Translations under genes and position numbers: made by a program | The notes under the pieces: generated by a model | Database searches by the model: none | What the model was told of the DNA's origin: nothing | Seen by the model: only the letters and a program-made list of their open reading frames with translations | Part shown: positions 1-44,692 of the stretch, piece after piece | How the letters are laid out: each line of letters begins with the position of its first letter | Position numbering within the stretch: position 1 is the first letter of the stretch | Source of the DNA: a virus | Reading direction: 5' to 3' (one strand) | IMG/VR virus record: IMGVR_UViG_3300029263_000582 | DNA: 44,692 nucleotides

Positions 1-141
1 ACGCTTTGATTGGAAGCTGAACCACTGCTCGCTGATACGTGAAGCGATTACATCAGGCTTCGTACTTTGTAATGTTAGACTCATCGTTTACTTCCTCTCC
101 TGCCACCGAAGCGGCTCATTCGCTCTGTAAGAGCTTTTCTG
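1..141. repeat. Exact 141-bp duplicate of 44552..44692 (circular-contig overlap)
   Basis: Read directly: bases 1-141 are identical to 44552-44692. The repeat lies inside coding sequence (TerL stop and portal start), so it closes a circle rather than marking a physical genome end. Confidence 0.9.
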
Positions 142-1661
142 TTAGTACGTATACCTTTGCCTAGGGGAGCCTTTATCTTGCTCACAGCGAGCGCTAGGGC
201 ATCCTTAAGGTCATCATTAGGTGGACGGGGCATCGTTAGTTCGTATTCAAGGTCTCGGATAAGACCTTTACGCATGTGATAAACCTCTCCGTTACGGTAA
301 CGAGGCTCAAGTATTTGCAAGATACGTTCTTCTTTTTTCTGTTTGTTACTTGCAACTTCGCCCTCAACCTTGAGAGTACCACCTTCTTTTCTTATCTGGT
401 CTTGCAAGTACTGCTTGATTAACTTACCACCGTTGTTAGTTTCAACCCAGAGTTCCTTGAATCCCCAGTCCCTGTGTAAGTCAGCTACCTTCTTGTAGAA
501 CACTTCGTACTTCTCAGTCTGGAACTTATCCAAATCAAGCACATAAAGATATCCGTCCGTATCCATACCTACCACAAGGATAGCAGTGAAGTCTCGTCTA
601 CGGCTCGCTGAGGAGCTGAATGCTAAATCCATAGCAGCTACTAGCTTAAGGTCTTTACCTGAGTACTGCCATGTGTTACCTGTATGTGTCAGGTGCTTAG
701 GGTTCATGTACTGGAAGTTCTCCCTGCTAATGCTTTGCAAGGATGAATCATTAGGGTCGTTGTAGTACTGGGCGAAGTAGCCAGTGATGTCTCCATCAAT
801 TGACATGTTAGCTTTCTTAATAGCTAGCTGCTGTACATCGAACCCGTACCACTCCCCGTTCTCCATCTTAAGCCTAGGCCATAAGAAGTTACCGTTACCT
901 GCACGGTTAGGGCTGTCCTCTACTACACGCTCGAAGATAGTCCAGAGCTTATCGTCTCTATCGTACTCATCATCAACGAACACTGGTACAGTTATCTCAA
1001 GGATGTTAGCGTACAGGTCGTCCTCACCGTAACGAGTACCTACCGCCTTAGCCTTAGACCCTGTAGTCATAATCTTAGTACAGTTCTTGTAGCACTTAAC
1101 AACGTCCTGCTTCTCAGCATCTGAGTCGTAGTTCTCATCCGTTACTAAGTCATCGAAGAGTACCTCGTTACAGTGATACCCTGTCTTACCTGACTTAACG
1201 GAAGTAACCCTAATGCTAGGGTCACGTACCATACGCTTCTTACGTTCAGGATGGTCAAGCTTAATAACTTCGTTAGTCCATGTGCCTGTAGGTTTATGTT
1301 TCATTGAACCGTCACGGTCTTTCACGTAGTTCAAGTGTTCAGGCCACAGGAGCCTGTGACTATCTGAACGAAGTATATCAACCACAACGTTAAGCTGTTC
1401 TTGTCCTAGACCGGGGTTAGCAGATACGTACAGGAACGTCCACCAAGGAGCTACTGTTAACTTCCATGCAGCGTACACGGCTAGGCAGTGAGACTTCTGA
1501 TGGTCACGAGGGATTAAGGCTAACTGATAGTCAGACTCCCCGTGTTGGAAGTAATGAAATAACTCTTTGTGTACGTCTCCGTAGTAACGGTCAGGGAACA
1601 TTACACAGGCGAATGTATAAAGGTCTTCTTCACAGACCTCTCGTAGTTCCTGTAGTTCCAT
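81..1661 (-). CDS. terL: Terminase large subunit
   Basis: 526-aa ORF. The N-terminal ATPase half has a PRDHQKS P-loop-like motif and a VLFDDLV Walker B. The C-terminal half looks like an RNase-H-like nuclease (AAMDLAFSS, DFTAILVVG, WVETNNGG). AGGAGG RBS upstream. Its TGA overlaps the portal ATG (ATGA, 81-84) across the circular junction. Confidence 0.9.
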   Translation of the reverse strand: MELQELREVCEEDLYTFACVMFPDRYYGDVHKELFHYFQHGESDYQLALIPRDHQKSHCLAVYAAWKLTVAPWWTFLYVSANPGLGQEQLNVVVDILRSDSHRLLWPEHLNYVKDRDGSMKHKPTGTWTNEVIKLDHPERKKRMVRDPSIRVTSVKSGKTGYHCNEVLFDDLVTDENYDSDAEKQDVVKCYKNCTKIMTTGSKAKAVGTRYGEDDLYANILEITVPVFVDDEYDRDDKLWTIFERVVEDSPNRAGNGNFLWPRLKMENGEWYGFDVQQLAIKKANMSIDGDITGYFAQYYNDPNDSSLQSISRENFQYMNPKHLTHTGNTWQYSGKDLKLVAAMDLAFSSSASRRRDFTAILVVGMDTDGYLYVLDLDKFQTEKYEVFYKKVADLHRDWGFKELWVETNNGGKLIKQYLQDQIRKEGGTLKVEGEVASNKQKKEERILQILEPRYRNGEVYHMRKGLIRDLEYELTMPRPPNDDLKDALALAVSKIKAPLGKGIRTNRKALTERMSRFGGRRGSKR

Positions 1662-1669
1662 TAATCCTC

Positions 1670-1963
1670 CTATTCGTCAGACCTACGTCTATCAAGCCTT
1701 TCACAAAGCTTCTCGATAGCAGCAGTCTGCCTGTCTATACTTTCCTTAAGGGGAGACGTATGAAGCAGTATCATCTGCACAGTCTCCGTCTTATCATAGT
1801 AACCTTTGTCTAAGGTCTGAGCAGTAACGCTAGCCTTGGACTCAACCTTGTTTATACGAGTTAATAGCATACGCCATACCACCCCGATAAGGCCACCAAT
1901 GACAGCAAGTCCTGCTGCCGCTGGTTTCCATAACAAGGCGATACCTATCTCACCTGATGACAT
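1670..1963 (-). CDS. Small membrane protein (N-terminal TM plus coiled-coil tail), in the position of the T7 gp18.5 i-spanin
   Basis: I prefer the internal ATG at 1963 (GAGGA RBS 6 nt upstream, directly after the upstream TAA) over the GTG at 1978. One TM segment (IGIALLWKPAAAGLAVIGGLIGVVW) followed by a charged helical tail. It sits between TerS and TerL as in T7. The functional call is positional only. Confidence 0.5.
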   Translation of the reverse strand: MSSGEIGIALLWKPAAAGLAVIGGLIGVVWRMLLTRINKVESKASVTAQTLDKGYYDKTETVQMILLHTSPLKESIDRQTAAIEKLCERLDRRRSDE

Positions 1964-1964
1964 A

Positions 1965-2486
1965 TTAATTCCTCGCACGGCTTATGCTCTGAACAATACT
2001 ATCGATAGCTGAAGTATCCTTCTTCACAGGTTTCTCTTCCTTAGGTTTCTTAGTAGGCGTACCGAACAGAAGCTTCTGAGCGTTAACGTTACCCCCATGA
2101 GCCGCCTCCATTAACTGTCTCTTAGCAAGGGACTCATCGCGTAGTCGCATGTCCTCCCTCCACTGCTCAAGCCCTTCGAAGCTGTACTCAGGTACTCCCT
2201 CCATGAACCATGATAAGGAGCAGAGCTTACGCCAATGCTTCATTGAACCTACTAGCTTAATAGCAGCATCGTACTCATCAACGGAGTGCATGTAAACTAA
2301 GTAAGCTGATATACGTTGTGTGCCTTTGTACTCCACATCCTGATTCTTTAACGTGTAAGTAGCTGTTTCTTTATGAGGGGAAGGGAACTCGTAGAACAAT
2401 GCTTGGGTAGCATCAAGGCCCTTACCGACCTTGAGCGTAACCCTTTGTTGCTTACAGTCCCACTCCTCGTAGTTAATATGTTGCAT
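1965..2486 (-). CDS. Putative terminase small subunit
   Basis: 173-aa ORF in the TerS slot upstream of TerL, with a basic C-terminal tail (KKPKEEKPVKK). Called from position and size only. No motif recognised. Confidence 0.45.
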   Translation of the reverse strand: MQHINYEEWDCKQQRVTLKVGKGLDATQALFYEFPSPHKETATYTLKNQDVEYKGTQRISAYLVYMHSVDEYDAAIKLVGSMKHWRKLCSLSWFMEGVPEYSFEGLEQWREDMRLRDESLAKRQLMEAAHGGNVNAQKLLFGTPTKKPKEEKPVKKDTSAIDSIVQSISRARN

Positions 2487-2544
2487 AGGAGTCCTTATTA
2501 TAAATCCTATTCGATCGAATGTGAAGGTGTTAAACCCCTTGGTT

Positions 2545-2593
2545 TTAATGAAATAAATGAAAGTGCTCTGCTCTCAACTAAGTAGAGCACTTT
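2545..2593 (-). terminator. Intrinsic terminator after tailspike 2
   Basis: A perfect 10-bp stem, AAAGTGCTCT (2560-2569) with AGAGCACTTT (2584-2593), starts 5 nt after the stop codon. On the minus strand it is followed by the T-rich tail CATTTATTTCATT. Confidence 0.6.
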
Positions 2594-2597
2594 GTTT

Positions 2598-4841
2598 CTA
2601 GTCTTTAACTAATACATAACTGAACCCTGCCGGTAGGGTTTGAGACTTTATAAGCCTATTTTGTATACCCGTAGTGCTTGGTAGGTTTTCTACTCTAACT
2701 GTTTTGCTCCCATCAAAAGTAGCATTTGATGCAGATATAAACTCTCCATTACTTCTTAATATTCCATCAAAGTCTGAGGTGGCAACAACTCTGAGCAATC
2801 CGTTTACAGTTAATTTATCTTTGTACTCATAATCAGAACCATCAGATGATAGTTGATTTCCACTGTTTACTATCTGGTTAAAAGCGCCGCTTATAGAGCC
2901 GCCAGTATTGTAATTATAGAAAACTGCGTAAGCGTCAGATCTTGCGGTTGGAACATCAATTAAACCTACAGACGGGTTGCTTGACATTTCTATCTGAACT
3001 TTGTGACCTTTGTGTCCTAATGTTATGCCGCTCGGGGTAAGACATCTATATGCGTAGTCTACTGAACCAATTACTCGTATTTTCGGACTTACACCCCTAC
3101 TGTTAATGCTAGCACCACTTGGTGGTGTGTTTCCACCACCGATAGGTAATAGAGTGTTATCAATAGTTCCATCGTAAGCAGCAACAGCAGAACCTATAAA
3201 TGTACCTTCGATATCAATATGGAAACCCGTCCCTCTCCATGCTGAACCAACTTTTCCGTAAGAGTTTTCATTGTGTATTTTGAACCCTCGCCAAGTAACA
3301 TGTCTTGCTCGCTCGCCTATAATAACACCAGTATCTTGAGCGGCATCAAAAACTCCGTCTCCGCTGTAGTAATCTTCTTCCCCTTTACCGCAGTTGTAAG
3401 CGTACCCGCCTAGTATGTTTATGCCGCCCATTTCCCCAGAATCGGGGTCATTTGAAAAATCTGCTAAGTCAAAAAACTCAGCGTAGTGCATACAATTCCT
3501 TGCTATAGGGTTAACTACGGTAACTCGGTCTGAGGGACTCGCTACAGTACACTGATACGCATAAGCTGCGGTACAATCGATAGCTTGAGGGTTGTCAATC
3601 TGTACGTCTGTGACGTTAGATTCAACCATTATCCCCCGCCCACCGCCATTATATATGTCCGTGTGGTCAGGTTGTCTTTTGCATCTTAGAAGTACAGGTC
3701 TAGTTATTTTTATATTCGTTACAGTCCCCAACCCAGACCCGCCAACACCGATACCATTGCAACCTAAGAAGTTATCACCGTCAATAACAGGGTCTACAAG
3801 TTCTGTTAATTCATCACCTCCCTCAAAAGCCCATACTGCATAAAAAGGTGAGGTTATTCTAACCTTGCCGCCTTTTTCGAACTCTACTCTTGTCCCTGCT
3901 GGTTGGCCTAAGCCTTGTTTAAGAAGAAGCTCTCCGCTTATGACGTAATTTTTTACATTACCTTTGGTTAGGAACTCCCTGATGGCGCTTCTCTCGTACT
4001 CTACGCCTCCATAACGAACGCCAAGTTGAGATAAATCCAGCTTGCTAACACTTATTATTTTAAACTGAATACTTGCATTTTCCTCGCTTTGAATTACATC
4101 AATATCGTCCGCAGCCTCACCAGTTACAATTTCCCACTCACCACCGCCATAACCAGTACCAGCATGATACTCGTTAGTTTTAATACGGATCCCAACCATT
4201 GACTCGTCAACTTCTAGCGCTTTTAACTCGTCAATGTTTTTTACTCGGCGTGTGTAGTTTTTAGAGAGGTTGTACTTACTATAGACAGGTTCGCTAGGAA
4301 CCGTATCCTTTTCAACCTCAAACGGCAGTGCTCCGTTATAAGTCCAGATGCTGCCATCCGAATCGATACCAACATCGCCAGACTCGTTATATGTAAAGCC
4401 TTTTTCAAAGAAGCCGTACTCTCCGCTAAGCCCTTGAGATATAAGCAACGCACTGGTAATCTCAGTTAGGTCTTTAGCCTTAGCTGCACTGTTAGCTGCA
4501 CTGGTAGCCGACTGCTCTGCTGAACTAGCAGATTGCCCTGCGGACACCGCCGCTTGCTCCTCTGACTCCTGCGCTCCACCTGCCGCTTCTACAGCAGCAT
4601 CCCGTGCAGTCTTAGTATCATCAATAAAAGGTTTAACGTCACCTAGACGTACAGGCTCCTGTGAGTAAACAGGTTCAGGGAGGTTCAGGATACGCTGACT
4701 GTTCATATCTAAGTCAGTATCCAAGAAGTTAGCACCATCACCCTTGCGGTCTAGTACGTCTTCAAACGCGTCCTGTATCTTCACAAGCTCTGCGTTAATA
4801 CCTTTAAGCGAAGTCTTCGGTGTATTAGTATATCGTGCCAT
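2598..4841 (-). CDS. Tail fibre/tailspike 2 (receptor-binding protein)
   Basis: 747 aa. The N-terminal ~70 aa are paralogous to ORF 4870..6810 (MARYT.TP..L.GIN.EL.K..LDRKG..NF.D..LDMNS.R.LNLP.P...EP.R.GD). There is an A/S/E-rich linker and a second shared block (LIS.GLSG.YGFFE.GF....GDVGIDSD). The long G/N/S/T-rich C-terminal part looks beta-helix-like. Confidence 0.75.
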   Translation of the reverse strand: MARYTNTPKTSLKGINAELVKIQDAFEDVLDRKGDGANFLDTDLDMNSQRILNLPEPVYSQEPVRLGDVKPFIDDTKTARDAAVEAAGGAQESEEQAAVSAGQSASSAEQSATSAANSAAKAKDLTEITSALLISQGLSGEYGFFEKGFTYNESGDVGIDSDGSIWTYNGALPFEVEKDTVPSEPVYSKYNLSKNYTRRVKNIDELKALEVDESMVGIRIKTNEYHAGTGYGGGEWEIVTGEAADDIDVIQSEENASIQFKIISVSKLDLSQLGVRYGGVEYERSAIREFLTKGNVKNYVISGELLLKQGLGQPAGTRVEFEKGGKVRITSPFYAVWAFEGGDELTELVDPVIDGDNFLGCNGIGVGGSGLGTVTNIKITRPVLLRCKRQPDHTDIYNGGGRGIMVESNVTDVQIDNPQAIDCTAAYAYQCTVASPSDRVTVVNPIARNCMHYAEFFDLADFSNDPDSGEMGGINILGGYAYNCGKGEEDYYSGDGVFDAAQDTGVIIGERARHVTWRGFKIHNENSYGKVGSAWRGTGFHIDIEGTFIGSAVAAYDGTIDNTLLPIGGGNTPPSGASINSRGVSPKIRVIGSVDYAYRCLTPSGITLGHKGHKVQIEMSSNPSVGLIDVPTARSDAYAVFYNYNTGGSISGAFNQIVNSGNQLSSDGSDYEYKDKLTVNGLLRVVATSDFDGILRSNGEFISASNATFDGSKTVRVENLPSTTGIQNRLIKSQTLPAGFSYVLVKD

Positions 4842-4869
4842 GTGTATCCTTAATTAGTAGGTAGGGGTT

Positions 4870-6810
4870 CTACATTTGAACCCAAGATGGTCCGTTAGCA
4901 ACGAACGTTAAAACATCCCCATTACTCAGGAGTTCGTCCGCACCACTCTTTAATACGAACCTGCCTTCTCCTCCTATTGAGTGACGTATAGTAGTGAACG
5001 TATCCTTTATTAGAAGATGAAGAGTAGTACCCTCACGAAGTCCTGTACAATTAGTTATGCTAGTAGCTGAGGTGTTAGCCGTCTTAACTGACTTAACTTT
5101 AGTACCGTCATAAGTAGGGGAGTTAGCTGTCCATGTTTTTACTACAGGAGTCTCGTAACTATAATCCCTTTCCGCGTGCAGGTTATTTATGCTTAAAGCT
5201 GTAACCCCGAACTCATCTGCTGTAGTAGAGATATAAGGTAACGGGTAAGTTATGCTTACACTCTTATCTCTGTAGTCAGTAAAGGAAGTTGACATACTTA
5301 ATCCGAATGTTAAACCTGCGGCTTTAAGATTACTCTCTCCCGATAGGGTAGCACCTTTACTACTTACAGAAGTAACAGAGTCTAAGTAAACCCGGTTATT
5401 ACCTGAGTCTTTAAGGTGAATAATGTTATCGTAAGTCCCAGTAGACCTAGGTAAGAAAGACATACCTTGAATGCTTAAGTTACCGAAGTTCTCACATAAG
5501 ATAGCGCCTTGACTTCCGAAGTCTTCTGCATTACAGTTAATAGTCGTTATCTGGTAGGGCTTATTCGTAGCTAAGTCTCCGAACCAACCCCAGTACCTAT
5601 CCTCTGTAGTCTCATCAATACCGTTACAAGATACTAGTAAAGCTCTGCCTAAGATACGATAACCCGCCTTACCTACACCAACGGAGTGAGCGTAACAGTT
5701 ACTGAACTGAACTGTGTTACCGCCTAGTGTGTAGAAGCAGTGACCGTTATTACTATCCGCATCTACATGAGATACCTCAACACTGAAGGGTCTCGATATA
5801 CGAACAGTGTCGTTACCAGAGAACAGCCGAAGCCTTGATAACTTAGTCTGGAAAGTCTCTCGTGTTGCAGTCTCTAATGAGATAGCGTAGTCGCAAAACC
5901 CTGTGATCTTGAAGTCCGCTAGTTCTAGTCTGACGAATACATCCCCGTCAACCGCAATAGCACTCTTACCTCCCATGCCTACGCAGTTAATAGTTGAAGT
6001 CTCTTTACCAGCTCCTCTCCATACAGACCCTAGGCTCTTTGTTGCCCCTCGGTAGTAGATAGTATCGCTGATATCAAAGACACCCGGAGGTAATACGAAG
6101 AATCCTACATCATCAATCATCGCCTGTATAGGTAACTGGTTATCTCCCCTATCTTCCGAGAGTCCGTACCAGCGAGCGTCTAGATTAGATACGCTTTCTT
6201 TTATAACCGCAGTATTCCCATTACCTGCGTCTAGTACATCAAGACCGTTAGGCGTACCCCCTGTAACAACCTCGAACGTAGCAAGCCCACGGTCTTCTAG
6301 GATAGCTGTGTCTCCTGCCTGAAGACTCCCCTCTTGTAGCTGAGCTACTGTAAGGAATGAATAAGAGGACACACGCTCGTAGTCAGGAGAGCTAGGTGTA
6401 GTACCAGCAGTAACAGTAGCGCTGCCTGTGCCTAGAAGCCAGAGCTTGTTATCTGAATCAATACCTACGTCTCCCTCGTTAACGAAGCTGAAGCCTTGTT
6501 CGAAGAATCCATAGTTACCTGATAAGCCTTTAGAGATTAAGAACTCTTTAATACTTAAGTAAGTGTCTTGAGCGTATTCGAAACTTATGTTCGAACCAGT
6601 AGCTAAGTCACCTCTTCGTAAAGGCTCTTGGTCTGTTAAAGGAGCAGGTAGGTTAAGAACCCTACGTGAGTTCATGTCAAGATTAGCATCCATGAAGTTA
6701 GGAGTAACCCCTTTACGGTCAAGGGTGTCCTTCATAGCTAATTCGACCTTAGCTAGTTCGTTATTAATACCTTGTAGAGTACTAACGGGTGTACGTGTAT
6801 AACGTGCCAT
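4870..6810 (-). CDS. Tail fibre/tailspike 1 (receptor-binding protein)
   Basis: 646 aa. It shares the N-terminal anchor module and the GLSGNYGFFEQGF block with ORF 2598..4841, but the C-terminal two thirds are unrelated. The RBS context is nearly identical to that of the paralogue (TAAGGA.ACAC.ATGGCACG.TATAC). Confidence 0.75.
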   Translation of the reverse strand: MARYTRTPVSTLQGINNELAKVELAMKDTLDRKGVTPNFMDANLDMNSRRVLNLPAPLTDQEPLRRGDLATGSNISFEYAQDTYLSIKEFLISKGLSGNYGFFEQGFSFVNEGDVGIDSDNKLWLLGTGSATVTAGTTPSSPDYERVSSYSFLTVAQLQEGSLQAGDTAILEDRGLATFEVVTGGTPNGLDVLDAGNGNTAVIKESVSNLDARWYGLSEDRGDNQLPIQAMIDDVGFFVLPPGVFDISDTIYYRGATKSLGSVWRGAGKETSTINCVGMGGKSAIAVDGDVFVRLELADFKITGFCDYAISLETATRETFQTKLSRLRLFSGNDTVRISRPFSVEVSHVDADSNNGHCFYTLGGNTVQFSNCYAHSVGVGKAGYRILGRALLVSCNGIDETTEDRYWGWFGDLATNKPYQITTINCNAEDFGSQGAILCENFGNLSIQGMSFLPRSTGTYDNIIHLKDSGNNRVYLDSVTSVSSKGATLSGESNLKAAGLTFGLSMSTSFTDYRDKSVSITYPLPYISTTADEFGVTALSINNLHAERDYSYETPVVKTWTANSPTYDGTKVKSVKTANTSATSITNCTGLREGTTLHLLIKDTFTTIRHSIGGEGRFVLKSGADELLSNGDVLTFVANGPSWVQM

Positions 6811-6818
6811 AGTGTTCC

Positions 6819-7229
6819 TTAATTGTTAGCTTTCTTCTCAGAAGTCCTGTAGTGAGCGTACCCTAGATAGCCTGCACCGAAGAGTGCCCACATCTCTGAA
6901 GGGATAGCTGATAAGAACATCTGGAATCCTTCTATGACAGCAGCAGCGAGTACTGGGTCGAAGAAGAACAAGAATCCGAATAGAGGAGCTAGTAGCATGT
7001 ACGTGTACATAACGTACAAGAACGTTGGCCTAGCTCGTGAAGTCCAAGGGTCGTTAGACTGAGCCTCGGAGTTAATAGCAGATAAAGACGTACGTAACGT
7101 CTCTAGTTTATCTGAACGTCTAAGAGACTCTAGCTTAAGAGCAGCCTCAGCTTTCTCAGTATCAGTCTCGAAGAGTTCATCAATTATCTTGTAGCCAGTA
7201 TCAAGTACTGCTGTCCAAGGGAGTTTCAT
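6819..7229 (-). CDS. Putative holin (3-TM, GTA-holin/DUF3154-like)
   Basis: 136 aa. A hydrophilic N-terminus is followed by INSEAQSNDPWTSRARP and then hydrophobic segments (TFLYVMYTYMLLAPLFGFLFFF, AAAVIEGFQMFLSAI, MWALFGAGYLGY). The pattern matches my memory of the 3-TM holin family. It is the first gene of the late arm. Confidence 0.5.
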   Translation of the reverse strand: MKLPWTAVLDTGYKIIDELFETDTEKAEAALKLESLRRSDKLETLRTSLSAINSEAQSNDPWTSRARPTFLYVMYTYMLLAPLFGFLFFFDPVLAAAVIEGFQMFLSAIPSEMWALFGAGYLGYAHYRTSEKKANN

Positions 7230-7283
7230 ATTCTTTCCTTATTCATGCCCTGCCCTTCGGGCAAGCTTTAGATAAATACATCT

Positions 7284-7312
7284 AATATAGTAAGAGAAGG
7301 TATGTATTGCAA
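7284..7312 (-). promoter_or_regulatory. Sigma70-like late-arm promoter
   Basis: On the minus strand: TTGCAA (7307-7312), 17-nt spacer, TATATT (7284-7289), about 55 nt upstream of the holin ATG. The -35 lies inside the perfect palindrome GTATTGCAAGGCAATAC (7304-7320). A TGCCC-TTCG-GGGCA hairpin lies in the 5' UTR. Confidence 0.55.
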
Positions 7313-7322
7313 GGCAATACCC

Positions 7323-7384
7323 TAAAAGAAAGTAGAGATATGAATAAGGTACTAAAGAAAGTACATTAAGAGATATGAATAAAG
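7323..7384. repeat. Tandem bipartite direct repeat upstream of the late promoter
   Basis: AAAGAAAGTA occurs at 7325-7334 and 7354-7363. GAGATATGAATAA occurs at 7335-7347 and 7370-7382. This places the repeats about 10-70 nt upstream of the -35 of the minus-strand promoter. Confidence 0.7.
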
Positions 7385-7418
7385 AGTGAGTGCCGAGACT
7401 ACCGCAGGTAGACGAGTG

Positions 7419-7471
7419 CTCGAACCTATCGGGTAGAAGGTTGGACAGGCGAAGCCGATAGTCTGTTCGAG
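7419..7471. repeat. Long interrupted inverted repeat (14-bp stem)
   Basis: CTCGAAC-CTATCGG (7419-7432) pairs with CCGATAG-tct-GTTCGAG (7455-7471). This gives 7+7 bp with a 3-nt bulge and a 22-nt loop. Confidence 0.7.
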
Positions 7472-7490
7472 GAGCTAAGGGGTAGTCGCT

Positions 7491-7744
7491 CTAGAGGCTA
7501 GGGGTTATGGGACTTGCAGAAATGTTAGAGGTGCTATGCACCCCACCCCGACAAGCAAGTAAAACCCTAGGGTGCCCCTAAGCTGCTAGAGTACCCCCCG
7601 TCAACCTTCTTAGGAGCCTAGCCGTAAGGCTGTCGGGACGTAAGGCCATCAAGGGGGCTAAACGTATAGCAGTGTATACCACTGTACTTCTAGAAGGCTA
7701 GATGGCTGGATTGCTAGAGGGCTTAAGGGTTAGACGGTTAGAGG
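7491..7744. repeat. Cluster of degenerate YTAGAGG-type repeats (iteron-like)
   Basis: CTAGAGG at 7491, CTAGGGG at 7498, TTAGAGG at 7525, CTAGAGT at 7586, CTAGAAG at 7690, CTAGATG at 7698, CTAGAGG at 7714, TTAGACG at 7730, TTAGAGG at 7738. All are in the same orientation in an ORF-free, visibly G+C-richer stretch. Confidence 0.6.
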
Positions 7745-7803
7745 GGGGGATGGGTATGTGCCTAGCGGCACGGATAGATAACCTTCTAGGTATCTAGGCT
7801 TAT

Positions 7804-7835
7804 ATACGTCTAAGCGTATGGACGTCTATACGTCT
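7804..7835. repeat. Three closely spaced ACGTCT repeats
   Basis: ACGTCT at 7806-7811, 7822-7827 and 7830-7835, two of them as ATACGTCT. The related 16-mers TAAATAGCGTCTTGCT (7911-7926) and TAAATAACGTCTTGCT (8025-8040) follow in an A+T-rich stretch. Confidence 0.65.
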
Positions 7836-8016
7836 TTAACTTTATTATCTGTAGTCTATTGACTGCCTAAGGTTAGTATGCTATTCGTGCGCATGCGGAC
7901 TATCTATAGCTAAATAGCGTCTTGCTGGTGTTTAACTTATTTAATCTTATTTCTCTTTATGAATCAGGCACTTATAAATTAATTAGTAGTTATTTCATCT
8001 TTTTTGCATTTAATAC

Positions 8017-8045
8017 TTGCAACTTAAATAACGTCTTGCTATTAT
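8017..8045 (+). promoter_or_regulatory. Sigma70-like early promoter
   Basis: TTGCAA (8017-8022), 17-nt spacer, TATTAT (8040-8045), with an A+T-rich upstream region. Confidence 0.5.
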
Positions 8046-8156
8046 TTCTACATCGAAACGGAACAGCGTATCGAACCTTAAGTTTAACTAGTGACGAAGC
8101 TTAGTATTAGCCCTTTAAGGCATCTAAACAACTTCTAAGAACTGTATCGAATTAGG

Positions 8157-8185
8157 TTGACAACGTTCTAACGATTATGTATTAT
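8157..8185 (+). promoter_or_regulatory. Strong sigma70-consensus early promoter
   Basis: TTGACA (8157-8162), 17-nt spacer, TATTAT (8180-8185). A TCGCT-GAGAT-AGCGA hairpin lies at the predicted 5' end of the transcript. Confidence 0.65.
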
Positions 8186-8709
8186 GAACTTAATCGCTGA
8201 GATAGCGACACGGATTACTTACTTAGGGGGCATGGTCTGCCTCTTACAGCTCCCCGCTTGAGCAACTAAAGACTAGGACGGCTAAGTTTAAATACTAGTC
8301 TGTCGGGTTCGCTAGATTCCTACGCTACACATTACATCGTGTATGTTTAGGCAGCCAAGCTCGATAGATGCAAGTCCCAATAGGTAATACGTTAATTCGT
8401 TCTTCCCGTACCTATACACCTCTAATGGTGGCCAGCAGTGGCTTAGCTAACGCTCATAACCTGCAATAAACGTGAACCAATGGCAACATTGGGGAGTAAA
8501 AGGGAAGTAAGCAAAGCAACGTTGGTTAGTGCATAAGGCTATAAGTCTACGATGTACGTGCTAACGGGTAACGGTCTAGCAAGCTGTTACTGCTTTGTGT
8601 ATAGCGGACTAATTAGTTAATAAGTCAAGCTCATCTATACGGTGGGCTTTATCATATTAACTGGCTAACAGCCTACTATTAAACAGCTCATCGAGCTAAG
8701 GAAAATACT

Positions 8710-9192
8710 ATGTCAACTTTCAAAACTAAACTCGCAGCATTCCGCCGTTCAGGTCTATCACAACGTGATAACTTACAAGAGCTGGTTCAAATGGCTATGA
8801 CTCACGCTCAAGAGAACCAAGACGAGTTCACCCAGCTGTCACAAGTGATGGCTACTACGGTTGAGATTAAATCATTCCGTACTGCTACGCTTAAAGATTA
8901 CATCAAAGAGCACGTGACTAACGTGACGTACACTAAGAACAAAGCTGGTGAGTTCATGTTCAAGAAAGAGGTAAAAGGTACACCGTGTGAGTACAAGACA
9001 CTTGAAACTAAGTGGTACGACTTCGACAACAAAGGTCAAGCGACTGCTGATATTGACGTACTAGCACAAGCTAAGGCGTTACTGTCACGTATCAACAAAG
9101 GTATGGCTGGTACTGGTACTGCTAAGATTAAGGAAGGGCAGGAGAAAGCTGCTCAGGACTTACAAGCTGCACTTGCTAAGCTTACTGCTTAA
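8710..9192 (+). CDS. Hypothetical early protein
   Basis: 160-aa ORF with an AAGGAAAA RBS. It is the first ORF of the plus arm. A GCCCTG-ctagt-CAGGGC hairpin (9212-9228) follows it. No family recognised. Confidence 0.7.
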   Translation: MSTFKTKLAAFRRSGLSQRDNLQELVQMAMTHAQENQDEFTQLSQVMATTVEIKSFRTATLKDYIKEHVTNVTYTKNKAGEFMFKKEVKGTPCEYKTLETKWYDFDNKGQATADIDVLAQAKALLSRINKGMAGTGTAKIKEGQEKAAQDLQAALAKLTA

Positions 9193-9245
9193 GCGCAGGT
9201 CTAAGACTAACGCCCTGCTAGTCAGGGCAATCTAAGGAGATTCTA

Positions 9246-9491
9246 ATGACAGCTAGAGAGAGGTTCGGTATACCTGATACATACCCTAAGGATACGCACT
9301 TAACTAACTGGCTTAAGAAAAACCTTATGCCTACGTTACTTGGTGCATTCATTGACGACAAGGATTCACGTGGCACTATCACTAAGACCTCGGTTAACGT
9401 TGGTGATAGGGACGTGCTTCTCTGTATGGAAGAGGGTCACGTTATCCGTATGCGTTCAAGTGAATGGCTTGACTTCGAGAAGATTAACTAG
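9246..9491 (+). CDS. Hypothetical early protein
   Basis: 81-aa ORF preceded by AGGAGATTCTAATG. The same 14-mer precedes the next ORF. Confidence 0.7.
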   Translation: MTARERFGIPDTYPKDTHLTNWLKKNLMPTLLGAFIDDKDSRGTITKTSVNVGDRDVLLCMEEGHVIRMRSSEWLDFEKIN

Positions 9492-9500
9492 GAGATTCTA

Positions 9501-9653
9501 ATGGTAACTATCAGACGTAGTCCCACTGGCTTATGCTGGTGGGTACTATTTAACGGTAATCTTATTCAGACTACTGACCTTAAGCGTGAAGCTGAGGCTG
9601 CGGCTGAAAAGATGGAACGTATTGTAACTAACACGGGGTTATCTTATGCTTAG
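9501..9653 (+). CDS. Hypothetical small protein (50 aa, not in the supplied track)
   Basis: Hand translation: MVTIRRSPTGLCWWVLFNGNLIQTTDLKREAEAAAEKMERIVTNTGLSYA. It has the identical RBS context AGGAGATTCTAATG (9490-9503) as the ORF at 9246 and fills an otherwise empty gap. Confidence 0.55.
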   Translation: MVTIRRSPTGLCWWVLFNGNLIQTTDLKREAEAAAEKMERIVTNTGLSYA

Positions 9654-9768
9654 TAGAGACGACGACCTAGAAGAATTAACTATACCTGAGATGATAATCT
9701 CGTTCGGTACTATCATCGTCGCGTTCGTTCTGTTAATTCTAATCCTAGCTGGCTTACTTAATAGCTAG
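9646..9768 (+). CDS. Hypothetical 40-aa single-TM peptide (not in track)
   Basis: Hand translation: MLSRDDDLEELTIPEMIISFGTIIVAFVLLILILAGLLNS. It overlaps the previous stop by 8 nt. Confidence 0.4.
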   Translation: MLSRDDDLEELTIPEMIISFGTIIVAFVLLILILAGLLNS

Positions 9769-9774
9769 TACAAC

Positions 9775-9811
9775 GTCCTGTAAGGCTCTCTCGCAGGACT
9801 TCTATTAATTT
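9775..9811 (+). terminator. Candidate (leaky) intrinsic terminator
   Basis: GTCCTG (9775-9780) pairs with CAGGAC (9794-9799), followed by TTCTATTAATTT. The stem is short and the loop is 13 nt. Confidence 0.3.
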
Positions 9812-9851
9812 ATAAGCTACCCTACAGGGTGGTATCTAAGAGGTGCTTACA

Positions 9852-10187
9852 ATGAAGCGTAAACATTATGATGTAATCATAGCATGGGCTAATGGTGCTG
9901 AGGTGGAAGCCTACTCGACAGGCTCAGGTATCTGGGTTAACTGCCCGCACCCTAGTTTCTTTGAGTACATGCAGTACCGTATCAAGCCGCGTACGTTCAC
10001 TGAGCGTGCTTGGTATCCTGTTACTTTAAAGACAGGGCTTAAGGTTGTAGCTCAGTACACTAAAGGTACGTTCGTTATGCTTCTACCTGACTGTGGTGCA
10101 GTATGCTGGATGGATGCTAGTGATATACCTACTATCGGTGAGGAGATAACAGCGGCTAGTTGGGGGGAAGTATGCAAGCAACAGTAG
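9852..10187 (+). CDS. Hypothetical protein
   Basis: ORF in the track from 9843 (GTG). I prefer the ATG at 9852, which is 8 nt after the TAAGAGG RBS. Confidence 0.65.
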   Translation: MKRKHYDVIIAWANGAEVEAYSTGSGIWVNCPHPSFFEYMQYRIKPRTFTERAWYPVTLKTGLKVVAQYTKGTFVMLLPDCGAVCWMDASDIPTIGEEITAASWGEVCKQQ

Positions 10188-10333
10188 AAGACGTGCTTCT
10201 AATGCTCGTCGTAGTAGCCTTACTGGCTGTACTTATTGTATCGGTAGGGGCAGGTGGTTGGGTACAAGATTATGAAAGAGAGTACGAGAGTCGTACGTCT
10301 AATGATTCTAAAGATAAAGGGGATAAACAATGA
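10172..10333 (+). CDS. Hypothetical 53-aa single-TM protein (not in track)
   Basis: Hand translation: MQATVEDVLLMLVVVALLAVLIVSVGAGGWVQDYEREYESRTSNDSKDKGDKQ. Its stop overlaps the next start (ATGATG). Confidence 0.45.
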   Translation: MQATVEDVLLMLVVVALLAVLIVSVGAGGWVQDYEREYESRTSNDSKDKGDKQ

Positions 10334-10899
10334 TGTTAACACAAGGCGTTTTAATTGTACTCCTAGTAGCAGTAGCTCTAGTATTAGCAGCGTGTGCAGT
10401 ACTAACGTTCGTTAGGTTCAGCCTTAATGCTAGTAAGTGGGAGGGGTTCTGGACTGTAAGCAGTATGCTTAGTGCATTACGTATTATTAGTACGTACACT
10501 GGGAGGTTCAGTTCAGGCGGAAAAGAGTACACAGTACAGCCTTATGATGGCAGGTTCGTTGTTAAGGCAGGAGATGGAGGTGTAGAGTTCTACAATCATA
10601 TCAGCGGTATAAGCTACCACTGGAGCCACGGCCACATTAATCAATGTACTAAGTTCCGTACTAAAGAGGAAGCCGAAGAGGAACTTGCTAAGAGTGTTAG
10701 CCTGTCTCCTAAGGCTAAGGTAGGTGATGCTAAGCACTTAATGATGTTGTTACCTATAGCAGCAGTACTTGATGTAATCTGGTACTTGTTCTGCATGTCA
10801 CCAGTAGCTGCTGTATCAGTAGTAAGTACGTTCGTACTAACGTTCAGTACACGTTGGTTATCTGGTAAGCTGTCTGATACAGTCAGTAAGTCTAAGTAG
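10330..10899 (+). CDS. Membrane protein (TM segments at both ends)
   Basis: 189 aa. N-terminal TM LIVLLVAVALVLAACAVL. C-terminal hydrophobic pair LLPIAAVLDVIWYLF and AAVSVVSTFVLTF. Confidence 0.7.
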   Translation: MMLTQGVLIVLLVAVALVLAACAVLTFVRFSLNASKWEGFWTVSSMLSALRIISTYTGRFSSGGKEYTVQPYDGRFVVKAGDGGVEFYNHISGISYHWSHGHINQCTKFRTKEEAEEELAKSVSLSPKAKVGDAKHLMMLLPIAAVLDVIWYLFCMSPVAAVSVVSTFVLTFSTRWLSGKLSDTVSKSK

Positions 10900-11107
10900 A
10901 GGTAAGCAGCTATTCATTACGATGCTTACGTTAGTAAGCTTATCCGTTCTGTCAGTAGTAGCTAAGTACGTACTACTTTCTTTATTCATTTTACTTATTA
11001 CTTATTACTTCTTTCATCTCTTGTGAGCATATCTTATATAAGTTTTACGAAAGTCTCTTTATCTTCTAGCAGATTTCTAAGAGATTTCTAAATACCCTCT
11101 AGTATTG

Positions 11108-11136
11108 TATATAGTGAGGGCTAAGAATGTTTGCAA
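11108..11136 (-). promoter_or_regulatory. Candidate antisense (minus-strand) promoter sharing a palindromic -35
   Basis: On the minus strand: GTATTTGCC-TTGCAA (11131-11136), 17-nt spacer, TATATA (11108-11113). The upstream context GTATT(T)GCCTTGCAA matches the late promoter at 7307. Confidence 0.35.
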
Positions 11137-11158
11137 GGCAAATACTTTAATATATATT
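11131..11158 (+). promoter_or_regulatory. Sigma70-like middle promoter
   Basis: TTGCAA (11131-11136), 16-nt spacer, TATATT (11153-11158). Confidence 0.45.
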
Positions 11159-11172
11159 TTATTGTCATCCTA

Positions 11173-11201
11173 TTGACACGGCTAATGGCCGTAGTTCATA
11201 A
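11173..11201 (+). promoter_or_regulatory. Sigma70-like promoter
   Basis: TTGACA (11173-11178), 17-nt spacer, TCATAA (11196-11201). The AAGGAGG RBS and ATG at 11219 follow. Confidence 0.4.
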
Positions 11202-11218
11202 GGGATTAAGGAGGCTTT

Positions 11219-12064
11219 ATGCCTATAGTTAAATTTAGTAACGGTCAAACAGAAGACGGGGGTTGCTTCGGATTCTTTGGTAGGCTTGATGATTACTCTA
11301 CAGAAGAATCTTCTGTCTGGCAGCTAGCTAATGAATTAAAAGAGACAACCTGTATCGTACACCCATTCAGTAAATGGACAGGGGATTACTTTAACAACGA
11401 AGCCCTTGGCTACCTAACATGGCTCTTTACTGAGTCACCTTACCGTGATGTGTTTAGCAGTACACCTGAGGAAGCTATCCAAGAAGGGCACTGTAAGATT
11501 AACCTAGACGTTTGTAACCAGACCCTTATACTTGGGCTATCTCACCTGAGAAAGTCCGATGGTGAGCTTCACAGGGCGTGGAATGCTATGCCTGAAAGTT
11601 TGAACGGAGGTCTTAAGGTTATACTGTGCGGTGCATTGCACTCACATGCTAGTAGTACAGATTCTAAATTAGGTGCAGGGTACGGAGATAACACTGCGAC
11701 TGTCTTCCGTAGGTTCAAGGGTGATACCCTGTCAGCTTGGCTTCAAGGTAATACTATGAGGCACGAATCTTACATGACACTAGGCGGGTATCATGTAGCA
11801 GAGAGCGACGAAGACGAGGCCTGCTGTAACGTATCGTTCTGTGACCGTTACCTTGAAGCCTATGATGGTACAGGTGAAGACTTAGAAGACGTACTAGCTG
11901 AGTGTATCAGTACAACATGGCGTACTCGTGAGTTCAAGGGTATGTTCTTCGACGGTCATGTATCAGTATGTGAAGTAACACCTGAACAGTTAGTTAACCA
12001 AGCGGTTAGTGCATTAGAAGCAAGCGAGGACTTCAAGGTGTGTAAGGAGTTACTATGGAAGTAA
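11219..12064 (+). CDS. Hypothetical protein
   Basis: 281-aa ORF with a strong AAGGAGG RBS. No family recognised. Confidence 0.75.
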   Translation: MPIVKFSNGQTEDGGCFGFFGRLDDYSTEESSVWQLANELKETTCIVHPFSKWTGDYFNNEALGYLTWLFTESPYRDVFSSTPEEAIQEGHCKINLDVCNQTLILGLSHLRKSDGELHRAWNAMPESLNGGLKVILCGALHSHASSTDSKLGAGYGDNTATVFRRFKGDTLSAWLQGNTMRHESYMTLGGYHVAESDEDEACCNVSFCDRYLEAYDGTGEDLEDVLAECISTTWRTREFKGMFFDGHVSVCEVTPEQLVNQAVSALEASEDFKVCKELLWK

Positions 12065-12234
12065 TCATTACATTAGCGGCAGCTATTATCTTTATGATAA
12101 CGATAACCGTGTACATAGTACGTCTAGTATGGGAAGTCTTAACAGACATAGCCGCTAGGTGTGGCCCTTGGTACGCTAGCTTAGCGTTATTATTATTCTT
12201 ATCAGCAGTAGCATTTATATCTCATACGACTTAG
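12055..12234 (+). CDS. Hypothetical 59-aa two-TM protein (not in track)
   Basis: Hand translation: MEVIITLAAAIIFMITITVYIVRLVWEVLTDIAARCGPWYASLALLLFLSAVAFISHTT. It overlaps the previous stop. Confidence 0.5.
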   Translation: MEVIITLAAAIIFMITITVYIVRLVWEVLTDIAARCGPWYASLALLLFLSAVAFISHTT

Positions 12235-12242
12235 GAAACAAC

Positions 12243-12653
12243 ATGGATTTATCTAATCAATTAGTTAATAACAACGTAGCTGTATACGGTACACTCCGTG
12301 CAGGCTGCGGTAATCATCATATCTTAGAAGGGTTAACGTTCAAGCGTGATGTTATCCAAGGCTTTAAGATGTACGACCTCGGCGGCTTCCCTTATGTGGT
12401 ACATACAGGAGACCATGACGACAGCATAGCAGTAGAGGTGTACGAAGTACCTGACTATGACACAGCCCGTCGTCTTGACGGCCTTGAAGGTTATCACCAT
12501 ACACAGGGGTTCACTGGATTCTATAACCGAATCAAGGTACGTACTGCACTAGGAACAGAGGTGTACCTGTACGTATTCCCTCAGCATGAAGGGGAAGACG
12601 AGATAGAGTCAGGTGATTGGGTGTACCATACTAACCAGCGAGGTTGGCTGTAA
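12243..12653 (+). CDS. Gamma-glutamyl cyclotransferase-like (GGCT/AIG2 family) protein
   Basis: VAVYGTLRAGCGNHH, GFPYVV, VEVYEV and LDGLEGY match the YGTL...G / LD.LEG signature of the family. Confidence 0.8.
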   Translation: MDLSNQLVNNNVAVYGTLRAGCGNHHILEGLTFKRDVIQGFKMYDLGGFPYVVHTGDHDDSIAVEVYEVPDYDTARRLDGLEGYHHTQGFTGFYNRIKVRTALGTEVYLYVFPQHEGEDEIESGDWVYHTNQRGWL

Positions 12654-12685
12654 GCTAACGTAATCAACGATTAATATTAATAGTA

Positions 12686-12708
12686 GGGTAGCTTAGGTGC
12701 TGCCCTTT
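12686..12708 (+). terminator. Weak terminator-like hairpin
   Basis: GGGTAGC (12686-12692) pairs with GCTGCCC (12699-12705), including one G.T pair, followed by only TTT. Confidence 0.3.
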
Positions 12709-12752
12709 AAAGCTCTTAGCGTGGACTACAGAGCGTCTGACAGGAGATTATC

Positions 12753-12929
12753 ATGGGATTAGTAGACCAACATGTTAAACAGGTAAAGATAGATGCAGTC
12801 GAGACTACGCTTTTAGCCTTCCTTAACTTCACTGGAGGGGATAGCGGCTTCCTTGCTGACTTCGAGCACAGCGATGAGTACAAGAAAGCTATCAACGAAT
12901 TAGGTTTAACTAAAGAGGACTTCTCTTAA
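12753..12929 (+). CDS. Hypothetical 58-aa acidic protein (not in track)
   Basis: Hand translation: MGLVDQHVKQVKIDAVETTLLAFLNFTGGDSGFLADFEHSDEYKKAINELGLTKEDFS. AGGAG RBS at 12742. TAATG overlap with the amidotransferase start. Confidence 0.55.
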   Translation: MGLVDQHVKQVKIDAVETTLLAFLNFTGGDSGFLADFEHSDEYKKAINELGLTKEDFS

Positions 12930-14182
12930 TGTGTGGATTAGTAGCAGCGTTCGGTAATCTGAACGCAACAAGTAAGAAAATATTCGAGCAGCTTTTACAG
13001 GTTGATGTTATCCGTGGTAAGCACAGCACTGGTGTGTTCGGTGACGGTGGTGCAACGTACAAGAAAGCTTTAAGTGCGACTGAGTTCCTTGAGCTTAGTA
13101 AAGCTAAGAGTATTATCAGTGACAGTACGTCTATGTTAGTAGGTCATAACCGCCATGCTACTGTAGGGGCAGTGAACGACGTTAATGCCCACCCGTTTAC
13201 TCACGGTGACATAACCCTAGTGCATAACGGCACGTTAACTGACCAAGACTTACTACCTGATAGCAAGGACTTCCTTGTTGACTCAGAGAATATCTGTCAT
13301 GCAGTTAACAAGCTAGGTGCTAAGGCTGCCTTCGAGGTAACAGAGGGAGCTTATGCATGTATCTGGCACGATGCATCTAACGATACACTTAGTGTAGTAC
13401 GCAACGCTGAACGTCCTCTCTGGTACGTTCAAGTACAGGGCGGGCCTATGTACATAGGTTCAGAGCGTGAGATGTTGCTCTGGATTCTTATGAAGAACAA
13501 GATAACATTCAGTGGTGACTACAAGGATTACTTCATAGAAGTCCCTGAGTGTGAGATAATAACCTTTAAGAAACAAGGCACTAGGGTTAAAGAGGTAAGT
13601 CGTACACCCTTTGATGAGTGCCTCTCGTGGAAAGCATGGGGTCGTTACGACGGCTATGGTTCCTACAGTACCAAGGTTAAGACTGTTGACCCTATCGAGA
13701 AGTACCTAGGTCTTAAGGTTAAAGACCCTGCTAAGGTACTGGTGCAGGCTAATACCTTCAAGGCTTACAGTACACATAACCCTAACTCTTTAGGTTATGC
13801 TCTAGGTCGTATGACTTCTTACCCTTATAACCGATGCAAGGTTTATAACTTAACGGAGCCAGAAGAGGACTCTTACTTTAACGTAGAGGTAGGCGCTCTT
13901 GATTTATTCCATATAAACAAGGACGTTAACCCTGAGCTTAACCCTCAGAAGTTAATCGTTAGTTGTTATAACCCTGTTAAGTGCGAGGAAGAAGAACACT
14001 CTTGCATTAACTGCGGTACTAGTATCACTGAACACACGGTTAACCTTACTAATGTACGTGAGGTAGACGGTGAACTTATCTGTGAGAACTGCTGGTCTAA
14101 CGACAGCACAGTAGTTGATATGTTCCCTATTAATGAACCAGTTAATATTATTAAATCATTAGAAGACTTGGAGGCTGTATGA
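12929..14182 (+). CDS. Class-II (Ntn) glutamine amidotransferase-domain protein with C-terminal zinc ribbon
   Basis: MCGLVAAFG (catalytic Cys2), GHNRHATVG, NAHPF and VHNGTL are GATase type 2 motifs. The C-terminus carries CINCG...CENCW. Confidence 0.8.
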   Translation: MCGLVAAFGNLNATSKKIFEQLLQVDVIRGKHSTGVFGDGGATYKKALSATEFLELSKAKSIISDSTSMLVGHNRHATVGAVNDVNAHPFTHGDITLVHNGTLTDQDLLPDSKDFLVDSENICHAVNKLGAKAAFEVTEGAYACIWHDASNDTLSVVRNAERPLWYVQVQGGPMYIGSEREMLLWILMKNKITFSGDYKDYFIEVPECEIITFKKQGTRVKEVSRTPFDECLSWKAWGRYDGYGSYSTKVKTVDPIEKYLGLKVKDPAKVLVQANTFKAYSTHNPNSLGYALGRMTSYPYNRCKVYNLTEPEEDSYFNVEVGALDLFHINKDVNPELNPQKLIVSCYNPVKCEEEEHSCINCGTSITEHTVNLTNVREVDGELICENCWSNDSTVVDMFPINEPVNIIKSLEDLEAV

Positions 14183-15378
14183 CAGCACGTTACGAAGAGA
14201 AGAAAGCAATCGAAGACGTACAGGTAGGTGACTTAGTACGTATCAATGACACCTGCTGGGAACCTAATAAAGTATACCTAGAAGGTAGAGGTGTGCCTCA
14301 GGTGTTCCCTGTTGTGGGGTTAAGCGGTCGCTCATCTCTAGAGGCTGCAACTACGGATAATGGAGGTAGACAGGGTATCTTTAAGAGCTACCTTGAGCAC
14401 TACCCTCGTCGTATCATAGAGAGTAACAATGACTTCGAGGTAGGTGACCGTGTTGTTATTAGGGAGGACTCTCGTTACTACGGTATAAATCGTCTTAACC
14501 CTGATAACTCAGTGCAGGGTGAGATAAGTTACGTAGGGGGTCACCTGATTGTGCAGTGGGGTAACATAGGGACTAACAGTTATCAGTACCACGACCTTGA
14601 GTTAGTGCAGTACATACAATCTGCACCTGAGAAAGAGAACAAGACAGAAGCTATCGATGGTATCTTATTCGGCTCAGACCTTGAGCTGTTCGTAGTAGAT
14701 ACACGTACTGATAAGGTTGTCCCTGCTGGTATGCTAGTACCGGGTACTAAAGATACACCTTTCAAGATGAAGACAGGTACAGTACACCCTGATGGTCTAG
14801 CAGTAGAGGTAGGCTGTGACCCTGCTAGTACGTGGACTGAACTGAACAAGAGCCTTGAGGCTATCCTCGCTGAGGTTAAGGCTGAGTTCTTCCCTGAGGA
14901 ATACTACGTGTACTCAGAGAAGTCAGTAGCTACTAAGGAGTGTATACAAGACTTCGAGAAGCATAGAGCTGAGCACCCTGAGTGGTTCATCTCAGGCTGT
15001 GCCCCTGAATTAGAGGCAGGTAAACTTACTTACAATAACGGCACACGTAGTGATGTTAACCCTAAGGAGAAGTTACGCTGCAAGGATAAGTTCTTTGTAG
15101 GTATGCACCTACACTTAGGCTTTACTGAGTGGGATAACACATGCTTTACTCGTATAGATGCTGGTGCTTTAGTAGAGAAAGCTCACGGTAAGGTATGGTT
15201 ACGTGATGAACAGGTAGGTAACGAACGTCAGCAGTACTACGGTGGTCGTAAGTGTTTCCGTATGAAACCTTATGGTGTAGAAGACCGATCTCTTGCAGGT
15301 CATACGTTCCTTAAGGATAAGCAAGTTATAGCTAAGCTAGCGTACGCTTATCAGTGCCTTATCAAGGAGGCTTTATGA
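14179..15378 (+). CDS. Carboxylate-amine (COOH-NH2) ligase, phage type 2-like, with two N-terminal SH3-like repeats
   Basis: GSDLELFVVD, VHPDGLAVEVGCDP and GMHLHLGF resemble the acidic metal-binding strands of GCS2-type ligases. The N-terminus has two repeats, VQVGDLVRIND and FEVGDRVVIRED. The family call is from memory. Confidence 0.55.
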   Translation: MTARYEEKKAIEDVQVGDLVRINDTCWEPNKVYLEGRGVPQVFPVVGLSGRSSLEAATTDNGGRQGIFKSYLEHYPRRIIESNNDFEVGDRVVIREDSRYYGINRLNPDNSVQGEISYVGGHLIVQWGNIGTNSYQYHDLELVQYIQSAPEKENKTEAIDGILFGSDLELFVVDTRTDKVVPAGMLVPGTKDTPFKMKTGTVHPDGLAVEVGCDPASTWTELNKSLEAILAEVKAEFFPEEYYVYSEKSVATKECIQDFEKHRAEHPEWFISGCAPELEAGKLTYNNGTRSDVNPKEKLRCKDKFFVGMHLHLGFTEWDNTCFTRIDAGALVEKAHGKVWLRDEQVGNERQQYYGGRKCFRMKPYGVEDRSLAGHTFLKDKQVIAKLAYAYQCLIKEAL

Positions 15379-15662
15379 TTGAGATAAGACGTGAGGGTTG
15401 CAGGGGAGGGCGCTTCAACGTTGGTAACTACGGATGGGAGGGAGGGGCTAGCGATGTTGTCTACCTCCCCGATTCCTCTCTGACACGAGAGGGGGAGAGG
15501 GTTGTGCGTATCTCAGGTAAGTATTTAGGGAGCCACTTCGGTAACGGACCTAGCTACGAAATGCTAAAGACTCACGTTCGTATAGTACCTGAACTCCCTT
15601 TAAACCAAGTAATAGGTATCCCCTCATTAAAGGGTATGATATTCGGAGACGATGATGCGTAG
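15375..15662 (+). CDS. Small acidic-tailed protein, paralogue 1 of 3 (MIE...YLPD...PELPLNQVIGIPSLKG.IF)
   Basis: I prefer the ATG at 15375 (AAGGAGG RBS, ATGA overlap with the upstream stop). 95 aa ending in PELPLNQVIGIPSLKGMIFGDDDA. Confidence 0.75.
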   Translation: MIEIRREGCRGGRFNVGNYGWEGGASDVVYLPDSSLTREGERVVRISGKYLGSHFGNGPSYEMLKTHVRIVPELPLNQVIGIPSLKGMIFGDDDA

Positions 15663-16149
15663 AGTACAAGAGATTAACGAGTACGATTACACGCAGTACT
15701 ACCGAGGTACGTACGTCATGAACGACGACTCAGGTCAGATGCTTCTATGTAAGGTACAAGAAGTAGAAGATGAAGAGTTCGTCCTTGAGGACAAGGACTG
15801 TACTTACAGGACAGCAGCAGATACCTGCTATGTCCAGCTACCTGACACAGGTTACTACTCAGGTGTGTTCATTAGCAGCTCAGCACACAGAACTCATAAG
15901 AAAGGGTTACAGTTATCTTATGAGCAGGCAAGAGCGTACCGTAGGTATTTACTAACAGGGGCTGGCTTTAGCCCTTTCTATAAAGAACGTGGTTACGTGT
16001 TCTATAAGTCAGAGATAGTAGGCGTAACGTACAAGAACAATGTCGTTATCTTAAGTGAAGAGATAGCTAAGATGTATTCAGAAGAGTACAAGGTTGAGGT
16101 GCAAGATGAAGAAGAAATTAAGCGAGCTGTTCAGGATACCGCAGCATAA
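15652..16149 (+). CDS. Hypothetical acidic protein
   Basis: 165-aa ORF overlapping both neighbours. No family recognised. Confidence 0.65.
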   Translation: MMRRVQEINEYDYTQYYRGTYVMNDDSGQMLLCKVQEVEDEEFVLEDKDCTYRTAADTCYVQLPDTGYYSGVFISSSAHRTHKKGLQLSYEQARAYRRYLLTGAGFSPFYKERGYVFYKSEIVGVTYKNNVVILSEEIAKMYSEEYKVEVQDEEEIKRAVQDTAA

Positions 16150-17335
16150 AGGTTGCTACCTAGGCATAGAGGTTGAGCTAGAGAACGTGACACAAGGTGT
16201 TACTACTTACGACGAGGTGAAGTACCATAAGCTTACGAAGAACTTAGTACGCTGTATCAAGGACGGTTCCTTACGTGACAACGGTGCGGAGTTCATCTTT
16301 AATCAACCATTAATGTACGGCTCACGTGAGTTCGAGCAGAGTATTGATTACATAGAGCAGGTAGGTACTAAGGTACAGGCAGTAACATCTCCTCGTACGT
16401 CAACTCACTACCACCTTAACGTTACTGACTTAACAGTACAAGAGTTACGTAACCTGCTGTATGTATCGTTACTGATAGAGCCTGTGCTTATGAAGTACTG
16501 CTCGTCACACCGACAGCATAACAGGTTCTGTTTACCTACATGGCAGTCAGATGTTATCAGCCCTATGAAGCTGTGCTTGCAATGGGCGGAGCAAGGTAAC
16601 GCTGACGATGCTGCGTACTACAGTGTTGACCGTACTAAGTACAGTAGTATCAGTCTGCATAGGTTACAAGACTTAGGTACTGTAGAGTACAGAATGTTTG
16701 ACGGTACTTATAACAGTGCAGTTCATCGTAACGTAGGTAAGCTTCTTAACTTCTTACGTCGTATCAGTACTCGACGTACACTAGAAGAGATTAAGGAATC
16801 CAAGGTTCAGGGACGACTACGTACTGTACTTACATCAGTACTACGTACTGCATTCGGTACTAAGATTAGTACTAAAGAACTACAAGAACTCCTTGATTCA
16901 GGGACAGTACAGGCTAATGACCTAGTACGAGCTGACATTAAACGAGGAACTATACAAGAACTTAAGAGGAAGATAGATGATTTATCTAACAAGTTGGAAC
17001 AACGGGAAGACAGCGAGGGAACTGAGCCGACGATTGAGTCCTCTGAAAGGCCGACTCCTACGCCCAGAAGGTTCACGGCTACGCCGACTAGCTTCTCAGG
17101 GACAGCACCTAGTAATCAATCTAGGACGTTCAGCGATTTACAGTACGAGTATGACCTTGAACAAACCAGACTCCGTCAAGAACGCTCAGAACAAACTACT
17201 AACATTCCAATGCCTAGCGGATTCACAAGAGACCCTGATACCGGAGCACTACGTTACACTGGAGACAGCGTTCCAAGCAATGATAGACAACCCGACGTGG
17301 AAGATAGTCCAACGAACCCTGCTCCGGGGTTCTGA
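16106..17335 (+). CDS. Amidoligase_2-type carboxylate-amine ligase with long low-complexity tail
   Basis: LGIEVELE, DGSLRDNGAEFIFNQP and STHYHLNV are amidoligase motifs. ATG at 16106 after a GAGGTG RBS. The last ~120 codons are S/T/P/R/E-rich and overlap the ATP-grasp gene in another frame. Confidence 0.7.
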   Translation: MKKKLSELFRIPQHKGCYLGIEVELENVTQGVTTYDEVKYHKLTKNLVRCIKDGSLRDNGAEFIFNQPLMYGSREFEQSIDYIEQVGTKVQAVTSPRTSTHYHLNVTDLTVQELRNLLYVSLLIEPVLMKYCSSHRQHNRFCLPTWQSDVISPMKLCLQWAEQGNADDAAYYSVDRTKYSSISLHRLQDLGTVEYRMFDGTYNSAVHRNVGKLLNFLRRISTRRTLEEIKESKVQGRLRTVLTSVLRTAFGTKISTKELQELLDSGTVQANDLVRADIKRGTIQELKRKIDDLSNKLEQREDSEGTEPTIESSERPTPTPRRFTATPTSFSGTAPSNQSRTFSDLQYEYDLEQTRLRQERSEQTTNIPMPSGFTRDPDTGALRYTGDSVPSNDRQPDVEDSPTNPAPGF

Positions 17336-17783
17336 AGGGAAGGGTATCAGTATTCATGATGACCCTAGTACACTACAGCCCGCACCTTTGTACGTTCGGT
17401 ACATCCCTAAGACTCAGGAGTACAGAGTACATGTTGTTAAGGGCAAGGTGATTGACGTACAACGTAAGGCACGTAGCTCTGATACACCTGACGAGGATGT
17501 TAACTGGCAGGTACGTAATCATAAGAACGGCTTTATCTTTATGAGGGAAGGGGTAACACCTGACTCAGTACCTGAACAGGTAATACTTAACAGCTTAGAA
17601 AGTATGCGTCTTCTAGGTCTTGACTTCGGTGCAGTAGATATTATCTGGAACCAACAGCACGATAAGGCGTACGTCCTTGAGGTTAATACCTCACCTGGTA
17701 TGACAGGGACAACACTTGATAAGTACTGCGAGGCTTTCCAAGCAGTACATGATAACACAGAGATAGGAGGTTGGTATGTTTAA
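16977..17783 (+). CDS. RimK-like ATP-grasp ligase
   Basis: AAGAGGA RBS with a stop just before the ATG. N-terminal pre-ATP-grasp region (VINLGRS, LNKPDSVKNAQNKLLTF), then EYRVHVVKGKVIDVQRK, NHKNGFIF, LDFGAVDIIWN and VLEVNTSPGM. Confidence 0.8.
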   Translation: MIYLTSWNNGKTARELSRRLSPLKGRLLRPEGSRLRRLASQGQHLVINLGRSAIYSTSMTLNKPDSVKNAQNKLLTFQCLADSQETLIPEHYVTLETAFQAMIDNPTWKIVQRTLLRGSEGKGISIHDDPSTLQPAPLYVRYIPKTQEYRVHVVKGKVIDVQRKARSSDTPDEDVNWQVRNHKNGFIFMREGVTPDSVPEQVILNSLESMRLLGLDFGAVDIIWNQQHDKAYVLEVNTSPGMTGTTLDKYCEAFQAVHDNTEIGGWYV

Positions 17784-18195
17784 GTTCAGGGTAGGCGACA
17801 AGGTACGTAAGATTTCTAATGGCACAAGTAATTACCCGATAGGCTACGAGGGTGTTGTAAATAAAGCAGGCGTTAACTGTCTCTACGTAGATGGGAAGGG
17901 AGCTAGCACCCGAGCAGTCTATTGGGAACTGGTAGAAGACAAAGCTAAGTACCCTAACGGTAAGCACCCACACCATGATATAATCCTTGAGTACGCTAAG
18001 GGTGCTGAGCTAGAGTTCTTTAGTACCTCAGTGAATGCATGGCGAAATGTCCTATCCCCTGCTTTTGCGAAGGACACCCTGTACCGAGTCAAGCCTCAGC
18101 AAGACCCTGCTGTACAGGCTGCTAAGAAGAAGATAGAACAGGCGGAGCAGATGCTTCGTGAAGCTAACGATGAACTGGATAGGCTAGGACTATGA
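17776..18195 (+). CDS. Hypothetical protein with N-terminal SH3-like VGD.VR.I repeat
   Basis: 139 aa. FRVGDKVRKISN resembles the repeats at the N-terminus of ORF 14179. Confidence 0.65.
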   Translation: MFKFRVGDKVRKISNGTSNYPIGYEGVVNKAGVNCLYVDGKGASTRAVYWELVEDKAKYPNGKHPHHDIILEYAKGAELEFFSTSVNAWRNVLSPAFAKDTLYRVKPQQDPAVQAAKKKIEQAEQMLREANDELDRLGL

Positions 18196-18383
18196 ATAAA
18201 GGATCAACAGAAGCAAAGAGCTACTCCCTGTGCAGGATATTCAACAGAGAATCGGATGACGTAATAGATAGGTTCGTTATAGATTCTTACTTTAAGGACA
18301 GCGTTAGGAAGAAACATAATACCAGCACAACTTATGTTAGGTTCACAACTGCACGTAATGCACGTACTAAGGATATCTTTTGA
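18192..18383 (+). CDS. Hypothetical protein
   Basis: 63-aa ORF, translationally coupled on both sides. Confidence 0.5.
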   Translation: MNKGSTEAKSYSLCRIFNRESDDVIDRFVIDSYFKDSVRKKHNTSTTYVRFTTARNARTKDIF

Positions 18384-18601
18384 TTATATACACATCACTT
18401 ACTTGCAAGCCATGCAAGGAACTTAAAGAGGAGCTCAAGGGGTACGACGTACAACCTGAGTACGTAACCTTACCTAACCCAGAGGTTGACCATGCTGCAC
18501 TAGGTATACGTACTGTACCTACTATGATTCATGGTAACTACTTCAGGTCGGGGTACGATAATATTATAGGATACGTACAAGAGAACTACGAGGAGGTATG
18601 A
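18380..18601 (+). CDS. Glutaredoxin/thioredoxin-fold CxxC protein
   Basis: TTG start (TTGA overlap, AAGGA RBS). IIYTSLTCKPCKELKEEL followed by VPTMI is typical of a small glutaredoxin-like fold. Confidence 0.6.
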   Translation: MIIYTSLTCKPCKELKEELKGYDVQPEYVTLPNPEVDHAALGIRTVPTMIHGNYFRSGYDNIIGYVQENYEEV

Positions 18602-18675
18602 TGTTCGAGAACCTTTATGATAAACACCCACCACCTAAGAAGAAACCTGTTCAACCTAAACCTAAGGAGGACTAA
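18598..18675 (+). CDS. Possible 25-aa coupling micro-ORF
   Basis: MMFENLYDKHPPPKKKPVQPKPKED. It bridges the gap exactly, with ATGA and TAATG overlaps. It may only serve translational coupling. Confidence 0.25.
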   Translation: MMFENLYDKHPPPKKKPVQPKPKED

Positions 18676-19615
18676 TGGCTGGTGTACAGATAGATAGTAT
18701 ACCTCATTCCTGTGGAGGTAGTACTAAGGTCTTCGATGACCAAGGTAAGATAACAGGGTACTGCTTCAGCTGTGGTACGTTCGACCCTGACCCTTATAAA
18801 GATAAGCCCGAAGGGTACAAGCCACCTGAACCTAAGCGTCAGTCAGCTGAGGATATACAGGAAAAGATTAATGAAATCAAAGAGCTAACAACTGTTGATG
18901 ACACAGCCCGTAAGCTAGGAGCTAAGTCCCTTGGTTACTTCGGTATCAAGACTCAGCTCAGTGAGTACGACGGCTCAACAATCACAGCTAAGTTCTACCC
19001 TTATACAACTGACGGTGTGCTGACTGCATGGAAGTGCAAGACTCACGACAAGAAGTTCTTTAGTATAGGAGACATGAAGAACTGTGACCCATTCGGTTGG
19101 GAGCAGGCGATGCGTTCCGATAACTACACCCTGTTCATAACAGAGGGAGAGGATGACGCGGCTGCTTTACTTAAAGCCTTGATGCCTAACTGGAACAAGG
19201 ATAAACCTCCTGCTATTATCAGTACATCCTCTGGTGCAACAGGGGTTAAGAGTATTACTCGACGTGCTGATACTATTAACCGTAGGTTCAAGCAGGTAGT
19301 ACTGGTCTTCGACCAAGATGATGCAGGTGCAGCAGGGGCAAGGAAGGTAGCAGGTCTCTTAGAGAACTGCAAGGCAGCATCCTTTGAACTCAAGGACGCT
19401 AACGACATGGTCAAGGCAGGGCGAGGCGACGAGCTAGCTAAGGCTGTGATGTACGAAGGTAAGCCTATGGTATCAGGTAAGTGCGTCCGCTCTTCTGATG
19501 CATGGCACTTAGCTGAGGCTAAGGTAGAGTGGGGGCTTGACTGGCCTTGGCCTACGATGACAGAGAAGACACGAGGACGACGACGAGGGGAGGTGTATTA
19601 CTTCGGCTCCGGTGT
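18675..19615 (+). CDS. Primase-helicase (T7 gp4-like), exon 1
   Basis: Zinc-finger cysteines (HSCGG...CFSCG). TOPRIM motifs FITEGEDDAAAL and VLVFDQDDAG. The ORF runs into the helicase P-loop (EVYYFGSGV) and then hits a stop inside the intron. Confidence 0.85.
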
Positions 19616-19926
19616 TTGTAATTAAGCATCATTCAACCGTGAGGTTGTCTAAAGAACTACGTGAACTCAGGGGAACTCTAGAACAGACAATCCTGAGCGA
19701 AGCCTTGAGATTAGTTTTATGTAGGAAAACAGTAAGACACCTTACACATAAGTAAAGGTTCTAATCTAAGGAACGTGCAACGACTATCCCGTAAGGGAGT
19801 ACACTCAAGTGAGTGGAAGCGCGTAGCCCTCAGAAATGAGGTGATGATATAGTCTAGTCTGCATGGGGACATGCAGCAGTTCATAAGAGAACGGGCTAGG
19901 AGTAACGACCCTAGTCGAATGTAACG
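19616..19926 (+). ncRNA. Group I intron 1 (ORF-less, resembles the T4 td intron, 311 nt)
   Basis: P1: 19611-GGUGUUU pairs with AAGCAUC-19630, with a U19615.G19626 wobble. GGGGAAC...AGACAAUCC core. P7: GACUAU (19782-87) with AUAGUC (19849-54) inside GAUAUAGUC. CUGCAUG-GGGA-CAUGCAG hairpin (19859-76). Terminal G at 19926. Stops in all frames. Confidence 0.8.
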
Positions 19927-20449
19927 AAAAATGGGTAAGAGTGTAGTAGTTGACCAGATGGCTGCGTTCTTTGCAGCTACTCAGGATACACCTGTTATGC
20001 TAGTCAAGCCAGAAGAGTCAGTACCTAATACCCTTAAGCGTCTAGCTGGTAAGGCTGCACGTAAGGTGCTATGGGACCCGAAGGTTCCTTATGAGAAAGA
20101 GGACTTCGATAAAGGTAAAGCTATCATCGGCAGTAACGCTATAGTCTTTGACTCCTATCAGGAGATACGGTGGGCTGACGTTAAGAAAGAGATACGTACT
20201 AACGTAGAGGTATGCGGTGTAAAGGATGTGTTCCTTGACCCACTGACCTGTTTCACAGTAGGTATGCCTATGTCAGTAGCTAACGAAGAGCTTATCAGTA
20301 TAGCCTCAGAGATAGCTACTATGGCTAAGGAGCTGGACTTCACAGCTTACTTGTTCTGTCACCTTAACGCCCCTCAGTCAGGGCTACCTCACGAACGTGG
20401 TGGTGCAGTACAGAGTCAACAGTTCAGTGGCTCACGAGCTATGATGCGT
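19927..20449 (+). CDS. Primase-helicase, exon 2
   Basis: The junction gives ...FGSGV-KMGKSVVVDQ (P-loop). Walker B-like DVFLDPLT, then FCHLN and FSGSRAMMR. It ends on U20449. Confidence 0.85.
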
Positions 20450-20682
20450 CAAAGGCGCATGTAAAACCAATCTAATTCAGGGAAACCCTATCAGAAATGA
20501 GGGCAATCCTGAGCGAAGCCTTAACAGGAACGTGCAGAGACTATCGAAAGCAGAAGGTTAACACCTGAGAAGTGAGTAGAGTAGGGACGACAGGAGTTAT
20601 CCCGAAACGGTTGGGCTACGAGAGTAGCGTGATATAGTCCGATACTTGTAGTAATACAAGACGTAAGGATACTAACATATTG
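20450..20682 (+). ncRNA. Group I intron 2 (ORF-less, 233 nt)
   Basis: P1: 20444-AUGCGU pairs with GCGCAU-20460, with a U20449.G20455 wobble. It shares the CAAUCCUGAGCGAAGCCUU core with intron 1. P7: GACUAU (20539-44) with AUAGUC (20634-39). GCUAC-GAGA-GUAGC and CUUGUA-GUAA-UACAAG tetraloop hairpins. Terminal G at 20682. Confidence 0.8.
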
Positions 20683-20874
20683 TTTTGCCATCAGATGTGG
20701 GGACTAGAGGGTAACAAAGACCCTGACTTACCTGATGAACTACGTAACTGCCGTGACTTAGTGCTCCTAGAAGACCGTAACTTCGGCGAGTCAGGTCGTA
20801 TTAAGATGCAGTACCATTCAACTACAGGTTGCCTTGAAGAGATGCAGCCTAACTTTGGAGAGCACGATGATTGA
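20683..20874 (+). CDS. Primase-helicase, exon 3
   Basis: The junction SGSRAMMR-FCHQMWGLEGNKD aligns from memory with T7 gp4 [21 protein letters not shown]. Exons total 1656 nt, giving 551 aa in frame. Confidence 0.8.
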   Translation, partial: FCHQMWGLEGNKDPDLPDELRNCRDLVLLEDRNFGESGRIKMQYHSTTGCLEEMQPNFGEHDD

Positions 20875-21124
20875 ACTACTAGACGAGGACGACTACGGCT
20901 ATGAAGAAGGAGTTAGCTTCCCTATATACTTACCAGACTGTGCTCTACGAGCAGAGGGGGATGTCTTTATTGAGGTCGCAGGAGAGGCGCTTGGGGAGTT
21001 CTTCGAGAGAGAAGATACTTACCCCTTCCGTGTAAGAAGCGCTCGTATAGTACCAGAGCTACCTCTTAACCAAGTAATAGGCATCCCCTCGTTAAAGGGT
21101 AGGATATTTGGAGAACAAGAATGA
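20867..21124 (+). CDS. Small acidic-tailed protein, paralogue 2 of 3
   Basis: ATG at 20867 inside ATGATTGA, which overlaps the helicase stop. MIELLDEDDYGYEEGVSFPIYLPDC...PELPLNQVIGIPSLKGRIFGEQE. Confidence 0.75.
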   Translation: MIELLDEDDYGYEEGVSFPIYLPDCALRAEGDVFIEVAGEALGEFFEREDTYPFRVRSARIVPELPLNQVIGIPSLKGRIFGEQE

Positions 21125-21783
21125 CAGAAGTAGAGAGTAAGTTCCCTACCGTAATAACACCTGAGGTATTCAGCTCCTTGTACGAGACACTAGAGAAGGA
21201 TGTCCTCTGGTTCTGTGGCAACAAGGGTATACCTGCTGATGATAGACCTGATGTCTTTCATGACTGCATGGAGAAAGTATGGGCTGACCGTGAGATGTTC
21301 ACTCGTATGGGTAACGGTCGTTCTCCTGCTACCTTTATGTACCTTAAGTTACGTACAGCAGTAATGGAGTACTTTAACTGGGTTAACACAGGGACTAAGT
21401 CAGGTAACACACAGTCCAAGGTTAAGATTAATACGTACCTTAACTCTTACGAAGAGATGTTCCTAGGTTACACTGACTCAGACCAAGACACTAGCAGCTC
21501 TCTTAGTCTACAGTACGAGCAGCTTGAACCTCTGAACGTAGGGTACGCTGAGGTCTTTAAGATACTTGATAAGATGCCTGACCTTCTACGAGAGTACGTA
21601 GTCTGTAAGGCTGAGGTAGATACAGGCGGTACTAACAGCTCACGTAAGGAACTAACAGCCCTTATGTTAGAGCGTGGGCTACCAGTACGAATGCGTAACG
21701 AAGTCTCTAAGTTCCCTACAGTAGATGCTTATGAGTCAAGACTTCGTACGTTCTTAACATCTAAGGAGATACGGAATGATTGA
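21121..21783 (+). CDS. Possible sigma-70-family (ECF-like) transcription factor
   Basis: 220 aa. DVFHDCMEKVWADREMF...ATFMYLKLRTAVMEYF resembles sigma region 2. MPDLLREYVV...VDAYESRLRTFL resembles region 4. SKFPTV occurs at both ends. The motif match is weak and from memory. Confidence 0.35.
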   Translation: MTEVESKFPTVITPEVFSSLYETLEKDVLWFCGNKGIPADDRPDVFHDCMEKVWADREMFTRMGNGRSPATFMYLKLRTAVMEYFNWVNTGTKSGNTQSKVKINTYLNSYEEMFLGYTDSDQDTSSSLSLQYEQLEPLNVGYAEVFKILDKMPDLLREYVVCKAEVDTGGTNSSRKELTALMLERGLPVRMRNEVSKFPTVDAYESRLRTFLTSKEIRND

Positions 21784-22030
21784 GCTTAAGAGTAATCAGT
21801 CTTGGGGGTTCGAGGTTGGAACTAAATTCCCTGTGTACCTCCCTGATTGTGCAGTAGTAGAGAAGGATAGCAGGATGTCTTATATATTAGGAGAGTTCTT
21901 AGGCAGATGCTTCGCACCGACAGAGGTGTACGGTTTTACAAACGACCAGCTAAGAGTTGCCCCTGAACTGCCCCTTAACCACGTCATCGGCATACCATCG
22001 TTAGAAGGTAAGATATTCGAGGAGGATTAA
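21776..22030 (+). CDS. Small acidic-tailed protein, paralogue 3 of 3
   Basis: ATGATTGA overlap with the upstream stop. MIELKSNQSWGFEVGTKFPVYLPDC...PELPLNHVIGIPSLEGKIFEED. Confidence 0.75.
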   Translation: MIELKSNQSWGFEVGTKFPVYLPDCAVVEKDSRMSYILGEFLGRCFAPTEVYGFTNDQLRVAPELPLNHVIGIPSLEGKIFEED

Positions 22031-22326
22031 TGAATTGCGATTTAATAACCGAGTATTCCACGGGAAGTAGAAAGATACTATTCCAAAGGCTTGTAATGTA
22101 TAACAAGGTTGTTGCTGAGTACCAAGGAACTTGGTGCGAGCTGTTCAGCACAACCTCTTACAAACGGCTTAAGTGTACTGAAGAGAAACTTAAAATGGAT
22201 ATAACAAAACGACTGACTGCTATTTACAACGCTCCTGTTTATGTAGAGTTCAGGGGGTCTAGGTACAAGGACGACGTGTTACTTAAGAGGAAACAAAAGT
22301 TCTTAGTAATTAAGAAGGAGAGCTAA
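22030..22326 (+). CDS. Hypothetical basic protein
   Basis: 98-aa ORF, A+T-richer than its neighbours, coupled on both sides (TAATG overlaps). Confidence 0.6.
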   Translation: MNCDLITEYSTGSRKILFQRLVMYNKVVAEYQGTWCELFSTTSYKRLKCTEEKLKMDITKRLTAIYNAPVYVEFRGSRYKDDVLLKRKQKFLVIKKES

Positions 22327-24365
22327 TGCATGTATATGTGTTCGACTTAGAAGCTAACGGTTTACTTGACGTAGCTACGGTAGTTCACTGCGGCTCGTTC
22401 AAGAATACACAGACAGGAGAGGTTACGTCATTCCGACCTGATGAGATACAGAGTATGCTAGCCTTCATGGAGAAAGCTGACGTACTTATAGGACATAACT
22501 GTATACATTATGACTTCCCTTTACTTAAGAAGCTTCACGACTTCGAGTACAACGGTCAGGTAGTTGATACAGTATGGATGTCAAGGATGCTTTACCCTGA
22601 TATACAACGTCCTAAGCAGATGGTTATAGACCATAGCGTTAAGCGCACTGAAGTTGCTTACATGGTCAAGGAAGGGTTACTGCCTGAGGGCTTCCGTGCT
22701 CACCTCTCAGGGCCTCATAGTATAGAGGCTTGGGGTTACAGGCTAGGGCATGGTAAGCTTGAGTACAACGACTGGGAGACCTTTGACGAGGGTATGCTTG
22801 ACCGTTGTGAGGGTGACGTACTGATACAAGAGATGCTCTTCAAGACTCTTAAGGCAGAGGGAGAGAAAAGAGGATTCCCTAAAGAATCCTTTAATGTAAC
22901 CTTCGAGCTTATGCAGATACTAGCTGACTCAGAACAACGAGGCTGGCCTGTTGATGTACCTCTTGCACAGAAGTACGAGCTTCAGTTACAGCGTTGGATG
23001 CGTATGATACAAGACGTTACGTATCCTTACTTACCTATGGTGCTTGAAGTCCTTGAAGGAAAGAAAGACGGAGAGGTTAACTGGGTACGTAAGCCGTTCC
23101 TTAAGTCAGGTAAGTACTCAGCTATCGTAGCTAGGCATGACCCTCACCTTGAGAACAAGACAGCTAAGGAAGGCTACGTAGCAGGGCCGTTCACTAGGGT
23201 ACAGTTCAGACGTATGAACCTAGGCTCTGATGATGAGGTTAAGAAGTACCTCCTTGATGCAGGGTGGATACCGGAGGAATGGAACTACAAGAAAGACCCT
23301 AAGACTAAGCGTAACCTTAAGGATAATAACGGTAAGATTATTCCAACATCGCCTAAGCTAAGTCAGTCAGACCCTTTCATAGGGGTTGATGGTAAGGTAG
23401 GTAGGTTACTTGCTAAGTTCATTCAGGTAAGACACAGACTGTCCTTAATACAGGGCATTCTTAAGAGGGTGCGTCCTGATGGTACAGTAGGTCAGGTCAT
23501 TACAGGTATAGCTGCTACTGGTAGGCTTAAGCACTCCGTTATAGTTAATATACCGGGAGGTGACAGCTTCTATGGTAAGCAGTGTCGTAAGATATTCAAG
23601 GCACCTGATGGGTACAGGATAGTAGGTACTGATGCTAGCTCCTGTCAGGATAGAATGCTAGCAGCCCGTGCTAATAACCCTGAGTTAACTAGGATGTTAC
23701 TCGAAGGGGACAAGAGCAAGGGTACTGATATGCATACCTTGAATACAGTAGCTATTAACGAGCGACTACGTCCTCTAGGTGTAGCGGATATACTACGTTC
23801 GTCTGGTAAGGCTATAGGTCTAGGCTGTAAGTTCGGTGCATCTGATAAGAAGTTAGGTGACATGGTACTTGCTCCTGCTAAACAGGCTCAAGCTGTTGGT
23901 GCTGAGGTACGAGAGGCGTTAGCTGAGGTAGCCCCTGCACAGGCTGAGCTTATTGAACAGATGACTAAAGAATGGAGGAGCACAGCTAAGGTACGTACAG
24001 GGCCTTGGGGTAAACCTGAGCTGTACGGTGGTACAATCAAGGGTCTTGATGGACGACCTGTTACTATTAACTCAGAGCATACTGTACTGGTATACGGACT
24101 ACAGTCCGATGAAGCTATCATGATGCAGTACGCTTTAGTATTCCTTGAAAGGAAGCTAAAAGAGAAAGGTTGGAAACGTGGTGTGCATTACTGGGTAGCA
24201 GCTGTAGTGCATGATGAACAACAAGTAATCGTAAGAGAAGACTTAGCCGAGACGTTCGCTACTCTCGCTGAGAAATCAATTGAAGTATCAAGTAACTATC
24301 TTAAGCTGGCAGTACCTCAAGCAGGTGAGTCAGAGATAGGCATGAACTGGTACGCAACCCACTAA
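22326..24365 (+). CDS. Family A DNA polymerase (T7 gp5-like) with 3'-5' exonuclease
   Basis: Exo motifs VFDLEANGL and HNCIHYDFPLL. Pol motif A GTDASSCQDRMLA, motif B GKAIGLGCKFGASDKKLG, motif C VVHDEQQV. Confidence 0.9.
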   Translation: MHVYVFDLEANGLLDVATVVHCGSFKNTQTGEVTSFRPDEIQSMLAFMEKADVLIGHNCIHYDFPLLKKLHDFEYNGQVVDTVWMSRMLYPDIQRPKQMVIDHSVKRTEVAYMVKEGLLPEGFRAHLSGPHSIEAWGYRLGHGKLEYNDWETFDEGMLDRCEGDVLIQEMLFKTLKAEGEKRGFPKESFNVTFELMQILADSEQRGWPVDVPLAQKYELQLQRWMRMIQDVTYPYLPMVLEVLEGKKDGEVNWVRKPFLKSGKYSAIVARHDPHLENKTAKEGYVAGPFTRVQFRRMNLGSDDEVKKYLLDAGWIPEEWNYKKDPKTKRNLKDNNGKIIPTSPKLSQSDPFIGVDGKVGRLLAKFIQVRHRLSLIQGILKRVRPDGTVGQVITGIAATGRLKHSVIVNIPGGDSFYGKQCRKIFKAPDGYRIVGTDASSCQDRMLAARANNPELTRMLLEGDKSKGTDMHTLNTVAINERLRPLGVADILRSSGKAIGLGCKFGASDKKLGDMVLAPAKQAQAVGAEVREALAEVAPAQAELIEQMTKEWRSTAKVRTGPWGKPELYGGTIKGLDGRPVTINSEHTVLVYGLQSDEAIMMQYALVFLERKLKEKGWKRGVHYWVAAVVHDEQQVIVREDLAETFATLAEKSIEVSSNYLKLAVPQAGESEIGMNWYATH

Positions 24366-24377
24366 GGAAAATAATAC

Positions 24378-25034
24378 ATGGCTTTAAATATTAATAACGC
24401 ACCTAAATCATCTGGTAAAGTCTCACCTATCCCTGAGGCTGACACACACCGTGCTGTAGTGATAGAGGTAATCGGCCTAGGCTTACAGGACTGCGGTTCA
24501 TGGAAAGGAGAGAAGAAACCTAATAAGGTTAAGATTCGTTTAACTTATGAACTGCCTGACCAGACAGCTGAGTTCGACGGGGAGACTAAACCTCTTATTG
24601 TATCAGAAGAGATTAACTTCTCTAACCACGAGAAGTCGGACTTAGTTGCTCGATTTAACCAGTTAGATCCTACGAATGAGTTCAAAGGGGACATCACTAA
24701 GCTATTAGGTAAGTCATGCTTAGTTACTGTATCTCACCGAGTAGGTACAGGTAAATTCGCTGGCCGTACGTTCGCTAACATAGCAGCAGTCTCTGCTCTT
24801 CCTAAGATTCTACCTAAGGTAGAGGAAATCTTTAACCCGTTAGTATCTTATGACCCTGATGAGCCTGATGCAGAGGTCTTCGCTTCTCTTCCTGAGTTCA
24901 TGCAGACTAAGATTAATAACCGCCTTGATGCACCTCATAACGCTGTTAAGCAAGAGGTTAAAGAAGAGGAAGACGAGTCTGATATCCCATCAGGTGAGAA
25001 GTTCGAGACCCCTGACGTGAGTGGTGACTGGTAA
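24378..25034 (+). CDS. Probable ssDNA-binding protein (T7 gp2.5-like logic)
   Basis: 218 aa between the polymerase and the exonuclease. Strongly acidic C-terminal tail ending in an aromatic residue (EEEDESDIPSGEKFETPDVSGDW). Confidence 0.5.
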   Translation: MALNINNAPKSSGKVSPIPEADTHRAVVIEVIGLGLQDCGSWKGEKKPNKVKIRLTYELPDQTAEFDGETKPLIVSEEINFSNHEKSDLVARFNQLDPTNEFKGDITKLLGKSCLVTVSHRVGTGKFAGRTFANIAAVSALPKILPKVEEIFNPLVSYDPDEPDAEVFASLPEFMQTKINNRLDAPHNAVKQEVKEEEDESDIPSGEKFETPDVSGDW

Positions 25035-25261
25035 TGAGTGACTACCAAGGATTCTATAACTTAGAAAATGGGTGGTCTGGTCATGTTGGAATGAACTTCC
25101 TGCCCTTCTTTGTGTACCTAAGGGCAAGAGGTGCTCCTCTAAAAGGAGCCTTCGAGGAAGAGTACCAAGACTTCCTCTTAGACATGGAGCTAAGCCACAG
25201 TGCTTTCTTAAGGGAGTGGTGTGAAGAGCAGTACCAGCACTACTATGAATGTGGCCACTAG
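25034..25261 (+). CDS. Hypothetical protein
   Basis: 75-aa ORF with a TAATG overlap with the upstream gene. Confidence 0.55.
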   Translation: MSDYQGFYNLENGWSGHVGMNFLPFFVYLRARGAPLKGAFEEEYQDFLLDMELSHSAFLREWCEEQYQHYYECGH

Positions 25262-25269
25262 GAGTTATA

Positions 25270-26139
25270 ATGCTAAAGATTAACAGACCTGAACCCAGAC
25301 CTAAGAGCATCAAGGCTCAAGAGGAAGGGTGGTACGGGCTGTTCGACTTCGACCTATGGGCTTATGATATAGGCTTTGCGGCAGATGCAGGGGACGACCC
25401 CCTGCCCCTGTCGTGGGCTATCAAGGTAGTCGATCAGCGCATGGAAGATATATGTCAAACCCTGAACCTTCGGGAATACGAGGGGTTTATAACAGGGACG
25501 GATAACTTCCGTTACGATATAGCTAAGCAAGTACCTTATAAGTCAGGACGTAGTACAGGTAAACCTAGGCACTACCAAGCTATCAGAGATTATTTAGTCA
25601 AGGCTCATAACTGTACACTTGTAGAGGGTATAGAGGCTGACGATGCACTAGCTATCCGACAGACTGAACTAGGTAGTAACAGTATTATCATCAGTCGTGA
25701 CAAAGACTTACGTCAAGTACCCGGCTGGCAGTACGGATACCCTGTTGGTAATCAACCTGAGTTCGGCCCTTGGAAGTACGACGAGATAGGAGAACTTGAG
25801 CTGCATGTTAAGTACAAAGAGAAAGACGGTGTTAAGAGGGTCAGTAGCACTAAGCTATCAGGTGGTGGTAGTAAGTTCTTTTACTCACAAGTCCTGACAG
25901 GAGACCCTACTGACACGTACCCCGGACTTAAGGGGTGTGGTAACGCTAAGGCGTACAAGGTTCTGAATGAGACGGAGAGCGTACGAGAGATGTACGAGGC
26001 ATGTCTTGCCCTGTATGAAGAGAAGTACCCTGAGAACGCCGCTGAGATGCTTAGAGAGCAGGCTCAGTTAGCATGGATGGTACGAGAGTACGACGTTAAG
26101 AATAATAAACCTATTATGTGGAGAGAACCGGATGAGTAA
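25270..26139 (+). CDS. 5'-3' exonuclease (T7 gp6/FEN-like)
   Basis: GIEADDALAI and IISRDKDLRQVPGW are acidic-cluster motifs. I prefer the ATG at 25270 (AGGAG RBS) over the track start at 25249. Confidence 0.75.
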   Translation: MLKINRPEPRPKSIKAQEEGWYGLFDFDLWAYDIGFAADAGDDPLPLSWAIKVVDQRMEDICQTLNLREYEGFITGTDNFRYDIAKQVPYKSGRSTGKPRHYQAIRDYLVKAHNCTLVEGIEADDALAIRQTELGSNSIIISRDKDLRQVPGWQYGYPVGNQPEFGPWKYDEIGELELHVKYKEKDGVKRVSSTKLSGGGSKFFYSQVLTGDPTDTYPGLKGCGNAKAYKVLNETESVREMYEACLALYEEKYPENAAEMLREQAQLAWMVREYDVKNNKPIMWREPDE

Positions 26140-26479
26140 AATAGGTAATAGAAAATGGTACGTTAACCCTACGGTTGCTACTAAGATTTCCGACATAACC
26201 CAGTGGCACTACGACAGGAATACTATAGAAGGTTCAGATAACATCCATCAGTACCATAAGCTTATCCAAGAGTGCGGGGAACTGTCCGATAACCTTATCA
26301 AGAACAAGGACAGACGTGACGACTACGGTGATATCATGACAGTACTAATAGGTATGATGGAACGTGACGGATATACCGTTCAGGAGTGCTTAGAGAAAGC
26401 CTACGAGGATATCAAAGACCGTAAGGGTACTATGATTAATAACGTATTCGTTAAGGAGGCTGATAGTGTTCAGGGTTAA
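26132..26479 (+). CDS. MazG-like nucleoside triphosphate pyrophosphohydrolase
   Basis: LIQECGELSDNL and DDYGDIMTVLIGMMERDG match the E..E / D..GD helices of all-alpha NTP-PPases. Confidence 0.7.
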   Translation: MSKIGNRKWYVNPTVATKISDITQWHYDRNTIEGSDNIHQYHKLIQECGELSDNLIKNKDRRDDYGDIMTVLIGMMERDGYTVQECLEKAYEDIKDRKGTMINNVFVKEADSVQG

Positions 26480-26657
26480 GCAGGATGTACGTATTAAGAA
26501 ACCACTAGGTACTTGCTGTGGAGTAGGTAACTGCGGTACTACAACAAAGATTAAGGATTTATTCTTTACGTCTCCGTTCAGTCAAGGTGATAGACGTATG
26601 GCGTATGAACTAGAGACAGGGGACATAGTCCTTGAAGAACAACTGGAGGCAGTATGA
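26466..26657 (+). CDS. Hypothetical protein
   Basis: 63-aa ORF with a GTG start, overlapping both neighbours. Confidence 0.5.
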   Translation: MFRVKQDVRIKKPLGTCCGVGNCGTTTKIKDLFFTSPFSQGDRRMAYELETGDIVLEEQLEAV

Positions 26658-26884
26658 GCTTACAAGATAAGTGGGACGAAGAAGACGACGAACTTATGTG
26701 CTTACATAACCCTGACATCAACCCCGGTATGCAGCTAACTAAGTTACAGACTAGATACGAGTACTGGATTAAGCAGAGAGCTAACGCTAAGGATGCACCA
26801 GCAAGAGCAGCAGCTGACGCTATGATAGATATGATACGGGAAGCAATGGATAACTCAATATACGAGGTAGCGTGTGAATCATGA
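26654..26884 (+). CDS. Hypothetical acidic protein
   Basis: 76-aa ORF with an ATGA overlap upstream. Confidence 0.55.
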   Translation: MSLQDKWDEEDDELMCLHNPDINPGMQLTKLQTRYEYWIKQRANAKDAPARAAADAMIDMIREAMDNSIYEVACES

Positions 26885-27314
26885 GCAGATTATCTCCCAA
26901 AGGCTTAAGCCTAAAGAAGTCCCTGACTACCGTAAGGCATTACTTCGTAAGCAGAACAATATCTGCCCTCTTTGCGGTAACGTTATACGTCCTGACCAAG
27001 CGGTTCTCGACCATGACCACGGAACAGGCCGTGTTAGAGCAGTACTGCACCGCCAGTGTAATCAGGTCGAAGGCCGAGTACTCTCTTGGGTTTCTAGAAC
27101 AGGCCAGAATTGCACTACGCCGGACTTCATTAGAAACCTCCTTACGTACTGGTCTGTAGAATACGAAGACAATAAACTTCATCCCTCCCATAAGTCAGAA
27201 GAGGAGCAGCTGGCTCAGCAGCAACGTAAACGCCTTAAGAAACTTAAGTCACCTAAGCACAGAGCAGCAGCTAAAGCTGAACTAGATAAACTACTACAGG
27301 ATATGAAACTATGA
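26874..27314 (+). CDS. Endonuclease VII-family (Holliday junction resolvase-type) nuclease
   Basis: QNNICPLCG...AVLDHDHGTGRVRAVLHRQCNQVEG is the Endonuclease_7 zinc/His-Me signature. Basic C-terminal tail. Confidence 0.8.
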   Translation: MNHEQIISQRLKPKEVPDYRKALLRKQNNICPLCGNVIRPDQAVLDHDHGTGRVRAVLHRQCNQVEGRVLSWVSRTGQNCTTPDFIRNLLTYWSVEYEDNKLHPSHKSEEEQLAQQQRKRLKKLKSPKHRAAAKAELDKLLQDMKL

Positions 27315-28066
27315 AGACATTAATTATTGATATCGAGACAGCACCAAGTATAGCTTACGTATGGCAGATGTGGAAAGCTAACATAGGACTTAATCAGGTA
27401 GAAGAACGTGGGTATCTTATGTCCTACGCTGCTAAGTGGTTAGGTTCAGACGAGACTTTCTATAATGAGAACCGACACGGTAATGACAAAGGTTTAGTAG
27501 AAGAAATCATACAGCTGTTCGACGAGGCTGATGTAGTAATAGCACATAACGCTGATAAGTTCGACGTACCTACGGTTAATGCAAGGGCTATCTTCCACGG
27601 TATCCCACCTAACAGCCCGTTCCGTACGATTGATACCCTTAAGGTAGCTAAGGCAAGGTTCAGGTTCGAACGTAACAGCCTAGCTTTCCTGTCTAAGTAC
27701 TTAGGTGTACAAGAGAAGCTAAGTCATACTACATTCCCCGGCTTTGAGCTGTGGTTACAGTGTCTTAAGCAGAACGATGAAGCTTGGCATGAGATGAAGG
27801 TGTACAATATCCAAGATGTTGACACACTAGAGCAAGTGTACATGCGACTACGTCCTTGGATTAAGAATCCTCCTAGTCATGGTGTGTATACTGACGAGCA
27901 AGTCTGCCCTAACTGTGGAGGTAAGCATTTACATAAACGAGGCACGTACAGTACTAACATCAGTACCTTCCAACGCTTTAAGTGCTTAGATTGTGGGGGC
28001 TGGTCACGTGCTAGACAGAACATTAGAAACAAAGAGGCTGTTAAGGCTTCATTAGTGGGGGTATAA
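27311..28066 (+). CDS. RNase-H-fold 3'-5' exonuclease (PolB-exo-like) with C-terminal zinc ribbon
   Basis: LIIDIETAP, VIAHNADKFDVP and YNIQDVDTL are the DEDD motifs. CPNCGG...CLDCGG near the C-terminus. Confidence 0.6.
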   Translation: MKTLIIDIETAPSIAYVWQMWKANIGLNQVEERGYLMSYAAKWLGSDETFYNENRHGNDKGLVEEIIQLFDEADVVIAHNADKFDVPTVNARAIFHGIPPNSPFRTIDTLKVAKARFRFERNSLAFLSKYLGVQEKLSHTTFPGFELWLQCLKQNDEAWHEMKVYNIQDVDTLEQVYMRLRPWIKNPPSHGVYTDEQVCPNCGGKHLHKRGTYSTNISTFQRFKCLDCGGWSRARQNIRNKEAVKASLVGV

Positions 28067-28548
28067 TGCAGATTAAATACGAGTATCAGGAACTGAAGTC
28101 CTTTATCCATGAACTTCTGGATAAGATAGCTATAGCTAGTAATCGTCCCGGTATCTATAAGTCTCACGTAGCTGAGTTACTTCTTATGATAGCAGCTCAT
28201 GAGTCCAAAGGTACTGAATACAGAGAACAGCTAGGAGGTGGCCCTGCGAAGGGCATCTTCCAGATAGAACCAGAGACTCATGATAGTATCTGGGATAACT
28301 CTGACATCATTCACGAGGTAGCTAAGTCCTGTGGTATACGTAGGAACGTTGACCTCCTTGAGAACGATGATGTGTACAGCGTATTCATGGCGAGGATGTA
28401 CATAGCTATGGATTCTAGCCCTTGTCCTAAGCCACCTAGCTATAAGAACATGGCTAAGTACTGCAAGGAGTACTGGAATCGTACTGGCAAGGCTACTTGG
28501 GAGAAGTACAACGATGATTACATGGCATACAAGAGGGGTGATATATAA
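28066..28548 (+). CDS. Lytic transglycosylase (SLT-domain) / probable endolysin
   Basis: AAHESKGTEYREQLGGGPAKGIFQIEPETH matches the E-S...G(L/I)(M/F)Q signature of SLT domains. Confidence 0.7.
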   Translation: MQIKYEYQELKSFIHELLDKIAIASNRPGIYKSHVAELLLMIAAHESKGTEYREQLGGGPAKGIFQIEPETHDSIWDNSDIIHEVAKSCGIRRNVDLLENDDVYSVFMARMYIAMDSSPCPKPPSYKNMAKYCKEYWNRTGKATWEKYNDDYMAYKRGDI

Positions 28549-28634
28549 TGGAGTACTTAGGTTATCTTCTATTCCCTAGCTACGAGAGCTACGGACGACA
28601 ACTAACACTAACTGGGAGAGTTTACTGCTTATGA
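28548..28634 (+). CDS. Possible 28-aa coupling micro-ORF
   Basis: MEYLGYLLFPSYESYGRQLTLTGRVYCL. TAATG and ATGA overlaps bridge the gap exactly. Confidence 0.25.
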   Translation: MEYLGYLLFPSYESYGRQLTLTGRVYCL

Positions 28635-29230
28635 GCGCAATGAAGTTCGATACCGATAAACCTATGATGGACTTAGTAAGGCCTGAGTTCGTACAGGGAG
28701 TAGCATCTGTCCTTACATTCGGGGCACAGAAGTACGCCGCTCATAACTGGACTAAGGGATTAGACTACTCAAGACTGATAGCCGCACTTAAGCGACACCT
28801 AGCTGAGATAGAGAAAGGGAATGACTTCGATGAGGAGTCAGGACTTAGACATGTGTACCACGTAGGGTGTTGCACTATGTTCTTAGCCTGCTTTCAAGAA
28901 TGGAATAGAGAAGAGCTTGATGATAGATTAAAATTAGGAGATGTACTTGGTATACATAGTAATGTTCGTGGTAAGCTTTCTGATGATAGCACTCAAGGCG
29001 TTCCAGCAACTAAACGTAATGCACGACAAGAAATTATTGGTAGTACCGACGAGCTTTCTGATGGCGGTGTGCGAGTTCAGTACAATAAGTCTGGTTCTGA
29101 CAACCCAGAGCTGGCTCCTCGTCATTCCGCTAGGATTCGGAGGAGCACTCGGGTGTCTTACGTCGATGCACCTTCACAAGAAGTTCAGGACGAAGTAAGA
29201 AAGACTATTAATTTTATACTAGATAATTAG
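28631..29230 (+). CDS. dATP/dGTP diphosphohydrolase-N-domain (DUF5664)-like protein with atypical C-terminal extension
   Basis: KFDTDKPMMDLVRPEFVQGVASVLTFGAQKYAAHNWTKGLDYSRLIAALKRHL..DEESGLRHVYHVGCCTMFL matches my memory of that family. The last ~100 aa are low-complexity and overlap a TM ORF in another frame. Confidence 0.55.
   Translation: MSAMKFDTDKPMMDLVRPEFVQGVASVLTFGAQKYAAHNWTKGLDYSRLIAALKRHLAEIEKGNDFDEESGLRHVYHVGCCTMFLACFQEWNREELDDRLKLGDVLGIHSNVRGKLSDDSTQGVPATKRNARQEIIGSTDELSDGGVRVQYNKSGSDNPELAPRHSARIRRSTRVSYVDAPSQEVQDEVRKTINFILDN
28941..29198 (+). CDS. Embedded alternative-frame membrane ORF (85 aa, 2-3 TM)
   Basis: MYLVYIVMFVVSFLMIALKAF...LLVVPTSFLMAVCEFSTISLVL...WLLVIPLGFGGALGCL...HLHKKFRTK. 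The hydrophobic segments and basic tail look protein-like. However, GGAG abuts the ATG with no spacing. An alternative start is at 28962. Confidence 0.3.
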   Translation: MYLVYIVMFVVSFLMIALKAFQQLNVMHDKKLLVVPTSFLMAVCEFSTISLVLTTQSWLLVIPLGFGGALGCLTSMHLHKKFRTK

Positions 29231-31012
29231 TTACTCAGGTTGAGTAGCACCAGTCATGCCGTCGATGGGTTGAATCTCTTCGATGGCTTGACGTATCCCT
29301 AACCCCGCATTAATCACCGGTAATAAATCCTCTATATCCCCACCAGTTAACTTCGAATAAACAATCAACTCATCATTCAAAGCAATCTCCATCTTCTTAA
29401 GACGCTGTCTGTAATCAGAGTTACCTACAGCAGAAGCTACTGCACTGAACTCAGAAGGCGAACGTTCTTGGTCAGTCACTGGCTCGATACGTAGACGTGA
29501 ACCTTTAACACTAACAGAGTAAGGTAACTTACTAGCATCACTAAGCTGAGGAGGACGTAGACTAGGGACTAATGTCTCAGTCAAGAACGTACTAAGTCTT
29601 CCTTGCATCACATCCTCAAGAGGCATACCATTATCCTCGACAGCAGTACGTATAGCTTGTATACTTTCAGGAGTGAAGTTCTGATTCTTCATAGTCTGAA
29701 TAGCACGATGCATACCTGTACTGTTATTAGCATTCTCCCTCACCTTACGGTTAGGGCTGATACTGTCCATCAAGGCAGCAGCTACTATCTCCCCACCTTT
29801 AGTATTGTACTCATCCTGTACAGAAGCATCCATCTTGTATACATAATCGAATACGCTACCTACAGTTAAATAAGGCGTAGTACTATTACTCCCTGCTGAC
29901 AGTCTAGCCTGAGCAGGAGAACTGCTCCACATATCAGTAACAGCCTGAATAGTAGAGTTAGTGCTGTCAGCTGCCTGTGCTCCTGAGCTAGCTACACTTA
30001 ATGCTGACTCCATAGAGGTCATAAGGTTAGGCGCCCAGATACTCATGTTATAAGCAGTAGGGTCTTTCTCTCGCAGTAGCTGCATAGCATCTGACTCTTG
30101 GATAGCTTCACGAGTAGCGTTCCTAGTCTTGATATGCTCAGAGTTAATGAAGTCACGTGTACTCTTAAGTCGGTTAAGGTAACGTTCGTAGTAACTATTA
30201 GGTACATCAGCTGGATTACCACCTGCTGCTGTTACTGCTTCATCAAATGCTGCACGTCCACGTGTAATCTGATAAGAGATATTACTGTTGTACTGAGCCT
30301 TAAGTGCCTCTGCCTTAGCAGGGTCAGATTGTATGTTCAATGCTAAGTGCTCAACACCCGCATCAACAGCCACCCCTAGTGTACCTATAGCTGACTGAGC
30401 TGCTAGAGTAGAAGCCTGTACTGCTTCGCTCTGAGTAAGACTGTTAAGCTGTGAGCGGTTAGCTAGACGTTGAGACTCAGCAGACAGACGCATCTGTTCA
30501 GCATCTTGCTTACGACCATAACGTATAAGCTGCTCTTCGGTGAACTGACTAGGGTCTTGACCGATAGACGTAACAACTAAAGCACCTGTCTGACTTAGCT
30601 TGATGTTGTTCTCCTGTTCAGCCTTAGCTTTCTGTTCAAGAAGTTCTATCTCAGCATCACGGTCTGACTTAATAGGTGACTCACCGAACGTAGTCTTAAA
30701 GCTGTCCTGAAAGACTGTCTTCCCTGCTGAATTCAACCCTGATAAGTTAGATGTGTACTGAGTAGCTAACCAACGTTCAGCAGCTGCACCTCCACGCTCT
30801 GACTTAACTGACTGGTACTGAGTAGCTAGTTTATTAACCTTCCCCTGTATCTCGTTAGTCTTATCCTCAGGTTGGAACAGAGAGCCTACGACAGGAGCTA
30901 AGCTACTAGCTAATGAACCAAGAGCTTGCATGTTAGACGTACTAGCTGAAGGCGCAGCAGGTGTACTGCTGGCCCCCTGTGCTGTAGTCTGTATTGGTGT
31001 AGTGAATGCCAT
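29231..31012 (-). CDS. Virion-associated protein (last gene of late arm), function unknown
   Basis: 593 aa, A/S/Q-rich, translationally coupled to the 1607-aa ORF (ATGA-type overlap at 31012). Confidence 0.7.
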   Translation of the reverse strand: MAFTTPIQTTAQGASSTPAAPSASTSNMQALGSLASSLAPVVGSLFQPEDKTNEIQGKVNKLATQYQSVKSERGGAAAERWLATQYTSNLSGLNSAGKTVFQDSFKTTFGESPIKSDRDAEIELLEQKAKAEQENNIKLSQTGALVVTSIGQDPSQFTEEQLIRYGRKQDAEQMRLSAESQRLANRSQLNSLTQSEAVQASTLAAQSAIGTLGVAVDAGVEHLALNIQSDPAKAEALKAQYNSNISYQITRGRAAFDEAVTAAGGNPADVPNSYYERYLNRLKSTRDFINSEHIKTRNATREAIQESDAMQLLREKDPTAYNMSIWAPNLMTSMESALSVASSGAQAADSTNSTIQAVTDMWSSSPAQARLSAGSNSTTPYLTVGSVFDYVYKMDASVQDEYNTKGGEIVAAALMDSISPNRKVRENANNSTGMHRAIQTMKNQNFTPESIQAIRTAVEDNGMPLEDVMQGRLSTFLTETLVPSLRPPQLSDASKLPYSVSVKGSRLRIEPVTDQERSPSEFSAVASAVGNSDYRQRLKKMEIALNDELIVYSKLTGGDIEDLLPVINAGLGIRQAIEEIQPIDGMTGATQPE

Positions 31013-34000
31013 TATTCTTCCTCTAATGGTTGATTAATTACTTGAAGTAGTGCATCAATAACCTGAGTATGTTCAGGATTGTTCTGCTTAAGTTGTGTTA
31101 AACGTGCTGTAGCATCAGCAGGAGACAGACGACCTGCTAACTTAGTAGCGTACTTCTGCATGAACTCCCCTTCTGGTCTAATGAACTCTTTAGCTAGTGT
31201 ATCCTTAGCCTGACGAGCTGCGTTAGCATTAGTACTGAACGCTAGGTCAGCTAGCTTGAAGGCTTTTATCATATAACCAGCAGCTTTCTCTGAGGTAACA
31301 GCATCGAACGGTTCATTGTTCATCTCATTAAGCATATAAGAGCTAATACTCTTAGTTACTGCATCAACGTTCTCTTTAGTACTCATGATATCATCAAGGG
31401 TATCGTAGTAACGTTGAGCTGCCTTAGGAGGTACACTGAACAGTAAAGGTATAGCGGACTCTGTACTGATATCTGCTATCTTACGACCAGCTGTAGTCCG
31501 GTACTCACCGAAGTTAAGTGCAGTCTCGTACCTCTGATAATCCTTTAACCCTGCAAAGACGTTAGCTGCTTCATTAAGAAGTAACTGACCCTCTTCCTCC
31601 GATACCTCTGCGTTAGAATGAAAGGCTTTAGCTATACTAGCCATGTTACCAGCAGTCTTCCACAAAGAACCAGACGGCCCTGCTAGATTCAATGCCCCAT
31701 CATGTGTGAACATCAACCCTAGTGTACTTCCTACGAAACCTATCGGACTGAAGCGAGAGGCTAAGTCCAGTTCCTCTCCGTACATCTGCTCAGTAACCTT
31801 CCCGAAGATACCATCCATAGTTATATCAATCATGTCCTCAGTAGCACCTGCTTCTTGCAGCTGAGTAACTAAGTCAGTGCTTATACCAGTACCTAACTTA
31901 GACTCAAGACCGAACATAGCAGTAACAGTACCGAGAGTCATAGCTGATTGAGCGAACGAGCCACCCCAAGGGTTAGTTCCTTTACGTGCTGCACTAAGCT
32001 TACCTAAAGATGCTACGCTTACCGTAGGGTCAACTACTAACTGTAAGAACATCTTATGTACGTGCTGCATGAACTGTAGCTGTACACTCCATAGGTTCTG
32101 TTGGTACGTGAACTGGTCAGCTCGGTTCTGAGTGAACGTTAAACGTCTAGCATCCCCTAGGATGGTACGCTTAGCTAGTGCTGAGTCAAGCTTACGTCCT
32201 TTGTTAGCTTTCTGGAACCCTGTAGTAGCATGAATGTAAGCTAATAGATTACTTACGTCCGTACTTACCTTCTGAGGGAACATCATAGCTGACATAGCAC
32301 GACCGCCTAGACCACCTCCCGGTAACATGCTCTTCCAGAAGTTACTGCTCATCATGCTGTTCTTACCAGCTTGTACTTTCATACTTGATTCGAACAGACC
32401 GAACATATCATCCACTAAAGACGTACTGAACATACCTGAATCAAGCATATCCTGTAAGTATTTACTGAACTCCTCCCCTGATAATCCCATCGTCTTACCA
32501 AGAACCTTGTTCATCAAGGCTGACTCCCTGTTACCTCTCATCATAAGACCTGTTAATACAGCAGGGGCCTTAGCGAACGTACTAGCTGCTCGTACAGGGT
32601 TATGTGCGAACAAGAAAGCTGACTGTGCAGCATTAGCTAGGGTCTGGTACAACGGACGAGCAGCGATGAACACAGCAGCTGTAAGCTTAGTGCCTACCTT
32701 AACGAAATCCTTATCAAGTAACGATACACCTGCGTCACCAATGAACTCTTGGAACTGATTACCTTCTACTCTCCATGCTCCTACGAATGAACGTAAGTCT
32801 TCAAGGAACTTAGTCTGTAATGTACCAGTTAATGCAGCCTCTTGGTTCTTAATATATCCATGATAAGCTTTAGCATCCCGTATAAGCTTCTGTATCTCTG
32901 GCTTATCCTTACCTCTCCACTGAGTACGACTGAAGTCAGTAGGGAATCCTTCCTTAGCGTTACCTAGATGCTTACCGTAAGTAGCCATGAACTTAGACTT
33001 AAGTACGTTAACTGAATCCATACCTGTATAGCGTCTAGCTTCACCAAGAGCACGTCCAATACTGTCCTCTACGTCAGATATCTCTGCGTAACCTGATGGG
33101 CCTAGTAGACGTTGTCCTCTTCCTCGTGCATGAGACGGTACGTTAGAGCTAGTACCTACTGAATCAACACCTAGTTCAGATACTGCTTCGCGAGAAGAGA
33201 TAACTTCAAGACCTTCCTCTCCTAAATCCTCAGCAGCTTGAGCAGCTTGCTTAGTATCACGGTAGATACCGATTACTTCAGTTGACTCGGTCTTTACTCC
33301 GTTACGTATTACGTTACCTTTACGGATAAGCTTCGCACCTGTGCCACCTGAGTGACCACCACCACCTATCTTAGCTATGTACTTAGAGAAGAACGAGTCC
33401 TCTCCTAGGTAGTTAAGGTCTACGTGACCCTTACGGATGTTCATAGTCTGATGAGGTAAGTCTTGTACTGTATCACGACGTACTATACTGAAGTCAAACA
33501 GCTCACCACCTGAATTAAGAGGGCGATGAGTACGTACTACGATATTACCCTCTGCATAAGCAGCATCTAATAGGTCGTCTGTAAGCGTCTCTGCTGTACC
33601 AGTAACACTGTTGTATATCTTTGTACCATTAACTTGAGTAAGGCTGTCAGCGGCTGCCTCAGGGACAATGAACGGACGTTCTGCCATAGGTATACCGAAT
33701 AACTTCCCTTTAGAATCCTCTAATGTATTAATCCCATCCTTGATACCACGGAATCCACGCTCTGATAGACCTGAACGGTGAGCCTTATTACGTATAATAG
33801 CCATACCATCATAGAAAGAACGTGTACCTACGTACGCATCCCATACTCTATCGGACATCTTACCTAAGTATTCCTTAGCAGCTACCTTATTAAAGGTAAT
33901 ACCGTGCTCATCCCCATGAGTAAGAAGCCTAGTCCACTGTTCGCGCTCCATCTTACCACGTAACTTCCCAATAGGCTTAGTAAAGTCCTGCATAGTAACA

Positions 34001-35835
34001 GCGATACGTGAAGCTTTATCCGTATAAGCCATAGCTGAGTCAACTACTGACTTCTCTACCCGTGAGCTGAAAGGTATTAAGTAAGAATGAGCAGGTAAGT
34101 AACTATCTACCTTACCTTCTAGAGGGTTAACGTCCTTAGAAGTAACCTGATGCTCTACTTCAACATCAATGAAGTACTCAAGGTTGTCTTCTGGTATATC
34201 ATTAACCTCATCTAGAGACCTTAATGCACTGTTCTCTCCAGCAACACGGGCAGATATCTTCCCTTCTACGAATAAGTTACGCTTAGCTACCTCAGCATCC
34301 TTAAGTGTATCGAACCCTGACGTACCATCCTTACCGAAGATAGCACGAGCTTTAAGGAAGTCACCGTTCTTCTCTAATGCTTCCCAAGAAGACTGAGGGT
34401 GCAGTGTAGCACGTGACTGAGCGTAGATAGTTTGGATACTACGTTCAACACCTGACTCAAGTTCTTCCTGAGTAAGTATATCACTAACGTTCTGATTAGA
34501 TACTAGACGTTCGAACTCTTCACGAGTCTTATCAAGAGAGCTGTAGTCGAACTCTGATATCTGGTCAAGCTTATGACGTTTCTCGGTAGCTGTATAGCTC
34601 AACCCTGAGTCAGCTGTACCAGTAGGTGTTAGTCGAGAAGCTACGCCTGACTTAGTTACACCTAGGTACTGCATAACATCTTCACCGTTAGCGTCCGCTG
34701 CATTAAGAGCAGTACGCAGGGTCTCTGGTTTATTAACTGCTAGGGTATCAAGCAAGGAACCCTTGTTCTCTACAGTAACCATCTGAGGTTTATGGGCTAT
34801 ACCGTTACTAGGAGATAAAGAGTCAGCAGCTTCTTGCATTACTGAACGTATGTAGTCAGCATCTTCTGAACTTAACGTCTTATTAGCAGCAGCAGCTGAA
34901 CCGAACAGCTTAGCCCCTGATGCCTTAAGGAATCCTGTTAATGTCTTAGCTAGGAAACCTACCTCTGTAGCATCTAGTACATCATCTACAGCAGCAAGCT
35001 GCGTACCACCGCCTTCTCGTTCTAGCTCAGCACGTAAGTTAGTTAAGAAGTCAGTACGGTACAGTACGTTCTCTCCGAACGGAGACTGAGTATCTGAGAT
35101 AATCTGTACGATTTCTTCTACACGTTCTATCTGTTCTTCTGAAGTACTAGCGTCTTGTACGTAGTTATATAAAGCATCCACGTCATCAGCCTTGAAGATA
35201 TAATCCCCCGCTGATATACCATGAACACCTACTTTCTCTAAGACTTCAGTCTGGAACATACGAGTACCAACAATCTGTCCACCGAATACAGCTTCTACGA
35301 AATCAAGAGTAAGGTCAATACCAGAAGCTGAGTCGAACTCGTCCTGTATCTGTAAGTCAATAATACTACCTGATGCTCTATCAGCTAATGTCTTATTAAC
35401 TAAGTCATTAAAGAATGCACCGTGCTTACGTGACTCCTCAGGGAGGGACTCCATAGTATTAACTATCATATCAGCTATTTCATCACGCTGTTCGATAGAG
35501 CCTAGCTCGTCCTGTACTACACCCTTAAGGTTCTCTGCATCTTCTGTAGTCTCAAGAGGCATACTAGTTAAAGCTGCCTCTGTGATAGGCCCTTTAAGTT
35601 CAGAGCGTGTAGTGCTACGTGCTTGCTGCTCATCTGTACTTAGTCCGTACACCTCAAGCTCTTGCTTAACACGTTGTACTAAGTCGCCTGATAATCCCTC
35701 AACACCTTCTTGTTGTACAGCAGTTAACGTAGCACGCTCCCCTGCTTGCACTGAGCTGACAGGAGGACGAGCAGACACACCATCAAAGAATGAAGTATCC
35801 TGTACTGCGTCGTTATAGAAATCTGTGTCTGCCAT
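31012..35835 (-). CDS. Large internal virion/ejection protein (T7 gp15/gp16 slot)
   Basis: 1607 aa, the largest ORF, in the slot occupied by internal core proteins in T7-like gene order. No catalytic motif recognised. Confidence 0.6.
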   Translation of the reverse strand: MADTDFYNDAVQDTSFFDGVSARPPVSSVQAGERATLTAVQQEGVEGLSGDLVQRVKQELEVYGLSTDEQQARSTTRSELKGPITEAALTSMPLETTEDAENLKGVVQDELGSIEQRDEIADMIVNTMESLPEESRKHGAFFNDLVNKTLADRASGSIIDLQIQDEFDSASGIDLTLDFVEAVFGGQIVGTRMFQTEVLEKVGVHGISAGDYIFKADDVDALYNYVQDASTSEEQIERVEEIVQIISDTQSPFGENVLYRTDFLTNLRAELEREGGGTQLAAVDDVLDATEVGFLAKTLTGFLKASGAKLFGSAAAANKTLSSEDADYIRSVMQEAADSLSPSNGIAHKPQMVTVENKGSLLDTLAVNKPETLRTALNAADANGEDVMQYLGVTKSGVASRLTPTGTADSGLSYTATEKRHKLDQISEFDYSSLDKTREEFERLVSNQNVSDILTQEELESGVERSIQTIYAQSRATLHPQSSWEALEKNGDFLKARAIFGKDGTSGFDTLKDAEVAKRNLFVEGKISARVAGENSALRSLDEVNDIPEDNLEYFIDVEVEHQVTSKDVNPLEGKVDSYLPAHSYLIPFSSRVEKSVVDSAMAYTDKASRIAVTMQDFTKPIGKLRGKMEREQWTRLLTHGDEHGITFNKVAAKEYLGKMSDRVWDAYVGTRSFYDGMAIIRNKAHRSGLSERGFRGIKDGINTLEDSKGKLFGIPMAERPFIVPEAAADSLTQVNGTKIYNSVTGTAETLTDDLLDAAYAEGNIVVRTHRPLNSGGELFDFSIVRRDTVQDLPHQTMNIRKGHVDLNYLGEDSFFSKYIAKIGGGGHSGGTGAKLIRKGNVIRNGVKTESTEVIGIYRDTKQAAQAAEDLGEEGLEVISSREAVSELGVDSVGTSSNVPSHARGRGQRLLGPSGYAEISDVEDSIGRALGEARRYTGMDSVNVLKSKFMATYGKHLGNAKEGFPTDFSRTQWRGKDKPEIQKLIRDAKAYHGYIKNQEAALTGTLQTKFLEDLRSFVGAWRVEGNQFQEFIGDAGVSLLDKDFVKVGTKLTAAVFIAARPLYQTLANAAQSAFLFAHNPVRAASTFAKAPAVLTGLMMRGNRESALMNKVLGKTMGLSGEEFSKYLQDMLDSGMFSTSLVDDMFGLFESSMKVQAGKNSMMSSNFWKSMLPGGGLGGRAMSAMMFPQKVSTDVSNLLAYIHATTGFQKANKGRKLDSALAKRTILGDARRLTFTQNRADQFTYQQNLWSVQLQFMQHVHKMFLQLVVDPTVSVASLGKLSAARKGTNPWGGSFAQSAMTLGTVTAMFGLESKLGTGISTDLVTQLQEAGATEDMIDITMDGIFGKVTEQMYGEELDLASRFSPIGFVGSTLGLMFTHDGALNLAGPSGSLWKTAGNMASIAKAFHSNAEVSEEEGQLLLNEAANVFAGLKDYQRYETALNFGEYRTTAGRKIADISTESAIPLLFSVPPKAAQRYYDTLDDIMSTKENVDAVTKSISSYMLNEMNNEPFDAVTSEKAAGYMIKAFKLADLAFSTNANAARQAKDTLAKEFIRPEGEFMQKYATKLAGRLSPADATARLTQLKQNNPEHTQVIDALLQVINQPLEEE

Positions 35836-35847
35836 TGTATCTCCTAA

Positions 35848-36279
35848 TTATTTAGCACCGGGGGTTGTGCCCCCTGCTCCGCCAGTAGCTGCTTGTATAG
35901 CGAAGTCTTTAACTACAGAACCTAGCTGTATAAGAGTATCGGTCTTAGCTGCTGACTGTAGTCGGTTAGCTGTATAGTCCTGTAGTCCCTGCACTTGATT
36001 AGAGAACGCTACATTACCTGCTGTAGTACTTTGGATACTACCCTGTGACCCTCTAAACCCTGAGCTGTCAAGCGTACCTCCTGAGGCTGCACCTTGTGCT
36101 CCTTGTGCAGCGGCTATTTGATTCTGTCTTACCTGAGCTAGCTGCTCACGCTGTCTAGCCCTAGCTTGTATACGACCTTGCGCCTTAGCAGCCTTACGTC
36201 TATCAGAAGCCGCGTCAGCTCCTAGGATAGCACCGCCTATTGCTGTTACAGAGCCTAGTACCTTAACTACGTCACCCAT
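35848..36279 (-). CDS. Small internal virion protein-like (gp14 slot)
   Basis: I prefer the ATG at 36279 (GGAGGTG RBS) over the track start at 36321. N-terminal hydrophobic segment, then an A/Q/G-rich sequence. Confidence 0.55.
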   Translation of the reverse strand: MGDVVKVLGSVTAIGGAILGADAASDRRKAAKAQGRIQARARQREQLAQVRQNQIAAAQGAQGAASGGTLDSSGFRGSQGSIQSTTAGNVAFSNQVQGLQDYTANRLQSAAKTDTLIQLGSVVKDFAIQAATGGAGGTTPGAK

Positions 36280-36280
36280 A

Positions 36281-36571
36281 TTACACCTCCATAGAGTACT
36301 GTACGTAGTCCTCTGTCTCATAGGTAGGAGCTAGACCGAACATAGTCTGAAACTTACGAGTCTTACGGTCTTTCTTAGGGATGATAGAGTTAACCCGACG
36401 ACAGCCTGCCTTAGCTAGCTCTTCTAAGCATACATCCCATATAGCTATCATACGTTTGTACTGCTTAACGTTCCAGTCCTTAACCTCGCAGTGCATGAAA
36501 GCTTCACCGGGACGTGACTCGTGATGTTCTACCTTAACTTCTAGCGTATCGTCTTTGAATAATGTAATCAT
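36281..36571 (-). CDS. Hypothetical protein
   Basis: 96-aa ORF coupled on both sides within the tail/core block. Confidence 0.6.
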   Translation of the reverse strand: MITLFKDDTLEVKVEHHESRPGEAFMHCEVKDWNVKQYKRMIAIWDVCLEELAKAGCRRVNSIIPKKDRKTRKFQTMFGLAPTYETEDYVQYSMEV

Positions 36572-37749
36572 TGTTTTCCTCTCATGCGGTACTCAACTGT
36601 ATAACCAAGTATCTGCATATCTTTATTAGGTTCAGCATCGAACCGGAACTGTATAGCTTTACCGTATCCACGTATGCCTAACTTAGTACTTATAATAGTC
36701 TCACCTGTATCGAACGGATAAGGGTAGTACTCAGGTATTAGCTTACGTTGTAAAGGCTTATAGATATCACGCTGTGCTGTCCAGCGTAGACCTGTCCCTG
36801 TACCATCGAAGTCCCACTTAGCCGTGAATAGGCAAGAGCTAGGGGAGTCGTACGTGTACTCAGCAGCTTCATCATCGTAACCTGTTATCTGTTCCTCAGT
36901 CTTCTGGAACATAACCTTCATAGAGGTAACACGTTTATCGTGACTGAACTTACCAAGGGTCTCAGGCTGTGACTGAATAAAGGATTCGTACGTTACACCG
37001 TAGTCCTCGAATACATCAGAAGACTTAGTACTGAATCCGTACGTTACCTCTGTATTATCTGTACTGTAGTACAAGAAGACTTGACCTGTATCCCTGTCGT
37101 ATACTGAACTCTGGTGTGTACCAGAAGAGTACTGATTCTTATACCAGCCTTGTGTACGCTCTTCGAATACGAACTCTGTATTAGTACCAGCATCGAATAC
37201 GTGCAGTGTCCTGTCCTTACGGTTATACATCAGCGTAGTACCTTGGACTAAGAAGTCCTGTATCACTGAGTTAATGCTGAACTCTGTAAGGTTATCGGAT
37301 TTAATCTGCCCGTTCTCATTAACAGCTATACGGTGAATACCTGAGTCAGCTACGTAGTACACTGAACCTACTGATTCAGTACTGCTGTTATATCCTACTA
37401 CACCTTCATCTGATATCTTCTGTACTGCGTAGTCAGTAGCAGAGAAGGATATACCTTGCTGCCCTACGAACCAGATACCCCTAGAGGCTAGTACAAGTAC
37501 GCCTGTATTAAAAGGTATGATGTCGTACACCGCACCTGTGTTCTGTATAAGTATCTCACCGCCGTCTGTATCTAGTACATCAGATATCTCAGAAGACGTA
37601 GGGTCGTTGTTCTGGTAGCACTTACCAAGAACCCCTATGTCATCAATGAATACCTGAGAGAAGTACACCCGACCCTCTGCTCCGTAGAACAGACGACCGA
37701 ATGCTGAACAGATACAAGTAGGATACTTCCTCGCTTGTATATCAATCAA
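36568..37749 (-). CDS. Tail nozzle-like protein, C-terminal part (T7 gp12-like?)
   Basis: 393 aa, TTG start after a GGAGG RBS. Repeated beta-strand-rich segments (GRLFYGAEGRVYFSQVF, GVLVLASRGIWFV, VYYVADSGIHRI) suggest propeller blades. The assignment is from memory and position. Confidence 0.4.
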   Translation of the reverse strand: MIDIQARKYPTCICSAFGRLFYGAEGRVYFSQVFIDDIGVLGKCYQNNDPTSSEISDVLDTDGGEILIQNTGAVYDIIPFNTGVLVLASRGIWFVGQQGISFSATDYAVQKISDEGVVGYNSSTESVGSVYYVADSGIHRIAVNENGQIKSDNLTEFSINSVIQDFLVQGTTLMYNRKDRTLHVFDAGTNTEFVFEERTQGWYKNQYSSGTHQSSVYDRDTGQVFLYYSTDNTEVTYGFSTKSSDVFEDYGVTYESFIQSQPETLGKFSHDKRVTSMKVMFQKTEEQITGYDDEAAEYTYDSPSSCLFTAKWDFDGTGTGLRWTAQRDIYKPLQRKLIPEYYPYPFDTGETIISTKLGIRGYGKAIQFRFDAEPNKDMQILGYTVEYRMRGKQ

Positions 37750-37750
37750 G

Positions 37751-38293
37751 TTAACCTCCGTAGGTCTTAACTAAGAACAGACTTATGTCATACATAGTTA
37801 AATCCCCTGTTACTGATTCAATACGAAGGAGTCCACCGTTAGCCTTGAACGTCTCTTTACAGAACACGGGGAAGTTAATCGTATACGTCTGTACTACGTT
37901 ACCTCCCCTTAACATCCGAATAGGCTGAGAGGCTACAGTAATACTGTCGTCACCTACCTCTGAGATATCAAGGGAAACGTTAAAGCCTCCGTTAGAACCT
38001 GAAGAGGTGCTAGCTTTAAAGGTTACTCGTACGTCGTAAGTATCGTTAATGTTGTTAGGACGTATCCTTGTGCCGTCGTACAGAGCAGGGCTTCCTGTAG
38101 GTAAGGAGCCTTCGTCCTTAGACCCTGCATTATTAGGTAAGTCTTCTGTGTTACCTTGAAGGATAACTAAGGGGCTTCCTGCTGTGTACTGAGTATCCGT
38201 GTACAGCGCCCAACCTGAACCTGCCATATAGTTACCCTCTTCTGCTTCGTTCATTCTGCTGAAATACTCCAGCATCTCGTCTTGTAAACTCAT
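37751..38293 (-). CDS. Structural protein, beta-rich, unknown role
   Basis: 180-aa ORF lying between the two nozzle-like ORFs. Confidence 0.6.
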   Translation of the reverse strand: MSLQDEMLEYFSRMNEAEEGNYMAGSGWALYTDTQYTAGSPLVILQGNTEDLPNNAGSKDEGSLPTGSPALYDGTRIRPNNINDTYDVRVTFKASTSSGSNGGFNVSLDISEVGDDSITVASQPIRMLRGGNVVQTYTINFPVFCKETFKANGGLLRIESVTGDLTMYDISLFLVKTYGG

Positions 38294-38301
38294 ACTTCCT
38301 C

Positions 38302-39264
38302 CTAAGGAATAATAAAGCCCGGTGGTAATACAGGGTCGTTCCAGTCACTACCTCCTGTGCCTCCACCGTCACCAGTACTAGTACCCTGCTCTATAATCTT
38401 AGTAGCAGAGTTACCGACTGCGCCGTCGTTGTTCTTAGAAGTAAGCTTACTGTTCCTGTCGATGTTACGTATGTTATACACGTAGTGTCCACGAGCAGAT
38501 TCAGTACTACCTAAGTCTATATTATCCAGAGCTTCGGGGTCGAACTCTTCTTTACCTGACCCTGAGTCCACTGAGTCCCCTAGAGCGACTACGTCAGCAT
38601 TACTAGGGTAAGAACCTATCTCTGTATTGAAGTACGTTACAGGGTCTCCCTTAGAGCCTGAGCCTAGCATACGGTCTTTGTACCAACCTGCGTTATAAAG
38701 GTTGTACTTATGCTCGTCACTTAACGTACTAGGACGTTCGCCTATACTAAGGCTATCGTTCAATAAAGTGAAGTCCCTGATGTAAAGAGTAAGTACGTAA
38801 ACGTCGTACGTATCTCCTACAGGTTGTAAGATAACAGGTGACGTACCTAGTGTGATTACTAACCGAGAGCGTATGTCTACGAAGTTAGGTGGTACATCAT
38901 CAGGTGTATCTACTACGAACTCGAACTCTACATCATAGCTCTGATTATGAACTACGATAGAGCTTACCTTCTTATCTTCTTCGTCAGTATAACGGAAGAC
39001 TGTTATGTATTTCTTAATAGCTTCCCAGAAGAACACACCTTGTACTTGGAAGTCAGGTGCTGTTACCCCTGAAGGTGTGAACTTAAGATCTGCTGAATGG
39101 ATACGAGCTAGGCCTAGCCTACGAGCACGAGTACCGTTCTCAAGGTTAAGCTCCATGTTAAGCTCGTCTGATGTTGTACCCTCAGGTGCAGCTAAAGGGT
39201 TAGCCTCCGTGTTTAACCCCTGTACGAACCCGAGGTAGTCCTTCTCCCCTCTAGCTATAGGCAT
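38302..39264 (-). CDS. Tail nozzle-like protein, N-terminal part (T7 gp12-like?)
   Basis: The N-terminus GFVQGLNTEANPLAAPEGTTSDELNMELNLENGTRARRLG resembles the T7 gp12 start (KGGISQQPDILRYPDQGSRQVNGW...GLQKR, from memory). Confidence 0.4.
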   Translation of the reverse strand: MPIARGEKDYLGFVQGLNTEANPLAAPEGTTSDELNMELNLENGTRARRLGLARIHSADLKFTPSGVTAPDFQVQGVFFWEAIKKYITVFRYTDEEDKKVSSIVVHNQSYDVEFEFVVDTPDDVPPNFVDIRSRLVITLGTSPVILQPVGDTYDVYVLTLYIRDFTLLNDSLSIGERPSTLSDEHKYNLYNAGWYKDRMLGSGSKGDPVTYFNTEIGSYPSNADVVALGDSVDSGSGKEEFDPEALDNIDLGSTESARGHYVYNIRNIDRNSKLTSKNNDGAVGNSATKIIEQGTSTGDGGGTGGSDWNDPVLPPGFIIP

Positions 39265-39482
39265 TAGTTATTCCCTTTGTATGCATCAATAGCTCGTTGA
39301 GCTACTGCCTCTGTTGTGTACAAGCTGTTAAGAGCCTTAGGTAATTCACCACCACCTTCGTAGTACGCTTCGAACAAGCAAGTGTTCTTAGCTAGGCGAA
39401 CCTTAAGTTCTTTCTTAACTGGTGCTGGTTTATTTTCTTTAACTTCTGTCTTAACTTCTGTAGTCTTCTTAGGTGCTGGCAT
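39264..39482 (-). CDS. Hypothetical lysine-rich protein
   Basis: 72-aa ORF with ATGA-type overlaps on both sides. Confidence 0.55.
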   Translation of the reverse strand: MPAPKKTTEVKTEVKENKPAPVKKELKVRLAKNTCLFEAYYEGGGELPKALNSLYTTEAVAQRAIDAYKGNN

Positions 39483-40234
39483 TAACGTCTCCCGTATCGT
39501 ACCGTTGGTTTCTGTATCCCACCTATTCGCTGGTGGTCTTGTTGCATCTTAGCTTCGAACACTCTTGCTCGTCTAGCAACTGTAGGCTTAGCCTCTTCTA
39601 TAATAACTTCGTAGTACTCATTAAGTAGTGTATCCTGAAAGCCCTGCATAAGGTGAGAGGGTAAAGGAATCTCGAAGCTGTCTTCTAAGTAGAACTGTTT
39701 CTCGCGGTTAGCTACGATTAAAGACTTCTGCTCATGAAGTGTAGTATCAACTTCTTTATCATAAGAGTCAAAAGCTATAAGCTCTCCGTCGAATGAAGTA
39801 CAGTACCTAGGTTGAGTATCAGTACGGATAACGTACTCAGCTCCTGAACTAGGGTCTTGAACCTTAAGTGTATCGTCCTCTGATGTACGGTTAACTCGTA
39901 CTACGTCAAGGAAGTCCTGATTACTTAGGTACTCAACGTCTTGCATATCAAGCTCAGGGTACTCGTCCTTGCTGTACTGAACTCGGCTGAACTGTACTGA
40001 GCGTACTCCGTCAGGTATACGTAGGTAGTTAGGTGCGTCTGTGTCACCTACACCGTCCAGTGTACCGACGTAAGAGTCGAACTGTGCGTCTCTAAGCTTC
40101 CCTGCTATACGGTAGTAAACTTCTCTAGCAAGAGTAGCTGTACGTTCTGATTCATCCGTATCAAAGATACTATCAACTTCAAAGGAGCCTGAGTACTGTA
40201 AGCAAGTCTGAACTGCTTGTAGTAAAGTAGACAT
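39482..40234 (-). CDS. Head-tail adaptor (T7 gp11-like)
   Basis: The N-terminus LLQAVQTCLQYSGSFEVDSIFDTDESERTATLAREVYYRI parallels T7 gp11 [22 protein letters not shown]...ANARRILNKINRQI (from memory). It is the first gene after the capsid-block terminator. Confidence 0.45.
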   Translation of the reverse strand: MSTLLQAVQTCLQYSGSFEVDSIFDTDESERTATLAREVYYRIAGKLRDAQFDSYVGTLDGVGDTDAPNYLRIPDGVRSVQFSRVQYSKDEYPELDMQDVEYLSNQDFLDVVRVNRTSEDDTLKVQDPSSGAEYVIRTDTQPRYCTSFDGELIAFDSYDKEVDTTLHEQKSLIVANREKQFYLEDSFEIPLPSHLMQGFQDTLLNEYYEVIIEEAKPTVARRARVFEAKMQQDHQRIGGIQKPTVRYGRR

Positions 40235-40246
40235 AAATTCTCCTAA

Positions 40247-40281
40247 TAAAAAAGCCCCTGTACCTGAGGAGGCAAGGGGCT
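40247..40281 (-). terminator. Intrinsic terminator after the capsid block
   Basis: On the minus strand: GCCCCTTG-loop-CAGGGGC (40254-40280), followed by a T6 run (the A-run at 40248-40253 on the plus strand). Confidence 0.7.
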
Positions 40282-40317
40282 AGGTCTCAGGTGAGAGAGC
40301 GAACTCCCTCATTATCC

Positions 40318-40836
40318 TTAGTAAGTTTTAGTACCAGCGGCGGCTGCTGTTGCAGGAACATATCGTAGACGTACTACTGCTTTACCTGCTGTCAGTGAGC
40401 TTGAACCGTCAAGGGTAACTTGTACTTGTGAGTCAGCTGAGCTGGCAGTACCAACTAATGCGCCTGCACCAACTACTGTAGCATTCAGGGAATCAACCTC
40501 TGTAAGTGCGTCAACAGTAATAAGGCCGTCTGCATCAAGGGCTGAACCCTCTGGAGTATAAGTACCTACTGTAATGAAGTCAGAACCTGCTGCACCATCA
40601 GTACCTGCGAAAGGTGTTAGGACAACTAGTTCAGTACTTCGTAAGTAAGAACCTGACGGGATAGTATGAATCATTTCATTCACACCCGCTGTAGGTAAAG
40701 CGTTAAAGTCGAAGATATATTCAACCTGAACCTCGTCACCTACGCGTGATACAGTACGACCGAACTTGCCTTCTGTACCTTCTGGGCCGAACTTAGTGAT
40801 TCGACCGTTAATGTTTTCAATATTTAAGTTAGACAT
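40318..40836 (-). CDS. Capsid-associated (decoration/minor capsid) protein
   Basis: 172 aa, A/G/T-rich and beta-rich, directly after the major capsid gene and before the terminator. Confidence 0.45.
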   Translation of the reverse strand: MSNLNIENINGRITKFGPEGTEGKFGRTVSRVGDEVQVEYIFDFNALPTAGVNEMIHTIPSGSYLRSTELVVLTPFAGTDGAAGSDFITVGTYTPEGSALDADGLITVDALTEVDSLNATVVGAGALVGTASSADSQVQVTLDGSSSLTAGKAVVRLRYVPATAAAAGTKTY

Positions 40837-40844
40837 TTTATTCC

Positions 40845-41801
40845 TTACTTATCTGTTAGTACAACAGCTAGTGTCTCAGGACGCTGTAGCGCGAAGCCCC
40901 AACGAGATAAAGCCCAGTGCTCGTCACGTTGTAAGTCGTCGTTACGCTTGTTACCTGCTGTAGGCTGCTTACGAACAACACCCATGAACGGCTTACCTTC
41001 GTCGTCACCAACGTACAGTGCCATGTTAGCAACACCAGTAGCGCCTGTTGACTTACCATCGATAGTCTCTGCACCTACGCGAGGTAGCGTAGTACTAATC
41101 ATGATATCGAAGCCGTAGATGTTACGGTAGAACTGCATACCCGTACGGTCAGCGAAGCCTGTCTCAATAAGACCTTCGAAGCGAGGGTTATCTGAAGTAA
41201 CTACTTGTGCTAAGCCGTTAAGCTCGAACTCTACAGTAGGGTCAACGATTAAGATACGACCTGCTGCTGGAATGTTAGCTTCATCGAATGATAACTTAAG
41301 TTGACGGATGTCATCAAGAGTAATCTTACGTGAGCCGTCTGTACCACCTGATGCTACAAAGCGGTGAGGCTGTGCATTAATCAAGTTAAGGTCGCCAGCT
41401 GTTTGTTGTGACTGAGTAGCCATAACATCAGATACCATCTTAGTCATGAACGCTTGCGTACTCTTACGAAGTCGTGAACTAACTAAACCCGGAATCTTTG
41501 AAGCGCCGTCTTCACGTAGCTTATCTGTGATGTACCAAGCATCTTGGTCGTAGTCACTGATACGTAATTCAATACGTGATGTATCGATAGCAGAGAAGTC
41601 TAACGGAGAGTTCTCAGCGTATGGTGATAATGTGATGTCACCGATTTGGTCAATGTTCAATACTTCGCCTTCAGGAAATTCTGAAGTACGGTCGTTGAAG
41701 AACATGCTTGCGTCCATCAGTTGTTGTGGGAACGACTCAATAAGAGACGTGCTGTACAACTGTTGGATTACCATTGCTTGTGTATTGCCAGTAGTTTGCA
41801 T
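40845..41801 (-). CDS. Major capsid protein
   Basis: 318 aa, directly downstream of the scaffold-like gene. The size and position fit a T7 gp10/HK97-fold capsid protein. Confidence 0.7.
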   Translation of the reverse strand: MQTTGNTQAMVIQQLYSTSLIESFPQQLMDASMFFNDRTSEFPEGEVLNIDQIGDITLSPYAENSPLDFSAIDTSRIELRISDYDQDAWYITDKLREDGASKIPGLVSSRLRKSTQAFMTKMVSDVMATQSQQTAGDLNLINAQPHRFVASGGTDGSRKITLDDIRQLKLSFDEANIPAAGRILIVDPTVEFELNGLAQVVTSDNPRFEGLIETGFADRTGMQFYRNIYGFDIMISTTLPRVGAETIDGKSTGATGVANMALYVGDDEGKPFMGVVRKQPTAGNKRNDDLQRDEHWALSRWGFALQRPETLAVVLTDK

Positions 41802-41811
41802 TGTTTATCCT

Positions 41812-42504
41812 TTAATTTTTTAAGTACTTGTCAGGGTTTTTAAGAGCGTCTGCTATGAAGTCCGTTCGGTCTTTAGCTGAGCCTTTCGACATCAGAACTT
41901 CTGAGACTGAACGATCACTCTTCGGCTCGGGCTTGATGTAGACAGAAGATGAAGGAGAAGCTGATTCTTTACCCTGCGTATTAAGACCAAAGAGTGCAGC
42001 GAATGCTGCTGGCTTAGTACGTGCAAAGTCTTGGATAGCTTTCTTATCCATCTGTAGTTCTTGTCCACGCTCTAGGAGCTTAGTCTGATAGTCAGTACCG
42101 AACTTATCCTTAGCAGCTTGAACAGCTTTCTGTTCGTTAGCTTTCAGGACAGTCTCTTGACTGCGACTATCTAGTTCCCCAAGTAACTCCTGAAGTAACT
42201 CATCCTTATTGAACTGGGCTTGTGGCGCAGCTTGTGTAGGCGTTGTCTCAGGTTCATGGGCTGGAGCTTGCTTAGCTTGAAGCAGTTCTTCTAACTTATC
42301 TAGTTTGTCTAACTTAGACATTGAACCGCGTAAGTCTTGAAGTTCTTTTTCTAACTGAGCGATATGAGTGTCCGCTGAACTAATCTTCTTAGAAGCTGAT
42401 TCTACGTCGTACTCACGGTCTCCTACTTTGAACAATGCACTCTGGTCGGAAGCTTGTTCAGTTTGACTTTGTTCAGACTTGGTCTCGTCTTCAAACATCG
42501 TCAC
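41812..42504 (-). CDS. Scaffolding protein
   Basis: 230 aa, acidic, Q/E/K-rich with predicted coiled coil. It lies between portal and capsid. Confidence 0.6.
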   Translation of the reverse strand: MTMFEDETKSEQSQTEQASDQSALFKVGDREYDVESASKKISSADTHIAQLEKELQDLRGSMSKLDKLDKLEELLQAKQAPAHEPETTPTQAAPQAQFNKDELLQELLGELDSRSQETVLKANEQKAVQAAKDKFGTDYQTKLLERGQELQMDKKAIQDFARTKPAAFAALFGLNTQGKESASPSSSVYIKPEPKSDRSVSEVLMSKGSAKDRTDFIADALKNPDKYLKN

Positions 42505-42772
42505 TCCTTAATTGATTTATTATATTACGATAAGCAGTTCGCTTACCTCTTGATAAAGCAGTACAATACTTAGATTGGAAAAGAGATATGAATGTAGAAG
42601 ACTCAACTTCTAGTACTTCTTTCTCAACTTCCTGCTCTAAGTATTTAATAAGTTCTTTAGTAAGTTCGTTATGATGAAAGTCATTAAGACGAGAGACTAA
42701 CTTATCTTTCTCTTCTTTGTTTTCTTTATGATTAAATAGTCTAGTAACGAACTTAGGAATCTTGTATTTCAT
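42491..42772 (-). CDS. Hypothetical protein (A+T-rich gene)
   Basis: 93-aa K/E-rich ORF behind its own promoter. It overlaps the scaffold start by 14 nt. Confidence 0.55.
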   Translation of the reverse strand: MKYKIPKFVTRLFNHKENKEEKDKLVSRLNDFHHNELTKELIKYLEQEVEKEVLEVESSTFISLFQSKYCTALSRGKRTAYRNIINQLRSDDV

Positions 42773-42791
42773 GGAGATCTCTTAAAGCTTT

Positions 42792-42858
42792 AAGAAATCT
42801 GCTAGAAGTAAAGTAAGTCTAATACGAATTACGCTTTAACGTTCTTAACAGATTTCTT
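42792..42858. repeat. Perfect 10-bp inverted repeat in the 5' UTR of ORF 42772
   Basis: AAGAAATCTG (42792-42801) and CAGATTTCTT (42849-42858). The left arm is part of a 16-mer (42793-42808) whose reverse complement, CTTCTAGCAGATTTCT, occurs at 11063-11078. Confidence 0.7.
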
Positions 42859-42867
42859 GGTAATATT

Positions 42868-42896
42868 AATATAGTAATAGGGTACGTACTTTGCAA
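42868..42896 (-). promoter_or_regulatory. Sigma70-like internal late promoter
   Basis: On the minus strand: TTGCAA (42891-42896), 17-nt spacer, TATATT (42868-42873), with an A/T-rich UP-like tract upstream (42897-42925). Confidence 0.55.
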
Positions 42897-42934
42897 GAAT
42901 TAATTTAAAATAAATTAAAATAAGCCTGTATCCC

Positions 42935-44635
42935 TCACTCCATAAGGACTTCCTGCATACTAGGTTGAGATAAATTACTAGTTAATTGCTGTTCAGCGAT
43001 AGCTTGCTGCTGTTGCATGTCAGCTTGTTCATCTATCTGTGCGAACTTCTCAATAGCCTTGAACTCAGTTAGTCCACCTAAAGACTCAACCGCTTGTGCT
43101 AGATTGTACGTATTCAGGTGAGCACCTATCAGCTGTCCTAGGTTAGAGTTAGCTAGAGTATTAATCATATTCAATTGCTTAGTCTCTACAGAGAACCTAC
43201 GTGCTCCTACTGGTACTAGTACACCATTAGACTTCAGGTCTTCTTCAGTTATCTCTATGAACGTAGGAAGTCCAGTCTCGTCTAACGTCTGTGCTTGTAC
43301 GATAGATGTGAAGTTCTCACGAGCCAGTATAATCTCTGAACGAATCATAGGCTCAAGTAAGTCTATCTCGAACTGGGAAGCCTTATGCATGAACTTACGC
43401 ATACCTGCATCCATTAGCTGAGAGACTTCTCCTAGAGTCTTCTCGCCCGGTGTACGGTAGCCTTGCAGTTGAGGAGGAAGACCAGCAGCTTCACGACTTA
43501 ATGCCATCAGTTTATCTTGATGCATGTCAGCAGTAAGTACTGTGGTGTCAGGAACGATGTCACGTACACCGCCACCCTCAGGTGCTAGGTACTTAGTCTG
43601 TCCTGTGCTGGTATCGTATATCTCCTCTACGTCACCTATGTACACTCGGTCAGGGAAGATGAATCTATCTAGGGCATCTGACTTAGAGTTCTCTCTGTGG
43701 TTAATCTGGTAGTTCATACCGATTACTTTATCAAGAGGGCCTTGGCTCCATAGGTTATCAGGTTTCTCTGCCCAGCTAGCTTTATGGATATGTCCGTCAG
43801 CTTCCTCTTGCATGACTAACGTAGTACGGTCAGCTATGACTACGCACTGGTCAACATGAAGCTCTTCTGTTTCATCATCCCATACGTCACCGTACAGCCA
43901 CAGTAGCTCGATAACCCCTGAGTCGTAGTAAGACTGTAATGAAGTAAAGCCGTCAGGTAAGAACTGCTTGTTCTTGTTAGTATCAATAAACGAGCCTATC
44001 TGTCCTTGGTAACGACGCTGTAAGATTTCTTTAGTCTTACTCTCATCAAGACCAACCTTATCAGCGAACTTCTTGAAGTCACCTAGTGTCATAACAGAGC
44101 GTACTATCTTAGTTGTGTTATTGAACTCGGTAGCTGCTGGGTCGAATACGATGTCGTAAGGGCTTATACGTTTAGGCACAGGGCCTCTGTAACCGTCTCT
44201 GCCGCTATTAGTATGGGTAACATGTACGAATGCATTACCGTACGTTACTAAGTCCTGTACGAGCTTCCTGAGTACCTTCTCGAAGCCATTCAAACTGTGA
44301 CGGTTCTTAATGTAAGCTAGAACTTTCTCTCGCTTATCTTTAGTACCAGCTTGTAAGTCGTAAGGTTTCCACCCCATGAAGTCTTCGTTAGGGTACACTG
44401 TCGAATAGATAAGAGACTCAAGCTCTTCTTTAATCTCAGCTACTACAGGGATATGAGTAGTATGGTCATAAGACCCTGAGGTGTTAAGGCTAGTCGTATC
44501 CGTTGCGTACAGGTACGATTCAATCTCTTCCCACTTCCCTCGGTTCAATGAACGCTTTGATTGGAAGCTGAACCACTGCTCGCTGATACGTGAAGCGATT
44601 ACATCAGGCTTCGTACTTTGTAATGTTAGACTCAT
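42935..44635 (-). CDS. Portal (head-tail connector) protein
   Basis: 566 aa. Its start overlaps the TerL stop across the junction. The size and position relative to terminase and scaffold are typical of a portal. Confidence 0.7.
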   Translation of the reverse strand: MSLTLQSTKPDVIASRISEQWFSFQSKRSLNRGKWEEIESYLYATDTTSLNTSGSYDHTTHIPVVAEIKEELESLIYSTVYPNEDFMGWKPYDLQAGTKDKREKVLAYIKNRHSLNGFEKVLRKLVQDLVTYGNAFVHVTHTNSGRDGYRGPVPKRISPYDIVFDPAATEFNNTTKIVRSVMTLGDFKKFADKVGLDESKTKEILQRRYQGQIGSFIDTNKNKQFLPDGFTSLQSYYDSGVIELLWLYGDVWDDETEELHVDQCVVIADRTTLVMQEEADGHIHKASWAEKPDNLWSQGPLDKVIGMNYQINHRENSKSDALDRFIFPDRVYIGDVEEIYDTSTGQTKYLAPEGGGVRDIVPDTTVLTADMHQDKLMALSREAAGLPPQLQGYRTPGEKTLGEVSQLMDAGMRKFMHKASQFEIDLLEPMIRSEIILARENFTSIVQAQTLDETGLPTFIEITEEDLKSNGVLVPVGARRFSVETKQLNMINTLANSNLGQLIGAHLNTYNLAQAVESLGGLTEFKAIEKFAQIDEQADMQQQQAIAEQQLTSNLSQPSMQEVLME

Positions 44636-44692
44636 CGTTTACTTCCTCTCCTGCCACCGAAGCGGCTCATTCGCTCTGTAAGAGCTTTTCTG
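44552..44692. repeat. Second copy of the 141-bp overlap (same as 1..141)
   Basis: Identical to bases 1-141. Confidence 0.9.

Follow-up and report, generated by a model that had tools for sequence, protein, structure and literature searches.

A conserved phage amidoligase cassette in a relative of RIO-1 and its possible role in the synthesis of a small gamma-glutamyl amide

The 44,692 nt of viral DNA analysed here (IMG/VR record IMGVR_UViG_3300029263_000582, the window below) carries the amidoligase cassette also found in the phages RIO-1, PSA-HP1, phiEco32 and LUZ24. Its core is five genes that are always found together on one strand, encoding a class-II glutamine amidotransferase (GAT), two distantly related GS-fold carboxylate-amine ligases (CNL and AMD), a stand-alone protein (MID) and an ATP-grasp enzyme of the RimK superfamily. 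The cassette is conserved in hundreds of phages and, as a tentative reading, may make a small gamma-glutamyl-capped amide or peptide in the cytoplasm, early in infection. It is not novel, having been described for the RIO-1 lineage of marine phages (RIO-1 gp8-16; PSA-HP1 ORFs 40-47). Added here to the published picture are MID as the fifth core gene, the membership of UPZ, the near-universal presence of a gamma-glutamyl-cleaving enzyme, the setting apart of lineage-specific ORFs and the observation that every full cassette found is on a contig of phage size.

Composition of the cassette

The features are as follows.

11219-12064, + strand: UPZ, 281 aa, homologue of RIO-1 gp7 (profile from 4 phages)
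12243-12653, + strand: GGCT, AIG2/GGACT-like, 136 aa (YGTLRAG, LDGLEGY)
12929-14182, + strand: GAT, class-II (Ntn), 417 aa (MCGLVAAFG, GHNRHATVG, VHNGTL, C-terminal CxxC...CxxC)
14179-15378, + strand: CNL, phiEco32-type COOH-NH2 ligase, 399 aa (GSDLELFVVD, HPDGLAVEVG, GMHLHLG)
15354-15662, + strand: small protein, 102 aa, phrog_29477 (2e-36), RIO-1 lineage, not core
15652-16149, + strand: MID, 165 aa, phrog_4877 family, between the two GS-fold ligases
16094-17335, + strand: AMD, Amidoligase_2 GS-fold ligase, 413 aa (LGIEVELE, DGSLRDNGAEFI, STHYHLN)
16977-17783, + strand: ATP-grasp amino-acid ligase, 268 aa (EYRVHVV, FGAVDIIWN, VLEVNTSPGM)
17776-18601, + strand: three lineage-specific ORFs of 139 aa (phrog_13152), 63 aa and 73 aa (glutaredoxin)
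18380-18601, + strand: the last of these, a CxxC glutaredoxin/thioredoxin-fold protein, 73 aa (CKPC)

All ORFs and motifs quoted by the initial annotation for 12243-18601 on the + strand are present at these positions, and neighbouring ORFs overlap by 4 to 359 nt. Its proposal of a cluster combining several ligases with a GATase and a GGCT is borne out, since the domains pass profile tests and the genes co-occur across phage taxa. Profile and structure classification supports a GGCT, a GAT-II, two GS-fold ligases, a RimK-like ATP-grasp enzyme and a thioredoxin-fold protein; the labels 'GCS2-type' and 'RimK-like' are valid only at the superfamily level, because neither protein meets its family-specific cut-off. 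The six ORFs that it named are there, but two conserved members, MID and UPZ, were not recognised; UPZ lies upstream of the start that it gave. The 17776-18601 part is not conserved with the cassette, and the glutaredoxin gene within that part, while present as a CxxC ORF, is not a conserved member.

In the GAT an Ntn domain (residues 1-232) is joined by a disordered linker to a beta-rich domain (about 253-355), with a zinc ribbon of the CxxC...CxxC form at the C-terminus. The protein matches GATase_6 (2e-14) and phrog_4736 (7e-110). Its AF2 model (pLDDT 82) resembles the GlmS N-domain (5e-13), PurF, AsnS and EgtC (9e-10) in a Foldseek comparison with the PDB. Among 40 homologues Cys2 is near-invariant and R75, N100, G101 and D118 are invariant; in its C-terminal part the protein can be aligned with its GATase orthologues from GAP52, LAh_9 and CW02.

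The ligase domain of CNL (about 160-399) matches phrog_3815 (1e-61 over residues 160-397) and reaches only an E of 0.021 with Pfam PF14395, under the profile threshold. Ten of its residues (D167, E169, D205, E210, H310, H312, R350, R361, E368 and R370) are invariant in 9 phages. Ahead of this domain is an extension of two SH3-like repeats, the second of which (residues 83-150) matches phrog_18715, 11307 and 9469, all of unassigned function. The extension is lineage-specific, being missing from all 8 of the other phages aligned.

AMD matches Pfam PF12224 (8e-10) and phrog_2443 (6e-51), with E26, E28, E30, D57, R61, E66, H105, H107, E129, R140, E198 and R200 invariant. Its functional part is approximately residues 1-295 (to about 16976), and the final 359 nt of its gene are shared, in a different frame, with the ATP-grasp gene. 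Compared with RIO-1, this overlap has 1 synonymous and 54 non-synonymous differences when read in the AMD frame and 35 and 22, respectively, when read in that of the ATP-grasp, so that the 3' 359 nt of AMD look like an unconstrained read-through tail. The ATP-grasp enzyme matches phrog_2599 (1e-77) and, far under the cut-offs, the NCBIfam families for RimK (9e-11; 41.6 bits against a cut-off of 143), MvdC (5e-10) and MptN (2e-9); its relation to RimK, MptN and LysX is at the superfamily level. Invariant in 9 phages are K73, E148, R150, H152, K164, D221, E235 and N237. Alignments of homologues show that the catalytic residues of the cassette enzymes are all conserved, and from their sequences each cassette is predicted to have three ATP-dependent amide-bond ligases, the two GS-fold enzymes and the ATP-grasp. 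No export signals were noticed in the enzymes on inspection by eye, without a predictor.

MID lies between the GS-fold ligases in all 9 reference cassettes and is present in 40 of 47 evaluable IMG/VR loci, making it the fifth core gene. A profile of 8 phage proteins has ORF 15652-16149 as its sole match in the window (9e-8), and phrog_4877 matches the window protein at 6e-6 and phiEco32 gp85 at 9e-78. The family has 4355 cluster representatives, with lengths of 173-217 aa among the 150 matches listed and of about 165-205 aa across cassettes. The AF2 model is poor (pLDDT 52), the confident part being an N-terminal small beta-barrel only.

UPZ is probably a member of the GAT-first cassette type. 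The 4-phage profile places it directly 5' of the C26/GGCT gene in 35 of the 40 type-A loci with enough upstream sequence, and the alignment has an invariant Ser and Arg and a near-invariant Cys and His; the window protein has no Pfam, PHROG or PDB match. The adjoining GGCT matches Pfam PF06094 (GGACT) at 1.5e-20 over the full profile and phrog_2520 at 1e-28. In relatives a Peptidase_C26 gamma-glutamyl hydrolase is found in its place, as in the sister Zobellviridae, or alongside it. Almost every cassette has at least one gamma-glutamyl-cleaving enzyme (GGCT, Peptidase_C26 or both): 46 of the 47 IMG/VR loci do, and the remaining locus is truncated where the GGCT is expected.

Neither the glutaredoxin nor ORFs 15354-15662 and 17776-18383 belong to the core; they are lineage-specific. 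Of 89 loci, those of the window and RIO-1 alone have the 102-aa ORF; in the window it has a paralogue at 20834-21124 with 51% identity and a nearly identical 25-aa C-terminal motif. Profiles of ORF8 and the glutaredoxin adjoin the cassette only in these same two genomes; ORF8-like matches are scattered elsewhere, and a single distant glutaredoxin match is in TacPo2. The glutaredoxin scores 22.8 bits in Pfam against a cut-off of 22.9, and 2e-9 with phrog_22. This last family is filed under nucleotide metabolism.

Distribution and genomic context

The co-occurrence expected by the initial annotation is seen in two sets of phage sequences. In GenBank, GAT, both ligases and the ATP-grasp are together in 8 of 8 phages, which represent at least five taxa (Zobellviridae, Bruynoghevirus, Kuravirus, Lahexavirus, Grimontviridae and unclassified). 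They are also together, on the same strand and within 4.1-6.0 kb, in 47 of 47 evaluable IMG/VR contigs, which are not independent of one another because they were picked by similarity to the window ATP-grasp. Such clustering is far above chance. A tblastn search with the ATP-grasp found matches in 311 phage records.

Among 185,579 species genomes, strong matches were found only on MAG contigs of 46-54 kb or on short fragments and none on long bacterial contigs; where the contigs had enough flank the whole cassette was present. All full cassettes found were thus on contigs of phage size, and ATP-grasp matches that stood alone on long bacterial contigs were without other cassette genes. This bears on whether these are auxiliary metabolic genes, which would boost host nitrogen, glutamine or glutathione-type metabolism or recycle gamma-glutamyl compounds, and so feed replication. 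True auxiliary metabolic genes resemble host genes, and a phage-confined cassette is unlike them. There is a superficial likeness to the gamma-glutamyl cycle in the GAT, the GS-fold ligases, the GshB-like ATP-grasp and the GGCT, but none of the cassette proteins reaches the cut-off of a housekeeping family (GlmS, PurF, GshB, RimK), and MID and UPZ have no metabolic counterpart. Such a role was proposed for Phage-ZRK32 from growth effects rather than enzymology (PMC10945688), and Duhaime 2017 uses the label 'host material recycling genes'. Overall it is highly improbable.

In all 9 reference genomes the cassette is upstream of the primase/helicase and DNA-polymerase genes, either directly adjacent or 5-9 kb away. 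This position, together with the zinc ribbon and beta-domain of the GAT and the co-occurrence of amidoligase/amidotransferase genes with thymidine-hypermodification genes in viromes (PMC8989533), would fit an amino-acid-derived group being placed on phage DNA, dNTPs or RNA against restriction or other defences. However, DNA of the cassette-bearing phage tf is cut by RsaI, HpaI, EcoRV, SmaI and HaeIII, and was cloned (PMC3517423). The RIO-1 annotation has no dUMP/dCMP hydroxymethylase, 5-HMUDK, aGPT-Pplase, TET/JBP or DpdA, nor did a partial Pfam check of 10 further window ORFs reveal such enzymes, in agreement with the earlier remark that hydroxymethylase and TET/JBP genes are lacking. There are no tRNA genes in the window. 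The BASEL authors credit restriction-modification resistance to a dCTP deaminase and a nucleotidyltransferase, both absent from the window. Modification of nucleic acids or nucleotide pools is therefore very unlikely.

Possible functions

The preferred reading is a short ATP-driven cytoplasmic assembly line whose substrate is a small molecule with an amine or a carboxylate. One GS-fold ligase would couple the gamma-carboxyl of free glutamate to an amine, and the second, with the ATP-grasp, would put on one or two more amide bonds; which ligase takes which step is purely inferred. The GAT would either supply glutamine-derived ammonia to amidate an activated carboxylate or be an EgtC-like gamma-glutamyl amidohydrolase. 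GGCT or C26 would afterwards take off or recycle the gamma-glutamyl group, in a protect-extend-deprotect scheme like those of PuuA/PuuD and BtrJ/BtrG, leaving a small amidated peptide or amino-acid conjugate. GGCT and C26 require the gamma-glutamyl head group to be free, which limits them to one bond type, that of a gamma-glutamyl group joined to an amine. Characterised members of the families concerned (GS/GCS, PuuA, GshB/Ddl/MptN, GAT-II, GGACT, C26) act mostly on small molecules.

Some evidence points away from small-molecule synthesis. RimK and PafA have the same folds and are able to modify proteins. Small beta-barrel (SH3/Tudor/Sm-like) domains are carried or resembled by the N-termini of the window CNL and of MID, and in phiEco32-type phages the ATP-grasp has C-terminal extensions that are possibly small beta-barrels too; such domains bind macromolecules more often than metabolites. 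The conserved, non-enzymatic-looking MID is easier to reconcile with a role as carrier, substrate or scaffold than with a purely small-molecule pathway.

These features would suit protein tagging in the style of RimK or Pup, in which the ligases put glutamate or a short peptide on a host or phage protein, with MID as target, carrier or adaptor and GAT and GGCT/C26 as deamidase or tag-trimming enzymes. The ATP-grasp is closest to the RimK family, albeit far under its cut-off, and PafA and Dop are, like CNL and AMD, GS-fold carboxylate-amine ligases. The conserved MID and the beta-barrels fused to ligases are in keeping with tagging, which was the main theme of Iyer 2009, as cited in PMC4431377. 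However, GGACT-type enzymes have free gamma-glutamyl-amines as substrates and would not act on protein-bound tags. No Pup-like small ORF ending GGQ or GGE is found among translated window ORFs of at least 40 aa, and there is no Pup_ligase or Pup Pfam match. MID K119 is invariant in 10 phages but not across the family as a whole, and the C-termini of MID differ. Tagging is accordingly unlikely.

The cassette genes are switched on at the very start of infection in related phages: those of HP1 are 'expressed immediately' (PMC7082346), and early products in the SU10 proteome include the ATP-grasp, GATase and YtfP (PMC4281155). Immediate-early expression suits superinfection exclusion, and with it the idea that cytoplasmic stem-peptide precursors of peptidoglycan receive unusual linkages from the ligases and are amidated by the GAT; the altered wall would then stop superinfection or ready the cell for lysis. 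Stem peptides contain a gamma-Glu linkage, their D-Ala-D-Ala is the product of an ATP-grasp enzyme, and amidotransferases (MurT/GatD, LtsA) are known to amidate them. The ATP-grasp has weak matches to the Ddl C-terminus, but these are under threshold, and profile searches of the cassette found no Mur-ligase, UDP-sugar-binding, glycosyltransferase or lipid-II-related domain. The alpha-amine of the stem-peptide gamma-D-Glu is blocked by L-Ala, and therefore GGCT/C26, which need a free head group, would not act on it. Host wall chemistries also differ, the hosts being Gammaproteobacteria and the cassette-bearing MAG contigs being binned with Flavobacterium, Patescibacteria and cyanobacteria. Peptidoglycan modification is thus judged unlikely.

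That idea comes from Iyer 2009 and Hardies 2013, and the name "peptidoglycan modification cassette" has been used in print for PSA-HP1 ORFs 40-47 (Hardies 2013; Duhaime 2017, after Iyer 2009; PMC5498523). The initial annotation rightly pointed to similar phage clusters in the work of Iyer, Aravind and colleagues (2009), which is cited for both the PSA-HP1-type cassette and the phiEco32-type cluster. Its statement that no product had been determined agrees with the literature up to 2025, where a 'putative peptidoglycan modification module' is repeated, without experiments, for PSA-HP1, OM43 and LUZ24-like phages (PMC5498523, PMC10580990, PMC11945000).

Comparison with known systems

The Pseudoalteromonas phage RIO-1 has 85% nucleotide identity over 91% of the region, with identical genes and order, the same annotated functions (gp8-gp16), the small lineage-specific ORFs and the amidoligase/ATP-grasp overlap. 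There is no functional difference in the cassette proper; the window has the extra 102-aa ORF paralogue at 20834-21124, and its primase/helicase gene contains two group I introns against one in RIO-1. The gene order and ORF numbering of PSA-HP1 ORFs 40-47 also fit the window cassette.

The cluster of the phiEco32 type (gp77-gp88; Iyer et al. 2009; PF14395), which LUZ24, PaP3, tf, 7-11, LAh_9 and Privateer-like phages share, likewise has the five core families and a GGCT, and it too precedes the primase/helicase gene, by 1-9 kb. Its order is CNL-MID-AMD-GAT-ATPgrasp-GGCT, whereas that of the window is GGCT-GAT-CNL-MID-AMD-ATPgrasp; its upstream genes are phrog_13063 and phrog_13102 instead of the UPZ family, and its GAT and ATP-grasp are longer, with extra C-terminal domains. 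Zobellviridae of the PA11/O4, VPp1 and CW02 type share the window order, UPZ-[gamma-Glu-cleaving enzyme]-GAT-CNL-MID-AMD-ATPgrasp, with a Peptidase_C26 gamma-glutamyl hydrolase where the window has GGCT. Both enzymes are present in CW02, Rhizobium RHph phages and Lbo-JY46.

RimK, LysX, MptN and Pup-PafA/Dop share the cassette folds (ATP-grasp; GS-fold ligase) and add glutamate or a tag via amide bonds, but the window has no Pup-like gene and no PafA/Dop Pfam match. The ergothioneine pathway pairs a GCS-type gamma-glutamyl ligase (EgtA) with a stand-alone hydrolase of gamma-glutamyl amides that has the class-II amidotransferase fold (EgtC), comparable to the cassette. EgtC is a structural match of the GAT domain, yet the EgtC family score is 17.7 bits against 218.65, and homologues of EgtB, EgtD and EgtE are absent from the cassette.

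PuuA/PuuD (putrescine) and BtrJ/BtrG (butirosin) each combine an ATP-dependent ligase of GS-fold or ATP-grasp type, which forms a gamma-glutamyl-amine, with a C26 hydrolase or AIG2-type cyclotransferase that later takes the glutamyl group off. The likeness of the cassette to them is one of logic only: it lacks sequence-level membership, an oxidase, an ACP and a PLP enzyme and, unlike either, has three ligases, a GAT-II and two proteins of unassigned function.

Enzymes encoded by the cassette

The cassette, the + strand cluster of amide ligase, amidotransferase and cyclotransferase genes at 12243-18601 of the window, is a continuous run of ORFs in which neighbours overlap by 4 to 359 nt. All of the motifs quoted in the initial annotation are present, and each of its enzyme calls is backed by profile searches (Pfam, PHROG, NCBIfam) at least at superfamily level.

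Enzyme genes of the 12243-18601 run, with the profile matches of their products
12243-12653, + strand: GGCT, AIG2/GGACT-type gamma-glutamyl cyclotransferase (Pfam 1.5e-20; phrog_2520 1e-28)
12929-14182, + strand: GAT, class-II glutamine amidotransferase (GATase_6 2e-14; phrog_4736 7e-110)
14179-15378, + strand: CNL, with a phiEco32-type COOH-NH2 ligase domain at residues 160-397 (phrog_3815 1e-61; Pfam PF14395 only E 0.021)
16094-17335, + strand: AMD, Amidoligase_2 ligase, PF12224 (Pfam 8e-10, 39.4 bits against a cut-off of 22; phrog_2443 6e-51)
16977-17783, + strand: ATP-grasp ligase (phrog_2599 1e-77; top curated family RimK 9e-11)
18380-18601, + strand: CxxC thioredoxin-fold protein (CKPC; Pfam Glutaredoxin 22.8 bits against a cut-off of 22.9; phrog_22 2e-9; NCBIfam matches weak)

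The GAT protein begins MCG, giving an N-terminal catalytic Cys; in the alignment, R75, N100, G101 and D118 are invariant, with Cys2 nearly so. In its AlphaFold model (pLDDT 82), an Ntn domain (1-232) is followed by a beta-rich domain (~253-355) and then a zinc ribbon. The first of these can be superposed on the glutaminase domains of GlmS, PurF, asparagine synthetase and EgtC, and accounts for most of the Foldseek matches; both C-terminal parts are alignable only with orthologous phage GATases. In CNL, a ~160-aa N-terminal extension with SH3-like repeats lies ahead of the ligase domain, and alignment with phiEco32 gp86 and 7 others gives 24 invariant columns. The PF14395 model is weak even for phiEco32 gp86 (2e-8).

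Two of the original labels are too narrow. CNL had been called GCS2-type, but its ligase domain has no GCS2 match in Pfam even at E<=1, and the kinship holds only at the GS/GCS superfamily level described in the literature. RimK is the best curated family for the ATP-grasp protein, as 'RimK-like' implied, but the score against the RimK model TIGR00768 is 41.6 bits, below the cut-off of 143.4, and MvdC, MptN and LysX score similarly. PDB sequence searches with the ATP-grasp and amidoligase proteins gave no close match, blastp among the ligase C-terminal extensions of different phages found no common accessory domain, and no signal peptides were seen by eye in the cassette enzymes. Among nine aligned phage lineages, the catalytic residues expected in GAT, CNL, AMD and the ATP-grasp protein do not vary or hardly vary, and these four are therefore likely to be catalytically active.

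Relatives and earlier descriptions

Pseudoalteromonas phage RIO-1 (Zobellviridae, Melvirus) has 85% nucleotide identity across 91% of the region. The window is collinear with it, and the cassette lies in the early/replication arm of the tailed-phage genome, ahead of the genes for primase/helicase, sigma factor and DNA polymerase. RIO-1 gp8-gp16 are annotated, in order, as gamma-glutamyl cyclotransferase, glutamine amidotransferase, COOH-NH2 ligase, two hypotheticals, amidoligase, ATP-grasp, hypothetical and glutaredoxin. The RIO-1-like podovirus PSA-HP1 has a 'seven-gene peptidoglycan modification cassette' that includes ORF40 (GGCT), ORF42 (GATase), ORF43 ('gamma-glutamyl amidoligase'), ORF46 (second amidoligase) and ORF47 (ATP-grasp), and the same pathway is listed for phiEco32, 7-11, PA11, tf, MR299-2, LUZ24, PaP3 and CW02, with Hardies 2013 and Iyer 2009 as the cited sources (Duhaime et al. 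2017, PMC5498523). The window ORFs agree with those of PSA-HP1 in order and count and, together with the RIO-1 annotation and this list, it is clear that the cassette is already described for the RIO-1/PSA-HP1 lineage. For phiEco32-like phages the cluster has reportedly been under discussion since 2009. In relatives, early expression is reported: in HP1 the 'peptidoglycan modification genes were expressed immediately' (PMC7082346), and ATP-grasp, GATase and YtfP are among the early products in the SU10 proteome (PMC4281155).

The longest overlap in the cassette, 359 nt at 16977-17335, is between the AMD ORF and the ATP-grasp gene, in different frames. Compared with RIO-1, the amidoligase frame has 1 synonymous and 54 non-synonymous codon changes here and the ATP-grasp frame 35 and 22, and there is also a 42-nt indel. 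On this pattern a genuine overlapping coding extension was rejected for AMD; the low-complexity tail looks like unconstrained read-through rather than a selected overlapping gene.

Beyond the cassette, the primase/helicase gene is interrupted at 19606-19876 and 20380-20661 by group I introns (Rfam RF00028, 75.5 and 57.9 bits), which leaves three exons at ~18675-19625, 19931-20464 and 20680-20874; RIO-1 is annotated with one intron. At 22030-22326, past the sigma-factor region and before the DNA polymerase, a 98-aa ORF matches DUF7175 (5e-16) and, by gene order, has no equivalent at this position in the RIO-1 annotation.

Co-occurrence and distribution

A tblastn search with the ATP-grasp protein found at least 311 phage records, including 120 from Pseudomonas, 94 from Escherichia and 22 from Vibrio. 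In all eight GenBank genomes examined (phiEco32, PaP3, the PA11-like O4, VPp1, LAh_9, Proteus 3H10_20, Pantoea TacPo2 and an oyster-metagenome zobellvirus), which cover at least five taxa, GAT, COOH-NH2 ligase, amidoligase and ATP-grasp genes form a single same-strand block. Eighty IMG/VR contigs were gathered with the ATP-grasp profile and scanned with HMMs from the reference phages. Forty-seven were evaluable, having at least 6.5 kb of sequence upstream of the ATP-grasp gene, and the other three enzymes are beside it in all 47, spanning 4.1-6.0 kb; these contigs were picked by similarity and are phylogenetically non-independent. The genes thus occur together across phage genomes, as the initial annotation had proposed to check, and with the profile matches this confirms the cluster that it observed and supports its interpretation.

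A motif-based scan with the ATP-grasp profile, using one genome per species, covered 185,579 prokaryotic species. Strong matches were confined to 46-54 kb MAG contigs and short fragments, and the entire cassette is present on those MAG contigs with sufficient flank. Long bacterial contigs in this set had no strong matches, and the weak ones were lone ATP-grasp genes. Within the reach of such a scan, the full cassette is found only in phages. A simple auxiliary gene set for nitrogen metabolism is a very unlikely explanation, given that full cassettes are only on phage-sized contigs and that the scans found no bacterial counterpart cluster.

A fifth core gene

Between the two GS-fold ligases, every reference phage has a stand-alone protein of ~165-205 aa, here termed MID. 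A profile built from eight MID proteins matches only ORF 15652-16149 in the window (E 9e-8). The family, phrog_4877, is detectable in 40 of the 47 IMG/VR loci and has 4355 representatives at 50% clustering, the 150 listed all being 173-217 aa. MID is a core gene of the cassette, the fifth. Its structure prediction is poor (pLDDT 52), the confident part being an N-terminal small beta-barrel only. Foldseek gave generic Hfq/Tudor/SH3 barrels, none significant (best E 0.17), and the sole match in the PDB profile search, PlyP35, was also non-significant. Lys119 was considered as a conserved acceptor lysine and rejected, being invariant in 10 phages but not in a 24-sequence alignment.

MID might be the target or adaptor of a protein-tagging system, and this is doubtful. 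No small ORF ending in GGQ or GGE is present among the translated ORFs of 10000-21000, Pfam gave no Pup or Pup_ligase match, and the RimK score of the ATP-grasp protein is below the cut-off.

Gene orders and associated genes

The core genes occur in two orders. In the window and most Zobellviridae-like contigs (36 loci) the order is GAT-CNL-MID-AMD-ATP-grasp, preceded by UPZ, the family of upstream ORF 11219-12064 (RIO-1 gp7), and by GGCT or C26, a Peptidase_C26 gamma-glutamyl hydrolase. In phiEco32, PaP3, LAh_9, Privateer-like phages, TacPo2 and 11 further loci it is CNL-MID-AMD-GAT-ATP-grasp, usually then GGCT. Sister Zobellviridae have C26 (Pfam 1e-16) at the position of GGCT in the window. 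Of the 47 IMG/VR loci, 26 have C26 only, 10 GGCT only and 10 both; the one locus with neither ends exactly where GGCT would be expected. With GGCT and/or C26 in 46 of 47, a gamma-glutamyl-cleaving enzyme is essentially universal in the cassettes, at least one of the two being present. Strict mutual exclusion of the two does not hold, since both are found in CW02, Rhizobium RHph_N3_13/19, Lbo-JY46 and the 10 IMG/VR loci.

UPZ probably belongs to the GAT-first cassette type as its upstream member, being directly upstream in 35 of the 40 GAT-first loci with enough upstream sequence. A Ser and an Arg are invariant in the family, and a Cys and a His near-invariant. The window protein has no Pfam, PDB or PHROG match, its homologues are in PHROGs lacking an assigned function, and hhalign against the phiEco32-type upstream proteins gave just 38% probability. 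Between the UPZ and GGCT genes, a 59-aa ORF (12055-12234) has two hydrophobic segments that, by eye, appear membrane-spanning; it is kept in RIO-1 (3e-19) and was not found in other cassettes.

The glutaredoxin gene, the two ORFs ahead of it (139 and 63 aa) and ORF 15354-15662 (102 aa) are cassette-linked only in the RIO-1 lineage and should be left out of the parts list. The glutaredoxin-like protein of the initial annotation has the CxxC motif and a PHROG match, with a borderline Pfam score, and its gene is not a general member of the cluster.

Some of these small ORFs have relatives elsewhere in the window. The C-terminal half of the 139-aa ORF (17776-18195) has a domain in common with the 114-aa product of 9843-10187 (blastp 1e-10, 41% identity over 46 aa), with the motif AxGAE[VL]E...YR[IV]KP, as a repeated small domain of the early region. 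The 102-aa ORF and 20834-21124 (96 aa) encode paralogous proteins of phrog_29477 that are 51% identical. They have a near-identical 25-aa C-terminal motif, (R)IVPELPLNQVIGIPSLKG[MR]IFG, with an acidic tail after it (GDDDA or GEQE), and the associated 75-nt repeat (15575-15649 and 21040-21114) is 87% identical, with differences that are mainly synonymous. The conserved tail suggests that the two may have a common binding partner. In RIO-1 the first copy is gp11, no copy lies between helicase and sigma factor, and a more distant homologue, gp20, follows the sigma-factor gene.

A possible role in nucleic acid modification, and the nucleotide pool

In each of the nine reference genomes the cassette precedes the replication genes, which would fit a role in modifying DNA or nucleotides. 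Even so, such a role is highly improbable. Phage tf carries the cassette, and five ordinary restriction enzymes cut its DNA (PMC3517423). As the initial annotation remarked of hydroxymethylase and TET/JBP genes, none is present in the collinear RIO-1 annotation or in the additional window ORFs scanned (Pfam; small ORFs partly covered), and the same is true of 5-HMUDK, aGPT-Pplase and DNA kinase or transferase. As a long shot, the cassette might attach an adduct derived from an amino acid or gamma-glutamyl group to phage DNA or to the nucleotide pool, or might produce a small defence-disarming molecule; if true, this would explain the so far unexplained broad restriction-modification resistance reported for the phiEco32-like Gordonclarkvirinae, in which the cassette likewise precedes the replication genes.

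Separately, 28631-29230 encodes a 199-aa protein matching Pfam PF18909, 'dATP/dGTP diphosphohydrolase, N-terminal' (2.3e-28), a homologue of RIO-1 gp35 (hypothetical there), and RIO-1 gp26 is annotated as a MazG-like pyrophosphohydrolase. The two may be signs that the nucleotide pool is manipulated; no gene resembling PurZ was seen. In Aeromonas phage LAh_9, ribose-phosphate pyrophosphokinase and nicotinamide phosphoribosyltransferase genes come directly after the cassette (13407-16545). NAD-salvage pairs of this kind are linked to counter-defence, and the pair may be beside the cassette by mere adjacency.

A candidate pathway

The cassette brings together three ATP-dependent amide-forming enzymes, a glutamine-binding Ntn amidotransferase whose C-terminal domain is unusual, MID and a gamma-glutamyl-cleaving enzyme. 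GGACT-type cyclotransferases and C26 hydrolases require a gamma-glutamyl group whose alpha-amino and alpha-carboxyl head is free, and because of this the pathway very probably passes through a gamma-Glu-NH-R intermediate. The hypothesis of the literature, modification of peptidoglycan precursors, is unlikely. In stem peptides the alpha-amine of gamma-D-Glu is blocked; there are no Mur ligase domains, GAT is a class II enzyme rather than a GatD-type class-I GATase, and the Ddl C-terminal matches are sub-threshold (19.3 bits against 24; PDB E ~0.08).

The window rediscovers an annotated, published cassette, and the question of its product is no more tractable through it. What is added is a sharper parts list, of five core genes, a gamma-glutamyl-cleaving enzyme and an upstream gene specific to lineage type, and the recurrent association with GGCT or C26, pointing to a free gamma-glutamyl-amine intermediate. 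At least 311 sequenced phage isolates carry the cassette, among them Pseudomonas LUZ24-like and E. coli phiEco32-like phages of relevance to therapy, and metagenomic phages with it number in the thousands. The cassette occupies ~10% of a 45-kb genome and is reportedly switched on first during infection. Identifying the product would uncover new phage-specific chemistry, be it a metabolite, a modification of wall, protein or nucleic acid, or counter-defence.

One of the GS-fold ligases could make gamma-Glu-NH-R from free glutamate, as GS, gamma-GCS or PuuA do, and the second, with the ATP-grasp enzyme, would add further amide bonds. GAT may either deliver ammonia for amidating an acyl-phosphate or, like EgtC, work as an amidohydrolase, and GGCT or C26 would take off the glutamyl group at the end. 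Because of this putative protect-extend-deprotect scheme, a small amidated peptide or amino-acid conjugate is the favoured product, with a likelihood that we would put a little short of even. The Puu and butirosin pathways have the same protect-extend-deprotect logic as that proposed here for the cassette.

Follow-up and report, generated by a model that had tools for sequence, protein, structure and literature searches.

Why is the primase-helicase gene of this phage broken in the middle of its helicase P-loop, and is the DNA in the break removed from the message or does it separate two genes? The window, by which we mean the whole stretch of 44,692 nt analysed here (IMG/VR record IMGVR_UViG_3300029263_000582), is a circularly permuted genome, apparently complete, of a marine phage related to Pseudoalteromonas phage RIO-1 (KC751414; Zobellviridae, Melvirus), with which it shares 83-98% nucleotide identity, block by block. 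An open reading frame (ORF) at 18675-19625 ends in ...EVYYFGSGVCN followed by a stop, the next one (19931-20464) opens with MGKSVVVDQ, and the 305 nt between them (19626-19930) hold no ORF, with 9, 9 and 8 stops in the three frames. An earlier note on this DNA had described exactly this arrangement and attributed it to a group I intron splitting the helicase P-loop; both the description and the attribution are borne out here. Comparative sequence evidence confirms 19616-19926 as a group I intron of td-like IA2 architecture. Our preferred reading, to which we assign a probability of about 0.93, is that this intron 1 is an ORF-less, self-splicing, td-like IA2 intron in the primase-helicase mRNA, and that its removal together with that of a second intron (intron 2) would yield a protein of 551 aa. 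Its splicing chemistry, its activity and exact junction in vivo, and the route by which it was acquired are what we infer.

The gene model supported by the sequence comprises three exons, which would encode one T7 gp4-type protein once both introns are removed:

18675-19615, plus strand: exon 1 of the primase-helicase gene (ORF list; 97.7% identical to RIO-1 gp18; Toprim Pfam matches on the spliced product)
19616-19926, plus strand: intron 1, group I, IA2 (T4 td-like), 311 nt, ORF-less (Rfam, absence from RIO-1, covariation, minimum free energy (MFE) fold)
19927-20449, plus strand: exon 2, from Walker A (A AAA ATG GGT AAG AGT) to motif H4
20450-20682, plus strand: intron 2, group I, 233 nt, ORF-less (100% identical to RIO-1 12129-12361, KC751414; Rfam)
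20683-20874, plus strand: exon 3, stop codon included (doubly spliced CDS)

Encoded in exon 1 are the zinc motif, TOPRIM primase domain and linker, and the part of the helicase domain that ends at nucleotide 2 of the Walker A Val codon. The window exons are about 98% identical to RIO-1, and the doubly spliced CDS of 1656 nt translates into 551 aa, about 99% identical to RIO-1 gp18; the spliced genes differ by 47 nucleotide changes, the proteins by 3 amino-acid changes and a 1-residue C-terminal difference. On the spliced protein, Pfam finds Toprim_2 and Toprim above threshold and DnaB_C at 25.5 bits, just below its 27-bit threshold. Using phmmer, residues 112-541 align with the T7 gp4 structures 5ikn, 6n7i and 1q57 (E 1.5e-24), unbroken across both junctions, and GEVYYFGSGVKMGKS stands opposite T7 gp4 GEVIMVTSGSGMGKS without a gap, i.e. 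with the same spacing that had been claimed before. Counted from this alignment, the aligned lysine is T7 K318, the Walker A lysine, which places intron 1 in the codon four residues before it. The alignment with the T7 gp4 structures thereby supports a position inside Walker A (the P-loop) of the helicase domain. The predicted product combines a TOPRIM domain with an SF4 helicase domain whose Walker A is intact once spliced, and its gene is the sole gp4-type replicative helicase gene in the genome.

RIO-1 provides a natural intron-less allele of this gene. Intron 1 is absent from it altogether, the two genomes are collinear on both flanks, and RIO-1 has 7 nt where the window has 318 (19610-19927). 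The RIO-1 gene reads GGC TCA GGG GTG AAG ATG GGT AAG AGT (GSGVKMGKS), and only the excision of 311 nt from the window restores it. Among the registers that do so, 19615/19926 is the only one that gives both a U.G pair at the 5' splice site and a terminal G; the register 19616/19927 also restores the protein, but replaces the U.G by a U-A pair and lets the intron end in A, and was rejected. Cutting after U19615 and after G19926, as proposed in the earlier note, is indeed in frame. The excision of 19616-19926 yields EVYYFGSGVKMGKS, in agreement with RIO-1, and the predicted spliced junction is GGUGU/AAAAAUG (the slash marks the splice site here and below), with ...GGCUCCGGUGU as the upstream and AAAAAUGGGUAAG as the downstream flank.

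The predicted 3' splice site after G19926, previously marked as inferred, is fixed by three independent lines: the identity of the spliced protein with the RIO-1 protein, the column-for-column homology of G19926 with the terminal G of six other introns and of T4 td, in which it was placed here by the reading frame of the exons, and the ortholog in HSd1 (Melvirus HSd1-k141_2165608). The latter is a true intron 1 ortholog at the identical site (285 nt, 78% identical), and its excision there restores GAGVKMGKS. We set the intron boundaries by the intron-less allele and by homology because the Rfam model RF00028 ends at P9 (19876) and cannot set a 3' boundary; it also mis-places P1 of intron 2.

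The Rfam group I covariance model (RF00028), which had been named before as a check, matches 19606-19876 over its full length (model 1-253) with 75.5 bits (gathering score 50; E 1.7e-17). The same model matches the HSd1 ortholog with 83.3 bits and the natural variant L049, which keeps the core and the splice sites of intron 1 and differs in peripheral P6 and L9.1, with 69.9 bits. An unconstrained MFE fold of 19606-19935 recovers P1, P2, P3-P6, P7.1, P7.2, P8, P9, P9.1 and P9.2 (z = -3.5; 0 of 100 shuffles as stable). The elements are as follows; double-changed pairs are those changed on both sides among the 10 aligned introns described below:

19611-19630, plus strand: P1 hairpin, 19611-19618 pairing with 19623-19630, i.e. 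G19611-G19618 with U19623-C19630 (pairing; compensatory change in HSd1)
19634-19647, plus strand: P2 hairpin CAACC-GUGA-GGUUG with GNRA loop (MFE fold; loop GCGA in L049, still GNRA)
19657-19663, plus strand: P3 5' strand CUACGUG, pairing with 19820-19826 (4 of 7 pairs double-changed)
19667-19696, plus strand: P4 (19667-72/19691-96) enclosing P5 (19677-79/19685-87) (100% of cells paired; 2 double-changed pairs per helix)
19697-19776, plus strand: P6 (19697-98/19775-76) and long P6a (19703-06/19708-14 with 19762-71) (fold)
19782-19787, plus strand: P7 5' strand GACUAU, pairing with AUAGUC at 19849-19854, in a pseudoknot with P3 (5 of 6 pairs invariant in 10 introns)
19788-19815, plus strand: P7.1 (19788-90/19795-97) and P7.2 (19802-06/19811-15) (1 P7.1 pair and 4 of 5 P7.2 pairs double-changed)
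19820-19826, plus strand: P3 3' strand CGCGUAG (covariation)
19828-19841, plus strand: P8 hairpin CCUCA-GAAA-UGAGG (MFE fold; every homolog has its own P8)
19849-19854, plus strand: P7 3' strand AUAGUC, inside the conserved GAUAUAGUC (pairing)
19859-19876, plus strand: P9 hairpin CUGCAUG-GGGA-CAUGCAG, near-identical to T4 td (pairing; 2 double-changed pairs)
19879-19916, plus strand: P9.1 (19879-82/19889-92) and P9.2 (19894-19900/19910-16) (2 P9.1 pairs and 6 of 7 P9.2 pairs double-changed)
19926, plus strand: terminal guanosine (omega G), followed by the 3' splice site (invariant G, last column of 10 introns)

What the earlier note had read from the letters, namely P1 with its U19615.G19626 wobble, the core stretch GGGGAACUCUAGAACAGACAAUCCUGAGCGAAGCC (19670-19704), the P7 pairing and the hairpin at 19859-76, is all present at these positions. 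The 5' splice site lies after U19615, which forms the wobble with G19626, and the internal guide sequence is 19626-19630. Exon and guide change together: the window pairs GGUGU with GCAUC and HSd1 pairs GGCGU with GCGUC (exon U to C, guide A to G). An in-frame UAA stop is located at 19623-19625, inside the P1 region and eight bases into the intron. The P6 extension is wholly different in HSd1 and shortened in L049, with the stem retained in both. The same extension is the position at which sister introns hold their HNH genes. By homology with td, P7 would be the guanosine-binding helix; its sixth pair is unpaired in one of the 10 sequences. The length and sequence of P8 vary by homolog and its columns align poorly, hence only 66% of its cells are paired. 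Where a column is invariant among the 10 aligned introns, the window intron never departs from the shared residue. For P10, the AAAAAU of the 3' exon finds no convincing partner in the bases upstream of the guide sequence, as read from the letters; P10 is also weak in td.

For covariation we used a 10-sequence MAFFT alignment with helices assigned in this analysis. Besides intron 1, it comprised homologous introns from HSd1-k141_2165608, KZY1-k141_1938105, Klebsiella phages vB_Kp_Z1 and RCIP0099, the DNA polymerase gene of coliphage G2285, three metagenomic contigs, and T4 td (sequence from NC_000866). Standard pairs occupy 95.0% of the cells, compared with 81.1% in column shuffles and 31-42% when the partners are slid by 1-3 columns, and 27 of the 55 pairs are changed on both sides. 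The covariation score is 0.404 versus 0.149 for shuffled columns (0 of 500 shuffles as high); on four of five measures none of 500 shuffles reached the observed value, and on the fifth a single one did. P7 is almost invariant and hence uninformative in this respect. P1 was examined intron by intron, each with the exon of its own gene; it forms in every case and places U.G at the splice site. The group I core of helices P3-P8 with the P3/P7 pseudoknot is thus seen in the covariation itself, with P7 neutral. Translational bypass, a group II intron and an intein had been considered as candidates for the interruption and were dismissed: 311 nt are too long for a bypass, all frames are rich in stops, and the group I match is strong.

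On the preferred reading, intron 1 would be transcribed within the primase-helicase mRNA, and P1 would dock the last five exon bases, GGUGU, on the internal guide sequence GCAUC. A free guanosine bound in P7 would then attack after U19615 at the U.G wobble, by homology with td, and the freed 3'-OH of U19615 would attack after the terminal G19926. The ligation of GU to A would remake the Val codon of Walker A (GSGVKMGKS), and with intron 2 (motif H4) also removed the message would encode the 551-aa T7 gp4-type primase-helicase. On unspliced RNA the in-frame UAA would halt ribosomes.

Alternatively, the ORFs may be taken at face value, with primase (18675-19625) and helicase (19931 onward) made as two polypeptides and the 305 nt between them serving as an untranslated, intron-like spacer. 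Primase and helicase are indeed encoded by separate genes in some phages, and the public gene calls match (HSd1's gene is annotated as three 'primase/helicase' CDSs in its record, and metagenome contigs carry genes of 316 and 177 aa). However, a second ORF beginning at MGKS would miss the first half of Walker A, the ATG at 19931 has no Shine-Dalgarno-like sequence upstream (the bases there are GAAUGUAACGAAAAAUG), the 98%-identical RIO-1 gene is continuous at the site, and the supposed spacer matches the group I intron model with 75.5 bits, with compensatory changes in almost all of its helices. We regard two separate polypeptides as scarcely tenable. A decayed, non-splicing intron that has turned the helicase gene into a pseudogene would fit an endonuclease ORF lost or never present and the lack of an evident P10. 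Yet this gene is the genome's only gp4-type replicative helicase, and its exons are under strong purifying selection, as the 47 nucleotide but only 3 amino-acid and C-terminal changes relative to RIO-1 indicate. All core helices are intact, with the shared residue at every invariant column of the 10 introns, an identical intron is found on at least four independent near-genome-length contigs from different samples, and the Rfam score exceeds that of intron 2, which was accepted by the annotators of RIO-1. A dead intron is consequently very improbable.

Splicing could also be incomplete or conditional, with a 316-aa primase-only protein as a second product and the intron setting the primase-to-helicase ratio or the timing of helicase synthesis. 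The stop eight nucleotides into the intron would give a defined unspliced product (zinc motif, TOPRIM domain and linker), and T7 makes two gp4 isoforms. Authors working on inteins argue that replication proteins may retain their P-loop elements for function (PMC4760082). On the other hand, RIO-1 manages without intron 1 at 98% identity, and so do most relatives. An early in-frame stop is general in phage group I introns, td included, and the stop in intron 1 therefore needs no special explanation. We consider such a regulatory role unlikely, and return to plain removal of an ORF-less self-splicing intron as the reading that the data favour.

How did the intron get there? Its distribution is sporadic, and RIO-1 and most other Zobellviridae gp4 genes are uninterrupted. 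A tblastn search of the window for a homing endonuclease with 13 queries gave nothing meaningful (best relevant E 0.2); the queries were 4 annotated sister-intron endonucleases (3 from P-loop introns, 1 from intron 2 of HSd1), T4 I-TevI, I-TevIII and MobE, and the longest ORFs of 6 metagenomic relatives. Two stronger matches were recognized as artefacts: one 'intron ORF' query was helicase exon sequence, and a hit at E 0.002 was a 15-residue translation of the shared ribozyme core. Since no homing endonuclease is encoded, present-day mobility of intron 1 is unproven. The flanking exons show four synonymous differences from RIO-1, at positions -6, -3, 0 and +3 of the junction (4 of 10 positions; binomial P about 5e-5 against a 2.3% background); the spliced gene has 47 differences in all. 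Because only the difference at -3 lies in P1, this cluster points to a short co-conversion tract or target-site adaptation more than to selection for pairing alone, although selection for P1 pairing could account for the cluster in part, instead of co-conversion. Sporadic presence and altered flanks are consistent with past homing, short of proof, and the intron was probably acquired in the past by homing or recombination from a related donor, leaving the altered exon tract behind.

The lineage carrying the intron recurs in public data. A protein look-up finds the exact 316-aa product of exon 1 on at least 24 public contigs, which come from JGI sample 3300031569, from Tara Oceans and from Logan assemblies of SRA data; five contigs were inspected, and four of these have an intron identical to that of the window. 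An exact-match scan for the intron 1-specific P1/P2/J2-3 segment found none in IMG/VR or the metagenome collection, but the collections scanned do not hold the JGI, Tara and Logan samples that bear the identical intron, and these negatives are uninformative on rarity. For annotation this matters in that, in a lineage recurring across JGI, Tara and SRA-derived assemblies, an essential replicative helicase is mis-called as two or three genes.

Among known systems, intron 1 is nearest to the T4 td intron in architecture, while its nearest relatives in sequence are introns that other phages carry without annotation. In the classification of Michel and Westhof, the IA2 subgroup (T4 td, nrdB and nrdD type) is marked by a pair of separate hairpins, P7.1 and P7.2, located between P7 and P3'. 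Intron 1 shows these two hairpins, separate and covarying, and the IA2 assignment is supported for this reason. The order of the helices is the same as in td, which likewise has P7.1 and P7.2 apart and both P9.1 and P9.2. The likeness to the IA2 intron td, stated in the earlier note, holds against NC_000866: 29 of 32 positions are identical in J8/7-P7'-P9, 34 of 43 in J6/7-P7-P7.1-P7.2-P3', 25 of 33 in P4-P5-P6 and 26 of 34 from P9.2 to the end, i.e. 76-91% in these blocks and 57.5% over the ORF-trimmed intron. Both introns have a stop shortly after the 5' splice site (UAA at 19623-25 in intron 1, UAA directly after the site in td) and end in ...AAYG. In contrast, the host gene of td encodes thymidylate synthase instead of a primase-helicase, P6 of td holds the GIY-YIG gene I-TevI whereas intron 1 has an ORF-less structured extension there, and the P1, P2 and P8 sequences are unrelated. 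Intron 1 is a genuine but ordinary element of its kind, and leaves the knowledge of how group I introns work unchanged.

The closest relatives in sequence interrupt the same loop. The P-loop introns of HSd1, KZY1-k141_1938105 and T4S1-k141_462158 (all Zobellviridae) and of the Klebsiella phages vB_Kp_Z1 (classified in Autographiviridae) and Roth32 belong to the same ribozyme family, with 68-78% identity to intron 1. Each is inserted in Walker A codons and has a P1 with U.G and a terminal G, and its removal restores a Walker A loop of the GxxxxxGK[ST] type. They differ from intron 1 in that insertion sites vary, several carry HNH_3 genes in P6, and the introns at +10 lack P2. Counting the window junction GT/A as 0, the sites are:

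Site 0, GT/A: window and HSd1; no ORF
Site +10, ATG GGT/AAR (G/KS): KZY1-k141_1938105 (553 nt) and metagenomic contig L032 (725 nt); HNH
Site -2, GGT/GTT or GGT/CAG: T4S1-k141_462158 (812 nt) and contig L040; HNH (in L040 a putative label)
Site two codons nearer GKT, GGC GT/A GGT AAG: Klebsiella phages vB_Kp_Z1 and Roth32; HNH in vB_Kp_Z1, none in Roth32

Pfam HNH_3 was confirmed in the ORFs of KZY1-k141_1938105, T4S1-k141_462158, vB_Kp_Z1 and L032, and the L040 intron has an ORF of 120 aa, a putative HNH gene. By sequence, then, related introns are located at at least three positions within 12 nt of the Walker A codons in other phages, and intron 1 is probably an ORF-less member of a helicase P-loop intron family in which P6 otherwise encodes HNH homing endonucleases. 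The Klebsiella phage introns use the 5-nt target GGYGU of site 0. The site-0 intron of HSd1 and the site +10 intron of L032 are 98.8% identical over 162 nt and 97.9% over 48 nt of the ribozyme core, while their host exons are only 85-87% identical, and therefore two sites 10 nt apart are occupied by what is essentially one ribozyme; the two introns differ in P1 and P2 and in the presence or absence of the HNH gene. None of the P-loop introns compared here is annotated as an intron in its own record. In the literature searched, of which the coverage is incomplete, we found no P-loop intron described for gp4-type helicases, which is weak evidence of novelty, and the structural paper on RIO-1 brings up introns only to exclude one elsewhere.

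A joint reading of these sites, which we offer tentatively, is that the Walker A codons may be a contested landing pad on which one ribozyme core has been retargeted to -2, 0 and +10 by swaps of P1 (and P2). The ORF-less site-0 intron might persist by blocking the HNH sites of its neighbours (immunity), or by collaborative homing in trans when those enzymes cut intron-less alleles, and together with intron 2 it would mirror at the RNA level the intein pair in the P-loop and H4 of DnaB. Neighbouring inteins in MCM interfere with each other (PMC10643990), a possible analogue for closely spaced introns. With three nearby sites, ORF-plus and ORF-minus forms and a shared core, the locus is a compact natural system for the study of target-site change and intron competition, and the pattern of hot spot and retargeting merits a systematic survey.

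The annotated intron of RIO-1 is the window's intron 2; with intron 1, a gene known in RIO-1 to have one intron thus has two here. The two share gene, phage lineage, lack of an ORF and a match to RF00028 (20380-20661, 57.9 bits for intron 2), but intron 2 has its site 834 nt downstream, and only short core motifs are in common. It interrupts GSRAMMR/FCHQ, opposite T7 GSGALRQ/LSD, a site that by our reading of the alignment is motif H4. In DnaB, inteins occupy site b of the P-loop and sites a and c of motif H4, and some genes have both motifs occupied (PMC4760082). Host superfamily (SF4) and the two motifs are the same as for introns 1 and 2, but these inteins splice as protein and are unrelated to the introns in sequence and mechanism. 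With two introns in the P-loop and H4, the very motifs that inteins favour in DnaB, we read the parallel as a clear convergence of target choice by unrelated selfish elements, and not as homology.

Group I introns related to intron 1 were found in the Walker A codons of further gp4-type helicases, where they occupy nucleotide positions -2, 0 and +10 relative to the intron 1 site of the window (GT/A = 0) and, in Klebsiella phages, a further site. Both ORF-containing and ORF-less forms occur, and all of these Walker A introns lack an intron annotation in GenBank. The carriers are:

2478-3030, contig KZY1-k141_1938105 (L022)
1752-2563, contig T4S1-k141_462158 (L023)
Klebsiella phages vB_Kp_Z1 and Roth32 (L027 and L026)
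metagenomic contigs L032 and L040

In the Klebsiella phages the intron interrupts the gene between GGCGU and A, two codons nearer to GKT than in the window. The HNH ORF of L022 (2556-2885) is wrongly labelled 'DNA primase/helicase' in its record.

One and the same intron core was found at two sites 10 nt apart, as seen when the intron of contig HSd1-k141_2165608 (2506-2790) is compared with that of L032 (IMGVR_UViG_3300010372_000013, oriented positions 4405-5129). Across blocks of 162 nt and 48 nt the two ribozyme cores share 98-99% identity, whereas the host exons reach only 85-87%; P1 and P2 differ, as does the presence of an HNH gene.

Natural variation of intron 1 itself is documented by a Logan contig:

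3942-4212, L049: intron 1 variant of 271 nt, with exons and splice sites identical to those of the window

The P6 extension of this variant is shorter, its P9.1 loop is longer by 9 nt, and its P2 loop changes from GUGA to GCGA, thereby preserving the GNRA type. The motif AAACAGUAAGACAC in the apical P6 extension of intron 1 (window 19722-19738) also occurs in the P6 extension of the metagenomic intron L029, which is divergent apart from this motif. AAACAGUAAGACAC may represent a conserved peripheral element.

In contig L044 (Ga0272412_1065927) a second copy of the core motif (GUGUGAAUUCGGGGGAACUCCAGAA) starts about 50 nt past the end of the first intron and may mark a second intron in tandem with it. 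The L044 intron, like those in L031 and L046, follows exon sequence ending in ...SSSKP, which is similar to a family A DNA-polymerase motif. A 5-kb metagenomic contig, L034, carries two features:

309-510: ORF-less intron relative, 202 nt
3367-3447: marginal tmRNA match (47.4 bits, threshold 47)

Intron 2 of the window lies in the same primase-helicase gene as intron 1:

20450-20682: intron 2, in motif H4

The Rfam match (20380-20661) starts 70 nt too early and misplaces P1. The corrected P1 pairs AUGCGU (20444-49) with GCGCAU (20455-60); U20449 precedes the 5' splice site and G20682 is the terminal G, both in agreement with the RIO-1 annotation. Window and RIO-1 differ at 0 of 233 positions in intron 2, compared with 47 of 1662 exon positions (P about 0.001). 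Intron 2 therefore seems to be of more recent origin than its host gene or under stronger constraint. It is ORF-less in both phages, whereas two relatives hold an HNH_3/NUMOD4 endonuclease gene within it:

3448-4008, HSd1 (L002): 186 aa
4882-5451, Logan ERR2843959 (L049): 189 aa

Beyond the introns, identity to RIO-1 is highest in the primase-helicase exons (18381-20870; 97.7-98.0%, elsewhere 83-95%), a pattern that would be consistent with phages having recently exchanged this region. Two small paralogous ORFs flank the sigma-factor gene (20834-21124, 96 aa; 21776-22030, 84 aa) and share FPxYLPDCA...PELPLNxVIGIPSL; RIO-1 lacks the 236-nt segment holding the first. A 4.1-kb stretch (2487-6572) has no match in RIO-1. 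It encodes a pair of tail-spike-like paralogs whose N-termini resemble each other (MARYT.TP...L.GIN.EL):

2598-4841, minus strand
4870-6810, minus strand

Relative to RIO-1, this segment is probably a host-range cassette swap.

Follow-up and report, generated by a model that had tools for sequence, protein, structure and literature searches.

The closest described counterpart of the intron analysed here is found in Pseudoalteromonas phage RIO-1 (NC_021300 / KC751414; Zobellviridae, Melvirus), a phage that published work presents as an isolate. Its GenBank record carries an ncRNA feature labelled 'group I mobile intron' at 12129-12361 (233 nt), an annotation that, according to the record's own note, was based on BLAST similarity. 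The element interrupts the primase/helicase gene (RIO-1_18), the CDS of which is joined from two pieces. The 2016 paper on RIO-1 mentions introns just for a split tail gene, unrelated to this one.

Another system with a clear resemblance is the orf142 locus of the Staphylococcus phage Twort (AF132670), in which three RF00028 matches were found. Its introns, like the one studied here, are small, devoid of ORFs and located several to a single phage gene. We take them to belong to subgroup IA2, and their I2 to be the ribozyme for which a crystal structure exists. A Twort ribozyme is among the crystal structures listed in a review (PMC3984707), and self-splicing is documented for the Twort introns (Landthaler and Shub 1999, as cited in PMC11878797); for the intron of the present work it is predicted. 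The host gene is different, a virion gene in Twort and a helicase gene in our case, and so is the phylum of the host. Group I introns were also reportedly described, by Bonocora and Shub in 2004, in the DNA polymerase genes of T7-like phages. These share with ours the intron group, the insertion into a conserved motif, a host gene that is essential for replication and the presence in a podophage of the T7 supergroup; they differ in the gene concerned (DNA polymerase, not primase/helicase) and presumably belong to a different intron lineage.

We have analysed a stretch of 44,692 nucleotides (the window from here on) from a marine RIO-1-like Pseudoalteromonas podophage of the genus Melvirus, with about 98% identity to RIO-1 (97.8% in the gene region). 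Its primase/helicase gene is split at two points, and the second insert (intron 2) is an already known element. It is an exact copy of the intron annotated in GenBank for RIO-1, with 233/233 identical bases, the same boundaries, identical flanks, the same insertion site and the same host gene, the exons of which are about 97-98% identical to those of RIO-1. What distinguishes the two genes is intron 1 (19616-19926), present in the window and absent from RIO-1; intron 2 itself shows no difference. Such phage group I introns, genes with several introns and intron 2 itself have all been described before, and no new question is opened here. The locus is rather a textbook-clean case of a small ribozyme inserted into a conserved helicase motif, in which the choice of exon codons follows the presence of the intron.

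Location of intron 2 within the primase/helicase gene

The gene and its parts are as follows:

18675-20874, plus strand: T7 gp4-like DNA primase/helicase gene with Toprim and DnaB_C domains, in three exons
18675-19615, plus strand: primase/helicase exon 1
19616-19926, plus strand: intron 1, group I, 311 nt (Rfam, 75.5 bits), splitting the Walker A motif GSGV/KMGKS
19927-20449, plus strand: primase/helicase exon 2, 523 nt, ending in ...GCU AUG AUG CGU, of which the last 6 nt are the 5' strand of P1
20450-20682, plus strand: intron 2, group I, 233 nt, with neither an ORF nor a P2 (from the RF00028 match, the identity to RIO-1 and the intron-less alleles)
20683-20874 including the stop, plus strand: primase/helicase exon 3, encoding FCHQMWGLEGNKD...GEHDD followed by a stop, and comprising the latter half of helicase motif 4 plus the C terminus

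The sequence-only reading of this DNA had proposed a group I intron at 20450-20682, and the Rfam covariance search agreed with it. The match to RF00028 (20380-20661) scored 57.9 bits, against a gathering cut-off of 50, with an E value of 3.1e-12. Only two RNAs reached the Rfam gathering threshold in the whole window, both of them RF00028, the other one being at 19606-19876. Rfam places P1/P2 inside the exon (20380-20460), but the intron-less alleles and the RIO-1 boundaries led us to prefer a P1 at 20444-60. The 5' third of the Rfam alignment was pushed into the exon, by our reading because of an expected P2, an element absent from intron 2.

On the unspliced strand the gene appears broken. 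The ORF list has a plus-strand ORF at 19931-20464 that closes with ...FSGSRAMMR-QRRM-stop, the ending that the earlier reading had given for the helicase ORF, and a short downstream ORF at 20680-20874 that begins as (TTG)FCHQMWGLEGNKD.... The same list contains no plus-strand ORF of at least 30 aa within 20450-20682. A minus-strand ORF at 20521-20691 has no Pfam match and was taken as a mechanical ORF. A scan of 18400-21300 for promoters and terminators gave no excess over shuffled sequence.

The last base of intron 2 is G20682, followed by TTTTGCCAT. The terminal G and the exact splice sites deduced in the earlier reading coincide with those annotated in RIO-1. Joining 20449 to 20683 is in frame and gives ...FSGSRAMMR/FCHQMWGLEGNKD, and the ligated RNA of exons 2 and 3 is predicted to read ...ATGATGCGT-TTTTGCCAT... 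across the junction. The proposed in-frame ligation has natural counterparts in three relatives without the intron. Phage KZY1 (PQ867853, Melvirus) encodes a primase/helicase of 553 aa that is unbroken at this point (...FSGSRAMMRFCHAMFGLEGNKD...), and the same holds across junction 2 for L006 and L007, which are IMG/VR contigs. When 19615 is also joined to 19927, the spliced gene has 1656 nt, i.e., 551 codons plus the stop; we have recomputed this total, which the earlier reading had given with both introns removed.

With the Pfam DnaB_C match (residues 294-460) ending before junction 2, we have used the structures of T7 gp4 as a reference for this region. The spliced C-terminal half aligns with 1cr0, 1e0j and 6n7i gap-free across the junction (fsgsrammr/fchqmwglegnkd), as expected from the collinearity with T7 gp4 claimed in the earlier reading, and the residues that flank the splice site correspond to Q494 and L495 of T7. 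The intron is thus inserted at a codon boundary, at a position that we take to be inside helicase motif 4, presumably the motif of the classical T7 mutant positions R487, G488 and S496. In T7, motif 4 and the C terminus are needed. The identical intron is located in the only primase/helicase gene of RIO-1, an isolated phage, and would have to be removed in vivo if these regions are needed there as well; this is the strongest indirect argument for activity of the intron.

A way to obtain evidence on the intron from outside its own sequence is to compare the exon codons that border it. The four alleles that carry the intron are those of the window, RIO-1, HSd1-k141_2165608 (PQ867849; HSd1 from here on) and the IMG/VR contig IMGVR_UViG_3300042549_003140 (L005), and all four have the junction codons GCTATGATGCGT/TTTTGCCA, i.e., CGT/TTTTG. 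The exon strand of P1 (ATGCGT) and the start of exon 3 (TTTTG) are accordingly kept in 4/4. The three intron-less alleles all have different, synonymous codons, reading ATGAGA/TTCTGT, ATGCGG/TTCGCT and ATGAGA/GCTTGT, that is, with ATGAGA or ATGCGG in place of the P1 exon strand and TTCTG, TTCGC or GCTTG at the exon 3 start, changes that would break P1 and P10. Since the exon codon choice tracks the presence of the intron, it is independent evidence for both pairings. Taken as a whole, these data leave us close to certain that the 233-nt insert at 20450-20682, by which the primase/helicase gene is interrupted, is a genuine group I intron of the self-splicing type; its splicing, and its catalytic activity in vivo, are predicted from its anatomy.

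As a consequence for annotation, the primase/helicase should be described as one protein of 551 aa encoded by three exons and not as three ORFs. Gene callers will otherwise repeat the three-ORF error made in the HSd1 record. In that record (PQ867849, 740-3500) GenBank lists three helicase CDSs and an 'endonuclease', where there is really a single gene interrupted by two group I introns, with the HNH homing endonuclease encoded in the second; the start codon of the annotated ORF40 coincides with the final three nucleotides of the intron.

The sequence divergence between the window and RIO-1 is unevenly distributed along this gene. While 46/1652 exon positions differ (2.8%), none of the 233 intron positions does (P about 0.001-0.002 for a uniform rate), and the identical tract around intron 2 (20420-20711, 292 nt) is the longest in the gene. 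The lack of differences in the intron could reflect either a very strong constraint on the whole RNA or a recent exchange or conversion between phages, despite the lack of an endonuclease.

Secondary structure, subgroup and wider intron family

The helices assigned to intron 2 are these:

20444-20460, plus strand: P1, 5' exon AUGCGU (20444-49) with guide GCGCAU (20455-60), from the sequence and the MFE fold
20450-20454 with 20683-20687, plus strand: P10, guide CAAAG with the exon 3 start UUUUG, a pairing proposed from reading the sequence
20467-20614, plus strand: P3, CCAAUC (20467-72) with GGUUGG (20609-14), 6/6 pairs compensatory and 100% of cells paired
20477-20533, plus strand: P4-P6 domain, from the covariation alignment
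20477-82 with 20507-12, plus strand: P4
20486-89 with 20500-03, plus strand: P5, extended by CA/UG with a GAAA loop
20513-15 with 20531-33, plus strand: P6
20519-21 with 20526-28, plus strand: P6a, UAAC loop (the loop in which the HNH ORF of the relatives sits)
20539-20639, plus strand: P7, the guanosine-binding helix, GACUAU (20539-44) with AUAGUC (20634-39), predicted to form a pseudoknot with P3
20550-20603, plus strand: region of P7.1 and P7.2
20550-51 with 20572-73, plus AGGU (20555-58) with ACCU (20563-66), plus strand: P7.1, covarying
20584-87 with 20600-03, plus strand: P7.2, GGGA with UCCC, covarying
20615-20628, plus strand: P8, GCUAC-GAGA-GUAGC, 5/5 pairs compensatory
20645-20660, plus strand: P9, CUUGUA-GUAA-UACAAG, 6/6 pairs compensatory
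20661-20682, plus strand: 3' tail ACGUAAGGAUACUAACAUAUUG, ending at G20682, from the alignment with Twort orf142 I2 and I3

P1 has a U20449.G20455 wobble and a CAAAG loop, and places the 5' splice site after U20449. All these elements of P1, together with P7 and the two hairpins now named P8 and P9, had been located by the sequence-only reading and can be read in the sequence exactly where it put them. The unconstrained MFE fold recovers P1, P3, P4, P5, P6, P7.2, P8 and P9 (z = -2.27).

For the covariation analysis we have used nine compact members of the family, the window included, aligned with MAFFT (alignment A1). RNAalifold recovered P3, P4, P5, P6, P6a, P7.1, P7.2, P8 and P9 from these nine sequences. 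It also returned an invariant ACU/AGU helix (A1 columns 96-98 / 137-139), which we replaced with the P7 pseudoknot. P7 was added as a pseudoknot before the pairing statistics were computed, and as controls the partners were slid by one to three columns and 500 shuffles were carried out. Standard pairs occupied 96.5% of the pairing cells in the nine members vs. 33-42% in the slid controls, and changes on both sides were found in 32/45 core pairs vs. 9-14; none of the 500 shuffles reached any of the observed pairing or covariation measures. Covariation extends to all the pairs of P3, P6a, P8 and P9. P7 is a perfect helix of 6 bp that matches the Rfam consensus (AGACUA...AUAGUC) and is invariant in 9/9 aligned sequences, which makes covariation uninformative for it. 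Examples of the compensatory changes are provided by HSd1, in which P3 is CCUCUU/AGGAGG and P7.1 is CAUC-GUAA-GAUG where the window has AGGU-UAAC-ACCU.

P2 is absent from intron 2, in which merely six nucleotides (GUAAAA, 20461-66) separate P1 from P3. The introns of HSd1, L005 and another contig (L013) likewise lack P2, a peripheral element that is not part of the core. Neither HSd1 nor L005 conserves the candidates for P9.0 (GAUA at 20641-44 or 20668-71 with UAUU at 20678-81).

In the scheme of Michel and Westhof, subgroup IA is marked by two extra hairpins, P7.1 and P7.2, that follow P7 and precede the 3' strand of P3. Elements of the P7.1/P7.2 type are among the features that define the classes of group I introns (PMC3984707), and phage introns have traditionally been assigned to IA2 (PMC11878797). 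Because both elements are present and because the Twort orf142 introns are similar, intron 2 is classified from its structure as a subgroup IA type, IA2-like.

The similarity to the Twort introns is extensive. Both I2 and I3 of orf142 align with intron 2 along J3/4-P4, P4' to P6, J6/7-P7, P7.1, P7.2, J8/7-P7' and the 3' tail. Specifically, the common stretches are J3/4-P4 (UAAUUCAGGGAA), the 3' strand of P4 into P6 (GCAAUCCUGAGC.AAGC), J6/7-P7, P7.1, P7.2, GUGAUAUAGUC and the tail AAGGAUA...UAACAUA(A)UUG. The Twort introns also have a P2 and a complete P9.1 hairpin, whereas intron 2 has neither; its tail (AAGGAUA-CUAAC-AUAUUG) resembles the Twort tail AAGGAUAGGAGUAACGAACCUAUUCGUAACAUAAUUG minus most of the P9.1 hairpin. 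Without P2 and most of P9.1, splicing of intron 2 may be reduced or assisted by a protein. BLAST searches with intron 2 also returned Staphylococcus phage introns.

The core AGACUAUCGAAAG...AGUAGAGUA...GAUAUAGUC marks a large family of phage introns, for which a first pattern scan of IMG/VR gave 11 contigs and a second one at least 120. Members of this wider family have the same core strings and helix plan as intron 2; they differ in that they are located in other genes and have different guides, and many have a P2, a longer P5, P6 or P8, or endonuclease ORFs. Among the matches listed are the terminase of Rheinheimera phage Barba19A, where the intron is annotated as an intergenic gap, the DNA polymerase of Felixounavirus and lysis or tail genes of Staphylococcus phages, and many members among the at least 120 contigs are not annotated as introns. 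A metagenome scan with the 18-mer CAAAGGCGCATGTAAAAC gave 19 matches, 18 of which were due to chance. The other one (L145) is an intron, the same as that of contig L137 (IMGVR_UViG_3300030100_000325, 7615-8330). In L137 and L145 this intron, which is related to intron 2 and has its own ORF, is located in a family A DNA polymerase gene, and its guide and 5' exon end are identical to those of intron 2 (CTATGCGT/CAAAGGCGCATGTAAAAC), i.e., one guide is used at an unrelated site.

Proposed splicing pathway and alternative readings

The anatomy of intron 2 suggests a conventional pathway. In the pre-mRNA the guide CAAAG-GCGCAU (20450-60) would pair with the 5' exon AUGCGU to form P1, with U20449.G20455 as the wobble, and a free exogenous guanosine bound in P7 (20539-44/20634-39) would attack the bond after U20449. 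G20682 would then occupy the guanosine site while CAAAG pairs with UUUUG of exon 3 (P10), and the 3'-OH of U20449 would attack the bond after G20682, joining the exons into ...SRAMMR-FCHQMW.... With intron 1 also out, the product would be the primase/helicase of 551 aa. If the RNA were left unspliced, translation would stop five codons into the intron (QRRM-stop).

A different reading is that the insert is the relic of a dead intron and that the helicase is made in pieces, with a C-terminal fragment of 64 aa translated from the TTG at 20680 and AAGGA (20665-69) acting as ribosome-binding site. An in-frame start-type codon does end the intron in 3/3 variants at this site (window, UUG; HSd1, AUG; L005, GUG), with a GGA about 10 nt upstream of it in all three, and GenBank has three separate CDSs for HSd1. 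However, the AAGGAUA...UAACAUA(A)UUG tail is also found in Twort orf142 I2 and I3, within an unrelated gene, which makes the motif a part of the intron rather than a signal for translation. Several other members of the family, in unrelated genes, also end in NUG, and the spacing of 10 nt combined with a TTG is weaker than the 4-7 nt and ATG of the neighbouring genes. The sequence-only reading had itself raised translation from TTG 20680 as the competing outcome, which the match of the AAGGAUA...UAACAUAUUG tail to that of Twort orf142 does not favour. A split gene would moreover be broken in the middle of helicase motif 4, continuous in T7 gp4 and in three relatives, while every core helix of the insert is intact and covarying (apart from P7, intact but invariant and thus silent on covariation). 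The codons compatible with P1/P10 are held in the intron-bearing alleles alone, something that is sensible only if splicing or homing matters. All in all, a helicase made in pieces seems to us extremely improbable. That the resemblance to an intron is fortuitous and the insert an ordinary intergenic spacer between two genes has even less to recommend it: the stop and start codons at the edges of the insert would fit, but the Rfam E value of 3e-12, the compensatory changes in 32/45 pairs and the fact that the flanking ORFs are the halves of one conserved domain refute it and reduce its probability to practically nil.

Removal of the intron could also be conditional or alternative and serve as a regulatory device, with exon 1 joined directly to exon 3 in a shifted frame, which could yield a product of 321 aa containing the primase alone (...GSGV-FAIRCGD-stop; 20683-20709 in exon 3). 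Four pairs are possible between the end of exon 1 (GUGU, 19611-19615) and the intron 2 guide (GCGC, 20455-20458); exon skipping between tandem group I introns was reported for Twort orf142, going by a title cited in PMC11878797, and exon skipping is also discussed in PMC10136302. Yet for the phage of the window this is a purely theoretical parallel to Twort. The cognate P1 is stronger, with six pairs vs. four, and RIO-1, otherwise about 98% identical, has intron 2 alone, so that a mechanism based on two introns is not needed. We therefore regard a regulatory role of this kind as very improbable and retain removal of a group I intron by splicing as the reading of this locus.

Relatives at the same site and neighbouring observations

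The same-site introns of HSd1 (L002, 2501-3314; 814 nt) and L005 (790 nt) share with intron 2 the insertion site, the guide and the junction codons. The core of the HSd1 intron is about 80% identical to that of the window, with compensatory changes in P3, P7.1 and P9. The main difference resides in the P6 loop, which in HSd1 and L005 contains an ORF of 183-186 aa, its last codons running through P6', P7 and P7.1, and in the window is a loop of 4 nt (UAAC). The HSd1 ORF matches the Pfam domains HNH_3 and NUMOD4 and is 53% identical to that of L005 over the full length. No homologue of either ORF was detected by tblastn in the entire 44.7-kb window (E above 0.5). Since intron 2 has no endonuclease ORF, the label 'mobile' given to it in RIO-1 is not supported for the copy in the window.

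The distribution of the intron at site 2 is patchy, being present in the window, RIO-1, HSd1 and L005 and absent in KZY1, L006 and L007, and the intron-less KZY1 is the one closer to the window in exon 2 (76% vs. 57-64% at the aa level). Three states are thus seen among the relatives, namely with an endonuclease, without it and without the intron. The simplest history would be that intron 2 derives from an HNH-bearing homing intron, the endonuclease having been lost in the lineage of RIO-1 and the window. An HNH homing endonuclease such as the one encoded by the same-site relatives would explain the arrival of the element at a conserved site, and the mixture of the three states among Melvirus agrees with the usual cycle of gain and loss of homing elements. 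A more elaborate scenario, that intron 2 is being exchanged among co-circulating Melvirus (for example by an HSd1-like HNH endonuclease acting in trans during co-infection) and/or that the tandem introns allow exon skipping towards a primase-only protein, is in our opinion unlikely. If the exon skipping were true, it would represent a ribozyme-based route to two products from the gp4 gene.

As for intron 1, RIO-1 lacks it and reads GSGVKMGKS unbroken, and this intron-less allele fixes its boundaries at 19616-19926. Of the 46 positions at which the exons differ from those of RIO-1, four (19610, 19613, 19927 and 19930) fall within 6 nt of this site, a clustering that looks like the result of co-conversion or of the need to fit P1 and P10. 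Downstream of the gene, between the helicase and a sigma-factor gene, there is an ORF of 85 aa (20867-21124) that RIO-1 does not have. With 48% identity to the ORF at 21776-22030, which is the homologue of RIO-1_20, it is a local paralogue, neither of the two having a Pfam match. Both HSd1 and L005 also have an intron at about the place of intron 1, and the copy in L005 contains an ORF of 172 aa.

Follow-up and report, generated by a model that had tools for sequence, protein, structure and literature searches.

Three paralogous genes of Pseudoalteromonas phage PSA-HP1 and its relatives encode a variable, predicted SH3-like head joined to a constant C-terminal tail

The window analyzed here, the whole stretch of 44,692 nucleotides, is that of Pseudoalteromonas phage PSA-HP1, a marine, lytic podovirus of the RIO-1-like (Melvirus) group, and it carries three small genes whose products combine a variable head with a 22-residue C-terminal tail that is nearly constant. 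The explanation that we prefer, and hold tentatively, is that these are old accessory paralogs in which a folded, variable head is joined to a constant docking tail, serving as dispensable adaptors with exchangeable heads.

All three genes lie on the plus strand. Copy 1 (site 1; 15375-15662, 95 aa, PSAHP1_00044) follows a COOH-NH2 ligase gene with an ATGA overlap, and the next ORF begins (15652) within its final 11 nt. Copy 2 (site 2; 20867-21124, 85 aa, PSAHP1_00053) lies behind the last primase/helicase exon, again with an overlap (ATGATTGA), and its stop overlaps the start of the sigma-like gene (ATGA). Copy 3 (site 3; 21776-22030, 84 aa, PSAHP1_00055) follows the sigma-like ORF, again with a ATGATTGA overlap, and its stop runs immediately into the next start (TAATG). 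A first-pass annotation had placed the three ORFs at these positions behind these upstream genes, and both statements are correct, as are the motifs that it listed: the start MIE, the elements YGWEGG/YGYEEG/WGFEVG and VVYLPDS/PIYLPDC/PVYLPDC, G..LG..F, the C-terminal block, and the endings GDDDA/GEQE/EED. The nucleotide-level likeness that it claimed for the C-terminal block of copies 1 and 2 is also real, as a near-identical stretch of 40 nt. Over their full length, the three ORFs align with 43-51% identity and 32 invariant columns, and pairwise BLASTP between copies gives E = 8e-22 and 3e-27 (range about 1e-21 to 1e-27). The three are thus true paralogs, and the duplications are old because synonymous divergence between the paralogs is saturated. 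The overlap of each start with the upstream stop, also claimed earlier, holds at all three sites, with the refinement that the TGA used as the stop differs: it is the first at copy 1 (ATGA overlap, 15376-15378) and the second at copies 2 and 3 (ATT-GA, 20872-20874 and 21781-21783). Since the upstream stop uses ATT-GA at sites 2 and 3, these sites invariably have ATT for the Ile residue, whereas at site 1 the relatives use ATA, ATC or ATT. Every copy is preceded by its own Shine-Dalgarno sequence, and ATGATTGA occurs five times in the window against 0.73 expected, three of the five being the start sites of the copies.

The first-pass annotation had recognized no described family, and this was right: neither the individual proteins nor the family profile nor the bare tail peptide matched anything in Pfam, NCBIfam, or PDB sequences, and the family corresponds just to the uncharacterized PHROG 29477, whose full-length profile matches the three proteins with E values of 1.5e-36, 7.4e-28, and 4.8e-28 and covers them whole. 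PHROG 29477 is thus the same family as the three copies and contains gp11 and gp20 of RIO-1; its entry carries no function, domain description, or remark on paralogy or on a head and tail. Neither gp11 nor gp20 is mentioned in the RIO-1 virion paper, and the existing labels of the three genes are "unknown", with one unsupported "putative exonuclease". The family is confined to RIO-1-like phages (26 clusters among 5.8 billion proteins searched). An exhaustive profile search of 1.84 billion representatives retrieved six real family representatives; two long profile matches (P0028 and P0029) were rejected as false positives, being repetitive or coiled-coil on inspection of the sequence. A word-based search seeded with the most divergent member (P0027) gave only the self-match, an IMG/VR scan returned RIO-1 alone, a scan of JGI metagenomes gave one near-identical contig, and a scan of GTDB genomes gave nothing. 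The tail is similarly restricted, as a tail-only HMM found no such motif in any other six-frame ORF of the window and the related loci, and no other protein among the 1.84 billion representatives carries it.

Time-resolved transcriptomes, proteomes, and metabolomes exist for PSA-HP1, which serves as a model marine phage. In the infection omics, PSAHP1_00044, _00053, and _00055 are each assigned to a transcript cluster and, at the protein level, to a temporal cluster (Table S1, PMC7082346), and two other small ORFs are marked #N/A in the same table (PMC7082346). We read the protein temporal clusters as detection of all three proteins, which answers the concern, raised in the first-pass annotation as grounds for refutation, that the ORFs may not be translated. 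The copies are early-middle or middle genes, transcribed within the operons of these classes, and are not labeled structural; the transcript cluster of copies 2 and 3 is later than that of the ligase cassette, and these two copies are interspersed among the genes for the helicase, the sigma-like protein, and the DNA polymerase, with which they have the middle transcript class in common (PMC7082346).

Structure prediction with AlphaFold2, a check that had been proposed earlier, gives a confidently modeled head and a low-confidence tail. The head comes out as a putative SH3-like beta-barrel of about 60 residues. In copy 2 (head 20867-21043), residues 1-60 reach a pLDDT above 90 and form six beta strands; the model of copy 1 (head 15375-15578), also six-stranded, has the same strand order, with pLDDT 70-87 over most of the head, which includes a 9-residue insert that is specific to site-1 copies. 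Charge differs between the heads, the pI being 9.0 for the basic head of copy 1 and 4.1 and 4.6 for those of copies 2 (acidic) and 3 (21776-21952). The best PDB structure matches of the head are weak (SH3 domains and the C-terminal domain of HIV integrase; E at least 0.4, TM-score 0.35-0.45), and Foldseek likewise gives only weak matches to SH3-like, integrase C-terminal, or Tudor domains, together with small uncharacterized phage proteins. The best fold matches are SH3-like proteins of T4-like phages, RB49 Q76ZG7 and Shigella phage Sf20 A0A2K9VNT9, with a query-normalized TM-score of 0.56-0.57 (0.56-0.72 by target length), an rmsd of 2.2-2.5 Å, and 20-24% identity, at E values of just 0.05-0.08. 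Both are uncharacterized as well, and neither has a counterpart of the tail.

The tail occupies 15579-15644 in copy 1 (RIVPELPLNQVIGIPSLKGMIF), 21044-21109 in copy 2 (RIVPELPLNQVIGIPSLKGRIF), and 21953-22018 in copy 3 (RVAPELPLNHVIGIPSLEGKIF, followed by the EED tip), with the 22-residue consensus R-I/V-V/A-PELPLN-Q/H-VIGIPSL-E/K-G-x-IF, with E or K at position 88 and K, M, R, or V at position 90. AlphaFold2 confidence is low here: in copy 1, residues 77-95 have a pLDDT below 50, with the exception of residue 90, and in copy 2, the means for residues 61-70, 71-80, and 81-85 are 65, 48, and 46. We read this as disorder, though it could instead reflect the shallow alignment (28 sequences). The invariant residues of the tail are encoded by three to five synonymous codons each among 17 genes, and tail dS (0.13-1.5) is no lower than that of the flanks, which, with the low dN/dS given below, shows strong purifying selection on the tail at the protein level. 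Its QVIGIP, in which the Q is not invariant, loosely resembles MutL/Hda-type beta-clamp motifs. Beyond the tail, the C-terminal tips are specific to the site, ending in GDDDA at site 1, GEQE/GEHE/GGQE at site 2, and EED at site 3, so that the last residue is A, E, or D, respectively. The EED tip of copy 3 is encoded by GAGGAGGAT, which serves the downstream gene as its Shine-Dalgarno sequence, and the acidic tips in general are a by-product of the Shine-Dalgarno and start sequences of downstream genes. Since the tip coincides with these sequences and is site-specific, we rejected mimicry of the T7 gp4/gp2.5 tails or of the SSB tip as its primary explanation.

The heads, on the other hand, are hypervariable islands, with 33-60% nucleotide identity against 90-100% in the flanks, identity returning at the beginning of the tail, about +185 nt. 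Family members rank among the most diverged genes of the region, and site 3 is the most variable between close relatives, the head of copy 3 retaining 54-57% amino-acid identity compared with 95-99% for neighboring genes. Comparison of dN/dS between copies, which had also been proposed, finds synonymous sites saturated. The dN/dS ratio is 0.06-0.17 in the tail and 0.3-0.8 in the head. Between type-B copies, the head has nine non-synonymous and no synonymous changes, and the tail two and five (Fisher p = 0.005); taken alone, the nine-to-zero head count of this pair is not significantly above neutrality. As dN/dS is mostly below 1 and this pair is not significant by itself, the variability of the heads could reflect relaxed constraint rather than an arms race. 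A diversity-generating retroelement finds no counterpart, as reverse transcriptase is absent from the phage's published gene list (PMC7082346), and no paralog head can act as its template, which should match the variable region at about 90% identity, because the heads are at or near synonymous saturation.

Related phages, whose survey for copy number and neighbors had been suggested, carry zero to three copies, always at the same three gene junctions (9 genomes or contigs) and with presence/absence variation at every site, so the earlier view that three copies are unusual becomes a matter of degree. Copy 2 is absent from RIO-1 and from the relatives L008 and L003, L005 has the whole ligase cassette with the site-1 copy missing, and L008 retains only the site-1 copy. 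KZY1 has no family member at all, with the ligase cassette, helicase, sigma-like gene, and polymerase all present. L008 also carries an 8-codon scar, MTRLFEED*, which shows loss and not gain. On either side of copy 2 lies one arm of a 14-nt direct repeat common to the helicase C-terminus and the site-2 tip: the left arm (20854-20867, plus strand; TTTGGAGAGCACGA) codes for the FGEH(D) end of the helicase and contains the copy 2 Shine-Dalgarno sequence, and the right arm (21107-21120, plus strand; TTTGGAGAACAAGA) codes for the copy 2 tip FGEQE and contains the Shine-Dalgarno sequence from which the sigma-like gene is translated. In L012, the right arm is identical to the empty site of RIO-1. Copies are lost when the DNA between short repeats is deleted. 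The site-2 copy of L012 is a mosaic, with site-2 flanks, a head like the site-3 head of L003, and a site-2 tail end, and one head type lies 3' of the helicase in one phage and 3' of the sigma-like gene in another. Heads are thus exchanged between sites and phages by recombination, with crossovers at the ATGATTGA start and inside the tail-coding block.

Several other readings of these genes have to be considered, beginning with those that look to their neighbors. Docking of the tail on the phage DNA polymerase, helicase, or sigma-like factor, with the proteins as accessory subunits of the replisome or transcription machinery and heads that are merely tolerant of change, has a precedent in T7, where the C-terminal tails of gp4 and gp2.5 dock on gp5. 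It agrees with the place of copies 2 and 3 amid helicase, sigma-like gene, and polymerase and with their common middle transcript class, and the helicase terminus NFGEHDD resembles the IFGEQE tip. However, this FGE likeness sits in the recombination repeat and Shine-Dalgarno region, outside the conserved block, KZY1 lacks the copies although its helicase, sigma-like gene, and polymerase are the same, and L008 has the site-1 copy only, and we think such a role unlikely; it would be a special case of the adaptor explanation with a named partner. The first-pass annotation had also suggested regulators of the upstream partners, which we disfavor because each site can be empty and one head type can stand behind either the helicase or the sigma-like gene. 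It further suggested a tag. Spelled out, and on the model of the pairs Pup/PafA, LysW/LysX, and ribosomal protein S6/RimK, this would be a carrier or substrate whose flexible, acidic C-terminus is extended or ligated by the neighboring COOH-NH2 ligase, Amidoligase_2, or ATP-grasp enzymes; the reading draws on the position of copy 1 inside the cassette, where its start overlaps the ligase stop, and on the low-confidence, acidic end of the protein; RimK/LysX-type ATP-grasp and PafA-type carboxylate-amine ligases do act on flexible C-termini. We nevertheless disfavor it, and regard it as very improbable, because the cassette occurs without the family: L005 has it without the site-1 copy, KZY1 without any member, and the family is missing from 150 of 152 ligase-bearing phage records. 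Moreover, only copy 1 belongs to the cassette, the other two being placed elsewhere and in a later transcript cluster, the last residue varies with the site, the codons of the tips double as Shine-Dalgarno and start sequences of the downstream genes, and the 14-nt repeat is common to the site-2 tip and the helicase C-terminus. The marks of known tags and precursors point the same way, as there is no invariant C-terminal GGQ/GGE or GG and no obligate ligase co-occurrence as for Pup or ubiquitin-like proteins, the conserved C-terminal Glu of LysW and RimK-S6 is replaced by Ala in the cassette's site-1 copies and by Asp at site 3, and graspetide/RiPP precursors, which have an unstructured leader and a core with conserved Ser/Thr/Lys and Asp/Glu partners and are always encoded beside their ATP-grasp enzyme, differ as well: here the N-terminal part is predicted with confidence to be folded, positions 88 and 90 of the tail vary, and 3-4 kb separate two of the copies from the ATP-grasp gene.

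Two more readings shift attention from the protein to the DNA. A small mobile cassette was likewise proposed earlier; it could be a selfish one that spreads between junctions, where the ATGATTGA start would supply stops in both other frames and so end any upstream gene. Part of that proposal stands: presence and absence are polymorphic at all three sites, copy 2 is surrounded by the direct repeat, ATGATTGA is enriched, and a head has been transferred between sites. What does not fit is the lack of an associated nuclease, transposase, or recombinase, the use of just three fixed junctions across the nine genomes or contigs, the synonymous saturation of paralogs whose duplications are old, the loss scar of L008, the strong purifying selection on the tail, and the published protein clusters for all three copies; in addition, the upstream stop accounts for the ATT codon at sites 2 and 3, and at site 1 the codon can vary. 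Autonomous elements such as homing endonuclease genes and insertion sequences encode such an enzyme or are linked to one; domain and profile searches found no catalytic-domain match in the 84-95 aa ORFs, and the HNH genes of relatives lie inside helicase introns and do not adjoin the copies. Mobility of this kind is quite unlikely in our view. Finally, the C-terminal block could be a nucleotide-level element (promoter, RNA structure, or recombination site) with the ORFs incidental, for which one may cite the 40-nt stretch of copies 1 and 2 and the role of the block as a recombination breakpoint. This is refuted by the variation at synonymous sites, with up to five codons per invariant residue among the 17 genes and a flank-like dS, and conflicts with the protein clusters published for all copies; a promoter and terminator scan found none coinciding with the block, bar one weak hairpin (15356-15371) that holds the copy 1 Shine-Dalgarno sequence. 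We give it hardly any credence.

Among the roles suggested so far, that of an interchangeable adaptor fits the anatomy best, with an invariant, low-confidence tail and hypervariable, exchanged heads; the role itself is one that we infer. As a short linear motif, the constant tail would dock on a single conserved partner encoded by the phage or the host, the diversified heads would bind or neutralize variable targets, and the proteins would serve as dispensable adaptors in host takeover or counter-defense during the replication phase. The location in the replication and transcription module would equally fit a role outside conflict. SspB-type adaptors consist of a folded substrate-binding domain, a flexible tail, and a short ClpX docking peptide, and the copies similarly have a small folded domain followed by a presumably flexible tail whose terminal peptide is most conserved; we liken the two by architecture alone, as searches revealed no similarity in sequence or fold. 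Flexible C-termini on which carboxylate-amine or ATP-grasp ligases act are a feature of the small proteins Pup, LysW, and ribosomal protein S6. The copies are also small, with a presumably flexible acidic C-terminus, and a ligase of the same superfamily adjoins copy 1; unlike in these systems, the C-terminal residue is not conserved, and outside the clade the family is not found together with the ligase cassette.

Another comparison is with the T4-type internal proteins (IPI, IPII, IPIII, and the hyperplastic ip loci), which carry a short conserved capsid-targeting sequence and hypervariable cargo in several paralogs. As in the copies described here, a constant address peptide is attached to polymorphic bodies, and the number and alleles of the several copies differ between close relatives. 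However, the T4 peptide is N-terminal and cleaved by the prohead protease, bringing cargo into the capsid, whereas here the peptide is C-terminal and the genes are early-middle or middle and not labeled structural; the two groups share no sequence similarity. A bolder form of the adaptor explanation, which we consider somewhat unlikely, is recombination-diversified intracellular targeting: the invariant C-terminal address peptide would tether changing SH3-like heads to one conserved hub (replisome, RNA polymerase, or protease), and crossovers at the conserved start and in the tail-coding block would swap new heads in among the three slots. Such a system would act in counter-defense and would parallel, inside the cell and with a C-terminal peptide, the capsid targeting of T4 internal proteins. 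In a rarer and more radical variant, the tail would be a handle for modification or conjugation by phage amidoligases.

These genes provide a record, at nucleotide resolution, of how small accessory genes disappear, leave scars, and are reshuffled at the gene junctions of a lytic podovirus, and their heads mark a locus that is apparently under diversifying pressure between near-identical phages. If the partner of the tail is a host defense or a core machine, this would be a new adaptor family; otherwise, it would be a tidy ORFan family. In either case, a 22-residue invariant tail on a hypervariable head is a concrete and cheap handle, and may serve as a bait for a conserved hub targeted by the phage.

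The three small proteins that the first-pass annotation had grouped as one family, encoded at 15375-15662 (copy 1, PSAHP1_00044), 20867-21124 (copy 2, PSAHP1_00053) and 21776-22030 (copy 3, PSAHP1_00055), do belong together: their full-length alignment shows 43-51% identity and has 32 invariant columns, pairwise BLASTP between copies gives E = 8e-22 and 3e-27, every motif listed for them is found in all three, and the likeness of the C-terminal block in copies 1 and 2 at the nucleotide level was confirmed. The window region shares ~90% nucleotide identity with RIO-1, a Pseudoalteromonas phage (Zobellviridae, Melvirus); copy 1 matches a protein of Pseudoalteromonas phage HP1 at 100% identity, and published PSA-HP1 coordinates plus 1662 give window coordinates. 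The copies occupy the junctions after the COOH-NH2 ligase, helicase and sigma-like genes (sites 1, 2 and 3). The window contains five occurrences of the start overlap ATGATTGA where 0.73 would be expected; three are family starts and two fall within large late genes, and a Shine-Dalgarno sequence lies 4-7 nt upstream of each family start (AAGGAGG, GGAGAG and AAGGAG). The ATT of the overlap is invariant only at sites 2 and 3, where the second TGA ends the upstream gene; site-1 copies use ATA, ATC or ATT for this Ile.

The earlier statement that this is no described family holds, as Pfam, NCBIfam and PDB sequence searches gave zero matches and the sole database match is PHROG 29477 (function unknown). 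Among 5.8 billion proteins a profile search returned 26 clusters, among 1.84 billion representatives an exhaustive HMM search returned six real ones (two further matches, repetitive proteins, were discarded after inspection of their sequences), none was found in bacterial genomes, and RIO-1 was the only source of matches in the phage collection. The family is therefore restricted to RIO-1-like phages.

Alignment of 28 members reveals a two-part anatomy. The first ~60 residues (the head) are variable, with few conserved core positions (MIE, an aromatic-x-E-x-G element, YLPD and G..LG..F), and the last ~22 (the tail) are almost invariant (R-I/V-V/A-P-E-L-P-L-N-Q/H-V-I-G-I-P-S-L-E/K-G-x-I/V-F). 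AlphaFold2 models residues 1-60 of copy 2 at pLDDT >90 with six beta strands, and its tail at block means of 65 (61-70), 48 (71-80) and 46 (81-85); in the copy 1 model the strands follow the same order, and both the tail and the site-1-specific insert are of low confidence. Foldseek matches were all weak: SH3, integrase C-terminal or Tudor domains in PDB (E >=0.4), and small uncharacterised proteins of T4-like phages in BFVD. Charge varies from head to head: pI is 9.0, 4.1 and 4.6 in copies 1 to 3. In these models, the best-conserved part of the protein is the part left unfolded, a pattern that short linear docking motifs typically show.

Codon comparison of 17 genes from eight genomes or contigs shows that this constraint acts at the protein level, not the DNA level: each invariant tail residue is encoded by 3-5 different codons (five for Leu76; TCA, TCC, TCT, TCG and AGC for Ser86), tail dS is as high as 0.13-1.5, and dN/dS is 0.06-0.17 in the tail and 0.3-0.8 in the head. 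Closely related type-B copies differ by nine non-synonymous and no synonymous changes in the head, and by two and five in the tail (Fisher p = 0.005). Paralogs are at or near saturation at synonymous sites (dS >1), and the duplications are therefore old. The acidic tips GDDDA, GEQE and EED, encoded by GGAGACGATGATGCGTAG, GGAGAACAAGAATGA and GAGGAGGATTAATG, differ by site with no conservation between sites; these stretches supply the downstream genes with their Shine-Dalgarno sequences and start codons, and the tips are a by-product of gene packing.

Between phages, identity is 90-100% in the flanks (the upstream 150 nt and the gene downstream), drops to 33-60% from a few codons past the start, and recovers at the beginning of the tail, at ~+185 nt. 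All three sites show this profile, next to primase/helicase, sigma-like and polymerase proteins that are 95-100% identical; copy 3 itself shows 54-57% identity in four of five relatives. The site-2 copy of contig L012 is a clear mosaic, with an upstream flank of site-2 type, a head ~90% identical to the site-3 head of contig L003, and a final ~45 nt identical to the window site-2 copy; one crossover lies at ATGATTGA and the other within the tail-coding block. Heads thus move from slot to slot and from phage to phage, and the conserved ends serve as boundaries.

Occupancy was read from a family-HMM scan of RIO-1, seven metagenomic contigs and phage KZY1. All sites are filled in HP1, L007, L011 and L012; RIO-1 is empty at site 2 only. 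L008 is filled at site 1, empty at site 2 and scarred at site 3; L003 is empty at site 2 and filled at site 3, with site 1 off the contig. L005 (~75% nucleotide identity) is empty at site 1 and filled at site 2, and its site 3 lies behind a scaffold gap, a run of N (~10912-11010) between the sigma-like and DNA polymerase genes. KZY1, a complete Melvirus genome, is empty at all three, though the ligase cassette, helicase, sigma-like gene and polymerase are all present. The L008 scar (16330-16400) is an 8-codon mini-ORF, ATGACTAGACTATTCGAGGAGGATTAA (MTRLFEED*), between the sigma-like and DNA polymerase genes; it is what a deletion left of a former site-3 copy, and retains the ATGA start overlap, the last codons and the polymerase Shine-Dalgarno. 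Copy 2 is flanked by a direct repeat, TTTGGAGA(G/A)CA(C/A)GA, whose left arm encodes the helicase C-terminus (NFGEHDD in the window) and whose right arm encodes the copy 2 tip (IFGEQE). The right arm in L012 is identical to the empty site 2 of RIO-1, and loss or gain therefore took place via this microhomology.

The primase/helicase gene is cut into three exons by two group I introns, 19606-19876 and 20380-20661 (Rfam RF00028; 75.5 and 57.9 bits). The first corresponds to a 312-nt insertion (19616-19927) missing in RIO-1, and its 3' part has 80-90% matches in many unrelated phages of Klebsiella, Pseudomonas, Acinetobacter and Erwinia; the second shares the position of the annotated RIO-1 intron, and L008 and L012 carry HNH_3 genes inside these introns. 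A 98-aa ORF (22030-22326; Pfam DUF7175, E 5e-16) between copy 3 and DNA polymerase is an insertion in the window phage only, site 3 adjoining the polymerase start in RIO-1, L003, L007, L008, L011 and L012. In L011 alone, an additional 83-aa ORF (9114-9365), which by HMM scan is no relative of the family, separates the site-2 copy from the sigma-like gene, whose N-terminus is changed to match. The KZY1 gene annotated 'RNA polymerase sigma factor' (8360-10387 in record L015, PQ867853.1 11854-13881) begins MQPWVFDLEANGLLD and aligns with T7-like DNA polymerase; the gene immediately upstream, annotated 'hypothetical protein' (L015 7707-8360), is the true sigma-like gene. Among close relatives, the COOH-NH2 ligase (14179-15378) has 77-81% amino-acid identity against 95-100% for replication genes, and a 139-aa ORF (17776-18195) has 60-87%, with no match in L007; both carry motifs resembling SH3/KOW, judged by eye.

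Published data on PSA-HP1 (Table S1, Howard-Varona et al. 2020, PMC7082346) list PSAHP1_00044 as an early-middle transcript and middle-late protein, and PSAHP1_00053 and PSAHP1_00055 as middle transcripts and 'Late 2' proteins; two other small ORFs are given #N/A for protein. We read these clusters as evidence that all three copies are transcribed and translated, and the protein entries speak against the concern, raised in the first-pass annotation, that the ORFs are not translated. The same table labels PSAHP1_00053 'Putative exonuclease' and both its paralogs 'unknown function'; the exonuclease label is unsupported by Pfam, NCBIfam, PHROG, PDB or fold searches.

Copy 1 has the COOH-NH2 ligase on one side and the Amidoligase_2/ATP-grasp genes on the other, in what was earlier named a peptidoglycan-modification cassette (PMC5498523), and this embedding in an amidoligase cassette suggested a Pup-, LysW- or S6-like substrate of the cassette ligases. 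However, we consider this unlikely, though conceivable for copy 1, because the C-terminal residue varies, L005 and KZY1 keep the cassette without an adjoining copy, and of 152 phage records with the ligase, only the two RIO-1 records contain the family. Alongside the observed anatomy, selection pattern, expression and genome dynamics, we infer a different function, in which the tail would be a docking peptide for one conserved partner, possibly a phage replication or transcription protein, and the heads would be diversified binding modules with a putative, dispensable accessory function during the replication phase, such as host takeover or counter-defence. On present evidence, this is not a new kind of system; it is a genuine ORFan family, expressed and narrow in distribution, whose constant-tail, variable-head design is unusually clean, and whose junction dynamics are well resolved.
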